Origin: an uncultured Actinomycetota bacterium
GTDB taxonomy: Bacteria > Actinomycetota > Actinomycetes > Streptosporangiales > Streptosporangiaceae
Assembly (NCBI GenBank): GCA_963774905.1
Contig: CAVZHC010000003.1
Coordinates: 142,113-206,112 of the forward strand
Reading direction: 5' to 3'
Length of the DNA stretch: 64,000 nt
In this document: piece by piece, positions 1-64,000 of the stretch
How positions within the stretch are numbered: the stretch's first letter is position 1
Layout: every line of letters begins with the position of its first letter
The notes under the pieces: model-generated
Databases searched by the model: none
What the model saw: only the letters and a program-made list of their open reading frames with translations
What the model was told of the DNA's origin: nothing
Translations under genes and position numbers: made by a program

Positions 1-1418
1 CGAACGACCGGTTCGTGGCCAGCGACCTGCTCAGGAACGCCTGCATCGCGGCGGGCGGCATCCTCCCGATGTGCCAGGACACCGGCACCGCGATCATCAT
101 GGGCAAGCGCGGCCAGCAGGTGCTGACCAGCGGGCACGACGACGAGCACATCGCGCGCGGCGTCTACGACGCCTACACCAAGCTGAACCTGCGCTACTCC
201 CAGCTCGCGCCGCTGACCATGTGGGACGAGCGCAACACGGGCACCAACCTGCCGGCCCAGATCGAGCTCTACGCCACCGACGGGGCCGAGTACAAGTTCC
301 TGTTCATGGCAAAGGGCGGCGGCTCGGCCAACAAGTCGTACCTTTACCAGGAGACCAAGGCGGTGCTGAACCCGGAGCGGATGGGCGTCTTCCTCGAGGA
401 GAAGCTCAGGGCGATCGGGACCGCCGCGTGCCCGCCGTACCACCTGGCGATCGTGATCGGCGGGACGAGCGCGGAGTTCGCGCTGAAGACCGCCAAGTAC
501 GCCTCGGCCAAGTACCTGGACTCGCTGCCGACCTCGGGCTCGATGGACGCGCACGGCTTCCGCGACACCGAGCTCGAGCAGGCCGTGCTCAAGCTCACCA
601 GGCGCAGCGGGATCGGCGCCCAGTTCGGCGGCAAGTACTTCTGCCACGACGTCAGGGTGATCAGGCTGCCCAGGCACGGCGCCTCCTGCCCGGTCGCGAT
701 CGCGGTGTCCTGCTCGGCCGACCGGCAGGCACTTGGCAAGATCACCAGGGACGGCGTCTTCCTCGAGCAGCTGGAAAACGACCCGGCGCAGTACCTGCCG
801 GAGGCCGAGGATGACGAGCTGGCGGGGGACGTGGTGCGGATCGACCTGTCCCGGCCGATGAGCGAGATCCGGGCCGAGCTGTCGAGGTACCCGATCAGGA
901 CCCGGCTCTCGCTGACCGGTCCGCTGGTGGTCGCGCGCGACATCGCGCACGCCAAGATCGCCGAGCGGCTGGCCGAGGGCGAGCCGATGCCCGCGTACCT
1001 GCGCGACCATGCCGTCTACTACGCCGGGCCGGCCAAGACCCCGGAGGGTTACGCGTCCGGGTCGTTCGGGCCGACCACGGCGGGCCGGATGGACAGCTAC
1101 GTCGAGCAGTTCCAGGCGGCGGGCGGGTCGCTGGTGATGCTCGCCAAGGGCAACCGCTCGGCCGCCGTGACGGCGGCATGCCAGAAGCACGGCGGCTTCT
1201 ACCTCGGCTCGATCGGCGGGGCTGCGGCCAGGCTGGCGCAGGAGTGCATCACGAAGGTCGAGGTGCTCGAGTACCCCGAGCTCGGGATGGAGGCGGTCTG
1301 GCGGATCGAGGTACGCGACTTCCCCGCGTTCATCGTGGTGGACGACAAGGGCAACGACTTCTTCGCGGACGTGACGACGCCGAAGACGCCGCTGCTGACC
1401 ATCGGCGCGCGGCCCTGA
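1..1418 (+). CDS. Fumarate hydratase, class I (Fe-S dependent), 5' end cut by window edge
   Basis: ORF 15..1418 stays open back to nt 3 ([10 protein letters not shown]...). Motif [17 protein letters not shown] and overall layout are typical of the class I fumarase/tartrate dehydratase family. Confidence 0.85.
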
Positions 1419-1572
1419 CTCCTGGCCCTGAGCACACGCCGAGTGCGGGTCCGTACGCTGCGGCCCCGCCGAGGACCGCGGGGCCGCCCCGCACGGCGAG
1501 GTCGGCACCGACCGAAACACAAACCAGCGTAATACCGGGCACTCTCCGCGCCGTGCGACCGCCGGTCCGACC

Positions 1573-1657
1573 CGGCGAGACTGCTTTTCATCCGCTAGCG
1601 CCTCACATAAGCCGCAAACCGGTCGTGATCATGGCGCTGGCGGATGATAAGTGGCGC
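1573..1657. repeat. Copy 1 of a ~85-nt conserved palindromic intergenic element (19-nt arms 1584-1602 / 1633-1651, 30-nt loop)
   Basis: Near-identical to 11533-11610. Arms CTTTTCATCCGCTAGCGCC / GGCGCTGGCGGATGATAAG, loop TCACATAAGCCGCAAACCGGTCGTGATCAT. Confidence 0.6.
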
Positions 1658-1770
1658 TGGAGGCCCGCGGACCTCGCCCGCGGGCGGTGTGCTTACGGCG
1701 CCGTGCACAGGCCGCGGCGGTAGTCAGGTCCGCCGGGCCGGGCTGCGGCGGCGTTGGGCATGATCGGACT

Positions 1771-3189
1771 ATGACCGATCGGGAGCAGCCGCCGGCCGGA
1801 TTCCGCGTCGAGCACGACTCGATGGGCGAGGTGCACGTCCCAGCGGACGCGCTGTGGGGAGCCCAGACGCAGCGGGCCCGCGAGCACCACGTGTCAGGCG
1901 AGCAGATGCCGCGCGAGGTGATCATCGCGCTCGCGCGGATCAAGTCAGCCGCCGCACTGGTCAACGCTGAGCTCGGCGTGATCGGCGACGACATCGCGCA
2001 GGCGATCGTCGCGGCGGCCGCCGAGATCTCTGCCGGTGAGCACGGGGACGGCGGGCACCTTGAGCACTTCCCGCTCGATGTGTTCCAGACCGGCTCGGGC
2101 ACGTCGACGAACATGAACGTGAACGAGGTGATCGCCCGGCTGGCCTCGGTCCGTCTCGGCCGGCCGGTGCACCCCAACGATGACGTCAACGCGTCACAGT
2201 CGTCGAACGACGTGTTCCCCTCCGCGGTGCATATGGCCGCCGCGCGGATGATCGGCGTACTGATCCGCAGCCTTGATCACCTGGCCGAGGCGCTCGAAGC
2301 CAAGGCGGCCGAGTTCGCCGATGCCGTGAAGGGCGGGCGCACCCACCTGATGGACGCGGTGCCGGTCACCCTCGGGCAGGAGTTCGGCGGGTACGCAGCG
2401 GCCGTCAGGCACGGCATCGGCCGGGCCAGGGCCGTGCTGCCCGAGGTCTGCGAACTGCCGCTTGGCGGCACCGCCGTGGGCACCGGGCTGAACGCTCCGC
2501 CCGGGTTCGCCAGGGCGGTGATCGAACTGCTCGCAACACCGACCCTGCCGTTCACCGAGGCAGCCAACCACTTCGAGGCGGCCGGCGGCCGCGACGCGCT
2601 GGTAGCCGCTAGCGGCGTGACTCGCACGATCGCGGTCAGCCTGTACAAGATATGCAACGACCTGCGGCTGATGGGCTCGGGGCCGCGCACCGGGCTGGCC
2701 GAGATCGCGATACCTGAGCTCCAGCCCGGCTCGTCGATCATGCCAGGCAAGGTCAACCCCGTGATCTGTGAGATGGTCTGCCAGGTCTGCGCCCAGGTCA
2801 TCGGCAACGACGCCGCGGTCGGCTTCGCCGGTGCGGCAGGCAACTTCGAGCTGAACGTCATGGTCCCGGTGATCGGCAGGAACCTGCTTGGGTCGCTGAG
2901 CCTGCTCGCGACCGCGTCGGTGCTGCTTGCCGACCGCTGCGTCGCGGGCATCACCGCGGACCCGGCCCGGCTGCGCAGGCTCGCCGAGTCCTCCCTTGTG
3001 CTCGTGACGGCGCTGAACAAGTACATCGGCTACGATGCGGCCGCCGCGGTCGCGCACGAGGCGCTGGCGACGGGCAGGACGATCAGGGACGTGGTGATCT
3101 CCCGCGGGCACGTGGACCGCGGCGAGATCACGCTGGAACAGCTCGACCGGGCCCTTGACGTACTCGCGATGGCCAGACCGCCGCGTTAG
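1771..3189 (+). CDS. fumC: Fumarate hydratase class II (aspartase/fumarase superfamily)
   Basis: [24 protein letters not shown]..., signature [14 protein letters not shown] 1771 preferred over the upstream ORF extension from 1651. Confidence 0.9.
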
Positions 3190-3250
3190 GCCAATTTCGC
3201 AGTGGAATTCACACCAACCTCTCAGAAATCTGTAAGCCGATCCGCGTAGA

Positions 3251-6100
3251 TTGCTCGTCATGCTCTCCGTTCCTGCGTCCGGCCACATGGTGGCCGGACG
3301 CTACCGGTTGATCGACCAGCTTGGCCGGGGCGCCATGGGGATCGTCTGGCGCGGCCGCGACGAGCTGCTCGACCGCGACGTGGCTGTTAAGCAGATCGTG
3401 CCTGCCGCGATGACCTCGCCCGGCGAGATGCAGGCCAGCTACCAGCGCACGCTGCGTGAGGCCAGGACAGCGGCCAGGCTGAGCCACCCGGGCGTGGTCA
3501 CCGTCTTCGACGTGGTCGAGGAAGAGGGCACGCCGTGGATCGTGATGGAGCTGATCAGGGCCAGACCGCTTGACCAGGTGATCGCCGAGGACGGCCCGCT
3601 GCCGCCCGCGCAGGCCGCGCAGCTCGGGCTGAGTCTGCTCGACGCGCTCACCAGCGCGCACGCCGCCGGGGTGCTGCACCGTGACGTCAAGCCGAGCAAC
3701 GTGCTGATCAGCCCGGAGGGCAAGGCCGTTCTCACCGACTTCGGCATCGCCACGATCCAGGGCGATCCCAGCATGACCCTGGCGGGCATGGTGGTCGGTA
3801 CGCCGGGGTTCTCCCCGCCCGAGCGAGTGCGTGGCGCCGACGCCACACCCGCCTCTGACCTATGGTCCTTGGGAGCTACCCTGTACGCGGCCGTCGAGGG
3901 CCGCGGGCCGTTCGATCGGGCCGGCGGCTCGATGGCGATCGTGGCCAGCATCGCGACCGAGCCGGCGCCGCGGGCACCGTCGGCGGGACCGCTCGGCCCG
4001 GTGATCGACGCGCTGCTGCGGGTAAACCCCGTCGAGCGGCCCGATGCCGCGGCGACCGCGTCCATGCTCACCGAGGCGCTCGATGCCGCCCGCAAGGCCG
4101 GCCTGGACTCCTGGGGATACGCGAGCTACGGTGGCGCCGACCTCGGGCCGGGCCAGGCTCAGCGGCCCGGCGCCGGCGGGCACGGCGTGTTCCCCGCCAA
4201 CCTTGCGGCGGCTCAGGCGAGCTCGGACGCCACCACGGCTACGCAGGTCGTCGGCGTCCAGGTCAGCACCGATACGCAGGGCCGCCCGCTGGCGGTACCT
4301 GGCCAAGCGGCCGCGGCCGACGGGCGGAATGGGGCCGAGTCAGCAGCGTCGGCAGACGGCAGGGCCGACATGACCGCGGCGGTCCGGGCGGTGGCCGACG
4401 AGGCCGGGCTGGCCAATCGGGCCGGGCGGGCCGAGGCAGCCCGAGCAGCTGGCGAAGCGGGCGGGCGGATTGGTGCTGGCGCGCAAGCGGCTGCGGACGG
4501 AGCCGCCGCAGGTGCGGGCGCGAAGGCCGCCGCAGGCGCGAGTCCGGTCGCGGCTGCGGATGCGGCTGGGGCGCGTGGGCCCGCTGTCGCGAGCGGTCCT
4601 GTCGCGGCGCCGGATGCAATTGAGGCCGGTGGATCTCTTGTGGCCGATGGATCTGCTGTGGCCGGACCCGGTGCCGCGGGACCCGGTGCCGCGGGGGCCG
4701 GGGCGGACGCGGCTGCGGCTGCCGCCACCGACGTCATCCCCGACCTGACGGCGACCCCGGTCTTTGCCGAACTGAAGATGCCGGAACTGCCCGGAGCCGC
4801 TGACCAGATGTCACTGGCCGACAACATTGGCCCCGCCGCGGTCGGACTCGCCAATCCGCCGTCGCTCGACGCCGCCAAGGTCGACAATCCCGCCAGGGTC
4901 GATCACGCTGCCAAGTCCGACCGGGGCGCGAAGGCAGTGAGAGCCGCCAAGATCGGGCGCACTGCCAAGGCGGGCGGCACGGCCAAAGCGGGCGGCATGA
5001 TCAAAGCGGGCGGCGCATCCAAGGCCGGCGTTCGGAACGGCGCCGGCAACGGACTGGCCACGGCGGCTGGCGGCAGCGGATCGGCTGGAGCCGATAGTCC
5101 GGGCGCTGGGATCGCCGACGCCGCCACTACCCCTCGTAAGACCAGCCGCGCCGCGGGGCGAGAGACGGCTGGATCGCGTTCCGGCGGCTCGTACACTGCC
5201 GGAGCCGGCCGGTCCAGGCGTGGCATGGCCGCGCTGGCCTCCGTCGCCGCGGCCGCGATCGTGGCCGCCGTCGCGTTCTTCGCCTTCCCGAGCGCCGGTG
5301 ATTCGCTGCTGCACGGTCTGTCCAAGCTGCCCGGCAGCCGAACCTTGTCTGGCTCGGCGCCTGCCCCCAGCCTCACCCGCAACGGCGGCGGCCACCGGAC
5401 AACCCCGGGCAGCGGCGGCACGACCACTGGCCCCACGCCGGGCAGGTCGCATCACGGCAAGCCCGCACCGACGCCCACCGGGTCGTCGCACCACTCGAGC
5501 GGGCCGTCACCATCCGGCTCCCCCACGCCGTCTACCCACCCGTCATCGGGCTCGCCGAGCCCGTCGGTGAGCCCGACCCCGTCGCCCACGCCGACCCTGA
5601 CTAGCCCGACGCCCACCGCGCTGCCGCCGGGCTACGCCTGGCAGTCGGTCTCGGCGGCGACCGCCGGGACCACGGCGGGCTTCAGGCTCGCGACTCCGGC
5701 GTCATGGCTGCTGGCTGCAGGGCTGGACTCGACGATCCAGCCGCTGCTCGGCAGCGCCAGGCTCGCCGTGGACATGTCCCCGTTCGTCTACCAGTGGCCG
5801 GTCAGGGAGGCCAAGTACCTCCAGGCGACCGGGCTTGCCGAGCACACCTACCACGGCTACCACCTGGTCGCGATCCTGGCGATCAGGTTCCATGGCTTCG
5901 CGGCGGCGAGCTGGACGTTCTCGTGGAAGCCGGTCGGGGCCCTGAGCAGGTTCGACACGACGGCGATCGTCTTCACCGCGAAGACGTCGGCAGGGCCGCA
6001 GGCCTACGTGCTGTCGATATCGGCGCCGATTAGCAGGACCACCTTGGCCAGCCACGTCATGCGGGTCGCGATGCGGACCTTCGCCCCGCTGCCCGGCTAG
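3251..6100 (+). CDS. Transmembrane Ser/Thr protein kinase with long Ala/Gly-rich linker, one TM helix, Pro/Ser/Thr linker and a ~170-aa C-terminal extracytoplasmic domain
   Basis: Hanks kinase motifs (GRGAMGIVW, VAVKQ, HRDVKPSNVL, DFG). TM MAALASVAAAAIVAAVAFFAF. Alternative starts at ATG 3260 and 3287. Confidence 0.85.
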   Translation: MLVMLSVPASGHMVAGRYRLIDQLGRGAMGIVWRGRDELLDRDVAVKQIVPAAMTSPGEMQASYQRTLREARTAARLSHPGVVTVFDVVEEEGTPWIVMELIRARPLDQVIAEDGPLPPAQAAQLGLSLLDALTSAHAAGVLHRDVKPSNVLISPEGKAVLTDFGIATIQGDPSMTLAGMVVGTPGFSPPERVRGADATPASDLWSLGATLYAAVEGRGPFDRAGGSMAIVASIATEPAPRAPSAGPLGPVIDALLRVNPVERPDAAATASMLTEALDAARKAGLDSWGYASYGGADLGPGQAQRPGAGGHGVFPANLAAAQASSDATTATQVVGVQVSTDTQGRPLAVPGQAAAADGRNGAESAASADGRADMTAAVRAVADEAGLANRAGRAEAARAAGEAGGRIGAGAQAAADGAAAGAGAKAAAGASPVAAADAAGARGPAVASGPVAAPDAIEAGGSLVADGSAVAGPGAAGPGAAGAGADAAAAAATDVIPDLTATPVFAELKMPELPGAADQMSLADNIGPAAVGLANPPSLDAAKVDNPARVDHAAKSDRGAKAVRAAKIGRTAKAGGTAKAGGMIKAGGASKAGVRNGAGNGLATAAGGSGSAGADSPGAGIADAATTPRKTSRAAGRETAGSRSGGSYTAGAGRSRRGMAALASVAAAAIVAAVAFFAFPSAGDSLLHGLSKLPGSRTLSGSAPAPSLTRNGGGHRTTPGSGGTTTGPTPGRSHHGKPAPTPTGSSHHSSGPSPSGSPTPSTHPSSGSPSPSVSPTPSPTPTLTSPTPTALPPGYAWQSVSAATAGTTAGFRLATPASWLLAAGLDSTIQPLLGSARLAVDMSPFVYQWPVREAKYLQATGLAEHTYHGYHLVAILAIRFHGFAAASWTFSWKPVGALSRFDTTAIVFTAKTSAGPQAYVLSISAPISRTTLASHVMRVAMRTFAPLPG

Positions 6101-6227
6101 CCCGCTGTGTTCGCGGCCGACGCTGGCAGCGGCCAGGAGCCGCCATGCGCTCACTGGAACCTCGCGCCAGCGGCCCAAGTTACTCATGACTACCAGGTGC
6201 CGGAGCGATGCGGCTGCCCAGAACCGC

Positions 6228-6863
6228 CTAGTACCACCCGTTGTCCTGCCAGAACGCCCATGCGTTGCAAGGCGTGCCGTAGCGGCCCTTGATGTACCCG
6301 AGACCCCACCTGATCTGGGTGGCCGGGTTGGTCTGCCAGTCCGGGCCCGCGCTGGCCATCTTGGAGCCCGGCAGCGCCTGCGGGATGCCGTAGGCACCAC
6401 TGGCGTTGGCGGCGTTCCAACGCCAGCCGCTCTCCCTGGCCCAGATGTTGTTCAGGCAGCCGAACTGGTCCGTGCTAAAACCGAAGGACGCCAGCATGTT
6501 GTAGGCGATCGCCTCTGCCGTCCCGGGGTCGGGCGCCGCAGCCGCCACGATAGGGGCGCCGCCGGCCGGGGCCGGGACCGTCGCCACCGTGGGCGTGCCG
6601 ACGACCTTGAACTTCTTGGTCGCGGCCGCCATCAGGATCAGGTGCTGGCGCTGCTGCTCAAGGTGCACGGCTGGCTTGCTGGCCGGCAGTGCTCCGAGCG
6701 CGTCGCCGAGTGGGTTGGCCTGCACCGGGGCGGCGAACTGACCGATCATGTACTCGGCGCCGCCGAAGATGCAGGCCGAGGCGATGACCGTGGTGAGCAA
6801 GAAGGCACGAACACTCCTGCGCGGCCGCCGCTTCGTGGCCATGCGCCTGCGGTGCTGTGACAA
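6228..6863 (-). CDS. Secreted lytic-transglycosylase-like (SLT / aggregation-promoting-factor C-terminal type) cell-wall protein
   Basis: N-terminal signal/TM segment. C-terminus NIWARESGWRWNAANASGAYGIPQALPGSKM...TQIRWGLGYIKGRYGTPCNAWAFWQ is typical of this family. Confidence 0.7.
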   Translation of the reverse strand: MSQHRRRMATKRRPRRSVRAFLLTTVIASACIFGGAEYMIGQFAAPVQANPLGDALGALPASKPAVHLEQQRQHLILMAAATKKFKVVGTPTVATVPAPAGGAPIVAAAAPDPGTAEAIAYNMLASFGFSTDQFGCLNNIWARESGWRWNAANASGAYGIPQALPGSKMASAGPDWQTNPATQIRWGLGYIKGRYGTPCNAWAFWQDNGWY

Positions 6864-7287
6864 TGCCGTCCTTCCGTCGGCCAGGCGCGCCGGGCGATGT
6901 GCCCAGTGCGCAGACCGCTGCGGTCAAAGGCAGCGAGTCGCGTGAACGGTGCCGACCCGCCGTAGTCCTGCCATTGCGGGCAGAACCACCGAAACAAGGA
7001 GCCAACTCCGCTGCCGCACCACGTTGCCAGATGCGAACGACCCGACAAAGCGTTTCCGCCGAAAAAGTTGTGGCGAGTGCGAAGGAATTTGTGTCGTGCA
7101 GGTCACAGATTGGCCATCAGTATCGTAACGATCACGAGGGGTAACCGAGGCCAGGCTGTGACCACCGCTTGACGCGGAGGAGTCGCCGACACGCCGGCGC
7201 TACCCTGGAACCAGGGTCCGCGCCAGTGCGCCGAGGCGCCCGGGCGGGCTCGCGCACCGGCCGCGAACCACGAGCAGGGAGCCAGCG

Positions 7288-8133
7288 ATGTCGGCAGACG
7301 GAACTCGCCGGGCCAAGGCACCACGGCGCGGCTGGACGCTGGACTCGGGGGAGGCCCAGGCCGTGCTCACGAGTGCGCGCAAGGCCTTCTTCGTGATGGT
7401 CGGGATCCTCGCCCTGCTGTGGGCGATCCAGATCCTGAACTTCATCGACCACTACAACCTGAACCCCACCTACGGGATCAAGCCCCGGGACGTGGCCAGC
7501 CTGCCCGACATCCTCACCGCCCCGTTCCTGCACGTCAGCTGGACGCACATCGAGGGCAACTCGGGCCCGCTGTTCATCTTCGGGTTCCTCGCTGCCTACC
7601 GCGGCCTGGCCAAGTTCGCCGCCGTCACCGCGATCGTGGTGGTTACCAGCGGGCTCGCCGCCTGGTTCTTCGAGGCGCCGCGCACCTACGGCGTCGGGGC
7701 CAGCGGGGTGGTGTTCGGCTACCTCGGCTACATCTTGGTCCGCGGCCTGTTCGACCGGCGCGGCATCGACGTACTGATCGCGGCCGTGATGGCGCTGTGC
7801 TTCGCCTACCAGTTCTCCGTGCTGCTGCCGCAGCAGGGAATCGGCTGGCAGGCGCACATCGGCGGTCTGGCCGGGGGCATCGTGTCCGGCTGGCTGCTGC
7901 GCGACCGCCGTGCGGCGCGGACGGCAGCGGCTGCGCGGGCGGTCAGTCCGGGCGCCACGCCGGCGGGCACCGCCATCGCCACCGCCGGCCGGGCTGGCCC
8001 CGGCGGCCAGGTGCGGCCGGTCCAGACGACGAAGGGCAAGCAGTCAGGCCAGCCGAGCGGCAAGAAGTTCGCCGTCGACCCCTCCAACCCCCGCGCCGAC
8101 CTGTACAAACAGCTCGACGACATGGGCCTCTGA
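7288..8133 (+). CDS. Rhomboid family intramembrane serine protease
   Basis: Multi-TM protein. Motifs HIEGN, GASGVVFG (catalytic Ser) and HIGGLAGG (catalytic His). Confidence 0.8.
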   Translation: MSADGTRRAKAPRRGWTLDSGEAQAVLTSARKAFFVMVGILALLWAIQILNFIDHYNLNPTYGIKPRDVASLPDILTAPFLHVSWTHIEGNSGPLFIFGFLAAYRGLAKFAAVTAIVVVTSGLAAWFFEAPRTYGVGASGVVFGYLGYILVRGLFDRRGIDVLIAAVMALCFAYQFSVLLPQQGIGWQAHIGGLAGGIVSGWLLRDRRAARTAAAARAVSPGATPAGTAIATAGRAGPGGQVRPVQTTKGKQSGQPSGKKFAVDPSNPRADLYKQLDDMGL

Positions 8134-8182
8134 CCCACTCCACGCCCCTCTCGCCCCGCGCCGCTCCTCCGATCCGCGCGCG

Positions 8183-8366
8183 ACGTGGGCACTTCACTGT
8201 CGCCAGAGCAGCAGCGAAGTGCCCACGTCATTTCGGGTCCGCGCCGGGCCCGGGCAGCCGGGCAGCCGCGCGCAACGTGGGCACTTCACTGTCGCCAGAG
8301 CAGCAGCGGAGTGCCCACGTTACTTCGGGTCCGCGGCGGCCCCGGGCAGCCGGGCAGCCGGGCGCT
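8183..8366. repeat. Two tandem 92-bp units, each with a 13-bp-stem hairpin ACGTGGGCACTTC...GAAGTGCCCACGT plus a GC-rich tail
   Basis: ACGTGG recurs at 8183 and 8275. Arms at 8183-8195/8216-8228 and 8275-8287/8308-8320. Tail CCGGGCAGCCGGGCAGCC is repeated. Confidence 0.8.
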
Positions 8367-8424
8367 GAGGTCCCGCGAGGCCCAGCCGCGAGGCCCAGCC
8401 CCAGCGCTGGCCTACCCTTCGCCC

Positions 8425-10002
8425 ATGGGTGCGCTGCTCATCGCGGGAACGTCGTCGGACGCCGGCAAGACCGTACTGACCGCCGGGCTGTGCCGCTGGC
8501 TGGCCAGGCGGGGCGTGCGGGTGGCACCGTTCAAGGCGCAGAACATGTCGCTGAACTCCTACGTGACCCGGTCCGGCGCGGAGATCGGCCGGGCCCAGGC
8601 CGCGCAGGCGGCCGCGTGCGGCATCGAGCCTGAGGCGGCGATGAACCCGGTCCTGCTCAAGCCCGACGGCGACACGACCAGCCAGCTGATCGTGCTCGGC
8701 CACGCCGCCGGCGAGCACGATGCGGCCCGCTACTGGGGCGGCGTCGGCAGTTCGCTGCTCGACGTCGTGCTCGGCGCGTTCAGCGACCTGGCCGCCCGGT
8801 TCGACGCGGTCATCTGCGAGGGCGCGGGCAGCCCAGCCGAGATCAACCTGCGCGGCTCCGACATCGTGAACATGGGCTTCGCCCGCGCCGCCGGCGTGCC
8901 CGCGCTGCTCGTCGGCGACATCGACCGCGGCGGGGTCTTCGCCTCCCTGGTGGGCACGCTTGCGGTACTTGACCCGGCCGACCAGGCGCTGATCACCGGT
9001 TTCGTAATTAACAAATTCCGCGGTGAACTCGCCCTGCTCAGGCCGGGCCTGGCGATGCTGGAGCAGATGACCGGCCGCCCGGTCTGCGGCGTGCTGCCCT
9101 ATGCGGAGGGCATCGGGGTGGACGCCGAGGACGCGATCGACTGGGCGCTGCTGCGCTCCGGCAGCCCGCCGCTCAGCGACGACGTGCTGCGGGTGTCGGT
9201 CGTCGCGCTGCCGCGGATGAGCAATCACACGGACGTGGACGCGCTCGCGGTCGAGCCTGGCGTGGTGGTGCGGTTCGCCAGGCACGCGGCAGAACTCGCC
9301 GACGCCGACCTCATAGTGCTGCCGGGAACCCGGACGACCGTGACGGACCTGGCCTGGCTGCGCGAGCGCGGGATCGACGCCGCGATCGGCCGGCACGCCG
9401 CGGCGGGGCGGCCGGTACTCGGCATCTGCGGCGGCTACCAGATGCTTGGCACGCTGATCGACGACCTGGTGGAGAGCAGGGCAGGGACCGTCCCAGGGCT
9501 CGGCCTGCTGCCGGTGCGCACCACGTTCGCTGCAGAGAAGGTCCTGGCCAGGCCGTCTGCTGTGCTCGGCGACGGGACCACGGTGCAGGGGTACGAGATC
9601 CACCACGGCACGGTCGACCGCGAGGCCGGGGCGCCGTTCTTCGCCGACGAGGGCTGCCGCTCCGGCCCGATAGCTGGGACGCTCTGGCACGGCCTGCTGG
9701 AGAACGACGCCTTCAGGCGGGGCTACCTGACGGACGTCGCGCGACGGTGCGGCCGCCGCTTCCTGGTCGCTCCCGACACCAGCTTCGGCGAGATCCGCCA
9801 GGCCAGGCTGGACCGGCTCGGTGATCTTGTTGCGGAAAATATCGACACTGACCTCGTGCTCGGGCTGCTTGCCACGGGAGGCGGCCGGGCCAGGGCCCTG
9901 CGGCTGGCGCTCGATCCCGAGCCGGGCGGGGCTGGCCGCGGCGCCGCGTCGGTACGCTCGCCGGACGGAGGTGACTTGCCGGACGGAGGTGAGAGGCCGT
10001 GA
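8425..10002 (+). CDS. cobQ: Cobyric acid synthase
   Basis: [26 protein letters not shown]...[11 protein letters not shown]-terminal glutamine amidotransferase domain ([10 protein letters not shown]). The upstream part of ORF 8185.. is repeat sequence. Confidence 0.9.
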
Positions 10003-10592
10003 CGGCGACCGGGGGCGCGCAGGCCGGCGGGGGCACCGGTGCCCTGCTGCCGCGGCGCACCAGGCGGCTGGTGCTGCGGGCGTTCCGGCATGGGGACGAG
10101 GCCGACGTGCTCGCCTACCGCAGCCGGTCCGACGTGGTCAGGTACATGCCGGCCGAGCCGCTCGGCGAACCGGAGGCGCCCGCGTGGATCGCCGAGCGGG
10201 CAGGCGCGGGGCAGATCGCGGCGGACATGGACGTGATCATCATGGCCGTCGAGCACGGCGGCCGGGTCATCGGCGACGTGGTGATCAAGTCGGGGCGGCT
10301 GGCTGACCGGCAGGCCGAGATCGGCTGGGCGCTCAACCCGGAGTTCCACGGCCGCGGACTGGCCACCGAGGCCGCGCGGGAACTGCTGGTGATGGCGTTC
10401 GGTGAGCTGGGCATGCACCGGGTGTGGGCGCAGCTCGACCCGAGGAACGCGCCTTCGGCGCGGATCTGCGAGCGGCTCGGGATGCGGCTGGAAGCCCAGT
10501 TCCGCGAGGACATCTGGTTCAAGGGCGAATGGGGTGACACCTGGGTCTACGGGCTGCTCGCGCAGGAGTGGCGGGCGGCTCGCGGCGGGTGA
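9999..10592 (+). CDS. GNAT family N-acetyltransferase (RimJ/RimL-like)
   Basis: [24 protein letters not shown]...[26 protein letters not shown] start overlaps the cobQ stop (GTGA). Confidence 0.8.
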
Positions 10593-10613
10593 GCGCGGCC
10601 GTGGGCAGGCTGG

Positions 10614-11330
10614 TCAGAAGGGGGCCGGAGCGGTGCCGAGCACCTCGATGCGATTGAGGTCGTCCGCCGGGCCGGTGCAGGGATCGGCGGTCAGCCTGGA
10701 CGTCCCGGCGGCACCGTCGGTGGCCAAGGCGAAGGCCAGTTCGAGCGGGAGCCTGGAGTGCGCCGGCGCCGTGCCGTCGGTGCCGAACCCGCGGCGGTCC
10801 GAGCGTCCGTGCACCAGGCGGGCGAGGCCGACCAGCGGTTCGATGACCTCGATCGGGTAATCGGTTCCCGCTAGCATGCGCACTCCGGCCGCAGCCAGGG
10901 CGGCCCACGGGTACGCGGCAGGCTCGCGCCCGGTGCCCGAGCGCCACAGGGACCTGGGCGGCGTCGGTCACCGCGAACGATGGCTGGACGCACACCGCGA
11001 CGCCGAGTTCCGCGCACCGGGCCGTGAGCTCCGCGGACTGGATGCTGCCGTGCTCGATCCTGGGCGCTGCCGCGGCGAGCGCGGTGCCGTCCCGGCCCCA
11101 GATCATCGCGTAGGCGTCGAGGACGGTGGCGACGGCCAGGTCGCCGATCGCGTGGGCGGCGATCCGCCAGCCCCGGGCGGCGAAGGCCTCGGCGCGCCTT
11201 GCGAGCGTGGCGGCGTCGGTGAAGAGGATCCCGGCGCCGGGCTGGTCGGCATAGTCGTCGCCCAGCGCGCAGGTGCGCGGCACCAGCCAGCCGTCGGCGT
11301 AGAACTTGATCCCGTCCAGGCTGACCCACG
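10614..11330 (-). pseudogene. Amidohydrolase-3 (YtcJ-like metal-dependent hydrolase) remnant: C-terminal ~240 codons only, with an internal frameshift
   Basis: Frame 1 reads WVSLDGIKFYADGWL...AAHAIGDLAV...RIEHGSI...VQPSFAV. Homology continues in another frame as REPAAYPWAALAAAGVRMLAGTDYPIE (ORF 10614..10883). The N-terminal half of the family is absent. Confidence 0.6.
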
Positions 11331-11532
11331 GTCCCGCGTCGGCTCGGCGGGCGTCGAGCTCGGCATCGCCGGTCTTCTCCGCCAGGCCGCTGGCCGTACG
11401 AGGACAGCTAACCCGCGCCCCGCGCCTGGGCCCAACCGCCTCTGCCACCCATTGACCGGAACAAACCGGGGTTGCCAGAGCGCAAACAGTGTAGAACCGG
11501 CATTTTCTCCCGGCCCGACCGCTGTTCCGCCT

Positions 11533-11636
11533 GGCGAGCTGACTTATCATCCGCTGGCGCCTCACATAAGCCGTAAATCGGTCGTAATCATGGCGTTGGC
11601 GGATGATAAGTGACCGCGGCGGATGATAAGTGGCGG
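11533..11636. repeat. Copy 2 of the ~85-nt palindromic element, with a 20-bp duplication of the right arm
   Basis: Arms 11543-11561 / 11592-11610, loop 11562-11591. GGCGGATGATAAGTG repeats at 11598 and 11618. Lies 8 bp from the ACAD stop and at the truncated end of the amidohydrolase remnant. Confidence 0.6.
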
Positions 11637-11643
11637 CGCGGGG

Positions 11644-12813
11644 CTATTTCAGGATCTGGCGGGCCATGACTACGCGCTGGATCTGGTTCGTGCCCTCGTA
11701 GATCTGGGTGATCTTCGCGTCGCGCATCATCCGCTCGACCGGGTAGTCACTCACGTACCCGTAGCCGCCGAGCAGCTGGACCGCGTCGGTCGTGACCTCC
11801 ATGGCCACGTCCGAGGCGTAGCACTTGCAGGCCGATGAGATGAACGTGAGGTCCGGCACGGTCTGGCCCTCCATCGCCCGCTCGGACCGCGCGGCGGCCG
11901 CGTACGTGAGCTGGCGTGCGGCCTCCACCTTCATCGCCATGTCCGCGAGCATGAACTGGATGCCCTGGAACTCGGCGATCGCCTTGCCGAACTGCTTGCG
12001 CTCGCGGACGTAACCCGCCGCGTAGTCAAGCGCGCCCTGGGCGATGCCCAGGGCCTGCGCGGCGATCGTGATCCTGGTGTGGTCCAGGGTCGCCAGCGCG
12101 GTCCGGAACCCGGTGCCCTCCTCGCCGATGATCCGGTCTGCCGGGATCCGGCAGTTGTCGAAGTACAGCTCGCGGGTCGGCGAGCCCTTGATGCCGAGCT
12201 TGTGCTCGGGCGCGCCGAACGAGAACCCCTCGTCCTCCTTCTCCACCACGAACGCGGAGATCCCGCGCGCGCCGACGCCTGGCTCGGTGACGGCCATGAC
12301 CGTGTAGAACCGGGACACGCCGGCGTTGGTGATCCAGCGCTTCGTGCCGCTGAGAACGTAGGAGTCTCCGTCGCGGACTGCCCTGGTCCGCATCGCCGCG
12401 GCATCCGAGCCGGCCTCGGGCTCGGACAGCGCGTAGGAGAACATCGCCTCGCCGCGGGCGACCGGCGGGAGATAGCGTTGCTTGAGGTCCTCAGAGCCGG
12501 ACAGCAGGAGCGGGACCGTGCCGAGCTTGTTGACCGCGGGGATCAGTGAGCTCGACGCGCAGGCGCGGGCCACCTCCTCGATCACGATCGCGGTCGCGAT
12601 CGCGTCGGCGCCAGCGCCGCCGTACGCCTCGGGAATGTGCACGGCATGCAGGTCGGCCTTGACCAGCGCGTCGTGCGCCTCCTGCGGGTACCGTGCCTCC
12701 TGGTCGACCTCGGCCGCGTACGGGACGATCTTGTCATCGGCCAGCTGGCGGACCGACTCGCGGAGCGCTTCGTGCTCCTCGGACAGGGCGTAGGCGGTGA
12801 AGTCAGAGCTCAT
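11644..12813 (-). CDS. Acyl-CoA dehydrogenase (FadE25-like by synteny with purE/purK)
   Basis: MSSDFTAYALSEEHEALRESV...YALSEPEAGSDAAAM...YEGTNQIQRVVMARQILK. The rest of the 801-aa ORF upstream of 12813 is a non-coding extension. Confidence 0.9.
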   Translation of the reverse strand: MSSDFTAYALSEEHEALRESVRQLADDKIVPYAAEVDQEARYPQEAHDALVKADLHAVHIPEAYGGAGADAIATAIVIEEVARACASSSLIPAVNKLGTVPLLLSGSEDLKQRYLPPVARGEAMFSYALSEPEAGSDAAAMRTRAVRDGDSYVLSGTKRWITNAGVSRFYTVMAVTEPGVGARGISAFVVEKEDEGFSFGAPEHKLGIKGSPTRELYFDNCRIPADRIIGEEGTGFRTALATLDHTRITIAAQALGIAQGALDYAAGYVRERKQFGKAIAEFQGIQFMLADMAMKVEAARQLTYAAAARSERAMEGQTVPDLTFISSACKCYASDVAMEVTTDAVQLLGGYGYVSDYPVERMMRDAKITQIYEGTNQIQRVVMARQILK

Positions 12814-12820
12814 GTACCCG

Positions 12821-14080
12821 ATGGTAGGAGCTGAGCAGAGCGGATCGGCGCCCGCCCTGCTGCTGTCGGCGGCCGGCCGGGAGCTGCTCGACCGCCTGGC
12901 CGGGGAGGATGTGACCCCGGACCGGGCGCTCGCGCTCTCCTCGGCGCTGCGCCGGCGGTACCCGGCGGAGCTGATCGCGGCGGCACTCACCCAGCAGGCG
13001 CTGCGGGTCGCGGCGCGGGCCAAGTTCAGCCTCGCCGACCAGATGCTGTTCACCAGGGCCGGCCTGGAGCAGGCATCCTCGGAGCTCACCGCGCGGCACG
13101 CGGCCGCAAGATTCGCCGGGGCCGGCCTGGTCGCCGACCTGTGCTGCGGCATCGGCGGCAACCTGTCCGCCCTGGCGGCGGCCTCCACCTCCGCCAGCGC
13201 CGGCACCAGCCTGTCCGCCGCCGACGCCGGCACCGGCACCGGCACCGCCCGCGTGATCGGCATCGACGCGGACCTGACCAGCCTGGAGTTCGCCAGGCAC
13301 AACGCGGCCGCCTGCGCCCCGGGCGCCGACGTCGCGCTGGTCTGCGCGGACGTCAGCCAGCTTCCGCTGACCGGGCTCGGCGCGGTCTTCATCGACCCGG
13401 CCCGCCGTGACGGCCAGCGCCGGCTGCCGCCCGGCCAGTACCGCCCGCCGCTGGCCTGGTGCCTGCGGCTGGCCGACGCGATCCCGCTGGTCGGCATCAA
13501 GGCGGCGCCCGGCCTGGACCGCGACGTCGTCCCGCCCGGCTGGGAGACCGAGTTCGTGGCGGTCGGCCGGGAGCTGAAGGAGGCGCTGCTGTGGTCACCG
13601 GCGCTGGCCACCGCGGGAACGGCCACCCGCGCCACGGTGCTGCCGACCGGCGACTCTCTTATTTCTTCCGTAACAGATCCCGCCGGGCCGGTGCCGCCCG
13701 TACCGCTGGCGCCGCCCGGGGAGTACCTGCTCGACCCGAGCCCGGCGGTCACCAGGGCCGGTCTCGTCGCCGACCTGGCGCGATCGCTCGGTGCGTGGCA
13801 GATCGATCCGATGATCGCGTTCTTGTCATCGGGCGAGCCGGTGCGGACGCCATTCGCCAGGACGCTCCGGGTACTCGATTCGGCCCCGTGGCACGAGAAG
13901 CGATTCGCCAAACGGCTGCGCGACCTCGACATCGGCTCGGCCGACATCCGGCGGCGCGGCCTGGCTGGCGACGTGGACCAGATCCGGCGGCGCCTTGGCC
14001 TGCGCGGCGAGGGCGCGGCCACGATCGTACTGACCAGGGTCGATGACAAGCCCTGGGGCCTGATCTGCGTCCCGCTCTGA
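12821..14080 (+). CDS. Class I SAM-dependent methyltransferase (THUMP-like C-terminal region)
   Basis: SAM-binding loop VADLCCGIGGN plus FIDPARR. Start uncertain (GTG 12797, ATG 12812 or 12821). Confidence 0.7.
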   Translation: MVGAEQSGSAPALLLSAAGRELLDRLAGEDVTPDRALALSSALRRRYPAELIAAALTQQALRVAARAKFSLADQMLFTRAGLEQASSELTARHAAARFAGAGLVADLCCGIGGNLSALAAASTSASAGTSLSAADAGTGTGTARVIGIDADLTSLEFARHNAAACAPGADVALVCADVSQLPLTGLGAVFIDPARRDGQRRLPPGQYRPPLAWCLRLADAIPLVGIKAAPGLDRDVVPPGWETEFVAVGRELKEALLWSPALATAGTATRATVLPTGDSLISSVTDPAGPVPPVPLAPPGEYLLDPSPAVTRAGLVADLARSLGAWQIDPMIAFLSSGEPVRTPFARTLRVLDSAPWHEKRFAKRLRDLDIGSADIRRRGLAGDVDQIRRRLGLRGEGAATIVLTRVDDKPWGLICVPL

Positions 14081-14224
14081 CCGGTCCACCACCAGGCGCC
14101 CGGCCGAGCCGCCCGCCATCAGGGCCGACGGCTATGCCACCACGAACGTGACCGTCGTCCTGACCGGCTCCTCCGAGTTCTGCGCCATTCCGTAGTTGGG
14201 CAGGCCGAACCGCGCCGTCACGTG

Positions 14225-14728
14225 CTAGCGGTCGAGTTTCGCGCGGAGGGCGGCGCCTTTGGCGAGGGCCGTCTGGCGGAGCTGATCCTGGAACTGCGTC
14301 ATCTTCTCGCGCAGGCCGGCGTCGCCGACGGCCAGGATCCGGACCGCGAGGAGGCCGGCGTTGCGCGCTCCGCCGACCGCGACGGTGGCGACCGGGATGC
14401 CGGCCGGCATCGAGACGATGGACAGCAGCGAGTCCAGGCCGTCGAGGTGTGCCAGCGGCACCGGCACCCCGATGACCGGCAGCGGCGTCACCGACGCGAG
14501 CATGCCAGGCAGGTGCGCCGCGCCGCCCGCCCCCGCGATGATCACCTTCAGGCCGCGGCCAGACGCCCGCGTCCCGTAGTCGATCATGTCGTGCGGCATC
14601 CGGTGCGCCGAGACCACGTCGGCCTCGTAGCGGACGCCGAACTCGTCAAGCGCCTCGGCGGCCGCGCGCATGACCGGCCAGTCCGAGTCGCTGCCCATCA
14701 CCACCGCGACGACGGGCTCGCCGCTCAC
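14225..14728 (-). CDS. purE: N5-carboxyaminoimidazole ribonucleotide mutase
   Basis: [14 protein letters not shown]...[10 protein letters not shown]...PVIGVPV. GTGA overlap with the purK stop. Confidence 0.95.
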
Positions 14729-15939
14729 CGGACGCCCCAGCCGGGGACCGGCCCTGGACCTGGTTCCTCCGTGCCGAGGCTCAGGTAGCTGGCCGCCCGC
14801 CAGGCCCGCTCGCGCAGTACCGAGTAATCCTGGCCGGCCACGGTGACGTGCCCCACCTTGCGCCCGGAACGCACCTGCTTCCCATACAGGTGCACCTTGA
14901 CCCCAGGGTCGGCAGCCATCACGTGGACGAACCGCGAGTACAGGTCAGGGTCGTCACCGCCGAGCACGTTGACCATCACGGCGCTGCCTGCGTTCATCGT
15001 CGGCGAGCCGAGCGGCAGGTCGAGCACGGCCCGCAGGTGCTGCTCGAACTGCGAGGTCGCGGCGCCGTCGATGGTCCAGTGCCCGCAGTTGTGCGGCCGC
15101 ATCGCAAGCTCGTTGACGATCAGCTCGCCGCCGAGGGCGAACAGCTCGACGGCGAGCAGCCCGGTGACGTCGAGTTCGGCGGCGAGCGCGAGCCCGAGCC
15201 GCTGCGCGCGCATCGCCGTGTCCTGGTCAAGGCCGGGCGCCGGCGCGATCACCTCCCGGCAGATGCCGTCTTGCTGCACGGTCTGCACGACCGGGTACGC
15301 CGCTCCCTGCCCCTTGGGCGAGCGGGCCACAAGCACCGCGAGTTCCCGGTCGAACGCGACGTGCTCCTCGGCGATCAGCCCGATGCCGTGCGCGACCACC
15401 TCGGCCGCGGCCCGCTCGTCGGCGCAGATCCACACACCCCGCCCGTCATAGCCGCCCGAGGTGGCCTTGAGCACGACCGGCCACCCGCCGCCGCCGCTGC
15501 GCTCCGGCGCGGCCCCTGTCCCGCCCTCCGTGGCGAACGCAGCCACCTCGGCGACCGCAGAGACCGGCCGGTATCGCGGGCACCTGACCCCGATCTCCTT
15601 GAGCACAGGCATGTCGCTGAGCCTGGCCCGCATCGCGGCCTTGTCCTGGGCGAACCGCAGCGCCGGGCCACCCGGCCGCACCGCAGTGAGCCGTTCGAGC
15701 GCGGCCAGGTGCTCCCCCGGCACGTGCTCATGGTCGAACGTCACCACATCGCAGCCCGCGCCGAACGCCAGCACCTCCGACCCGGACCGGTAGTCGCCGA
15801 TCTGCGTCCTGGCGCACACCAGGGCCGCGCTGTCCGCCGGCGTGTCCGCGAGCACCCGGAACTCGATCCCGAGCCCGATCGCAGCCTGCGCCGTCATCCG
15901 GGCCAGCTGCCCGCCGCCGACCATGCCCACGACCGGCAT
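14725..15939 (-). CDS. purK: N5-carboxyaminoimidazole ribonucleotide synthase (ATP-grasp)
   Basis: [15 protein letters not shown]... ATP-grasp layout, immediately upstream of purE. ATG 15939 chosen. Confidence 0.9.
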
Positions 15940-16055
15940 CGCCCCCGGCCCGCGTGCCCGCGCGACTCCCGCCCGACTGTCAACCCTCACCCGCCGTAGC
16001 CTACGAGGTCCGCCCGCACCGCTCGCCCTCCGCTGGCCCCGCCCCCCCCAAATCG

Positions 16056-16101
16056 ACGTGGGGACCTTGCTGTCGTTATAGCGACAGCAAGGTCCCCACG
16101 T
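16056..16101. repeat. Perfect 20-bp-stem hairpin of the ACGTGGG...CCCACGT family, followed by GGGCCGGAGCGGG-type short repeats
   Basis: ACGTGGGGACCTTGCTGTCG-TTATAG-CGACAGCAAGGTCCCCACGT, then TAATTCGC. Lies about 100 nt downstream of the sensor kinase stop, so it is a possible I-shaped terminator. Confidence 0.7.
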
Positions 16102-16203
16102 TAATTCGCAGGGGATGCCGGGCCGGGCCGGAGCGGGGTCGGGCCGGGCCGGAGCGGGACCGCGGCGGGCCCGAGCGCGCCGGAGCGGGGGTCGGGTGGG
16201 CGA

Positions 16204-17349
16204 CTACGCCGGGCCGGCTACTACCGGCTCGTCGAGCTGTTCGGTGACCGGCTGGGGGAAGATCACCGCGAACGTCGCCGGCCGCGGCCGCACCAGCACG
16301 AGCTGCCCGCCGTCGGAGGACGCCACCGACTTGGCCAGTGCCAGCCCGAGGCCGGTGCCGCCCGCGCCGCTCACGCTCCGCTCGAAGACGCGGTGCACCA
16401 GGTCCGCAGGCACGCCCTTGCCCTCGTCCTTGACCTCGATCACAACCGACCGGGGGGTCTGCGAGGTCCTGATGCTCACCGTGCCGCCGCCGTGCACGAG
16501 CGCGTTGTCCAGCAGCGTCGCGACCACCTGCGAGACTCCGCCCGAGCTGACATAAGCCCGCAGCCCCTTGTCGCCGAGCACCTCGAGCTTCCTGTTCACC
16601 GCGCGGAACGCCGGCTCCCACTCCACCACCTGCTGAACGATGATGTCGTCGATGCTGGACAGGGTCGGCGCGCCCGACGATGACCGCCGCGCCCGGCCGA
16701 GCAGCTGTGCTACCACCTGCGCGAGCCGGTCGGTCTGCGCCAGCGCGGCCGCTCCCTCCTCGCGGACGACGTCAGGGTCGTCGGCCGCGGCGACCATTTC
16801 TTCCAGCCGCATCGACAGCGCCGTCAGCGGCGTCCTGAGCTGGTGCGACGCGTCCACCGCGAAGTCCTGCTCGGCCGAGATCAGGTCGCTGACCCGCTTC
16901 GCCGAGTTATCCAGCCCCTCGGCGACCCGGTCAAGCTCCGCGATACCGTACCGCCTGCCGACCGGCCGCGCGTCGCCAGAGCCGATCCGGTCGGCCGCCC
17001 TGGCGAGGTCGCGCACAGGCCTCGCCAGCCGCCGCGCCTGGGCGCCCGCGAGCGCGGCGGCGACCAGCAGCGCGAGCACCGCGAGCAGGCCGACCTCGGC
17101 CGGTGACACCCGCAGCCGGCTCGGCGCAGCGCTCGCCGTAGTCGTCGTATGCGCCGACGACCCGCCCGTCGCCCTGCTGCCAGCCCCGGTGCTGCCCGCC
17201 CCGGTCCCCTTGGCCGTCGCGCCGTGTGCCAGCACCCCGGCCTGGGCCGGCCCGTGCGCCAGCGCCGTGACCGCCAGCCCCGCTCCGAACACCAGCACGG
17301 CGGCCACGGCCACGCCGAGCATCGACGTCAGCAGGCGGCGCTGCATCAA
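16204..17349 (-). CDS. Two-component sensor histidine kinase (2 TM, HAMP, HisKA, HATPase)
   Basis: H-box DASHQLRTPLTAL. ATPase motifs DNALVHGG, DEGKGVP, GTGLGLALA. Confidence 0.85.
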   Translation of the reverse strand: MMQRRLLTSMLGVAVAAVLVFGAGLAVTALAHGPAQAGVLAHGATAKGTGAGSTGAGSRATGGSSAHTTTTASAAPSRLRVSPAEVGLLAVLALLVAAALAGAQARRLARPVRDLARAADRIGSGDARPVGRRYGIAELDRVAEGLDNSAKRVSDLISAEQDFAVDASHQLRTPLTALSMRLEEMVAAADDPDVVREEGAAALAQTDRLAQVVAQLLGRARRSSSGAPTLSSIDDIIVQQVVEWEPAFRAVNRKLEVLGDKGLRAYVSSGGVSQVVATLLDNALVHGGGTVSIRTSQTPRSVVIEVKDEGKGVPADLVHRVFERSVSGAGGTGLGLALAKSVASSDGGQLVLVRPRPATFAVIFPQPVTEQLDEPVVAGPA

Positions 17350-17352
17350 AGC

Positions 17353-18024
17353 TCAGTCTCCGCGCTCGAACCTGAATCCGACTCCGCGCACGGTGGTGAT
17401 GAAATGCGGGTTGTGCGCGTCGTCGCCGAGCTTTCTGCGTAGCCAGGACACGTGCATGTCGAGCGTCTTCGTCGACCCCCACCATTTGCTGTCCCAGACC
17501 TGCCGCATGATCTGGTCCCTGGTGACGACCTTTCCCGCCTCGGACACCAGCAGGTGCAGCAGGTCGAATTCCTTCGACGTCAGGTCGAGTTCGGTCTCGC
17601 CGAGCCAGGAACGCCTGGCGTCAGTGTCGATCCTCACCCCCTGGACCACCTGCGTCGGCGAGGCGCCCCGGCGCAGCAGTGCCCGCACCCTGGCCAGGAA
17701 CTCGGCCAGCCGGAACGGCTTGGTCACGTAGTCGTCGGCGCCCGCGTCGAGGCCGATCACCGTGTCGACCTCCTCGGCCCGCGCGGTCAGGATCAGCACC
17801 GGCGTGGACTGACCGGCCAGCCGCAGCCGCCGGCAGACCTCGAGGCCGTCCATCCGCGGCAGCCCGATGTCGAGCACGATCAGGTCGATGCCGCCGGCCT
17901 TGGCGACCTCGAAGGTGCCCGGCCCGTCGACCGAAACCCCGACCTCGTAACCCTCGCGCCGCAACGCCCGTGCCAGCGGCTCGGAAATTGAAACATCGTC
18001 CTCAGCAAGCAATACGCTAGTCAT
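17353..18024 (-). CDS. OmpR/PhoB-family response regulator
   Basis: MTSVLLAEDD...DLIVLDIGLPRMDG... with a winged-helix C-terminus (ITTVRGVGFRF). Lies 3 nt upstream of the kinase start. Confidence 0.9.
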   Translation of the reverse strand: MTSVLLAEDDVSISEPLARALRREGYEVGVSVDGPGTFEVAKAGGIDLIVLDIGLPRMDGLEVCRRLRLAGQSTPVLILTARAEEVDTVIGLDAGADDYVTKPFRLAEFLARVRALLRRGASPTQVVQGVRIDTDARRSWLGETELDLTSKEFDLLHLLVSEAGKVVTRDQIMRQVWDSKWWGSTKTLDMHVSWLRRKLGDDAHNPHFITTVRGVGFRFERGD

Positions 18025-18463
18025 GGCGCGATCATAAGGGGGCAGATGTAATAGCCCCGAGGTGGCACACGCTAAGTAGGACAAGAATTTACCCGGCCGA
18101 TAATGTCGTCCGCCGGCAACGTCTTTGTTGCGGCGGCTCGCCCGAAATTCAGAGACTCAATTCAGTTTCGCAACCATTCGCCCGCCGCTGGGCGGCTTCG
18201 CCGACCACCAGCCTGCTCCGCCGCGTGGCCGGTCAGCCTCGCCGGCGCCTGGCCCGGCCGAACCGCGGGCCGTCCGCAGCCGGCCCTCGGCCCGCTGGCT
18301 AGCCGACCTGCCCAGGGGGTGTCGGCCTGCTGGGCCTGGCCGGTGCTGTAGCCGAGCTGGCCCCGGCTGTCGTCACCCCAGCACCACGCGTGCGGTCGCC
18401 GCGGATCGCCGCACGTAAGGCTTCCGGCCGCGATCGTGCGCGGCCGGAAGCCGAGTGCGGCGG

Positions 18464-20053
18464 TCAGACCGGGGTTACCCCGTGGCGGCGGCGGGAGAAG
18501 GAGCGATCCTTGCCGCTCGCGGCGGCGAAGCGGCGGATCAGGTCGGCGCGCAGGTCCTCGGGCTGGACGATGTCGTCGACGACCAGTTCTCCCGCCAGCC
18601 GCAGAATGTCGATGTCGGCCTCATAAGCCAGCCGGAGCCGTTGTACCTCCTGGTCCTTTTCCTGCGGGTCGGCGATCGCCGCGAGCTTGTTGTAATAGAC
18701 GGCATTGACCGCGGCCTCGGCACCCATGACCGCGATCTTCGCGGTCGGCAGGGCGAGCGTGGCGTCGGGCTCGAAGCCCGGCCCGGCCATCGCGTACAGC
18801 CCGGCTCCGTAGGCCTTGCGCACCACAACGCAGATCTTCGGCACCGTGGCCTCACAGACCGCGCTGATCATCTTGGCCCCGTGCCTGATGATGCCCTGCC
18901 GTTCTACCGCTGTGCCCACCATGAACCCAGGGACGTCGGCAAGGAACAGCAGCGGCACGCTGAACGCGTCGCACAGCTGGATGAACCTGGTGGCCTTGTC
19001 GGCCGAGTCCACAAATAGCACGCCGCCCTTGAACATGGGGTTGTTCGCGACCACGCCGATCACCAGGCCGTCCAGCCGGGCGAAGCCGGTGACCAGCTCC
19101 CTGGCCCAGAGCTCGTGGATCTCGAACAGCGACCCGGCATCCACCAGGCCGCGGACGAACCTGCGCATGTCGAACGCCTGCCGCTCGCTGGCTGGCACCA
19201 GGGCGCGCAGGTCGACCGGCTCGGGACCGGCCGGCTCGGCCAGCGGCGGCGCCGACCGCCAGTTGCCCGGCAGATAGGACAGGTAGCGGCGGACCGCCTC
19301 GATCGCGTCGGCCTCGGTCTTCGCCAGATGGTGGCCGCAGCCGGAGACCGTGCAGTGCATCCGGGCGCCGCCCATCTCCTCAAGCGTGGTCTGCTCGGAG
19401 ACCACCATCTCGACCATCCGCGGGCTGCCCAGGTACATCGAGGCGTTGCCGTCCACCATGGCCACGTAGTCGCAGAACGCCGGGATGTAGGCGCCGCCGG
19501 CCGCCGACGGGCCGAACAGCGCGCACACCTGCGGGATGGAGCCCGAGGCGCGGACCTGGGTGTGGAAGATCTTCCCCGCGCCGCGGCGCCCGGGGAACAT
19601 CTCGACCTGGTCGGTGATCCTGGCCCCGGCCGAGTCCACCAGGTAGATCATCGGCAGGCCAGACGCATACGCCTTCTCGATGATCCTGATGATCTTCTCG
19701 ACCGTCCTGGCGCCCCACGACCCGGCCTTGACGGTGGAGTCGTTGGCCATGAGCGCGACCGGACGGCCGCCGACCGTCGCGGTGCCGGTGATCACGCCGT
19801 CCGCCGGCAGGCCGTCGGCCAGCGCGTTCGCGAAGATCCCGTCCTCGGCGAGGCTGCCAGGATCGATCAGCATCGCGATCCGGTCCCTGGCGAAGAGCTT
19901 GCCGCCGACCGCGGCGGCCTGGTGGTACCTGGGCGCGCCGCCTCCCGCGATCGCGGCCCGCAGCGCGGGCAGGTCGGCGTGCTCGGTGCCGCCGGCGGCG
20001 CTGGCCTGCTGGCCGGGCTGCCGGGCGGTGGCCTCGTTCTGCGCTTCGCTCAC
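18464..20053 (-). CDS. Acyl-CoA carboxylase carboxyltransferase (beta) subunit, methylcrotonyl-CoA carboxylase/AccD1-like
   Basis: GKLFARDRIAMLIDPGS...MANDSTVKAGSWG...VCALFGPSAAGGAYIPAFCD...FLADVPGFMVG. GTG 20053 (VSEAQNEA). Confidence 0.9.
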   Translation of the reverse strand: MSEAQNEATARQPGQQASAAGGTEHADLPALRAAIAGGGAPRYHQAAAVGGKLFARDRIAMLIDPGSLAEDGIFANALADGLPADGVITGTATVGGRPVALMANDSTVKAGSWGARTVEKIIRIIEKAYASGLPMIYLVDSAGARITDQVEMFPGRRGAGKIFHTQVRASGSIPQVCALFGPSAAGGAYIPAFCDYVAMVDGNASMYLGSPRMVEMVVSEQTTLEEMGGARMHCTVSGCGHHLAKTEADAIEAVRRYLSYLPGNWRSAPPLAEPAGPEPVDLRALVPASERQAFDMRRFVRGLVDAGSLFEIHELWARELVTGFARLDGLVIGVVANNPMFKGGVLFVDSADKATRFIQLCDAFSVPLLFLADVPGFMVGTAVERQGIIRHGAKMISAVCEATVPKICVVVRKAYGAGLYAMAGPGFEPDATLALPTAKIAVMGAEAAVNAVYYNKLAAIADPQEKDQEVQRLRLAYEADIDILRLAGELVVDDIVQPEDLRADLIRRFAAASGKDRSFSRRRHGVTPV

Positions 20054-20104
20054 GGTCGAGAGCGTACCGAGGCGGGCATCGGCGGGATGCGGCACAGTAG
20101 TGCC

Positions 20105-20695
20105 ATGTTCGAGACCGATGCCGAGCTCGCCGAGCTCCAGGCCTTGCTCGATACGTCGCTGCCGCGGTCGACCGAGCACCTGCGGTCGATCATCATGCCA
20201 GGGGAGCGGACGCTGACCGCGCGCCAGCTCGCCGCCGTCTGCGCCGGGATGTGCACGATGGCGGTATCCACCGTCACGGCCAAGGGCGAGCCGAGGATCA
20301 GCGCGGTGGACGGGCACCTGCTGCACGGCCGCTGGTACTTCAGCACGTCGCGGACCGCGGCCAAGGCCAGGCACCTGGCCGCACGGCCAGCGGTGAGCCT
20401 GGCCTACATCCGCGGCGAGGAGATCGGCGTCTTCGCGCACGGCACCGCTCAGCAGATGAACCCGCCCGGCGGGCCGGACGACCCTGACTGGCCGGCTCTG
20501 CTGCAGTACATGACCGACTACTACGGCAGCTCGCCGCTGAGCTGGGGCGACGTGGTGTACTACCGGCTGGTGCCGGGCTGGATGGTGGTGTTCGCCTCGC
20601 ACCCCGACCAGCTGATGGCGGGCCTGGCTACGCCGGGACAGTCCTGGTACGCGGCCCGGCCCGCAGCACCTGGGAGGGAAGCTGGCGGCCGATGA
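20105..20695 (+). CDS. Pyridoxamine 5'-phosphate oxidase family (split-barrel flavin/F420-binding) protein
   Basis: TMAVSTVTAKGEPRISAVDGHLLHGRWYFSTSRTAAKARHLAARPAVSLAY. Alternative ATG at 20087. The 3' end overlaps the convergent lyase gene. Confidence 0.7.
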   Translation: MFETDAELAELQALLDTSLPRSTEHLRSIIMPGERTLTARQLAAVCAGMCTMAVSTVTAKGEPRISAVDGHLLHGRWYFSTSRTAAKARHLAARPAVSLAYIRGEEIGVFAHGTAQQMNPPGGPDDPDWPALLQYMTDYYGSSPLSWGDVVYYRLVPGWMVVFASHPDQLMAGLATPGQSWYAARPAAPGREAGGR

Positions 20696-21542
20696 TCCGC
20701 TCGGCGTCGGCGGCCGCGTCGATCATCGCGTCGAGGTCGACGCCGGTGGCGATGCCCATGTCCTGCGCCATGTGCACGAGTTCCTCCGTCGCGATGTTGC
20801 CGGTCGCACCGGGGGCGTACGGGCAGCCGCCGAGCCCGCCGACCGAGGCGTCGAAGTCGGCAACGCCGAGCTCGAGGGCGGCGAGCACGTTCGCCAGCCC
20901 GGTGCCGCGGGTGTTGTGGAAGTGCAGGTTCAGCGGGACGTCAGGGTAGGCCGACCTGAACTCCCCGACCAGCGACCAGACCCGTGTCGGCGTGGCCATG
21001 CCGGTGGTGTCGCCGAACGAGATCGAGTCAGCGCCGTCGGCGACCGCCCGGCCAGCCACCTGGACCACCCGGTCCACCGGGACGTCGCCCTCGTAGGGAC
21101 AGCCCCACGCCGTGGAGACGATCACCTGGCAGGGCACGCCGCGCTCGTGCGCGCGGGCGATGATCGCGGCGATGTCGTCAAGCGACTCCTCGGTAGACCG
21201 CCTGACGTTCTTGCGGTTGTGCGTGTCCGAGGCCGAGACGACGGCCTCGATCTCGGTCAGCCCGGCGTCCAGCGCCCGGCGGGCGCCGCGCAGGTTCGGG
21301 ACCAAGGCGGAGTAGCGCACCGCGTCGGACCGGCGGATGCCCTGCCAGACCTCGTCGGCGTCGGCCATCTGGGGTATCGCCTCGGGCCTGACGAACGACA
21401 CGGCCTCGATCCGGCGCACCCCGGTACCCGACAGCCGGTCGATCAGCTCGATCTTGGCGGCCGTGGGCACCGGGTCCTCGTTCTGCAGCCCGTCGCGCGG
21501 TCCCACCTCGCGCAGCGAGATCCGGCTCGGCAGGTCACTCAC
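20628..21542 (-). CDS. Hydroxymethylglutaryl-CoA lyase
   Basis: ISLREVGPRDGLQNE...FHNTRGTGLANVLAALELGV...GGLGGCPYAPGATGN. GTG 21542 overlaps the hydratase stop by 8 nt. Confidence 0.85.
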   Translation of the reverse strand: MSDLPSRISLREVGPRDGLQNEDPVPTAAKIELIDRLSGTGVRRIEAVSFVRPEAIPQMADADEVWQGIRRSDAVRYSALVPNLRGARRALDAGLTEIEAVVSASDTHNRKNVRRSTEESLDDIAAIIARAHERGVPCQVIVSTAWGCPYEGDVPVDRVVQVAGRAVADGADSISFGDTTGMATPTRVWSLVGEFRSAYPDVPLNLHFHNTRGTGLANVLAALELGVADFDASVGGLGGCPYAPGATGNIATEELVHMAQDMGIATGVDLDAMIDAAADAERIIGRQLPSQVLRAGPRTRTVPA

Positions 21543-22365
21543 TGCCGTCCTCCCCAACGTCGGCCGCGCTCTTTCGGCCGGCGGACGGCCAGACGGGGCG
21601 GCGCTTCTCGGCGAACGCGGCGATGCCCTCGCGACGGTCGGCCGAGGCGGCGGCGGTGCGCCAGGCCGCGTCCTCGACATCCAGGGCGGCGGCCAGCGTC
21701 AGCCCGGCGCCGTTGTGCAGCGCCCGCTTGGCGGCGCGCACCGCGACCGGCGAGTTCGCCGCGATCTGCCGCGCCATGGCCAGCGCCCGCTCAGCCGCCG
21801 CGCCGGGCGGCACAAGCACGTCGACCAGCCCGATCGCGGCCGCCTCGGCCGCGTCGACCTTGCGGCCGGAGAAGATCAGCTCGGCGGCCCGGCCTGGCCC
21901 GATCCGCCGCGCAAGCAGCTGAGTACCGCCGCAGCCGGGGACCAGCCCCACGCTCGCCTCGGGCAGGCCGAGCACCGCGGTCTCGTCCGCCACGATCACG
22001 TCGCAGCTCAGCGCCAGCTCGCAGCCACCGCCGAGAGCGAACCCGTGCACGGCGGCGATGGCGGGCTGCGGCAGCTCAAGCAGCGCGCCGAACGCCGCAC
22101 GGAACGCCGGCCGCTGCGCCATGATCTGTGCGTCGCTCATCGCGGCCCGCTCCTTGAGGTCGGCGCCCGCGCAGAATGCCCGCTCCCCCTGCGCCCGCAG
22201 CAGCACGACCGCGGTCCCCTGGTCGGCGCCGAGCTCGGCGAAGTACCCGGCGAGCTGGTGCAGCGTGGCGGTGTTCAGCGAGTTCATCGCCTCCGGCCGG
22301 TCCAGCACCACCTCGGCGATCCCGCCGGCCTGCCGGCGCATCAAGGCGCAGCCGCTCGCACTCAC
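21535..22365 (-). CDS. Enoyl-CoA hydratase/isomerase family (methylglutaconyl-CoA hydratase-like by context)
   Basis: Crotonase fold motifs: FCAGADLKE, AAVHGFALGGGCELALSCD. Confidence 0.85.
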   Translation of the reverse strand: MSASGCALMRRQAGGIAEVVLDRPEAMNSLNTATLHQLAGYFAELGADQGTAVVLLRAQGERAFCAGADLKERAAMSDAQIMAQRPAFRAAFGALLELPQPAIAAVHGFALGGGCELALSCDVIVADETAVLGLPEASVGLVPGCGGTQLLARRIGPGRAAELIFSGRKVDAAEAAAIGLVDVLVPPGAAAERALAMARQIAANSPVAVRAAKRALHNGAGLTLAAALDVEDAAWRTAAASADRREGIAAFAEKRRPVWPSAGRKSAADVGEDGSE

Positions 22366-22402
22366 GTTGCCAGGCTAACCGCCGCCGGCCGGCTCCCGGC
22401 GC

Positions 22403-22930
22403 TCAGTATCCGTCCTGCTGCGGGCCGGTCCAGCCGACCCTGGCGGCCTCGTCGCCCACGAGCTGGAACAGGATGCTCTGCACCCGCTGCACGTCGGGGA
22501 TCTCGGTAAGGGTGAGCTGGCCATGCTCGCCGGGCGACTCCACGATCAGCCGCCCGCAGCCGAGCACGCGGTCAAGCAGGCCTTGGGAGTAGGAGACGTC
22601 GCTGATCCGGTTCAGCGGGAAATCGCGCCCGGTCCTGGCGATGATCCCTTCCCGCAGCCGCAGCCGCCGAGTGGTCACCTCATAGATCGTGGTCCGCCAC
22701 CGGAGGAATGGCACTCCGAACCACGCCACGGCGGCGAGCAGCGCCGCTACTCCGATCGCGGCCCGCAACGGCCACAGGTGCGACGCATCGGCGGGCAGCA
22801 GGACAATCGCCACGCTGGCCGCGGCGAGCACCAGGATCAAGACGATCGCCGGCCGCACCATCACCCTGCCGTGCGGGTGCAGCCGCAGCACGCGCTGCTC
22901 GCCATCCGCCAGCGAGTCCGTACCAGCCAC
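22403..22930 (-). CDS. Bacterial PH-domain (YdbS/DUF304-like) membrane protein
   Basis: Two TM helices followed by TIYEVTTRRLRLREGIIARTGRDFPLNRISDVSYSQGLLDRVLGCGRL. Confidence 0.75.
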   Translation of the reverse strand: MAGTDSLADGEQRVLRLHPHGRVMVRPAIVLILVLAAASVAIVLLPADASHLWPLRAAIGVAALLAAVAWFGVPFLRWRTTIYEVTTRRLRLREGIIARTGRDFPLNRISDVSYSQGLLDRVLGCGRLIVESPGEHGQLTLTEIPDVQRVQSILFQLVGDEAARVGWTGPQQDGY

Positions 22931-23052
22931 AAGTCACATGATGGCAGCTAAGCAGCAAACCGGTGAACCCATGGGCCCGCAACGGCGGGTCTGCTCGCCG
23001 ACCGTGGCCGCGCCGTCCGCTTCGGTGGCCCAGCTCAGCGGTCGCGGGCAGC

Positions 23053-23892
23053 TCAGCGGACGTGCACCACGTCGCCGGCGCTGACGGGCACCGGCGCGGT
23101 GCCGCCCGCGCCGGGCCTGACCAGCAGCTGGCCGAACTGGTCCATGCCGACCGCCGTCCCGGACAGCTGCGTGCCGCCGGGCAGCTCGACCCTGACCAGG
23201 CGCCCCAGGGTCGCGCTCAGCGCCAGGTACTCCTCGCGCTGCCCGGACGCGTCGGCGTCGCCGCCGGCCTGCAGCCAGCGCCGGTACCGATGCTCGAGCT
23301 GGCGCAGGATCTCCGCGAGCAGGCCGGCCCGGTCAGCGCCAGGCACGCCGCAGGCCTCCAGCGAGGTCGCGGCCGGCGACGGCAGGTCGCCGGCGCGGCC
23401 GGCCACGTTAAGCCCGATGCCGACCACGATCGCGTCCCCGGCCTGTTCGGCGAGTATCCCGGCCAGCTTCCCGTCGCCGACCAGGAGATCGTTGGGCCAC
23501 TTCAGCCGGGCGTCGACCCCGGCCAGCGCGCGGACCGCGGTCACCGCCGCCAGGCCGGCCAGCAGCGGCACCCAACCCCAGGCCGCTCGCGGCACCGGCG
23601 CGGGCCGCAGCAGCACCGAGAACGTCAGCGCCGCCCCCGGCCGACTGTGCCAGGTCCGGCCGAGCCTGCCCCGGCCAGCGATCTGCGCCTCGGCGGCGAC
23701 GACGAGGCCCTCGGCCGCCCCTTGCGCGGCGTAGCCGAGCACGTCGGCGTTGGTCGAGCCGGTCTGCGCGACGACCCGGATGTCGGCCCATAGCCGCCCG
23801 GGCCCGGCGACGGCCGCGGCCAGCGTGGCGGCGCTGAGCGGCGCTAGCGGCGGGGGCAGCGGCGGCGGGCCGGGCGCGGGTCGGCCTTCCAT
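23053..23892 (-). CDS. birA: Biotin--[acetyl-CoA-carboxylase] ligase
   Basis: TGSTNAD...AEAQIAGRGRLGRTWHS...LKWPNDLL...KLAGILAE. ATG 23892 (MEGRPAP). Confidence 0.85.
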   Translation of the reverse strand: MEGRPAPGPPPLPPPLAPLSAATLAAAVAGPGRLWADIRVVAQTGSTNADVLGYAAQGAAEGLVVAAEAQIAGRGRLGRTWHSRPGAALTFSVLLRPAPVPRAAWGWVPLLAGLAAVTAVRALAGVDARLKWPNDLLVGDGKLAGILAEQAGDAIVVGIGLNVAGRAGDLPSPAATSLEACGVPGADRAGLLAEILRQLEHRYRRWLQAGGDADASGQREEYLALSATLGRLVRVELPGGTQLSGTAVGMDQFGQLLVRPGAGGTAPVPVSAGDVVHVR

Positions 23893-24171
23893 CCGCACAT
23901 TGTCCCCCCGGCCGGTGAACCCGGTCCGCCGCGACGCCGTTTCACAAATGATTCCGTCGGCTCCGATGGGCTGATGATGAAACTGACAGATGAACACCGA
24001 GCGACACGTTGGGAAAGCCCGGCCATGACGGCTTGCGCCATGTCGGCGGAACTGCTGGCATAGCGGTACGCTCGTCAATACCAGGGCGGAACGGGTGAAA
24101 GCTCAGGTAAGGGAGAGTCCACCGGTGGCGATCCGGTTCCGGGCGCGGATGCGATCACGGCGGGCCTGCCG

Positions 24172-25068
24172 GTGCCGCAAGTCGACCCGGCCGATCCGGC
24201 CGCCGGGTACCTGGCCGCTCTCGGCACCGCCGAGCCCGCGCAGCTCACCGCCGTGCTGGAGGCCGCGGTGACCGGGCCGCAGGGTACGCCGCAGGCCGTC
24301 GCCGAGTCGACAGAGACATTGCTCGCGCTGACCAGGGCCAGGATCGTCACCGGCGACCTGGCGGGCGCGTGGAGGTCGCTCGACGGCCTGGCCGCGCAGC
24401 AGCCTGACGACTGGCGGGTCACCTGGTACCGGGGGCTGGCCGAGCTGGCGGCGTGGAACCCGGCGGCGGCCCGTTCCTCCTTCGACGCGGTCTGCGACCT
24501 GCTGCCCGGCGAGCCGGCGCCCAAGCTTGCGCTGGCGTTCGCTGCCGAGGCGGCCGGCGACGCCGCGGCGGAAGCACGCTACTTCGGCCTGGTCTGGACG
24601 CTCGACCGGTCGTTCGTCAGCGCGGCGTTCGGGCTGGCCAGGTCGCTGCAGCGGAGCGGTGACCGGGCCGGCGCGGTGGCCGCGCTCGCCTCGGTGCGGC
24701 CGACGTCCAGCTACTTCCTGGCCGGCCAGGTCGCCGCCGTCAGGATCCGGGTGTCGCCGCCGCCCGGCCAGCCCTGCGCCGGCGCGGACGAGCTCGCCGC
24801 GGCCGGGCGGGACCTAGGCAGGATCGCGCTCGAGCCCGCGTCCGCGCAACAGATCACCGCCGAGGTGCTGCGGGCCGCGCTCGACCGGCTGCTCGCGTCG
24901 CAGCCGCTGGACTCCGGCGAGCTGCTTGGCTGCCAGACCACCGAACGGTCACTGCGGTTCGGGCTTGAACGCAGCTACCGCGCCCAGGCCAGGCTCGCAG
25001 CCGAGCGGCTGCGCCGGATCGAGCTCGTCGACGCCGCCAACACCGTCCGCCCGAGTACCTGGTCATGA
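24172..25068 (+). CDS. TPR-like helical-repeat protein resembling the C-terminal half of PknG-type Ser/Thr kinases, with no kinase domain
   Basis: DWRVTWYRGLAELA...LPGEPAPKLALAFAAE...YFGLVWTLDRSFVSAAFGLARS. ATGA overlap with the PP2C gene. The only start is GTG 24172, and the frame is open upstream to the stop at 24061. Confidence 0.6.
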   Translation: MPQVDPADPAAGYLAALGTAEPAQLTAVLEAAVTGPQGTPQAVAESTETLLALTRARIVTGDLAGAWRSLDGLAAQQPDDWRVTWYRGLAELAAWNPAAARSSFDAVCDLLPGEPAPKLALAFAAEAAGDAAAEARYFGLVWTLDRSFVSAAFGLARSLQRSGDRAGAVAALASVRPTSSYFLAGQVAAVRIRVSPPPGQPCAGADELAAAGRDLGRIALEPASAQQITAEVLRAALDRLLASQPLDSGELLGCQTTERSLRFGLERSYRAQARLAAERLRRIELVDAANTVRPSTWS

Positions 25069-26114
25069 CCGCGGACCCGACGGCGGAGTCGTACGCCTGC
25101 CCCTCATGCGGCCAGCCGGTCCGGCCATCGGACAACTTCTGCGAGGCCTGCCGGGCCGAGCTGTCACCCGCGCTGGTCAGCGGCGGCGGGGCGAACCGCG
25201 CGCAGGCGTGCCTGTCCTGCCCGGGAGCCCCGGTGACGCCGGAGGGCTACTGCGAGTCCTGCGGCCGCAAGGTCCCGTCCGGCGCCGACCACTGCGAGCT
25301 CGACCTCGGGGTGCTTGCCGGGGTCACCGACCGCGGCCGGCGCCACTCACGCAACGAGGACGCGATGGCGATCGCGGCGGCGCGGTCCCCGGCCGGGCAG
25401 GCGGCCATCGCCGTGGTGTGCGACGGGGTCTCCACCTCGACCCGCCCCGACGAGGCGGCCCAGGCCGCCGCGAGGGCCGCGGAGCGGGTGCTGCTGGCCG
25501 CGGCCCGGGCCGGCGGCGACCTGGCGGAAGCGTCCAGGCAGGCCTTCGGCGCCGCCCAGCGGGCGCTGCTCGCCATGGCCGACGGCGGCTGGCGGGTCGG
25601 CGCGCCGTCGGCCACCTTCGTCTCCGCAGTGCTGACCGCCGCCGAGGTGACCGTGTGCTGGCTCGGCGACAGCCGCGCCTACTGGCTCGACCCGTCGGGA
25701 GCCGGCACCAGGCAGCTCACCAGCGACGACTCGGTGGCCCAGGCGCTGGTCAGCGAGGGCCTGATGAGCCCGGCCGAGGCGCTGGCCTCCCCGGCTGGCC
25801 ATGTCGTCACCGGCTGGATCGGCGCCGACCTGAGCGAGGCCGAGCCGCATGTGATCGTGTTCGCCCCGGCCGGGCCTGGCGCCGTGCTGCTCTGCTCGGA
25901 CGGGCTGTGGAACTACGCCCAGGCCGCCGGAGACCTCGGGGGCCTGGCTCTGCCCGGCGCGCTGACCGATCCGCTCGGCACGGCCGCCGCGCTTGTCGCG
26001 TTCGCCAACGAGGCGGGCGGCTCCGACAACATCACGGCCGTGCTCGCGCCCTTCCCGCCCGCCGACCGGCGCGCACCCACGGACCAGGGAGAGACCGCCG
26101 ATGAGCCGGCCTGA
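25065..26114 (+). CDS. PP2C-family Ser/Thr phosphatase with N-terminal double zinc ribbon
   Basis: CPSCG...FCEACR and CLSCP...YCESCG, followed by RHSRNEDA, VVCDGVS, LGDSRAY, CSDGLWN, GGSDNITAV. Confidence 0.85.
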   Translation: MTADPTAESYACPSCGQPVRPSDNFCEACRAELSPALVSGGGANRAQACLSCPGAPVTPEGYCESCGRKVPSGADHCELDLGVLAGVTDRGRRHSRNEDAMAIAAARSPAGQAAIAVVCDGVSTSTRPDEAAQAAARAAERVLLAAARAGGDLAEASRQAFGAAQRALLAMADGGWRVGAPSATFVSAVLTAAEVTVCWLGDSRAYWLDPSGAGTRQLTSDDSVAQALVSEGLMSPAEALASPAGHVVTGWIGADLSEAEPHVIVFAPAGPGAVLLCSDGLWNYAQAAGDLGGLALPGALTDPLGTAAALVAFANEAGGSDNITAVLAPFPPADRRAPTDQGETADEPA

Positions 26115-27068
26115 CTTCACCGTCGAGGTGTTCCAGAACGAGTTCCTCCCCGACGGCGGCCGCGAGGTCAACGCGATCGTCACGGTCACGGCGCCGGACT
26201 CTGACGCGGCCGCCGCGACCGCGAGCCAGGGCGGCGGCGCGAGCCGGGCCGAGATCATCATCATCGACTGCTCAGGCTCGACTACCCCCGTGCCAAGATC
26301 GCCCAGGCCAGGGCGGCCACCGCGGCGGCCATCGACGTGATCGGCGACGGCGTCGCGTTCGCCGTGGTCGCCGGCACCGACGTGGCGAGCCCGGCGGCGC
26401 GTGACGCGGCCATGCGGGTGGTGGCCGACCTGCGGCCGGCCGGCGGGACGGCGATGGGATCGTGGCTGCGGCTGGCCGGGCAGATGTTCTCGTTCTGCCC
26501 GGCGGCGCTGCGGCACGCGATCCTGCTCACCGACGGCAGGAACGAGCACGAGTCGCCGCAGGAGCTCACCGAGGCGCTGCGGGTGTGCGAGGGCGCGTTC
26601 AGCTGCGACTGCCGCGGCGTGGGCACTGACTGGGAGGTCGCCGAGCTGCGCCGGATCTCCACGGCCCTGCTCGGCAGCGTGGACATCGTGGCCGACCCGA
26701 GCGGCCTCGCGGCCGATTTCGAGTCCATGATGCAGACCGCGATGGGCAAGCAGGTCGCCGACGTGGCGCTGCGGGTGTGGACGCCGCAGCGCGCGGATCT
26801 GAAGTTCGTCAAGCAGGTCGCGCCGACCGTGGACGACCTGACTGCGCGGCGGGCGCAGTCGGGGCCGCAGGCCGGCGACTACCCGACCGGCGCGTGGGGC
26901 GGCGGGGAGAGCCGCGACTACCACGTCTGCGTGCAGATGACCCCGGCCGGGGTGGGCCAGGAGATGCTCGCCGCCAGGGTCAGCCTGGTGGCCGGATCGG
27001 AGGTGCTTGGCCAGGGCATGGTCAGCGCGGTGTGGACCGACGACGAGGCGCTGACGACCAGGATACGA
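26101..27068 (+). pseudogene. vWA (TerY-like) domain protein, reading frame broken right after the MIDAS DCSGS motif and lacking a natural C-terminus
   Basis: Frame A gives MSRPDFTVEVFQNEFLPDGGREVNAIV...IIIIDCSGS. Homology resumes in another frame as (D)YPRAKIAQARAATAAAIDVIGDGVAFAVVAG...GGTAMGSW...ILLTDGRNE. After ...WTDDEALTT the ORF reads the FHA gene out of frame until 27314. Confidence 0.65.
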
Positions 27069-27078
27069 CATCTGCGGC

Positions 27079-27795
27079 ATGCGGATCGGCGGCGCGCCGA
27101 CCGCTACCAGCGCGGCGTCGGCCGCTGGCGGCGGGGAGCCTGCTGCTGGCAGCGGGGAGCCGGCCGCGCCGAGCGGGGAGCCGTGCCCGCGGTGCGGCAC
27201 CGGCCGGAGCGGCCAGTTCTGCGAGGTGTGCGGCTTCGACTTCGAGGCCGGCCGCCCGGCACAGACGGCCCAGCCCGCAGAGCCTGCCCAGCCCGCACAG
27301 CCTGCCCAGCCTGACCCATCCGCGCAGCCTGCCCAGACAAACCCATCCGCGCAGCCTGACCTGCACGCGCAGACCGGTCAGCCCGCACGGACCTGGACCG
27401 CGGTGATCACGGCCGACCGTGGCCACTTCGACAGCGTGCTCGCGGCCGACGGCCCGGACTCTGCCTCGCTGCGGTTCCCTGCGTACTGTCCGGAGCGGCG
27501 GTTCGCGCTGACCGGCCCGCAGATGCGGATCGGCAGGCGCAGCGCCTCCCGCGGCCTGGAGCCCGAGATCGACCTCACCGGCCCGCCGGTCGACCCCGGC
27601 ATCTCGCACCTGCACGCCGTACTGATCGCGCAGGCCGACGGCACCTGGTCCGTGCTCGACCCCGGCTCGTCCAACGGCACCCAGGTCAACGGTGCCGACA
27701 TCGCCTGCGGTGTCCCTGTGCCGCTGCGCGCCGGGGACCGGGTCTGCCTGGGCGCGTGGACCGTACTCACGGTCGAGCGGGGCCAGCCCGGATGA
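27079..27795 (+). CDS. FHA-domain protein with N-terminal zinc ribbon and Pro/Gln/Ala-rich linker
   Basis: [17 protein letters not shown]. The FHA core is [17 protein letters not shown]...ISHLHAVL...[16 protein letters not shown]. The N-terminus is possibly truncated (see findings). Confidence 0.75.
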
Positions 27796-27868
27796 CGCCC
27801 CCTGGCTGACACCGGCCGTCGCGCCCCGACGAGCCGCCGCCCTGGCCTGCTGCCCTACCCTGTGCGGC

Positions 27869-29542
27869 ATGGCCATGCACGCGCAGCAGCCCCACGACAC
27901 CGCAGCCCACGACACCGCGGCCGACGCCGCCGCGACTGGCGACCCGGCCGCCCCGATCGACATGCACACCACCGCAGGCAAGCTCGCCGACCTGGAGCAG
28001 CGCAGGCACGAGGCCGCCCATGCCGGCTCGGCTCGCGCCGTCGAGCGGCAGCACGACAAGGGCAAGATGACCGCGCGTGAACGGATCGACAAGCTGCTCG
28101 ACCCGGGCTCGTTCATCGAGTTCGACGAGCTGGCCAGGCACCGCGCGCACGACTTCGGGATCGCAGCAGAACGCCCGTACGGCGACGGCGTCGTGACCGG
28201 GTTCGGCACCATCGACGGGCGGCCGGTGTGCGTGTTCAGCCAGGACTTCACCATCTTCGGCGGGTCGCTAGGCGAGGTCTTCGGCACCAAGATCGTCAAG
28301 GTGATGGACCACGCGCTGAAGGTCGGCTGCCCGGTGATCGGGATCAACGACAGCGGCGGCGCCAGGATCCAGGAGGGCGTGGTCGCGCTCGGCCTGTACG
28401 CCGAGATCTTCTTCCGCAACGTGATGGCCTCCGGTGTGATCCCGCAGATCTCGCTGATCATGGGGCCGTGCGCGGGCGGCGCGGTCTACTCCCCCGCCAT
28501 CACCGACTTCACCTTGATGGTGGACCAGACCTCGCACATGTTCATCACGGGGCCTGACGTGATCAAGACCGTGACCGGCGAGGAGGTCACGTTCGAGGAG
28601 CTCGGCGGGGCGCTTGCGCACAACTCCAAGTCCGGCGTGGCCCACTACCAGGCGGCCGACGAGGAGGACTGCCTGGACTTCGCCCGCGTGCTGCTGTCCT
28701 ACCTGCCGTCGAACAACCTGGAGGAGCCGCCGGTCTTCCCGACCGGACTGGACCCGGGGCAGGTGCTCGAGCTGACCGAGGAGGACGCCGAGCTTGACGC
28801 GCTCATCCCCGACTCGGCGAACCACCCCTACGACATGCACGTCGCCATCGAGCACGTGCTCGACGACGGCGAGTTCTGCGAGATCCACGCCGCCTTCGCG
28901 CAGAACATCATCTGCGGCTTCGGCCGGGTGGACGGCACGCCGGTCGGCGTGGTGGCCAATCAGCCCATGCACTTCGCCGGCTGCCTGGACATCGACGCGT
29001 CGGAGAAGGCGGCCAGGTTCGTCCGCACCTGCGACGCGTTCAGCATCCCGGTGCTCACGTTCGTTGACGTGCCAGGGTTCCTGCCGGGCACCGACCAGGA
29101 GTGGGGCGGCATCATCAGGCGCGGCGCCAAGCTGATCTACGCCTACGCCGAGGCGACGGTACCGAAGATCACGGTGATCACCAGGAAGGCCTACGGCGGC
29201 GCCTACGACGTCATGGGCTCCAAGCACCTGGGCGGCGACATCAACCTGGCCTGGCCGACCGCGCAGATCGCGGTGATGGGCGCCCAGGGCGCGGTCAACA
29301 TCTTGTACCGGCGCGAACTTGCCGCCGCGGCCACACCGCAGGAGCAGGCGGCCGTGCGCGAGGCCAGGGCCAGCGAGTACGAGGACACACTCGCCAACCC
29401 CTACGCCGCGGCAGAACGCGGCTACGTGGACGCCGTGATCAGGCCCGCCGAGACGCGGCGGGAGGTGATCAGGGCGCTGCGCGCGCTGCGGACCAAGCGC
29501 CAGACGCTGCCGGCCAAGAAGCACGGCAACATCCCGCTCTAG
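27869..29542 (+). CDS. accD5: Propionyl/acetyl-CoA carboxylase carboxyltransferase beta subunit
   Basis: [18 protein letters not shown]...[13 protein letters not shown]...[12 protein letters not shown]...[13 protein letters not shown]...[10 protein letters not shown]. Divergent neighbourhood with birA matches the mycobacterial arrangement. Confidence 0.9.
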
Positions 29543-29573
29543 CGCCTGGCCCAGCCATCTCCGCCAAAGCCAC

Positions 29574-29621
29574 AGCAACCAACTCCGCTGAGGCCAGAGC
29601 AGCCAACTCCGCCGAGGCCAG
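29574..29621. repeat. Two tandem 24-bp units just after the accD5 stop
   Basis: AGCAACCAACTCCGCTGAGGCCAG / AGCAGCCAACTCCGCCGAGGCCAG (22 of 24 identical). Confidence 0.6.
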
Positions 29622-29701
29622 AACGGAATTTGCGTGCCACCGGGAGCGATTGGTCGTCGAGCCGCGACACCCCGCCCGGCGCCGCGTAAAGTCGAAGGGA
29701 C

Positions 29702-30733
29702 ATGACTGATTCCGAAGCCGCTCTCCCGCTGCTGTCCCGGTACGCGATCATGGTCGACGTCGGGTACATCTACGCATCCGCCGGCGAGCTCCTGTTCAGC
29801 GCCTCCTCCCGGCGCGAGTACCGGGTCGACGCCGACAAGCTCATCGCGGCGCTGATCAAGCACGCGGACGACCAGGTCAGGGGCCAGCTGCTGCGGGTCT
29901 ACTGGTACGACGCCGCCAGGGACCGGGTGCCCACGTTCGACCAGCGGGTCATCGCGCAGATGCCGCTGGTCAAGCTGCGCCTGGGCAACCTGAACGCGCG
30001 CGGCCAGCAGAAGGGCGTGGACGCGCAGATCAGGGCCGACATGGAGGCCCTGGCCAGGCACCGGGCGATCACCGACGCGGTCCTCGTGGCCGGCGATGAG
30101 GACATGGTCCCCGCCGTGGAGGCCGCTCAGGCGTTCGGCGTCCGGGTGCACCTGTGGGGCGTGGAACCGCCGTACGGGACGAACCAGGCCGAGCGCCTGG
30201 TCTGGGAGTCCGACACGGTCGAGGTGATCGAGCGGACCTTCCTCGAGCCTTACTTCGCGCCGCAGCCGACGGCCGAGTCCGCCCCGTCGGCCGCGCCGAG
30301 CCCGATCCCGGCCAGGGCTGACCAGTCGGCGGCGGCCCACGGGGCCGCGGCCAGCCAGATGGCCGCGCCGTCGCCTGCGCAGCTGTTCGGCGAACGCAAC
30401 CCGTTCCGCTCGCACGCCAAGGTGAACTCCGTGCACCTCAGCGCCACGCACCTGGCGGTCTCCAGGCTCGGCCCGTCCAGAGAGCGGGTCGAGGAGGCCG
30501 GCGAGCACGTGGCGCAGAAGTGGATACTCACCCGCGGCGAGGACAACATCCGCGACCTGCTGCCAGGGCCGATCCTGCCCCCGGTGATCGACAAGGAGCT
30601 GCTTGTCGACGCCGAGAAGGAGCTCGGCCTCTCGCTGCGCTCCTACCAGGAGGCCAGGGAGTGGCTGCGGGACGCGTTCTGGTCACGAGTGCACCGCCAG
30701 TTCGGCGTCGGCGTCGGCAAGTCCAAGGGCTGA
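29702..30733 (+). CDS. NYN-domain (LabA/DUF88-like, PIN-fold putative RNase) protein with a ~150-aa C-terminal extension
   Basis: AIMVDVGYIY...QQKGVDAQIRADM...VLVAGDEDMVPAVEAAQAFGVRVHLWG matches the NYN acidic-residue pattern. Confidence 0.75.
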   Translation: MTDSEAALPLLSRYAIMVDVGYIYASAGELLFSASSRREYRVDADKLIAALIKHADDQVRGQLLRVYWYDAARDRVPTFDQRVIAQMPLVKLRLGNLNARGQQKGVDAQIRADMEALARHRAITDAVLVAGDEDMVPAVEAAQAFGVRVHLWGVEPPYGTNQAERLVWESDTVEVIERTFLEPYFAPQPTAESAPSAAPSPIPARADQSAAAHGAAASQMAAPSPAQLFGERNPFRSHAKVNSVHLSATHLAVSRLGPSRERVEEAGEHVAQKWILTRGEDNIRDLLPGPILPPVIDKELLVDAEKELGLSLRSYQEAREWLRDAFWSRVHRQFGVGVGKSKG

Positions 30734-30760
30734 CGGCCCGGGCACAGGAAACGACCTTTC

Positions 30761-31075
30761 ATGCCGAACGACATCCCACCCCGCACTGCCGCCACCCCAG
30801 CCGGTCCCGCCATCCCGGGCTCAGGGGCGGCCGAGTCCGCCACGCAGGCCCGGCCCGCGCCGTTCCTCACCGTGGTGCGCGGCCGGCCGACCGCCGCCGA
30901 GGTCGCCGCGCTGGTCTCCGTGCTGACCGCGCGCGCCGCCGCGGGTGCGGCACTGGCCGGCCAGCCTGGGCCGGCGGGTGCGAGCCGTTCTGCCTGGTCG
31001 GACAGGTCCAGGCTGCTGCGGCAGAGCATTTCGCCAGGGCCAGGCGCCTGGCGGCGCAGCTCGCTGCCTCGCTAG
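30761..31075 (+). CDS. accE5: Acyl-CoA carboxylase epsilon subunit
   Basis: FLTVVRGRPTAAEVAALVSVLTARAAA...SAWSDRS...PGPGAWRRSSLPR is typical of the small ACC epsilon family. Lies between the beta and alpha subunit genes. Confidence 0.7.
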   Translation: MPNDIPPRTAATPAGPAIPGSGAAESATQARPAPFLTVVRGRPTAAEVAALVSVLTARAAAGAALAGQPGPAGASRSAWSDRSRLLRQSISPGPGAWRRSSLPR

Positions 31076-31183
31076 CCAGCGCCACGGGCGCCGACCGGCC
31101 GCGGGCCGGCCGTTCCCTGCCGTGTGGTCTGACCGGCCGGACGGGCACTCACTAGACTCCTGGCAGTCGCGAAGGAGCATTTA

Positions 31184-33016
31184 GTGCGCAAGGTCCTCAT
31201 CGCCAACCGGGGCGAGATCGCCGTCCGGGTCGCCCGCGCCTGCCGGGACGCGGGGCTGGCCAGCGTTGCCGTGTACTCCGAGCCCGACCTTAACGCACTG
31301 CACGTCACCGTGTCCGACGAGGCCTACGCGCTCGGCGGCACGTCGGCGGCCGAGAGTTACCTGGACATCGCCAAGATCCTCAAGGCCGCGGCCGACTCCG
31401 GCGCCGATGCCGTGCACCCCGGGTACGGATTCCTCGCCGAGAACGCGCACTTCGCCAGGGAGGTCATCGCCGCCGGGCTGACCTGGATCGGGCCGCCGCC
31501 CGCCGCGATCGACGCGCTCGGCGACAAGACCGCCGCGCGGGTGATCGCGCGCAGCGTCGGGGCGCCGCTGGCTCCCGGGACCCAGGGGGCCGTGGCCGGG
31601 CCGGCCGAGGCGGCCGCGTTCGCCCGCGAGTACGGGCTGCCGATCGCGATCAAGGCCGCCTACGGCGGCGGCGGGCGCGGGCTCAAGGTCGCCCGCACGG
31701 CGGAGGAGATCGGCGAGCAGTTCGAGTCGGCGGTCCGCGAGGCGGTGGCGGCGTTCGGCCGCGGCGAGTGCTTCGTCGAGCGCTACCTTGACCGGCCGCG
31801 GCACGTGGAGACCCAGTGCCTGGCCGACACCCACGGCAACATCGTGGTGGTCTCCACCAGGGACTGCTCGCTGCAGCGTCGCCACCAGAAGCTGGTCGAG
31901 GAGGCGCCGGCGCCGTTCCTGACCGCCGGGCAGGAGCGGCTGCTGCGCGACTCGTCCAAGGCGATCCTGCGCGAGGCCGGCTACACCGGCGCCGGGACCT
32001 GCGAGTTCCTTGTCGGCCAGGACGGCTCCGTGTCGTTCCTCGAGGTGAACACCAGGCTGCAGGTGGAGCACCCGGTGAGCGAGGAGGTCAGCGGCATCGA
32101 CCTGGTGCTCGAGATGTTCAAGATCGCCGACGGGCAGGCGCTCACCTTCGACGACCCTGACCTGCGCGGGCATTCGATCGAGTTCCGCATCAATGCCGAG
32201 GACCCCGGCCGCGGGTTCCTTCCCGCGCCAGGCACGCTGGCCGTCTGGCGGCCGCCGTCCGGGCCAGGGGTGCGGCTGGACGCGGGGTACGACCTGGGCA
32301 TGACCGTGCCGCAGAGCTACGACTCGCTGATCGGCAAGCTGGTCGTGACCGGGGCCGACCGGCCGCAGGCGCTGGCCAGGTCCAGGCGCGCGCTGGCCGA
32401 GTTCGAGATCGGCGGGATGCCCACGGTGCTGCCGTTCCATCGTGCGGTGGTGCGCGATCCCGCGTTCACCGGCGAGCCGTTCTCCGTGCACACCAGCTGG
32501 ATCGAGACCGAGTTCGTCAACACGCTGCCGCCGTACGACCTCGAACTGGCCGCCAACCTGTCCGCCGACGGCTCGCCGCCTGAGCGGGAGCGGATCGTCG
32601 TCGAGGTGGACGGCAAGCGGCTCGAGGTCGTGGTGCCCGCCGTGATCGGCGGCGGGACTGGGTTCGGTGCCGGGGCGGGGGCTGGGTTCGGTGCCTGGGC
32701 CGGCGGCGGGGCACGGGCGGGCGCTGGGGTCCGGGCAGGGCGACCCGGGCGGCGGGCCGGGCGCGGGCCTGGCGGTGGCGGCAAGTCACAGGCCGCCGAC
32801 GGCGACGCGCTGACCAGCCCGATGCAGGGCACGATCGTCAAGCTGCTCGCCGCCGAGGGCCAGCGGGTCACGGCCGGCGAGACCGTCGTGGTGCTCGAGG
32901 CCATGAAGATGGAGCAGCCGCTCACCGCGCACAAGGACGGCGCCGTCGCCGACCTGACCGTCGCGATCGGGCAGACCGTCACGGCCGGGCAGGTCATCTG
33001 CCGCATCGCGGACTGA
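31184..33016 (+). CDS. accA3: Acetyl/propionyl-CoA carboxylase alpha subunit (biotin carboxylase plus BCCP domain)
   Basis: [19 protein letters not shown]... ATP-grasp, and a biotinyl-lysine motif EAMKMEQ near the C-terminus. GTG start preceded by AAGGAG. Confidence 0.9.
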
Positions 33017-33027
33017 CGGGCCGACCA

Positions 33028-33384
33028 GTGGCCCGGATAACTGGCGACCCAGGACCGGTCCGGTGGATGGCGTTCGCCCTGGGCTTCCGTCTGCCCGAGG
33101 AGAACGCCGACTGGGTGCGGCACGAGCTCACCGACGCGGGCTGGCGGCTGCGGACCGTGATCAGGCACCTGGCGATCATCGGCCCGATCTGCATCATCGT
33201 CGCCGTACTGCTGCTGACGCTGTCACCCGCGCCGGTCTGGCTGGCCGGCATGATGGTCGGCCTGATCCTCGCAGGCAGCGTCTTCACCGTCGCCGCCTAC
33301 GGCGACGACCTCCGCGCCTCCCGCCTGCGCCAGCACGGCCTCGAAGTCCCCGACGACCCCGACCTAGGCCACCCCGCCCACTGA
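33028..33384 (+). CDS. Small two-TM membrane protein (DUF5313-like, from memory)
   Basis: WVRHELTDAGWRLRTVIRHL followed by two hydrophobic helices. High GC3. Confidence 0.5.
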   Translation: MARITGDPGPVRWMAFALGFRLPEENADWVRHELTDAGWRLRTVIRHLAIIGPICIIVAVLLLTLSPAPVWLAGMMVGLILAGSVFTVAAYGDDLRASRLRQHGLEVPDDPDLGHPAH

Positions 33385-33425
33385 CCCGGCCGGCAGCCGC
33401 ACCCGGGCCGCCCTGAACCCGGCTG

Positions 33426-34865
33426 CTAGATCGCGTCGGCGGGCTTCATGAGCTGGCGGGCGGCCTCGGTGACGCTGCCGGACAGGGACGGGTAGACGGC
33501 GAAGGTGTGGGCGATCTGGTCGACGGTCAGCTGCTGCTCGACCGCCAGCGAGACACCGAGGATCAGCTCGCTGGCGCGCGGTGCCACGATCACGCCGCCG
33601 AGCACGATACCGGTATTGCGCCTGGTGAACAGCTTGACGAACCCGTCGCCGAAGCCGTCCATCTTGGCCCGCGCATTGGTGGCGAGCGGCAGCTTGACCA
33701 CGCGCGCGCCGACCGCTCCGCTGTCCACGTCGGCCTGGGTGACGCCTACCGTGGCGATCTCCGGCTCGGTGAAGATGGTGGCTGCCACGTGGCGGAGCCG
33801 CAGCGGGGCGACGGCCTCGCCGAGCGCGTGCCACATCGCGATCCTGCCCTGCATGGCGGCGACCGAGGCGAGCATCCACACGCCGGTGCAGTCGCCTGCC
33901 GCATAGACGCCGGGCGCCGAGGTACGCGACACCTTGTCGACCGTGATGTAGCCGCGTTCGCCCAGGTCCACGCCGGACTCGGCCAGCCCGATCCCGTCGG
34001 TGGACGGGACCATTCCGACGGTCAGCAGGCAGTGCGACCCGCGCACGGTCCTGCCGTCGGCCAGCATCACCTCGACGCCGCCTGCGGTGCGCTTGGCCGA
34101 GACGGCGCGCGACCGGCCGAGCACCGACATGCCGCGGCGGCGGAATACGTCCTCCACGACCATCGCCGCGTCGGTGTCCTCGTTGGGCAGCACGTGCTGG
34201 CGGGAGGAGACCAGCGTGACCTGTGACCCGAGCGCCTGGTAGGCACTGGCGAACTCGGCACCGGTGACGCCGGACCCCACGATGATCAGCTCGCCGGGGA
34301 TCTCGGCCAGGTCGTAGAGCTGCCGGCAGGTCAGCAGCCGCTCGCCGTCGGGGACGGCGTCGGCCAGCACCCTGGGGTGCGCGCCGGCCGCCACGAGGAC
34401 AGTTTCCGCCCTGATCTCGCGGCTGCCGACGGCGACCGTGCCTGGGCCGGCCAGCCGCCCGCGCCCGGTGACGACCTCGACGCCCTCGGCCTCGAGCCGC
34501 GCGGCGACGTCGGCGGACTGCGCGTGAGCGAGGTCGCGGATGCGGGCGTAGACCAGCGGGGCGTCGGCGCGGGCGTGCCCGTGCAGCGCGGAGAACGAGC
34601 GGGCCGGCCCTGGCTCATGACGCTGGCGCTCCGCGCCAGCGTCATGAGCGAACCTGATGCCGAGGTCCCCCGACCCCTCCATCGCCGCCATCAGGCTGGA
34701 CGTGGCGATCAGCGTCTTGGACGGGACGCAGTCGGTCAGCACGCAGGATCCGCCGAGCCCGCTGTCCTCGACGACGGTCACCTCGGCGCCGAGCTGCGCG
34801 GCGACCAGGGCCGCCTCGTAACCGCCCGGGCCGCCGCCGATGATCGCAACACGCGGCTGGCTCAC
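33426..34865 (-). CDS. lpdA: Pyridine nucleotide-disulfide oxidoreductase, LpdA-type NAD(P)H quinone dehydrogenase
   Basis: VAIIGGGPGGYEAALVAAQLGAEVTVVE...GGSCVLTDCVPSK. Second NAD fold IVGSGVTGAEFA. Synteny with the GGCT-like and M20 amidohydrolase genes. Confidence 0.75.
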   Translation of the reverse strand: MSQPRVAIIGGGPGGYEAALVAAQLGAEVTVVEDSGLGGSCVLTDCVPSKTLIATSSLMAAMEGSGDLGIRFAHDAGAERQRHEPGPARSFSALHGHARADAPLVYARIRDLAHAQSADVAARLEAEGVEVVTGRGRLAGPGTVAVGSREIRAETVLVAAGAHPRVLADAVPDGERLLTCRQLYDLAEIPGELIIVGSGVTGAEFASAYQALGSQVTLVSSRQHVLPNEDTDAAMVVEDVFRRRGMSVLGRSRAVSAKRTAGGVEVMLADGRTVRGSHCLLTVGMVPSTDGIGLAESGVDLGERGYITVDKVSRTSAPGVYAAGDCTGVWMLASVAAMQGRIAMWHALGEAVAPLRLRHVAATIFTEPEIATVGVTQADVDSGAVGARVVKLPLATNARAKMDGFGDGFVKLFTRRNTGIVLGGVIVAPRASELILGVSLAVEQQLTVDQIAHTFAVYPSLSGSVTEAARQLMKPADAI

Positions 34866-34977
34866 GCTGCCCCATTGTGTCGCATCGGGCCGCCGGGCCG
34901 ACCGCCAGCCTCGGCCAGCCGGCCAGCCTACCGAACCTGTTCACTCCTGCCTCCCCAGACTCGTACGCTAATCAACT

Positions 34978-35430
34978 GTGGCGTTGTACGCGGCTTACGG
35001 CAGCAACATGGACCCGGCGCAGATGGCCGAGCGCTGCCCGCACTCACCCCAGGCAGGCACCGGCTGGCTGCACGACTGGCGGCTCACGTTCGGCGGCGAG
35101 TACATCGGCTGGGAAGGCGCCCTGGCCACCGTGGTCGAGGAGTCGTCGGCCAGGGTGTTCGTAGTGCTCTACGAGGTCTCCGACTCCGACGAGCAGGCGC
35201 TCGACCGGTGGGACGGCGCGACCCTCGGCTACTACAGCAAGCTGAAGGTCAGGGTCACTACGGCCGACGGCGACGCGCTGGCCTGGCTGTATGTGCTCAA
35301 CGACTACGAGGGCGGCCTGCCGTCAGCACGCTACCTGGGCATCATGGCCGACGCCGCCGAGGCCGCCGGGGCGCCCGATGAGTACGTGGCCGGCCTGCGG
35401 ACCAGGCCGTGCACCTCGATGGGCGCCTGA
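34978..35430 (+). CDS. Gamma-glutamylcyclotransferase (AIG2/GGACT-like) family protein
   Basis: LYAAYGSNMDPAQMAERCP is a characteristic N-terminus (YGSNM). Confidence 0.75.
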   Translation: MALYAAYGSNMDPAQMAERCPHSPQAGTGWLHDWRLTFGGEYIGWEGALATVVEESSARVFVVLYEVSDSDEQALDRWDGATLGYYSKLKVRVTTADGDALAWLYVLNDYEGGLPSARYLGIMADAAEAAGAPDEYVAGLRTRPCTSMGA

Positions 35431-35454
35431 CCGGCCACCCAGGCGCGGGCCGGG

Positions 35455-36210
35455 TCACCTGAGGATCGCGGTGAGCACAAAACCGATCGCTGGCAGCAGC
35501 ACGGTCGCGACGGGGAGCCAGGCCCAGGTCGACCTCATCACCGCTGCTGGCACCGCGGCCGCCGGGCCGGCGCCGTTGGCGCTCGCGGCTGCGCGGGCGG
35601 CGCCCGTCTTGCCGCCACTGCCCGACCTGGCCTGGTCAGACAGCCCGGCAAGCTCCCTGGCGATCACCTCGGCCGGAAGTATCTTGGCCATTTCCTTGCC
35701 CTGCCCCGGCAGCCGGTCGTAGCCGGATGGCCGGCTCCGCGTGCCCTGGGCCCACTGCCGTGCCCGAAGCTGCTGCCTGGCCCTGGCCCTGCGTGGCGCC
35801 GACAGCGCCCAGCTGAACACGGTCTTGTCTTTCTTATCCGCCCCGCGTGCGCACCGGACCTCGACCGAGTCGGCCAGGAAGATCCCCTTGACCGCGTCCC
35901 ACGGGATGTCGAACTTGCGGAACGGGTTGAGCACGGTGATCCCGTCGTCGTCGGCGATCACCCTGGGCCACAGCGTGCAGGCGAAAACCACGCCGGTCAC
36001 TGTCAGCGCGGCGAAGGCGAACTGCAGCGAGACGAACTCGTGGCCCTGAATGACCAGGTCGCCCGCGCAGAGCACGAGCAGCCCGATCCAGCTCCACCAG
36101 ATGACCCGCGGCATCGTCAAGCGATAGACCCGCCGACCGTCGGCGGTCAGCTTGCCCGCCGAGCCTGATCCGGTGACCGGCGGCCTGGCGCGCTCGTTCG
36201 GTAGGGACAC
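35455..36210 (-). CDS. Membrane protein with bacterial PH-like domain
   Basis: Two N-terminal TM helices, then GITVLNPFRKFDIPWDAVKGIFLADSVEVRC, and a C-terminal TM. Confidence 0.55.
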   Translation of the reverse strand: MSLPNERARPPVTGSGSAGKLTADGRRVYRLTMPRVIWWSWIGLLVLCAGDLVIQGHEFVSLQFAFAALTVTGVVFACTLWPRVIADDDGITVLNPFRKFDIPWDAVKGIFLADSVEVRCARGADKKDKTVFSWALSAPRRARARQQLRARQWAQGTRSRPSGYDRLPGQGKEMAKILPAEVIARELAGLSDQARSGSGGKTGAARAAASANGAGPAAAVPAAVMRSTWAWLPVATVLLPAIGFVLTAILR

Positions 36211-36259
36211 GGTTGCGGCAACTCCGATACGCCTGAGGGAGCGTCGGTGAGCCGTGGGC

Positions 36260-37702
36260 TCAGAACGTGCTCTCCCACATTATGCGCTGCGCAGACGGCA
36301 GGGCGCGCCGCCGCCGTGCCGGTCGCGGCGACCGGGCGGGCGGCTGGGAGCGGGTACGGCCGACTGGGCCGGCCGCAGGCCCGCCGTGCGCTAATAACGG
36401 ACCGGTCAGCGCGATGTCGTCGGCCAGCGGGACCACGGGACCGACCGAGCCGTCGGGGCCCATCGCGGCGGCCGAGTCCAGCGTGCCGATCGAGTCGCGG
36501 TCACCGATGCAGCCGATCGCGGTCAGCGCGGTCGCGGCCATCACCTTTACTCCGACCTCGATGCAGCGCTCGTCCACGTCGAACATCGGCTGGTGGATGT
36601 CGAAGTCGCCGGCCGATCCCGGCCGACGGGTGCCGAGCCTGAACAGGCTGCCGGGAATGGACTCCAGGTACCAGGCGAAGTCCTCGCCGCCGAGGCTCTG
36701 CGGCGCCGCCGTGACAGCGTCGGCGCCGAGCACCCGCTCGGCGGCGCTGGCCACCATCGCCGTGCAGGTCGCCTCGTTCACCGCAGGGGGGACGCTGCGC
36801 TCGTAGCTGAGGTCGGCCGTCACGCCGTAGGCGCTGGCCACCGACTCGACGATGTCCTTCAGCATCTCGGGCACGGCGTGCCACGCACTGTCGTCCAGGC
36901 AACGCAGGGTCCCCTCGACCACGCCGAAGTCGGGAATCGCGTTCGACGCCGAGCCCGCGCTGACCCGGCCCCAGACCAGGCTGAGACCGGACCTCGGGTC
37001 GATCCTGCGGGCGAGCGCCGCGGGCAGCTCGGTGATGATCTTCCCGAGGCCGTAGACCAGGTCGGCGGTCAGGTGCGGCCTGGCGGTGTGCCCGCCAGGA
37101 CCGCTGAGCTGGACCTTGACCTTGTCGCAGGCGGCCGTGATCGGCCCGGTCCTTGTCCCGATCTTGCCGACGTCCAGCTTGGGATCGCAGTGCAGCGCGA
37201 ACACCCGGTCCACCGATGAGATACCGCCAGCGGCCAGCACGTCGAGCGCGCCGCCGGGAACCTCCTCGGCGGGCTGGAAGATCAGCCGCACCTTGCCAGG
37301 CAGTGCGCCGGCGGCCGCTGCCCTGGCCAGGAACAGGCCGGTACCGAGCAGGATCGAGGTGTGCACGTCGTGCCCGCAGGCATGGCAGGCGCCGACGTTG
37401 AGCGACCGGTATGGTACGGGCTTCTCGTCCACGATCGGCAGCGCGTCGATGTCCGCGCGCAGCGCAACGGCCGGGTCGTCCTGCGGCAGGCCGCCGACGT
37501 CCACGATGATGCCGGTTCCCCTGGGCAGGATGGCCGGCCTGAGCCCGGCGGCCTCCAGCCGCAACGCGACGCGGCGAGTGGTCCGGTGCTCGGAGTAGCC
37601 GACCTCCGGGTGCGCGTGCAGATCCCTGCGAAACTCGACCAGCTCGCCCTGGTGGCCGTCGAGAAACGCGTCGAGCTCTCCTACCAGGTCATGTTCAGCC
37701 AT
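36260..37702 (-). CDS. M20 family amidohydrolase (N-acyl-L-amino-acid amidohydrolase / AmiA-AmiB-like)
   Basis: FRRDLHAHPEVGYSEHRTT...ACGHDVHT...FQPAEE...GEDFAWY. ATG 37702. Confidence 0.85.
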   Translation of the reverse strand: MAEHDLVGELDAFLDGHQGELVEFRRDLHAHPEVGYSEHRTTRRVALRLEAAGLRPAILPRGTGIIVDVGGLPQDDPAVALRADIDALPIVDEKPVPYRSLNVGACHACGHDVHTSILLGTGLFLARAAAAGALPGKVRLIFQPAEEVPGGALDVLAAGGISSVDRVFALHCDPKLDVGKIGTRTGPITAACDKVKVQLSGPGGHTARPHLTADLVYGLGKIITELPAALARRIDPRSGLSLVWGRVSAGSASNAIPDFGVVEGTLRCLDDSAWHAVPEMLKDIVESVASAYGVTADLSYERSVPPAVNEATCTAMVASAAERVLGADAVTAAPQSLGGEDFAWYLESIPGSLFRLGTRRPGSAGDFDIHQPMFDVDERCIEVGVKVMAATALTAIGCIGDRDSIGTLDSAAAMGPDGSVGPVVPLADDIALTGPLLAHGGPAAGPVGRTRSQPPARSPRPARRRRALPSAQRIMWESTF

Positions 37703-38012
37703 TCGTCGCCTCCGCGACAACGATCAGAACAAAGGTCCGCAGCAGCTTCCCGATCTCAGCCCGACCATTCCAGCCGGCGAGCCGAGCCACCCGGCGCAGC
37801 GCGTCCCAGGCGCGCGACCGGCTCGCCGACAGTGACCGGGCCGCGCCGCGCACCAGACGCGGCGCACGCCGCCACCGCATCCGGCCACCCTGCCGGATGC
37901 GGAATGCGCAGAGCGTTCCCATTCGGTCCTTCAAGCTATCGACGTCGCGTACACATCGGAGCAACCTGACAAACCGGCGCATAGACGGGCGATGAATCCG
38001 CAGCGCCCTCAC
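37695..38012 (-). CDS. Hypothetical Arg-rich small protein (weak call)
   Basis: 105-codon ORF with fairly high GC3. Its stop overlaps the amidohydrolase start by 8 nt (ATGGCTGA). No recognisable motif. Confidence 0.25.
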   Translation of the reverse strand: MRALRIHRPSMRRFVRLLRCVRDVDSLKDRMGTLCAFRIRQGGRMRWRRAPRLVRGAARSLSASRSRAWDALRRVARLAGWNGRAEIGKLLRTFVLIVVAEATNG

Positions 38013-38280
38013 TGACCTGGCGGGTCATTTCCCTCTGCCGGGCTCTCCGGCGTCGCCAGCAAGGTCCGTGAACCGGATTCCCCGCTCATGCCGCAGGCCT
38101 TCGCACATTGCCGCCGGCACTGTTACGAGGCGCCCCGCCGCGCCACACCGACCTGGCCAGACGCGTTCCGGTTACAGGTATGAATCGTAGCGCCCGCGGC
38201 GATCGGGCGCTGGCGTTGCCCGATTGTGACCGGGCCGCGACTACAGAGCGTGTCGGCGCCTAGTCTGCCATCTCCTGGCG

Positions 38281-39861
<1,581 letters not shown>

Positions 39862-40049
39862 GAGTCAAGGTTACGACCTGCCGCGGCGGCGCCCGCTGGC
39901 CAAACCTGCCCGATGCCGGTGTACGGCAGTAACGACATTGTATGTTTAAGTAGTCATATTCATCACATATGCTGCTTAACCTCGCAACCGAGAAAGCGGG
40001 CGATGCCGGAAGGAAACCGGCCTGCGTGCCCGCGAGGATCGAGGGCCAC

Positions 40050-40779
40050 ATGCGCAGCGGGGCACGTACCAGGGCGACAACGGCGGCCTGCATGGCCGCC
40101 GCGTTCGCGGTCACCGGCCTGGCCATGGCTGCCTCTGGTCCGCCAGCCGGCCGGGCGCTCGCGGGCCGGATGGCCGCCCGCGCGGCCGACCAGGCCGCCG
40201 CCGCGGTCGGCCCCAGGCACCAGCCGCGGGTACGAGGTCGCCGACCTGTTCCGCGCGCTGCTGCTGATCTCGGCCAACGACGCCGCCGTGGCCCTGGTGC
40301 AGGCCAGCGGGTCGTATCCGGCCGGGATCGCACTGCTCAACGCCGAGGCGCAGCACCTGCAGGCCTACGATGTGGTGGCCAGGACGCCGAATGGGCTGCC
40401 TGCCCCCGGCCAGCTGGTGTCCGCCTACGACCTGGCCCTCATCGCCAGGCAGGCGCTGGGGATGCCGGCTTTCCTGCGCTACGACCAGACACTCGCGGCG
40501 ACCTTCTCAGGCACCAGGTTCGGCCGGGTGGCCATGGTCAACCAGAACGCGCTGCTGACTCAGTACCCGGGCGGCATCGGCGGCAAGATCGGCTGGACAT
40601 CCCGAGCCGGGGCGACCTACATCGGCATGGCCAGGAGGCACGGCGTCACGCTGATCGTGACGATCCTGCACGCCACCCCGCTGACCGAGATCGCCACCGC
40701 CGAGCAGTTGCTGAACTGGGGTTTCGCGATGAACGGCCGGCTCTGCCCGGTCGGCGTGCTCGTGCCGCCGCTGCGCTAG
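40050..40779 (+). pseudogene. Degenerate paralog of the downstream D,D-carboxypeptidase: signal region fused out of frame to the C-terminal two thirds, SxxK region missing
   Basis: Frame 1 gives MRSGARTRATTAACMAAAFAVTGLAMAASGPPAGR...AAAAVGP. The other frame gives GYEVADLFRALLLISANDAAVALVQASGS...GGKIGWTSRAGATYIGMARRHGVTLIVTILHATPL. Long nucleotide-identical runs with 41500-42060. Confidence 0.65.
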
Positions 40780-41045
40780 AGGCCAGCCGGGCCCATGGCC
40801 TGCCAGCCTCGTGGCCGTTGGCTTGGGCTCTCGTGGTCGAAGCTTTGCTGCCCGATCGCGCCGATGGCCCAGGTTGCGCCGCGATCGCGGTGAAGTGCGG
40901 CCGGAGTATCCCGGCCGGGAGGGGGGAAGGCCCCATCGCGCACAAACAGGTGCCGGCCGGCGCGCATATCCCACCTGACCTCGCCAGGAGCGATGCGGTG
41001 GCAGACTGACTCCGGCCCCGTCCGAATGTGGGATCGAGGAACCGG

Positions 41046-42338
41046 ATGCAGGACCGGACGCATCGCAGGGCGCAGGCGAGGACGCGGCGCCCGGCACTGG
41101 CCATGGCAGGGATCCTGGCCGCCGCATCGACCGTCGGCCTGGCAGCCGCCTCGGCAGGGACCGGCCCTCCCGCCCGTATGCTCGCGGTACGGCTGACGTC
41201 GGCGCAGCTCAGGGCCGGGCGCCCGCCGGTGCCCAAGGACCAGGTCGGCGGCAAGCAGCTGGCCAGTCACGGCATCGTGGTGAACTACCCGCCGCGCGAT
41301 GCGCTGCGGCTGCCGAAGGTGCCGGCGTCGGCGTACGTGATCGCCGATGCCACCACCGGGGCGGTACTTGCCGCCAAGGACGCGCACGGGCTCTACCCGC
41401 CGGCCAGCACGCTCAAGGTGCTCACCGCCATCACCATGCTGCCGCGGCTGAGCCCGAACGCGACCGTCCTGGCCACCAAGCGGGCCGCGTCGGTCGAGCC
41501 CAACATCGTCGGGATCATCCCCGGCCACAGGTACAAGGTCGCCGACCTGTTCAACGCGCTGCTGCTGATCTCGGCGAACGACGCCGCGGTCGCCCTGGTG
41601 CAGGCCAGCGGGTCGTTCGCCAGAGGGATGGATCTGGTCAACGCCGAGGCGCAGCACCTGCAAGCCTACGACGTCGTGGCCAAGCAGCCGAACGGCCTGC
41701 CCGCCGCCGGCCAGGTGGTCTCCGCCTATGACAACGCGCTGATCGCCAGGCAGGCGCTGGCGATGCCGGCCTTCATGGGCTACGACTCCAGGCTCACGGC
41801 CAGGTTCCCGATCACCAAGCACAAGATCGTTACGCTGGTCAACCAGAACTACCTGCTGACCCAGTACCGAGGCGGCATCGGCGGCAAGATCGGCTGGACC
41901 ATGAAGGCCGAGGCCACCTACATCGGCATGGCCAGGAGGAACGGGGTCACGCTGATCGTGACGATCCTGCATGCCACCCCGCTGACCGAGATCCACTCCG
42001 CCGAGAAGCTGCTCAACTGGGGCTTCGCGATGGACGGCAAGGTCCGCCCGGTCGGCGTGCTCGTGCCGCCCCTGCCCGCCGCGCACGCCAGCACCACGTC
42101 GAAGAAGACGGCCAGCCACGGCAGCGCAAACCACGGTGCCAGCCGCCACGGATCAGCAGGCCACGGTGCCTCAAACCACGGGGCGGAGAACTCGATGGCT
42201 GGCGCGCCCCGCGACCCGCAGCGCGGATTTACCGCGGGCACGGGGGTCGCCGCCGGGCTCGCGCTCGGACTGGTCGGCGCGCTTGCCTGGGTCCGCCGCC
42301 GCCGCCGCACCATGCTCGGCAAGCGCTCGTCGAGCTAG
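41046..42338 (+). CDS. D-alanyl-D-alanine carboxypeptidase (S11 penicillin-binding protein) with His/Gly-rich repeat and C-terminal TM anchor
   Basis: Active-site PASTLKVLT (SxxK), SANDA (SxN), GGKIGWT (KTG-like). Tail SHGSANHGASRHGSAGHGASNHGAEN, then TM GVAAGLALGLVGALAWV. Confidence 0.85.
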   Translation: MQDRTHRRAQARTRRPALAMAGILAAASTVGLAAASAGTGPPARMLAVRLTSAQLRAGRPPVPKDQVGGKQLASHGIVVNYPPRDALRLPKVPASAYVIADATTGAVLAAKDAHGLYPPASTLKVLTAITMLPRLSPNATVLATKRAASVEPNIVGIIPGHRYKVADLFNALLLISANDAAVALVQASGSFARGMDLVNAEAQHLQAYDVVAKQPNGLPAAGQVVSAYDNALIARQALAMPAFMGYDSRLTARFPITKHKIVTLVNQNYLLTQYRGGIGGKIGWTMKAEATYIGMARRNGVTLIVTILHATPLTEIHSAEKLLNWGFAMDGKVRPVGVLVPPLPAAHASTTSKKTASHGSANHGASRHGSAGHGASNHGAENSMAGAPRDPQRGFTAGTGVAAGLALGLVGALAWVRRRRRTMLGKRSSS

Positions 42339-42374
42339 CCCGCCACGCCGGCGACCCGGCAGGCGCGGCCCGGG

Positions 42375-45282
<2,908 letters not shown>

Positions 45283-45388
45283 TCGCTACCCAACGAGACG
45301 GTGGTGGATACCGGGGCCGCAGTGGACGCGGGGGCCGAGGGCCGCCGCAGGCGGCCCTCGGGCAGTGGATGCGCGGCGATCTGGCCGG

Positions 45389-46549
45389 TCACCGGACGGG
45401 TACTCCTGGTCCCGCCGTGACGGCGGCCGGCGAGCCGGCCGGCGTCACGGCCACCTCGACCCGCTGGAACTCCTTCAGGTCCGAGTAGCCGGAGGTGGCC
45501 ATGGTCCGGCGCAGCGCACCCATCAGGTTCATCGAGCCGTCCGCGACCGTGGACGGGCCGTGCAGGATCTGCTCGACGGTGCCGACGGTGCCGACCCACA
45601 GCCGGTTGCCGCGCGGCAGTTCCGGGTGGTGCGCCTCGGACCCCCAGTGGTAGCCGCGGCCCGGCGCCTCGGCGGCCCTGGCGATCGGCGAGCCGACCAT
45701 GACCGCGTCGGCGCCGAGCGCCAGCGCCTTGGCGACGTCGCCGCTGCGGGTCATCCCGCCGTCGGCGATCACGTGCACGTACCGGCCGCCCGACTCGTCG
45801 AGGTACTCCCGGCGGGCCGCCGCCACATCGGCGATCGCGGTGGCCATCGGGACCTTGACGCCGAGCACCGCGGCCGTGGTCTGGCCTGAGCCGCCGCCGA
45901 AGCCGACCAGTACGCCGGCCGCACCGGTGCGCATCAGGTGCAGTGCGGCGGTGTAGGTCGCGCAGCCGCCGACGATCACCGGCACGTCGAGCTCGTAGAT
46001 GAAGTGCTTGAGGTTGAGCGGCTCGGCCTGGCTCGAGACGTGCTCGGCCGAGACCGTGGTGCCGCGGATGACCACGAAGTCGGCGCCCGCGTCGATCACG
46101 GCCTTGTGGTAGCGCAGTGTCCGCTGCGGCGAGAGCCGGGCGGCGATGGTCACCCCGGCCGCGCGGATCTCGGCGATCCGCTGGCCGATCAGCTCCTCCT
46201 TGATCGGCTCGGCGTAGATCTGCTGCAGCCGGGTGGTGGCCGCCTCGTCGTCCAGCGTCGCCACCTCGGCAAGCAGCGGCTCTGGGTCGGGGTACCTGGT
46301 CCAGACCCCTTCCACATCAAGCACGGCGAGACCGCCGAGCTTGCCGATCGCGATCGCCATGGCCGGCGAGACCACGCTGTCCATCGGCGCCGTCACCAGC
46401 GGCAGCTCGAACCGGTAGGCGTCGATCTGCCAGGCGATCGAGACGTCCTCAGGGCGCCTGGTGCGCCGCGACGGCACGATGCCGATCTCGTCGAGCGCGT
46501 ACGCACGGCGGCCGCTCTTGCCGCGGCCGATCTCCACCTGGGTCATCAC
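45389..46549 (-). CDS. guaB3: GuaB3-type IMP-dehydrogenase-related protein (no CBS insert)
   Basis: VEIGRGKSGRRAYALDEIGIVPSRRTR...LPLVTAPMDSVVSP. Immediately downstream of guaB. Confidence 0.85.
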   Translation of the reverse strand: MMTQVEIGRGKSGRRAYALDEIGIVPSRRTRRPEDVSIAWQIDAYRFELPLVTAPMDSVVSPAMAIAIGKLGGLAVLDVEGVWTRYPDPEPLLAEVATLDDEAATTRLQQIYAEPIKEELIGQRIAEIRAAGVTIAARLSPQRTLRYHKAVIDAGADFVVIRGTTVSAEHVSSQAEPLNLKHFIYELDVPVIVGGCATYTAALHLMRTGAAGVLVGFGGGSGQTTAAVLGVKVPMATAIADVAAARREYLDESGGRYVHVIADGGMTRSGDVAKALALGADAVMVGSPIARAAEAPGRGYHWGSEAHHPELPRGNRLWVGTVGTVEQILHGPSTVADGSMNLMGALRRTMATSGYSDLKEFQRVEVAVTPAGSPAAVTAGPGVPVR

Positions 46550-46555
46550 CGAAGG

Positions 46556-48977
<2,422 letters not shown>

Positions 48978-49373
48978 CCGGCCGCGGCCCGCAGCGGACG
49001 CTGCTGTGGACGCATGACGTCGCCATCGGCTGGACGCAGCCGTTCGATCTCAGCCAGGGTGCGATCCTCAGCGAGGAGGGCTACGCTTCGCTGGGTGCCG
49101 CCACCGGCCTGGTCTGCCCGCGGCAGGGCATCGCGCGGCAGGCTGGTCGCTGGCCGGCCAGCAATCCCCGGCCGGCAGTTCCTTGCCCGCCGGCAGCCGG
49201 CGTGCGAACCCGTTCAGACCGAAAGGCAGTTAGGTGGAGCAGCGCGTCAGCCTGATCGCTAACCCAGTCGGCCACCCGCGCGAGGTCGCGCACAACCTGC
49301 GCTGGACGCTGCCTGACGGCGGCGGCGTCCGGCTGGCCGGCTGACCAGCGCGGACCGCGGCGGCTCTGGGCCC

Positions 49374-50069
49374 ATGCCGGAACCTCGCCAGCCCGGCAGG
49401 CTGCTGTTCGGCACGCTGATCGGGCTCACGGTGATCAGCGGCCTGGTCGACGCGGTGAGCTACCTGGGACTCGGGCACGTGTTCACCGCGAACATGACAG
49501 GCAACGTGGTGCTGCTCGGGTTCGCCGCAGCCGGGGCCAGCGGGTTCTCCGCCGCTGCCTGCCTGACCTCGCTCGGCGCGTTCCTGCTCGGCGCGCTGGC
49601 GGCCGGGCGGCTGGCGCGGCGGCTCAGCTCGCGCCGCACGCTGCTCGTGCTGGCCATGTCCACCGAAGCCGTCGCGACCGGGGCGGCCGCGGCCATCGCG
49701 TTCGGGGTGACCAGCGTGGCGACCGGCTGGCCGCGCTTCACGGTCATCGCCGTGCTGGCGTTCGGGATGGGCGTGCGGAATGCCACCATCCGGCGGCTGT
49801 CCGTGCCTGACCTCACCACCACCGTGCTCACGATGACGCTGACCGGCCTCGCTGCCGACTCCGCGCTCGCGGGCGGCACCGGCGCGCAGAGTACGCGGCG
49901 GGTCGCCGCGGTCCTGGCGATGCTGGCGGGCGCCTGCGCCGGGGCCGCCGCCTACCTGCACGTCGGGGCCGGGGCGACGCTGGTGATCGGCGCGGCGATC
50001 GTACTGGCGGGCGGGCTGGTGTTCTGGCGGGCGGAAGAGTCGAGTGACCTGGACCGGGTCACTGCCTGA
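49374..50069 (+). CDS. YoaK/DUF1275 family membrane protein
   Basis: ISGLVDAVSYLGLGHVFTANMTGNVVLLG...TTTVLTMTLTG, polytopic. Confidence 0.75.
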   Translation: MPEPRQPGRLLFGTLIGLTVISGLVDAVSYLGLGHVFTANMTGNVVLLGFAAAGASGFSAAACLTSLGAFLLGALAAGRLARRLSSRRTLLVLAMSTEAVATGAAAAIAFGVTSVATGWPRFTVIAVLAFGMGVRNATIRRLSVPDLTTTVLTMTLTGLAADSALAGGTGAQSTRRVAAVLAMLAGACAGAAAYLHVGAGATLVIGAAIVLAGGLVFWRAEESSDLDRVTA

Positions 50070-50152
50070 CCGGTTCTGGCGGCGGCGCTGGACTCCCCGA
50101 GGCGCCTGGCGCACGGTTCCTGCCGGGCTCCCGGCTCGCCCGCGCCTCTGGC

Positions 50153-50890
50153 TTATGCCTTGCTGAGCACCAGCAAGAACTCGAGTATCCCGTGATTCTG
50201 GGTCGTCACGAAGCTGCCGAAGCTTGGATTCGGGATGCTCCAGTTGGCGAACGCGACCTGGATGGCGCCGGACACCTTGATCGCGGTCGCCGTCCGCTCG
50301 GCCGACAAGGTGAACGTGACCGGCCTGGTGTGCCCGTGCAGCGTCAGGGTCCCTGTCGCGCGGTAGTGCTCGATCGTCCCCGCGGCGGGCAGTGGCGCGA
50401 GGCTGATCGGATGGGTCAGCGTGAACGTCCCTGTTGGGTACGCGGCCACGTCCATGATCCGGCCGTCGAACTGCACGTCGCGCTCACTCTGGTCGCTGTG
50501 GATCGTGGCCATCTGGACGGTAAAGGTCGCCGCGGTGACCGTGTTCTTGCTGATCGTGAGGTGACCGCTGACCGAGTGGGACCGGCCGACCGCCAGGTTG
50601 TTCTGGCCGACCAGCACCTCCTTGACCCGGTAGCCCACCACCGACCCGGTTCCCACGTCCCAGGTGCCTGCCACCGATCCGTTCGCCGAGCTGCCGTTGC
50701 TCGTGGTTCCGGCGCCGGTCGCCGTGCCACTCGGTGCGGCGCTTGGTGCAGTGCCCGACTTCAGGCCGAGCGGAGCGGGCGCCTGGCCCTCGATGAAGTG
50801 GATGTACACAAAGGGACCGCCGACCGCCAGCACGACAATCGCCACGGCACCCGCGATCACCCACCTCAGCCAGCGCCTGCGTCCAGCCAC
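50153..50890 (-). CDS. YceI-like (polyisoprenoid-binding) domain protein with N-terminal membrane anchor
   Basis: TM anchor, Ser/Gly/Thr linker, then SVVGYRVKE...SERDVQFDGRIMDVAAYPTGTFT...TLHGHTRPVTF. Confidence 0.8.
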   Translation of the reverse strand: MAGRRRWLRWVIAGAVAIVVLAVGGPFVYIHFIEGQAPAPLGLKSGTAPSAAPSGTATGAGTTSNGSSANGSVAGTWDVGTGSVVGYRVKEVLVGQNNLAVGRSHSVSGHLTISKNTVTAATFTVQMATIHSDQSERDVQFDGRIMDVAAYPTGTFTLTHPISLAPLPAAGTIEHYRATGTLTLHGHTRPVTFTLSAERTATAIKVSGAIQVAFANWSIPNPSFGSFVTTQNHGILEFLLVLSKA

Positions 50891-50943
50891 CGCGCCACTC
50901 TCCTCGTCATCCGGCCGCCCGCACCGGATGCGGCCAACCTCAC

Positions 50944-51023
50944 CACGCCACCTCGCGGGCGGCGGTTACCTGGCCACACCTCGCGAACGCGACTACTGTC
51001 CACGCCACCTCGCGGGCCGCGGT
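50944..51023. repeat. Three direct repeats containing CCAC(A)CCTCGCG in the yceI upstream region
   Basis: CACGCCACCTCGCGGGCGGCGGT (50944) and CACGCCACCTCGCGGGCCGCGGT (51001) match at 22 of 23 positions. A half-similar copy GCCACACCTCGCGAACGCG lies at about 50973. Confidence 0.4.
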
Positions 51024-51305
51024 AAAGATCAACGCCGCCCGGCTGAGCCGCGAACGACCGTGAGTTGCCCGGCCGACCCTCAGCACCCACGAGTCTTACA
51101 GCATCCGCTCGGCAATCGCTCAGAACTTCCTCTGAGCTCCCTCTGAGACCAGCGCCCAGACCCCGTCTCCCGGACTCACGCCACCACGACCGGCCATCAG
51201 CACCCACACCGACCCGGCAGCCGGTCTATCAGACCCGACAAATAAGCACCGGGCATATGGGATATTGAGGCTGGATCTCTGTGGTTCGGGCGACGGGAGC
51301 TTACT

Positions 51306-51719
51306 GTGGCGGAACTGTCATACCCGAAGTTTCCGTTGCGGCCGCTGGCGGCGATCGGCGTTCTGACCGTGGCGCTGGGCACCGGAGCGATCCTCATCAA
51401 CCGGTCGCAGCCCAGCGTCGGCGATTGCGCGGCGGCGGCCGAGCACATCATGGCCAGCCACGACTACTCCGTGAGCCGGATGCGGGCGGACGGACCCGGG
51501 CCGATCCGTGCCTGCCACGGGTTGTCCGCCGGCCAGTTCAGCCAGGCACTGCTCGACGGCTACGTGATCGAGTACGGCCGGAACCTGCCGCGTACGCCCA
51601 TCCCGCACGACGTGCCACCGCCCGGCTACCGGGCGATCAGCGCGCGCTGGTCGCTGCGCTCCGGCGACAAGCCCAGTCCCCACTCGCGCGACAAGCCCGG
51701 CCTGACGGTCACGCCGTAG
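51306..51719 (+). CDS. Hypothetical membrane-anchored protein
   Basis: GTG-start ORF with one TM (LAAIGVLTVALGTGAIL). No recognisable domain. Confidence 0.4.
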   Translation: MAELSYPKFPLRPLAAIGVLTVALGTGAILINRSQPSVGDCAAAAEHIMASHDYSVSRMRADGPGPIRACHGLSAGQFSQALLDGYVIEYGRNLPRTPIPHDVPPPGYRAISARWSLRSGDKPSPHSRDKPGLTVTP

Positions 51720-51721
51720 CT

Positions 51722-52339
51722 TTAGGCGGTGGAGCCGTAGCGTTCCTCGATCGCGATGGCGCGCAGCCTGGCCAGGGCCCGGTGCTGCGCCACCCGGACC
51801 GCTCCCGGCGACATGCCGAGTGCCTGGCCGGTCTCTTCGGCCGACAGGCCGATCAGCACCCGCAGGCAGAGCAGCTCCCGCTGGTGCCGCGGCAGCCTAG
51901 CCAGCAGCGTCCTGGCGCGCTGCGCCTCCAAGCTGGCGACGACCGCTTCCTCGGGCCCCGGCTGCTCGTCGGGCCCGTCCGGCAGGCTGTCGGTCGGGAT
52001 CGCGAGCCGAGCTGCCATTCGCCGGGCGTCAGCCACCTTGTGCGAGGCAATGCCGAACACGAATGAGGCGAATGGCCGGCCCATGTCCTGGTACCTGGGC
52101 AGCGCGGTAAGGACCGCGATGCACACTTCCTGGGCCACGTCATCGGCGACCTGGTAGGGGTCGGCCACGTGACCGAGCCGAGCCCGGCAGTACCGAACCA
52201 CCATCGGCCTGATCTGCCGCAGCAGCGAGTCGACCGCGGCGGGCTGGCCGCGGACCGCCCGCGCAGTCAGATCGGTGAGGTCGGTCAGGTCCGCGCTGGT
52301 GGAAGGTGCCACGCTACCGCCGACAGCCTGCTGAGTCAT
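51722..52339 (-). CDS. ECF-type sigma-70 family RNA polymerase sigma factor (SigD/ShbA-like by position between guaB and groEL)
   Basis: Region 2 ([30 protein letters not shown]) and region 4 HTH ([29 protein letters not shown]). Confidence 0.85.
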
Positions 52340-52433
52340 GCGCTCCCCCTTCGGCGTTCTCCGCCACGCATCAAGCGGTCATGCAGGCATGATGCCCAGG
52401 TAAAGAGCTAGCTTAATCATGGAATGAAGGATC

Positions 52434-52459
52434 AAAAAAACGCGGCCGGATTAGGCCGC
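52434..52459 (-). terminator. Candidate intrinsic terminator (minus strand): GCGGCC-loop-GGCCGC followed by T7
   Basis: The minus strand reads GCGGCCTAATCCGGCCGCGTTTTTTTGA. A T7 run is very rare in this GC-rich window. Confidence 0.5.
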
Positions 52460-52613
52460 ACCATTTGACGGCAATTCGGCCTGGCAAATGGAGTGCAATG
52501 TTAGCGAATTGCCAAAGTAACCCGACAGCAGCCAGATCCCGGACTTTCCGGCCACGCCAGGCACGTCGGCACCCGCCACGCCGGGGCTCCGCCACCTGCA
52601 TCCGCACGCAAGA

Positions 52614-52650
52614 CGGCGGGCCGGGACTCCTCATGAGTCCCGGCCCGCCG
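52614..52650 (-). terminator. groEL terminator hairpin (perfect 16-bp stem, 5-nt loop)
   Basis: CGGCGGGCCGGGACTC-CTCAT-GAGTCCCGGCCCGCCG, about 70 nt downstream of the groEL stop. Confidence 0.7.
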
Positions 52651-52717
52651 CCGCGAACCGCCCGGCCCGAGCCGACCGGCCCGAATTGCCCGGCCCGAAT
52701 TGCCCGGCCCGAACCGC

Positions 52718-54436
<1,719 letters not shown>

Positions 54437-54595
54437 TGTCGTAGTGGTGCGCAGCGCGCCGTTCATGCAGCCGCCCCGGCTGGCAGGGACCCCGGGAAGA
54501 CGTGCCTCCTGGGGCCACCTGCCGATCCGGGGCGGCGGGTTGACGCGCTCCCGCGCGCCTGGCACGAGCCTGGCCCGCGCCGAACTCCGGCTCGC

Positions 54596-54907
54596 TTACT
54601 TCTCGATGATCGCGAGCACGTCACGGGCGGAGAGCACGAGGTACTCCTCACCCGCGTACTTCACCTCCGTGCCGCCGTACTTGCTGTACAGCACGACATC
54701 GCCGACCTTGACGTCCATCGGGACGCGCTTGGAGCCAGCGTCATCGAAGCGGCCTGGGCCGACGGCGATGACCTCGCCCTCCTGGGGCTTCTCCTTGGCG
54801 GTGTCTGGAATGACAAGGCCGGACGCGGTCGTCTGCTCTGCGTCGAGCGGGCGGACCACGATCCGGTCTTCGAGCGGCTTGATAACAACCTTGGTGGCGG
54901 TCGTCAC
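54596..54907 (-). CDS. groES: Co-chaperonin GroES
   Basis: [47 protein letters not shown] start. Confidence 0.95.
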
Positions 54908-55001
54908 GATCTGACCTCCCCCTTACGGAAAGGGCTAGCTGAGTTACTAGAGAGGCGACCATGGGGCCTGCCGTCGCGGGTGCCAGACCATCCTCGTCGC
55001 G

Positions 55002-55028
55002 TTAGCACTCTACACCATCGAGTGCCAA
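55002..55028. promoter_or_regulatory. CIRCE operator (HrcA binding site) upstream of groES
   Basis: TTAGCACTC-N9-GAGTGCCAA versus the consensus TTAGCACTC-N9-GAGTGCTAA (1 mismatch). Lies about 95-120 nt upstream of the groES start. Confidence 0.85.
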
Positions 55029-55092
55029 GTCCGCACAGTAGCCCGCAGGCTCGGCGTCGTCAAGTCGGCACCGCCCGGCTAGGGTACGCCTC

Positions 55093-55950
55093 ATGGACCC
55101 CACCCACCCCGCGCCGGTCCTTCCCGAGGCTGACCAGCAGGTGAGCGAGGAACGCAGCAGGCGCGCGTCATCGTTCGGCACGGCGGCGGCCGCTTATGCC
55201 GAGCACCGTCCTGACTACGCTCTGGCGGCGATCCGCTGGGTGCTCGAGCCGATCGCCGGGCTGACCGGTCCGCCCAGGCTGCTTGATCTGGGCGCGGGCA
55301 CCGGCAAGCTCACCGGCCAGCTGGCCGGCCTGAGGCTAGACCGGGGCATGCCCGAGGTGACCGCCGTGGAGCCCGACCCGAAGATGCTGGCCGAGCTGCG
55401 CAGGCAGGTACCCGGCGTCACCGCGATCGCGGGCAGCGCCGAGGCGATCGGAGCGCCGGACGGGTCGGTCGACGCCGTGCTGGCCGGGCAGGCCGCGCAC
55501 TGGTTCGACCTGGACCGCGCGATGCCGGAGATCGCACGGGTGCTGCGGCCTGGCGGGGTGTTCGCCGGCCTGTGGAACGCCGACGACGACCGGGTGGGCT
55601 GGGTGGCCGGCCTGCATGAGGTGAGCGGGCGGCGCACCGTGACCGCCGAGCTGAGCGCAAGGAACAGCCACCAGGACGACGACGGCCCGCTCACCCGCTG
55701 GCTGCGCGGCCTCGGCGAGCGGCTGTTCCTGCCGGTCGCCGAGGCCATGTTCGACCATTCGCAGGCCAGGACCGCCGACTCGCTCGTGCAGACGCTGGGC
55801 ACCCACTCGATGTTCCTGATCATGGAACCGGCCGAGCGCGAGGCCGTGCTCGACCAGGTGCGCGGCTTCCTTGCGGCGACACCGCAGACCGCGTCCGGCG
55901 TGTTCAGCTGGCCGCTGGTGACGCTCGTGCTGCGCGCCGTCCGCCGCTGA
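55093..55950 (+). CDS. Class I SAM-dependent methyltransferase (type 11)
   Basis: LLDLGAGTGKLTGQL...VTAVEPDPKM...LRPGGVFAGLWN. Confidence 0.75.
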   Translation: MDPTHPAPVLPEADQQVSEERSRRASSFGTAAAAYAEHRPDYALAAIRWVLEPIAGLTGPPRLLDLGAGTGKLTGQLAGLRLDRGMPEVTAVEPDPKMLAELRRQVPGVTAIAGSAEAIGAPDGSVDAVLAGQAAHWFDLDRAMPEIARVLRPGGVFAGLWNADDDRVGWVAGLHEVSGRRTVTAELSARNSHQDDDGPLTRWLRGLGERLFLPVAEAMFDHSQARTADSLVQTLGTHSMFLIMEPAEREAVLDQVRGFLAATPQTASGVFSWPLVTLVLRAVRR

Positions 55951-55959
55951 CCAGCGCAC

Positions 55960-56991
55960 TCAGGCGGCCAGCACCTGGCTGACCGGCAGGCCGGAGTCGG
56001 CGGCGAAATCCGCGCCCGACGGCTCGGCACCGGCCGCGACCAGGTCAGAGCCGAGCGCGGCGACCATCGCCCCGTTGTCGGTGCACAGCCCGGGCCGCGG
56101 CACCCGCAGCGTGATCCCGGCCGCCTCGCAGCGCTCCGCCGCGAGCCCGCGCAGCCGGGAGTTGGCCGCCACGCCGCCGCTGATCACCAGGTGGTCCACG
56201 CCGCGGGCCAGGCACGCGTCGACCGCCTTGCGGGTGAGCACGTCGGCCACGGCCTCCTGAAAGGACGCGGCCACGTCGGCCACAGGCACGGCGAGCCCGG
56301 CGGCCTCCCGCGCCTCGACCCACCGGGCGACCGCGGTCTTGAGACCGGAGAAGGAGAAGTCGCTGGTTCCGTCCCGGTATTTAGCCCTAGGAAAATTAAC
56401 CAATCCCGGGTCGCCGGTCTTGGCAGCACGGTCGATCGGCGGCCCGCCGGGGAACGGCAGCCCGAGCAGCCTGGCCACCTTGTCGTAGGCCTCGCCCGCC
56501 GCGTCGTCGATCGTGGCGCCGAGCGGCGTGATGTCGCCGGTCAGGTCCCGCACCAGCAGGATCGACGAGTGCCCGCCCGAGACGAGCAGCGCGATCGCCG
56601 GGGCGGGCAGCGGGCCGTGCTCGAGCTGGTCGACGCTGATGTGCGCGGCCAGGTGGTTGACGCCGTACAGCGGCTTGCCGAGCGCGAGCGCGTACGCCTT
56701 GGCCGCGCAGACGCCGACCAGCAGCGCCCCGGCCAGGCCAGGACCCGCGGTGACCGCAATCGCGTCCACCTGGCGCAGGCCGACCCCGGCGGTAAGCAGT
56801 GCTCGGTCCACCGCGGGAACCATGGCCTCCAGGTGCGCCCGGCTGGCCACCTCAGGCACCACGCCGCCGAACCTGGCGTGCTCGTCCACACTGGATGCCA
56901 CCGCGTCGGCGAGCAGGTCGTGACCGCGGACCAGACCCACGCCGGTCTCGTCGCAGGAGGTCTCGATTCCGAGCACCAGTGGTGCGGTCAT
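55960..56991 (-). CDS. tsaD: tRNA N6-adenosine threonylcarbamoyltransferase
   Basis: [16 protein letters not shown]...[12 protein letters not shown]...VSGGHS...[10 protein letters not shown]. Confidence 0.95.
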
Positions 56992-57512
56992 CGGCGCTCC
57001 TTGCCGGTGTCATAGCCGGCCGGGCGGCCGGCGTCGCCTGCGGGCCGCAGGCTGCGCCGCATCACCAGCGCGTCGGCGCCTGACGGCTGGTAGTAGCCGC
57101 GCCTGATCCCGATCTCGGTGAAGTCGTACCTGCGGTACAGCCGCTGTGCCCGCATGTTGTCGGTCCGCACCTCGAGGAACACCTCGCTGCAGCCCCGCCG
57201 CTCCGCCTCGGCGAGCAGCGCCTCAAGCAGCGCCGAGCCGATCCCGTGGCCCCAGTGCTCGGCTGCGACAGCGATGGTGACCACGTCGCCCTGCCAGCCG
57301 ACGCCGAGCAGGCCCGCGTACCCGGCGATCCGCCCGCCGTCGTCGGCGACCAGGTAGTACCGGCTGGCCGGCTGCTGCTCGAGCTCGCCGACCAGCATCT
57401 GCCTGGTCCATGCCTCCTCGCCGAAGACCGCGAGCTCAAGCTCGACGACCGCGTCCAGGTCGGCCACGGTCATCGGGCGCAGCGCCATGCTCACGGCACC
57501 CGGCCCGCTCAC
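56988..57512 (-). CDS. rimI: Ribosomal-protein-alanine N-acetyltransferase
   Basis: GNAT motif [15 protein letters not shown] and [27 protein letters not shown] overlaps with tsaD and tsaB. Confidence 0.8.
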
Positions 57513-58165
57513 GGCGTGACCCGCTTCGGCCTGCCTGGTTCCCTGGCGTCCGGGCGGCGCAGGTACAGCGGCTCGGCCGGGCCTGGCGCGATGCCGTCGG
57601 CGACGTGCCTGGCGGCGAGCTCGGCCAGCTGCGCGGCCGACGGGTAGCGCGGCCCGAACGTCTGGCCAGCGGCCGCGAGCTCGGCGTGCAGCCGCGGCCC
57701 TTCCCCGGCGACCGGGTAGCCGGGCGGCACCAGCGCGGGGAGGCCGACGGCGGGCTCGGTGAGCCGCTGCCCCTGCGCGGAATAGCGGGCCCAGTAGACC
57801 TCGCGGCGGCGGGCGTCGGTGGCCACCACGAACTCACGGCCGCCGGCGTAACGGCAGGCCTCGGCGGCGATGATGTCCAGCGTGCAGATGCCGTCCACGG
57901 CAATGCCGAGCGTCGCGCCGAGCACCTGCGCGGTCACCAGCCCTACCCGCAGCCCGGTGTACGGGCCCGGGCCGGTCCCGACCGCCACCAGGGTCAGGTC
58001 GCCGACCGCGGCGCCTGCCTTGTCGAGCACCCGCTCGACCGAAGGCGCGAGCAGCTCGCCGTGCCGCCGCGCGTCGACCGACGACTCGTGCGCGAGCACG
58101 GCCGAGCCGTCGTGCAGCGCGACGGTGACCGCGGGCGTCGCGGTGTCGAACGCAAGGATCAGCAC
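57509..58165 (-). CDS. tsaB: tRNA threonylcarbamoyladenosine biosynthesis protein TsaB
   Basis: MLILAFDTATPAVTVAL...VAVGTGPGPYTGLRVGL. Confidence 0.85.
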   Translation of the reverse strand: MLILAFDTATPAVTVALHDGSAVLAHESSVDARRHGELLAPSVERVLDKAGAAVGDLTLVAVGTGPGPYTGLRVGLVTAQVLGATLGIAVDGICTLDIIAAEACRYAGGREFVVATDARRREVYWARYSAQGQRLTEPAVGLPALVPPGYPVAGEGPRLHAELAAAGQTFGPRYPSAAQLAELAARHVADGIAPGPAEPLYLRRPDAREPGRPKRVTP

Positions 58166-58242
58166 GGTGTCTCAGCCTAGTCATCCCGGCCGGCTAGCCG
58201 GGCCGGTCGCTGGTGCGGGGCCGCAGGCGGGCCGCGGCGGGT

Positions 58243-59250
58243 TCAGCCGACCTTCGGCTCGTGCTCGACCTGCGCGAGCACGGCTCGCGCAGCGGCGATC
58301 GTGCTCGCGCGCAGGCTGGCGATCGTGACCGGCCCGAAGCCGTCGCCGTTCTGCCCGGACACATACACCGTGACCAGCACGTTGTGGTACCTGGCGAACA
58401 CCGTCACCCGGTCGAGCAGCCATGTCTTGATGTGGAAGACCTGCACCGCGGTCAGCGCCTCGTTGCCGAGCCCGCCGACCGCGACGATCGTGGCCGGCGG
58501 CTGCGGGGTGTTCTTGGGCGGCTTAGCGAACAGCTGGCGCTGCTGCGAGTAGGTGTACTTCGCGGTCGCGGTCGCGCTGCCGTTGCCGGCTGCCACGGTC
58601 AGGTTGGGGGGGTAGGCCTGGACGATGATGTCCAGCACCCGGAACGTCGGCTGGGCGTCCACCTGGTACGTGCACTGGCTCTGCGATGCGCTGTTGTACG
58701 GCTGGAAGCTCTTCGGCGTCCCGGCGAGGTAGCTGCGGAGCGCGGCGGCACCGACCACCTTGCAGGCGTTGGGCACGGCGCGGATGTCGCCGGCCTGCCA
58801 GGTCGTCACGTACCTGGACTTCGGCGCTGACGACTGGCTGAGCAGGATGCCGGCGGCCACGATGAGGATCACGACGATCGCGGCCCCGGCCCAGGTGACC
58901 AGCCTGCGCTTGGACCGGCGGCGGCGGGCGGCCGCGACGCGGCTGCGCCCGGCCAGCCTGCCGCGCCTGGGCGGCGGCGGGGCAGGGCCGGGGTCGGCCA
59001 CCGGGAAGTCGTTGAACTCGTCGTCGAGCAGCGGCGGCGGACGGCGGACGGCCCGGACCGGCTCGATCCCGCCCGGCACGGCCCACGGGGGTGCGCCGTC
59101 CTCCGGCTCTGGCCGGTCGTCGAACGCGTCGAGCATCTGCCAGCCGGACCGCCGACTGTCCTGCGGGACCCTCGGCCTGCCAGAGTGGCCAGGATGGCCC
59201 GTCTGACCTGGCGGGTAGTCCTCACTCACGGCGCGCCTCCCGGCCAGCAT
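58243..59250 (-). CDS. Hypothetical single-pass membrane protein (Pro/Arg-rich cytoplasmic head, ~230-aa extracytoplasmic domain)
   Basis: TM LVTWAGAAIVVILIVAAGILL. No recognised domain. Start uncertain (59250 or 59136). Sits between tsaE and tsaB. Confidence 0.55.
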   Translation of the reverse strand: MLAGRRAVSEDYPPGQTGHPGHSGRPRVPQDSRRSGWQMLDAFDDRPEPEDGAPPWAVPGGIEPVRAVRRPPPLLDDEFNDFPVADPGPAPPPPRRGRLAGRSRVAAARRRRSKRRLVTWAGAAIVVILIVAAGILLSQSSAPKSRYVTTWQAGDIRAVPNACKVVGAAALRSYLAGTPKSFQPYNSASQSQCTYQVDAQPTFRVLDIIVQAYPPNLTVAAGNGSATATAKYTYSQQRQLFAKPPKNTPQPPATIVAVGGLGNEALTAVQVFHIKTWLLDRVTVFARYHNVLVTVYVSGQNGDGFGPVTIASLRASTIAAARAVLAQVEHEPKVG

Positions 59251-59397
59251 CGGACCGTGCGTTACGACGGCAAGCTGCTCTGGATCACTGCAGTTTAGTG
59301 TCGGCGACACAGCCGATGAGCGACACATCGGAACAATTGCAACACCCAATGGCGACCTGCCCAGCGACACCGAGCCCCGTGGGAACCAGCAGGAACA

Positions 59398-59514
59398 GGC
59401 CGGGCTAACTAGCGCGGGAACTAGCCCCGTGAACACGAGCCCCGTGAACACGAGCACCGTGGTAACTAGCCCGTGGAACTAGCCCAGCGGGAACTAGCCC
59501 AGCGGGAACTAGCT
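59398..59514. repeat. Degenerate array of ~8 units of 12-15 nt, mostly ending in AACTAG, abutting the tsaE stop
   Basis: CCGGGCTAACTAG CGCGGGAACTAG CCCCGTGAACACGAG x2 CACCGTGGTAACTAG CCCGTGGAACTAG CCCAGCGGGAACTAG x2. The last CTA is the tsaE TAG stop on the minus strand. Confidence 0.75.
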
Positions 59515-60177
59515 CGAAGGCTCGGCCGACACGGCGACCAGGTCCGCGGCCGAGTCGGCCCACCGGGCGCCGTGACCCGCGAGCCTGACCAGCCGGGGCT
59601 CGTCACCCAGCCCGTCTCCGGTGACCCCATCGACCCCGATGACGCCAGCGGAACCAAGAACCTCACTAGCACCACGGTCCCCTGGGAACACAGGAGCCTC
59701 CGGCGCGGGCGGCTCGTCCCAGGCGATGGTGACCAGCAGGTGCGCGGGTGCCAGGGTCTCGACCAGCCCCTCGCCCCATTCCACCGCGGTCACCGAGTGG
59801 TCAAGGTCGGCGTCCAGGTCGAGGTCGTCGACCTCGAGCCGACTGCCGAGCCGGTAGGCGTCGGCGTGCACCAGGTCGGGGCCGCCGCACAGGGACGGGT
59901 GCACCCTGGCGATCACGAACGTCGGCGAGGTCACCGGCCCGCGGACGCCAAGACCGTCGCCGATCCCCTGGACCAGCGTCGTCTTGCCCGCGCCGAGCGG
60001 CCCGGCGAGCACGACAAGGTCGCCGGGGCGCAGCAGCCCGGCCAACCGGGCGCCGAGCGCCCGCATCTGCGCCGCGCCGAGCACGGCGACCCGCGCGGTG
60101 ACCGCCGCCGGCGCGGAGGTCACCGCGCCGCCCGGCCGGCTGCGGTCATCCATCGCCGCCCACCCGGCCGCCGTCAC
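59509..60177 (-). CDS. tsaE: tRNA threonylcarbamoyladenosine biosynthesis ATPase TsaE
   Basis: P-loop LAGPLGAGKTTLVQGIG and PTFVIARVH...HADAYRL. Start uncertain. Confidence 0.85.
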   Translation of the reverse strand: MTAAGWAAMDDRSRPGGAVTSAPAAVTARVAVLGAAQMRALGARLAGLLRPGDLVVLAGPLGAGKTTLVQGIGDGLGVRGPVTSPTFVIARVHPSLCGGPDLVHADAYRLGSRLEVDDLDLDADLDHSVTAVEWGEGLVETLAPAHLLVTIAWDEPPAPEAPVFPGDRGASEVLGSAGVIGVDGVTGDGLGDEPRLVRLAGHGARWADSAADLVAVSAEPSS

Positions 60178-61256
60178 CCATCGCCGTCCGCTGTCGCCGC
60201 GTACTGCGCGAGCGCCCGGTTCACCAGGCCGGCGATGGCCTCGTTGACCTCCTCGGGCCGCTCAAGTATCACCACGTGGCCGGCCCCCTGCACCTTGACA
60301 AGCTCAGCGCCGCGGATCGCGTCGGCGATCTCGACGGACAGGGCAGGGTCGACCAGCCGGTCCCTGTCGCCGGTCAGCACCAGCACCGGCACCGTGCTCA
60401 GCACCTTGAGCGCCCGGCGCTTGTCGTGCCCGACCAGCGCCACGTAGAAGTCGGCGATCACGTCGATCGGGGTGGCCCTGATGATGCGCTCGAGGAAGTC
60501 CACCAGCGTCGGGCTCACCTTCGGGTCGCCGAACCCGATCCGCCTGGTGCCGAGGAACGCGATGTCGCTGGCCGACTGCCTGCCGCGCTCGACCATCCCG
60601 GCCATCCGCCCCTTGGAGGCCCCGGTCATCATCGACGGCATCGCGACCCTGACCGCCGGCCGCAGCGGCGCGGGCAGCCAGGTCGCCGGGTCCACCGTGG
60701 ACGCGGCCGTGGAGAGCAGGGCCGCGCCGATCACCTTCGTGCCGAACAGTTCGGGATGCTGGTCGGCGAGCGCCATCACGGTCATCCCGCCCATCGAGTG
60801 GCCGACAAGCACGACCGGCATGTCGCCGGGCGCCGTGGCCATCATGACCTCGTGCAGGTCGGCGCCGAGCTGGTCGATGCTGACCAGGTCGGGGTCGGAC
60901 CTGCCGGACCTGCCATGGCTGCGCTGGTCCCAGAAGACACTGCGCGCGACCTGCTCGAACCCGGCGCGCTGGTAGTACCAGACGTCCTGGTTCAGCGTGT
61001 AGCCATGGCAGAAGATGATCGTCACCGGCGCGTCGGGCGGGCCGCTGACCTCCACGTGCAGCGGCAGGCCGTCGTCAGCGGTTACCGTGAGCGCCTCGCC
61101 GCGGATGTTGCCGAACGCCTCGCCGGCCACCGGGTCGGGGCGGAGCCTGATCCGTCCGACGGCGACCTTCTCGGCCATGATCACGGCACCGGCGCCGGCC
61201 GCCACCGCGCCAGCGGCGAGGCCGGTGACCCCGGTGAGCCGCCGCCAGTTGACCAT
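60174..61256 (-). CDS. Alpha/beta hydrolase fold protein
   Basis: IIFCHGYTLN and nucleophile elbow VGHSMGG. ATGA overlap with the alr stop. Confidence 0.8.
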   Translation of the reverse strand: MVNWRRLTGVTGLAAGAVAAGAGAVIMAEKVAVGRIRLRPDPVAGEAFGNIRGEALTVTADDGLPLHVEVSGPPDAPVTIIFCHGYTLNQDVWYYQRAGFEQVARSVFWDQRSHGRSGRSDPDLVSIDQLGADLHEVMMATAPGDMPVVLVGHSMGGMTVMALADQHPELFGTKVIGAALLSTAASTVDPATWLPAPLRPAVRVAMPSMMTGASKGRMAGMVERGRQSASDIAFLGTRRIGFGDPKVSPTLVDFLERIIRATPIDVIADFYVALVGHDKRRALKVLSTVPVLVLTGDRDRLVDPALSVEIADAIRGAELVKVQGAGHVVILERPEEVNEAIAGLVNRALAQYAATADGDG

Positions 61257-62473
61257 CAGACCTCCTGCCCGACCAGCGGCGCGCCCTGCGGGTCGTCCGC
61301 ATCGGGCGTGCCGCCCGCGGCCAGTCCAGCCAGGCGGGACTCCGCGCCGGTTACTCCACAGTAGCTTCTGGGGATCTTCGCCGTAAACCTGGTCACGACG
61401 TCGTAGGAGATCGTGCCCATCGCGTCGGCCCACTCCTGCGCGGTCGGCTCGCCCCAGTCGCCAGCGCCGAAGAGGATCACCTCGTCGCCGGCCTCAATGG
61501 GCAGGTCGCCGGCGTCCACCACGCACTGGTTCATGCAGACCGTCCCGGAGATGGTCAGCCGACTGCCGCGGACGAGCACCTGGACCGTGTTCGCCCCGGC
61601 GCGCGGGATGCCCTCGTGGTAGCCGAGCGGAACCAGGCCGAGGAACGCGTGACCGGCGGTCACATAGCGGTGCCCGTAGGAGACTCCAGTTCCCGGTGCG
61701 ACCCGTTTGACCTGAACAAGATGAGTACGGACGGTCATGGCCGGCCGCAGCCAGCCGGGCGGCCCGCCGGGCGACGTGCACAGCCCAGTCACCCCGCCGC
61801 CCGGCCTGACCAGGTCGAACCACGTGTCTGGCCTGGTCAGCAGCGCGGGAGTGTTGGCCAGGTGGCGCACGACCGGGCGCGCGCCTGCCCGCTGTGCCTG
61901 GGCGACAGCGTCGCGAAAGGCGTCGAGCTGCTGGTCGACGGAGGGATGGCCGGGGATGTCGGCGCAGGCCAGGTGCGACCAGACGCCGATGATCTCGCAA
62001 CGGCCGGCGGCCTGCTCGGCCAGCGCGGCCGCGACCAGGCCCGGCCACTGCGCCATCGGCGCCCCGCCGCGGCTCATCCCGGTGTCGGCCTTCAGATGCA
62101 GCCTGGCCGGGCGCCCGGCCAGCTCGGCGGCGGCCGCGATCTGGCGCACCAGGTCGACCGAGCCCGCCGAAAGGTCTACTTCAGCGGCGATCGCCTCGGC
62201 GTGCGGCGCGCCGGGCGCGGCAAGCAGGCAGAGCACGGGCACAGTGAAGCCCGCGCGGCGCAGCGCCAGCGCCTCGGCCACGTGGCCGACGCCGAGCCAG
62301 GTGGCGCCGCCGGCCAGGGCGGACGCTGCGGTAGGCAGCGCGCCGTGACCGTAGCCGTCGGACTTGACCACGGCCATCACCTGCGCGTGGCCGACGTGCT
62401 CGGCGATCGCGGCCACGTTCGACCTGACCGCGCCGAGGTCGACCAGTGCCTGTGGATGCCCGTCCATGGCCAT
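61256..62473 (-). CDS. alr: Alanine racemase
   Basis: PLP-lysine motif AVVKSDGYGHG, and VSYGHRY...GYHEGIPR. Start ATG 62473 (MAMDGHPQALVDL) chosen so it does not overlap the divergent peptidase gene. Confidence 0.9.
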   Translation of the reverse strand: MAMDGHPQALVDLGAVRSNVAAIAEHVGHAQVMAVVKSDGYGHGALPTAASALAGGATWLGVGHVAEALALRRAGFTVPVLCLLAAPGAPHAEAIAAEVDLSAGSVDLVRQIAAAAELAGRPARLHLKADTGMSRGGAPMAQWPGLVAAALAEQAAGRCEIIGVWSHLACADIPGHPSVDQQLDAFRDAVAQAQRAGARPVVRHLANTPALLTRPDTWFDLVRPGGGVTGLCTSPGGPPGWLRPAMTVRTHLVQVKRVAPGTGVSYGHRYVTAGHAFLGLVPLGYHEGIPRAGANTVQVLVRGSRLTISGTVCMNQCVVDAGDLPIEAGDEVILFGAGDWGEPTAQEWADAMGTISYDVVTRFTAKIPRSYCGVTGAESRLAGLAAGGTPDADDPQGAPLVGQEV

Positions 62474-62525
62474 CAAGTGTGCCACCTGCGGGCCACCGCT
62501 CCGGCCGCCGTGGTTAGGTACTGCC

Positions 62526-64000
62526 ATGGTCGAACTCATTCCCCGGCAGGTGCTCTTCGGCAACCCTGAGCGGGTCAATCCCCAGCTATCCCCCGACGGG
62601 ACCAGGCTCGCCTGGCTGGCGCCGTCCGACGGCCTGCTCAACGTCTGGCTCGCGCCGGTCAGCTTGCAGTCCGGGGTTGACTGGGACCAGGCGCAGGTGA
62701 TCACCGCCGACACCGACCGTGGCATCAGGACGTTCACCTGGGCGCATGACAACAGGCACCTGCTCTACCTGCAGGACACCGGCGGGGACGAGAACTGGCG
62801 GCTGTACGACGTGGACGTCCAGACCATGCAGCGCAGGGACCTGACCCCGTTCGACGGCGTCCAGTGCCAGCTCGTGGGCCTGGAGCGCGACGTCCCCACC
62901 GAGGTCCTGATCGGGCTGAACAAGGACAACCCGGAGTTGCACGACGTGTACCGGCTCGACCTGGTGACCGGGACCCTCACCAAGGAGGTCACCAACCCTG
63001 GGTTCATCGGCTGGCTCACCGACGCCAGGCTGGTGGTCCGGGCCACGTTCGCACCCGAGCCCGACGGCAGCCTGAAGGTCCTGGTACGCGACGGCGCCGA
63101 CGACGACTGGCGCGAACTGCTTACCGTCTCGGCCGAGGATGCCCTGACGACCGACCCCGTCGCGTTCAGCGCCGACGGCAAGTCGCTGCTGATGATCAGC
63201 TCGGCCGACGCGGAGACCGCGAGGCTGGTGCGGTTCGACCTGGCCACCGGGATGCAGGAGGTGCTGGCAGGCGACCCGGTCGCCGACGTCAACGGCGTCC
63301 GGCTCGACCCGGCGACCAGGGAGCCGCAGATCGTGACCGTGGACAAGGACCGGGCCGAGTACCTGGTCCTCGACCAGGCGGTGGCCGACGACCTGGCGGC
63401 CATTCGGGCGCTGCACCCCGGCGACCCGGTGTTCACGAGCGCGAACGACGACGACACCACCTGGCTGGTCGCATTCACCAACGACTCTGGGCCGATCCCG
63501 TACTTCGCCTACGACCGGGCGAGCCGGCAGGGCAGCTTCCTGTTCGACCACCAGCCGGCGCTCAGCGGGTACACGCTCGCGCCGATGGTGCCGTTCTCCT
63601 TCACCGCCAGGGACGGCCTCGAGATCCACGGTTACGCCTCGTTCCCGTCTGGGGCGGCCAGGCGGGGGCTGCCCACCGTGCTGAACGTGCACGGCGGACC
63701 GTGGGCCAAGAATTCCTGGGGCTACGGGTCAGAGGCGCAGTGGCTGGCCAACCGCGGTTATCTCTGCCTGCAGGTCAATTACCGCGGCTCGACCGGCTAC
63801 GGCAAGGCGTTCATCAACGCGGGCGACCGGCAATGGGGCGCCAGCATGCAGGACGACCTCACCGACGCGGTGTCCTTCGCAGTGGCGCAGGGCTGGGCCG
63901 ACCCAGCCAAGGTGGCGATCTACGGCGGCTCCTACGGCGGGTATGCGGCGCTGGCTGGCGCGACATTCACCCCAGGCGTGTACTGCTGCGCGGTGGACAT
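62526..64000 (+). CDS. S9 family (prolyl oligopeptidase / acylaminoacyl-peptidase-like) serine peptidase, 3' end cut by window edge
   Basis: Not in the supplied ORF track; translated by hand from ATG 62526 as MVELIPRQVLFGNPERVNPQLSPDGTRLAWLAP... (beta-propeller) to ...VHGGPWAKNSW...NYRGSTGYG...IYGGSYGGYAAL (catalytic Ser). Open to nt 64000. Confidence 0.85.
   Translation, partial: MVELIPRQVLFGNPERVNPQLSPDGTRLAWLAPSDGLLNVWLAPVSLQSGVDWDQAQVITADTDRGIRTFTWAHDNRHLLYLQDTGGDENWRLYDVDVQTMQRRDLTPFDGVQCQLVGLERDVPTEVLIGLNKDNPELHDVYRLDLVTGTLTKEVTNPGFIGWLTDARLVVRATFAPEPDGSLKVLVRDGADDDWRELLTVSAEDALTTDPVAFSADGKSLLMISSADAETARLVRFDLATGMQEVLAGDPVADVNGVRLDPATREPQIVTVDKDRAEYLVLDQAVADDLAAIRALHPGDPVFTSANDDDTTWLVAFTNDSGPIPYFAYDRASRQGSFLFDHQPALSGYTLAPMVPFSFTARDGLEIHGYASFPSGAARRGLPTVLNVHGGPWAKNSWGYGSEAQWLANRGYLCLQVNYRGSTGYGKAFINAGDRQWGASMQDDLTDAVSFAVAQGWADPAKVAIYGGSYGGYAALAGATFTPGVYCCAVD

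Follow-up and report, generated by a model that had tools for sequence, protein, structure and literature searches.

What does a signalling cassette that lacks its kinase do between two housekeeping genes? In the window (the whole 64-kb stretch of DNA analysed here), the space between birA and an accD5-like gene is occupied by four same-strand ORFs, as the earlier note had described, and ORF and Pfam profile searches recovered the full domain set that it had named: a PknG-type TPR domain, a PP2C phosphatase with a double zinc ribbon, a vWA domain, and an FHA domain with a zinc ribbon (Table 1). Reading of the sequence confirmed the ATGA overlap at 25065-25068 and the 14-nt overlap at 26101-26114, and the kinase is indeed represented by its TPR half alone. 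birA reads divergently from the cassette, and no mobile-element or restriction genes are close by. The same note had offered two readings of this locus, an accessory module in decay and a variant that is poorly characterised; the intact operon of relatives and the lesions found here favour the former. The cassette is, very probably, what remains of the 3' end of a PknG-type Ser/Thr-kinase signalling operon of seven genes, disabled by four deletions and no longer functional.

Table 1. Features of the cassette and its flanks (window positions; we chose the ATG starts of birA, 23892, and of the accD5-like gene, 27869)
Feature	Position	Strand	Evidence or detail
birA, biotin-protein ligase, left flank	23053..23892	-	BPL_LplA_LipB E 2e-17, BPL_C E 8e-7
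Leader kept from the ancestral operon, putative promoter region	24030..24124	+	DNA alignment, blastn
pstS-like start, GTG 24125 and ~6 native codons, then out-of-frame run	24125..24271	+	V-A-I-R-F-R
Deletion junction 1	24143..24150		pstS codon ~7 fused to catalytic-domain/TPR linker of pknG-like gene
pknG-like remnant, linker end and whole TPR domain	24143..25068	+	PknG_TPR (PF16918) E 1e-78
PP2C phosphatase, N-terminal double zinc ribbon	25065..26114	+	PP2C_2 E 1e-7, DZR E 5e-7
vWA pseudogene, 4FX5-type VWA_3	26101..27064	+	tblastn, protein and DNA alignments
vWA lesion a, 4 nt (GATG) lost	26279/26280		Met after DCSGS gone, frame shifted
vWA lesion b, 39 nt lost in frame	~26382/26383		13 residues, conserved strand (ARxVYPxxGxL) gone
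vWA lesion c, C-terminal ~95 aa lost			VWA_3_C
vWA-FHA deletion junction, ~347 bp lost	27064..27065		vWA '...ALTTRI' fused to FHA codon ~15 ('D-I-C-G-M')
FHA gene without first ~15 codons	27065..27795	+	FHA PF00498 E 3e-11
accD5-like acyl-CoA carboxylase beta subunit, right flank	27869..29542	+	Carboxyl_trans E 1e-201
NYN-domain gene, 3' of accD5-like gene	29702-30733

The intact operon of related genomes

L004 and L001 are the two nearest relatives in which this slot is kept. Their gene order is bPH_2, birA, (extra genes), PstS, a GlnX-family protein, a ~400-aa protein, a PknG-like kinase, PP2C, vWA, FHA, accD5 and NYN, and the seven-gene operon is intact in both. At the flanks, L001 proteins match the window at 53% identity for BirA (over 23056-23802), 87% for AccD5 and 88% for NYN (tblastn). 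A chance resemblance is ruled out by the domain E-values and by protein identities of 62-79% with syntenic relatives. An intact version with a full-length kinase, which the earlier note had proposed to look for in this spacer, does exist, in the form of seven genes. Relatives do not carry the same four genes with intact frames at this place; they carry more genes, in intact frames, pointing to decay in the window. Insertion of four genes between birA and accD5 is rejected, the cassette being the 3' end of the L001/L004 operon.

The L004 PstS scores 331 bits against TIGR00975 (cut-off 205), and its GlnX-family protein 317 bits against NF058618 (cut-off 250; 342 bits for that of a further locus, L029). 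The kinases of L004 and L029 contain all three of PknG_rubred, Pkinase and PknG_TPR, and the relatives' PknG-like kinase matches M. tuberculosis PknG (2PZI) with an E of 4e-169. The solute-binding protein is either a full PstS or a GlnH-like SBP_bac_3 protein. Kinase-TPR, PP2C and vWA occur together in 35 of the 40 loci that were found with the PP2C protein, which come from Kribbella, Propionibacteriaceae, Acidimicrobiia, Terriglobia, Stigonema and Acetobacteraceae.

Four deletions across the cassette

DNA mapping revealed that all lesions in the window are deletions. The earlier note had put frame lesions in two of the four ORFs, an undercount: three of the four genes are damaged (TPR and FHA truncated at the 5' end, vWA with three lesions), and PP2C is the single intact gene. 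The change is a loss and not a gain, because kinase-linker homology extends upstream of the first start codon, a remnant of the pstS start is left at 24110-24142, and segments of vWA and FHA are missing.

The largest deletion joins the beginning of the operon to the end of its kinase gene. The leader aligns with DNA upstream of pstS in both relatives (L001 5376-5560 and L004 3700-3900), sharing conserved blocks that include GCGGTACGCT and AAGGAG; window 24058-24167 matches L001 5404-5513 with 71% identity (E 3e-13, blastn), and a Shine-Dalgarno-like AGGGAGAG lies inside the retained leader at 24110-24117. Downstream of it, GTGGCGATCCGGTTCCG aligns with the opening PstS codons of L001 (VAFRYR) and L004 (VALRF). 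Past these native codons the kinase-linker/TPR DNA is read out of frame until a stop at 24271 ends a nonsense peptide of 48 aa (the pstS-start frame is that of ORF 24095-24271, 2 nt off the TPR frame). For a short stretch around 24133-24148 the assignment is ambiguous, since the DNA is similar to both sides of the junction. By DNA alignment ~5.2 kb is missing relative to L004 and ~5.1 kb relative to L001, with an overall estimate of 5-8 kb; if the ancestor had the three extra ABC-type genes of L001, these were lost at this junction too. The PstS, GlnX and ~400-aa proteins of relatives have no tblastn match in the 64-kb window, and neither Pfam profile search nor tblastn with the relatives' proteins found Pkinase or rubredoxin in the cassette. 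Elsewhere in the window tblastn found just one kinase-like match, an unrelated Ser/Thr kinase at ~3275-3883.

What remains of the kinase gene is a TPR ORF (24172-25068, plus strand) that covers profile positions 47-340 of 340 in PF16918. Residues 501-822 of the L004 PknG-like protein align with window 24085-25062 at 69% identity (tblastn), so that the homology begins ahead of the first possible start codon of the TPR frame, and the GC3 coding signal likewise begins at 24151. Damage is concentrated at this locus: when all 64 kb were scanned for GC3 frame signal, only the TPR and vWA pieces had coding signal ahead of their first start beyond edge effects. The earliest possible start, GTG 24172, is an internal codon without a Shine-Dalgarno sequence. 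Since the pstS start is joined out of frame, the only good ribosome-binding site leads into the nonsense ORF of 48 codons, which leaves the TPR remnant without its own start.

The PP2C gene begins with an ATG that shares bases with the stop codon of TPR, and it aligns collinearly with 11 homologues. In this alignment all the PPM metal-binding and catalytic motifs (R-x-x-N-E-D, D-G-x-S/G, D-G-L-W and G-x-x-D-N-I/V-T) are present, as RNEDA, CDGVS, GDSRAYW, CSDGLWNY and GGSDNIT are kept. It matches the NCBIfam model Stp1_PP2C_phos (E 2.5e-30), and assignment to that equivalog was rejected at 106 bits against a cut-off of 230 bits. Because its start relies on ATGA coupling to the start-less TPR remnant, the protein is probably poorly made.

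From ATG 26101 the vWA gene runs in one frame to ~26279 and then in another (VWA_3 E 3e-7 on ORF 26337-27314); tblastn places residues 1-64 in frame 1 and residues 65-341 in frame 3, and finds no counterpart of residues 342-435. DNA alignment with L004 and L001 placed the lesions. The missing segments are present in 14/14 aligned homologues from 5 phyla, and over residues 1-341 the window copy is still 71-78% identical to intact relatives. The type is that of PDB 4FX5, a structural-genomics entry named 'von Willebrand factor type A' (Pfam VWA_3 and VWA_3_C), which the intact L004 protein matches over its whole length (E 1e-146). By comparison with 4FX5, the window copy lacks the Met after DxSxS, a continuous frame, the 13-residue strand and the whole VWA_3_C domain, and it thus does not provide a complete vWA fold with MIDAS motif and VWA_3_C in one frame.

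The last deletion runs from vWA into FHA, and was mapped by DNA alignment with L004 12080-12520 and L001 13590-14020 and by FHA protein alignment. Loss of the FHA codons takes away the CPxGH half from the first zinc ribbon, and all 11 aligned homologues begin with M..CPxGHxSxxxD(F/Y)CxxCG. Residues 17-67 and 244-370 of the L001 protein align to the window (tblastn). A conserved internal Met (ATG 27079) opens a 238-aa ORF (27079-27795) with the second zinc ribbon, a Pro/Gln-rich linker and the FHA domain, in which the FHA-fold residues (conserved Arg, Ser-x-x-His, Asn-Gly) are kept as RIGRRS, GISHLH and SSNGT; this ATG is an internal codon of the ancestral protein and has no Shine-Dalgarno sequence.

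A probable PknG-type ancestry

The intact operon resembles the glnX-glnH-pknG operon of Mycobacterium and Corynebacterium, which encodes the PknG/GarA-OdhI nutrient-sensing pathway (PMC6069109, PMC9769921, PMC8546545). The relatives share with it the rubredoxin-kinase-TPR architecture of PknG, a four-helix membrane transducer of the GlnX family (with a score above the NCBIfam cut-off), and a solute-binding protein within the operon; the FHA protein is the expected phospho-reader, like GarA/OdhI. In contrast to it, the closest relatives use a binding protein of the PstS (phosphate) type in place of the Asp/Glu-binding GlnH, add a ~400-aa gene, and carry PP2C, vWA and zinc-ribbon FHA downstream in the same operon. 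We consider this extended operon of the relatives more interesting than the remnant. The window itself keeps the PknG_TPR domain and has none of the three hallmarks (PknG architecture, GlnX transducer and solute-binding protein); with sensor genes and kinase domain deleted, it is not a working member of this type.

The ancestral order would have been pstS-like, GlnX-family transmembrane transducer, ~400-aa, PknG-like, PP2C, vWA and FHA. By analogy with the GlnH/GlnX/PknG pathway, the solute-binding protein probably sensed an extracytoplasmic ligand, the kinase probably phosphorylated threonines to be read by the FHA protein, PP2C probably reset the switch, and the vWA protein probably served as a metal-dependent adaptor. 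The four deletions are separate: that of 5-8 kb took out the sensor genes along with the catalytic domain of the kinase, that of 4 nt shifted the vWA frame, that of 39 nt cut into the vWA domain, and that of ~347 bp eliminated the vWA C-terminal domain and the FHA 5' end.

The earlier note had placed the locus with the TerY-P triad, which, as summarised in PMC11090510, consists of a TerY-like vWA, a PP2C and a Ser/Thr kinase (Anantharaman et al. 2012), has a reported defence function (Gao et al. 2020), and is defined there by a kinase with a C-terminal zinc ribbon, or an OB fold in the defence version. Descent from such a conflict or defence triad, rather than from a nutrient-sensing operon, would agree with the vWA, the PP2C in the same operon and the relatives' Ser/Thr kinase, and with a predicted logic in which, likewise, a metal-binding vWA protein takes part in a phosphorylation switch. 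TelA (PF05816, E 2e-92), together with an AAA ATPase, lies just upstream in the Kribbella and Propionibacteriaceae loci, and a vWA/kinase/FHA/PP2C operon is described in Deinococcus. However, the window has no kinase, and that of relatives, PknG by architecture and closest structure, ends in a PknG TPR domain where the triad kinase would have a zinc ribbon or OB fold; here it is the PP2C and FHA proteins that carry zinc ribbons, GlnX and a solute-binding protein belong to the operon just as they do to the PknG pathway already studied, and the surroundings are housekeeping genes. The PADLOC library should include TerY-P models. Its models gave no match to the vWA, PP2C and FHA proteins of the window and of an intact relative, L001 vWA included, save one weak PDC-M21C match to the window PP2C (E 8.6e-05). 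With a PknG-type ancestral kinase and no matching PADLOC model, TerY-P membership is unsupported, and such an ancestry appears improbable.

The Deinococcus radiodurans operon just mentioned, DRA0331-DRA0334, is described in bioRxiv 10.64898/2026.01.23.701218 as a kinase/phosphatase antagonism module. Going by that description, it combines the same four protein kinds in one operon, with another gene order and another kinase type than here.

Decay or a reduced working module

A nearly identical, independent contig from another sample (L044; ENA ERZ25039507 contig_15564, 1.27 Mb) aligns collinearly to window 19698-40730. Since its counterpart of 23800-27900 has no additional gaps besides two in PP2C, all four lesions are shared. 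Those two, of 3 nt and 1 nt, split the PP2C gene call into 231 + 116 aa; they could be consensus errors, as the contig matches badly at 31-35.5 kb.

With L004 as the comparison and L001 as the outgroup, Tajima relative-rate tests gave counts of 27 vs 18 for TPR, 32 vs 31 for PP2C, 32 vs 24 for vWA and 11 vs 8 for FHA, with no significant acceleration in any. Inactivation may thus be recent, or some parts may still be constrained. The TPR, PP2C and FHA frames are still open, which is uninformative either way because stops arise slowly in a 75% G+C genome.

These open frames and unaccelerated rates would also be expected of a working reduced module, made of TPR (from GTG 24172), PP2C and a short FHA (from ATG 27079), served by a kinase in trans and with vWA as the sole casualty. 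The intact PP2C catalytic motifs and FHA phosphothreonine-binding residues, the retained leader, the Ser/Thr kinase gene elsewhere in the window (~3236-6100), and the precedent of locus L008, an FHA-PP2C pair of apparently intact genes without kinase or vWA, are in line with such a module. Yet its two new starts would be internal ancestral codons lacking Shine-Dalgarno sequences, the sole good ribosome-binding site leads into nonsense, PP2C hangs on coupling to the TPR frame and is frameshifted in the sister contig, and this architecture has no second case among the 43 loci examined. We regard a reduced module as very unlikely.

A more specific version, in which the free TPR acts as a decoy or scaffold for GlnX/PknG elsewhere and PP2C and the short FHA are re-used with other Ser/Thr kinases, strikes us as highly improbable; if true, it would show deletion rewiring a signalling operon in nature. 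The PknG TPR domain is required for kinase function in vivo (TPR-less truncations fail to complement) and has been proposed as a scaffold contacting GlnX (PMC8546545, PMC6069109). These findings lend no support to an independent role of TPR alone. With the operon intact in relatives at the same spot, the cassette reads as an ordinary decaying pseudogene cluster rather than a new kinase-less signalling system, and expression and function would have been lost.

It is scarcely conceivable that the lesions are assembly or sequencing artefacts masking intact genes: two related metagenome contigs (L002 and L003) do contain numerous frame breaks of the kind expected from long-read consensus errors, but lesions of 4 nt, 39 nt, ~347 bp and several kb are unlike homopolymer slips, the remainder of the window is frame-clean in the GC3 scan, and all are common to the independent contig. 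Between the window and L044, 4 of the 8 difference events fall inside the cassette, which makes up 22.6% of the compared length, a marginal excess (binomial p = 0.08).

Gene content of the birA-accD5 slot

Four reading frames, all co-directional, occupy the + strand at 24061-27795, in a region of about 72-78% G+C flanked by birA and an accD5-like gene (see table). ORF listing and Pfam domains confirmed the four co-directional ORFs described in an earlier note, and the tight coupling reported there was also found, with an ATGA overlap at 25065 and a 14-nt overlap at 26101-26114. The HMM check of the cassette recovered PknG_TPR, PP2C_2 with a double zinc ribbon (DZR), VWA_3 and FHA, and bore out the claim that the kinase domain is absent, since neither Pfam nor tblastn detected one within the cassette. 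Elsewhere in the 64 kb, tblastn gave a single kinase-like match, an unrelated Ser/Thr kinase domain near 3275-3883, which lies in a long ORF and is 27% identical to the PknG-like catalytic domain (E 1e-17). The PP2C gene aligns collinearly with 11 homologues, with every catalytic motif kept; an exact-match look-up of its protein returned no record. That frames stay open in DNA so rich in G+C is weak evidence of function.

Two side features were seen in and near the cassette. A 9-nt periodic repeat codes for the Ala/Gln/Pro-rich linker of the FHA protein, a linker whose length is highly variable among homologues. Upstream of birA lies a second carboxyltransferase paralogue, 38% identical to AccD5, with genes for HMGL-like and enoyl-CoA hydratase proteins next to it; the cluster probably serves leucine catabolism (methylcrotonyl-CoA carboxylase).

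Coordinates of the cassette, its flanks, related operons and side features
Feature	Sequence	Position	Strand	Evidence or remark
birA, left flank	window	23053-23892	-	Pfam / tblastn
TPR frame	window	24172-25068	+	Pfam PknG_TPR only, E 1e-78, profile positions 47-340 of 340
PP2C frame	window	25065-26114	+	Pfam PP2C_2 + double zinc ribbon (DZR)
vWA ORF	window	26337-27314	+	Pfam VWA_3
FHA frame	window	27079-27795	+	Pfam FHA
FHA linker repeat	window	27259-27388
accD5-like carboxyltransferase, right flank	window	end at 29542		Pfam / tblastn; then NYN-domain gene
Long ORF with Ser/Thr kinase domain	window	3236-6100	+
Region with frame switch	window	10519-11643	-
Second carboxyltransferase cluster	window	18467-22365	-
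Segment differing from L044	window	31000-35500
Extended PknG operon	L004	3800-13439
Extended PknG operon	L001	5472-15043
Extended PknG operon	L029	911-13053
~370-405-aa protein	L004	6319-7536
~370-405-aa protein	L029	6505-7620
TelA and AAA ATPase	L029	911-4207
FHA-PP2C region	L008	1481-10813

A search with the protein of the TPR ORF retrieved matches that did not exceed 71% identity and were for the most part fragments on short contigs; the long contigs were the informative ones. The flanks of the window, birA and then accD5 and NYN, are shared with two relatives, L001 and L004 (bPH_2 in addition in L001 only), of which L004, a Streptosporangiaceae MAG, is the closest by PP2C identity (68%). 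In both, the birA-accD5 slot holds a much larger operon than in the window. The L004 operon opens with a binding protein of the PstS type (331 bits to TIGR00975, against a cut-off of 205) and a membrane protein of the GlnX signal-transduction family (317 bits to NF058618, against a cut-off of 250). Next come a 405-aa protein that matches no family and an 823-aa kinase that combines PknG_rubred, Pkinase and PknG_TPR (E 4e-169 to M. tuberculosis PknG, 2PZI). A PP2C with double zinc ribbon follows, then a vWA protein carrying both VWA_3 and VWA_3_C (E 1e-146 to PDB 4FX5) and, as the last gene product, an FHA protein. The best homologue of the window TPR protein has an intact vWA neighbour; it sits at a contig end and is therefore uninformative on the kinase.

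Among 40 loci retrieved with the PP2C protein, 35 combine kinase-TPR, PP2C and vWA genes, in this order in all except one (L039), with FHA next in most. These loci come from Kribbella, Propionibacteriaceae, Sediminihabitans, Acidimicrobiia, Terriglobia, a Stigonema MAG and an Acetobacteraceae MAG. In Kribbella, the genes upstream encode TelA, an AAA ATPase, a GlnX-family protein, a GlnH-like SBP_bac_3 protein and a 371-aa protein of no known family. The PstS-type genes of L004 and L001 as against the GlnH-type genes of Kribbella thus define two sensor variants around a conserved core, the PstS type in Streptosporangiaceae-like MAGs and the GlnH type in Kribbella, Propionibacteriaceae and Acidimicrobiia. 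The extended PknG operon (solute-binding protein, GlnX, ~400-aa protein, PknG, PP2C, vWA, FHA) is widespread: Actinomycetota carry it, and it turned up in Terriglobia and one cyanobacterium too; we found no description of it, the PstS-type variant included, in the searchable literature. A conserved protein of ~370-405 aa is encoded immediately 5' of the PknG-like kinase gene. It could also be detected in loci of Terriglobia, Stigonema and Bryobacterales, and has no match in Pfam, NCBIfam or PDB sequences.

Four deletions separate the cassette from the intact operon

Searches by tblastn with the L001 and L004 proteins, together with protein and DNA alignments, defined four deletions in the window. 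The first lies at the left edge of the cassette, where 24030-24142 is homologous to the region 5' of pstS in L001 and L004 and retains a Shine-Dalgarno-like AGGGAGAG (24110-24117), a GTG start (24125) and about six pstS codons. From ~24143 onwards it corresponds to the kinase linker that joins the catalytic domain to the TPR domain; residues 501-822 of the L004 kinase align to 24085-25062, with a short zone similar to both partners. PstS, GlnX, the ~400-aa protein and the N-terminal two-thirds of the kinase left no trace in the window in these tblastn searches. The two halves are fused out of frame: the GTG at 24125 reads 48 codons to a stop at 24271, and the first start codon of the TPR frame is an internal GTG at 24172 with no ribosome-binding site.

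Two further deletions fall within the vWA gene. Four nucleotides (GATG) are gone at 26279/26280, removing the Met after the DCSGS MIDAS motif and shifting the frame, and 39 nt are gone in frame at ~26382/26383, with loss of the strand ARxVYPxxGxL that is kept in all 14 aligned vWA homologues. The fourth deletion, ~347 bp with its junction at 27064/27065, takes out the spacer between the two genes along with ~95 residues at the vWA end (the VWA_3_C domain) and ~15 codons at the FHA start, which encode the CPxGH half of the first zinc ribbon; the 238-aa FHA ORF consequently opens at a Met that is internal in relatives. A repeat search of 23700-28000 found neither mobile-element ends nor long direct repeats at the junctions, only the periodic FHA linker repeat. 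A scan of the same interval for consensus promoters and terminators found nothing, the sigma-70 consensus being uninformative in such G+C-rich DNA, and an Rfam scan of the whole window gave no match, indicating that the leader is not a known riboswitch.

The earlier note had weighed a decaying module against a poorly characterised variant. Set against the intact operon that L001 and L004 carry in the same slot, the four deletions argue for decay and against a variant architecture. The cassette is nothing out of the ordinary: it represents a known kind of operon in a recently decayed copy, and annotation should record pseudogenes here, not a new architecture. The remnant itself is of little importance; it shows, in textbook fashion, how an accessory signalling operon decays through stepwise deletions.

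Authenticity and timing of the lesions

None of the lesions is a homopolymer slip. In a codon-position G+C scan of the whole window, the other genes appear as single coding segments beginning after their start codon, and only at the TPR and vWA pieces does the coding signal run clearly ahead of the first start codon. The scan also showed a region on the - strand in which the frame of the coding signal switches (10927-11397, then 10632-10859); this may represent a further gene that is split, or a pair of short genes that overlap.

An exact-match look-up of the NYN protein led to an independent contig, L044 (ENA ERZ25039507 contig_15564, 1.27 Mb), which aligns to window 19698-40730. Outside a badly matching stretch at 31-35.5 kb, 16.5 kb of comparison yielded six substitutions and two indel events between the two; since L044 has no other gaps in 23800-27900, it has the same four deletions. 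Its PP2C gene lacks 3 nt (25511-25513) and 1 nt (25704) and is called as 231 + 116 aa, the window showing the ancestral state at both sites by comparison with homologues, and its TPR remnant carries a Gly-to-Arg change relative to the window. These differences may mean that decay has gone further in L044, or they may be errors in its consensus. Of the eight difference events, four fall in the cassette, which makes up 22.6% of the compared length (binomial p = 0.08); with only eight events, this excess is only suggestive as a test of selection. Both copies have lost the kinase and the vWA gene, and L044 apparently also the PP2C, forming a natural series that could help to date and order gene loss in such operons. 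The badly matching stretch, with 185 mismatches and 69 gap positions, carries biotin carboxylase, lipoyl and pyridine-nucleotide-oxidoreductase genes, whose calls in L044 are fragmented; the stretch may vary between strains or have recombined, or it may reflect poor polishing in L044.

We looked for relaxed constraint by relative-rate tests of the window against L004, with L001 as outgroup. Changes on the window and L004 branches numbered 27 vs 18 for TPR, 32 vs 31 for PP2C, 32 vs 24 for vWA and 11 vs 8 for FHA, as compared to 25 vs 29 for accD5 and 14 vs 17 for NYN in the flank, with no significant excess on the window branch for any gene. For most of its length, the long window branch was therefore under constraint, and the inactivation is recent compared with the split from L004. 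Between the window and L004 or L001 (62-78% identity), dS is saturated.

Relation to PknG and TerY-P systems

GlnH of mycobacteria and corynebacteria binds Asp/Glu, GlnX has a functional link to the kinase, and in the proposed model the signal passes from GlnH via GlnX to the kinase; the TPR domain of PknG is required in vivo and has been proposed to contact GlnX, and the FHA proteins GarA and OdhI are phosphorylation targets of PknG (PMC6069109, PMC9769921, PMC8546545). By analogy with this GlnH/GlnX/PknG system, the ancestral operon would have encoded a PknG-like pathway, with the PstS-type protein as the putative sensor, its own FHA protein as the phospho-reader, PP2C as the likely reset enzyme and the vWA protein perhaps as a metal-dependent adaptor. 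In the window, both input and catalyst have been lost, the vWA gene is a pseudogene, the TPR and FHA remnants are left with no native starts, and the PP2C start would rely on coupling to an untranslated TPR frame. The cassette is very probably a transcribed or silent pseudo-operon devoid of signalling function.

The cassette resembles the PknG/GlnX/solute-binding-protein operon and descends from it, in a form ancestrally extended by PP2C, vWA and FHA; as it stands, with no kinase domain, GlnX or binding protein, the window falls outside that operon type. The earlier note had suggested a TerY-P triad, which PMC11090510 describes as the combination of a TerY-like vWA, a PP2C and a kinase whose C-terminus is a zinc ribbon or OB fold. 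By that definition, domain content is common to TerY-P and the extended PknG operon family but the kinase type differs, being the rubredoxin-kinase-TPR form of PknG in L004. A PADLOC scan of the window proteins and the intact L001 operon gave no match for vWA or FHA and a single weak match for PP2C, and so lends no support to a catalogued defence system. On these results, the TerY-P label is not supported.

The extended PknG operon family is a more interesting lead than the window remnant. Its PstS-type version suggests that the ligands sensed by PknG-like kinases may include anions, phosphate for instance, besides amino acids. In L029, other Kribbella loci and L010, TelA (toxic anion resistance, E 2e-92) and a SpoVK/EccA-like AAA ATPase are encoded just 5' of glnX; this noteworthy association in the Propionibacteriales versions hints at a link to Ter-type stress neighbourhoods. 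A different kinase-less arrangement, possibly functional, was seen in locus L008, where an apparently intact 669-aa FHA protein is followed by a 275-aa PP2C (59% identical to that of the window), the pair adjoining gltB/gltD, before polA, with no kinase or vWA gene.
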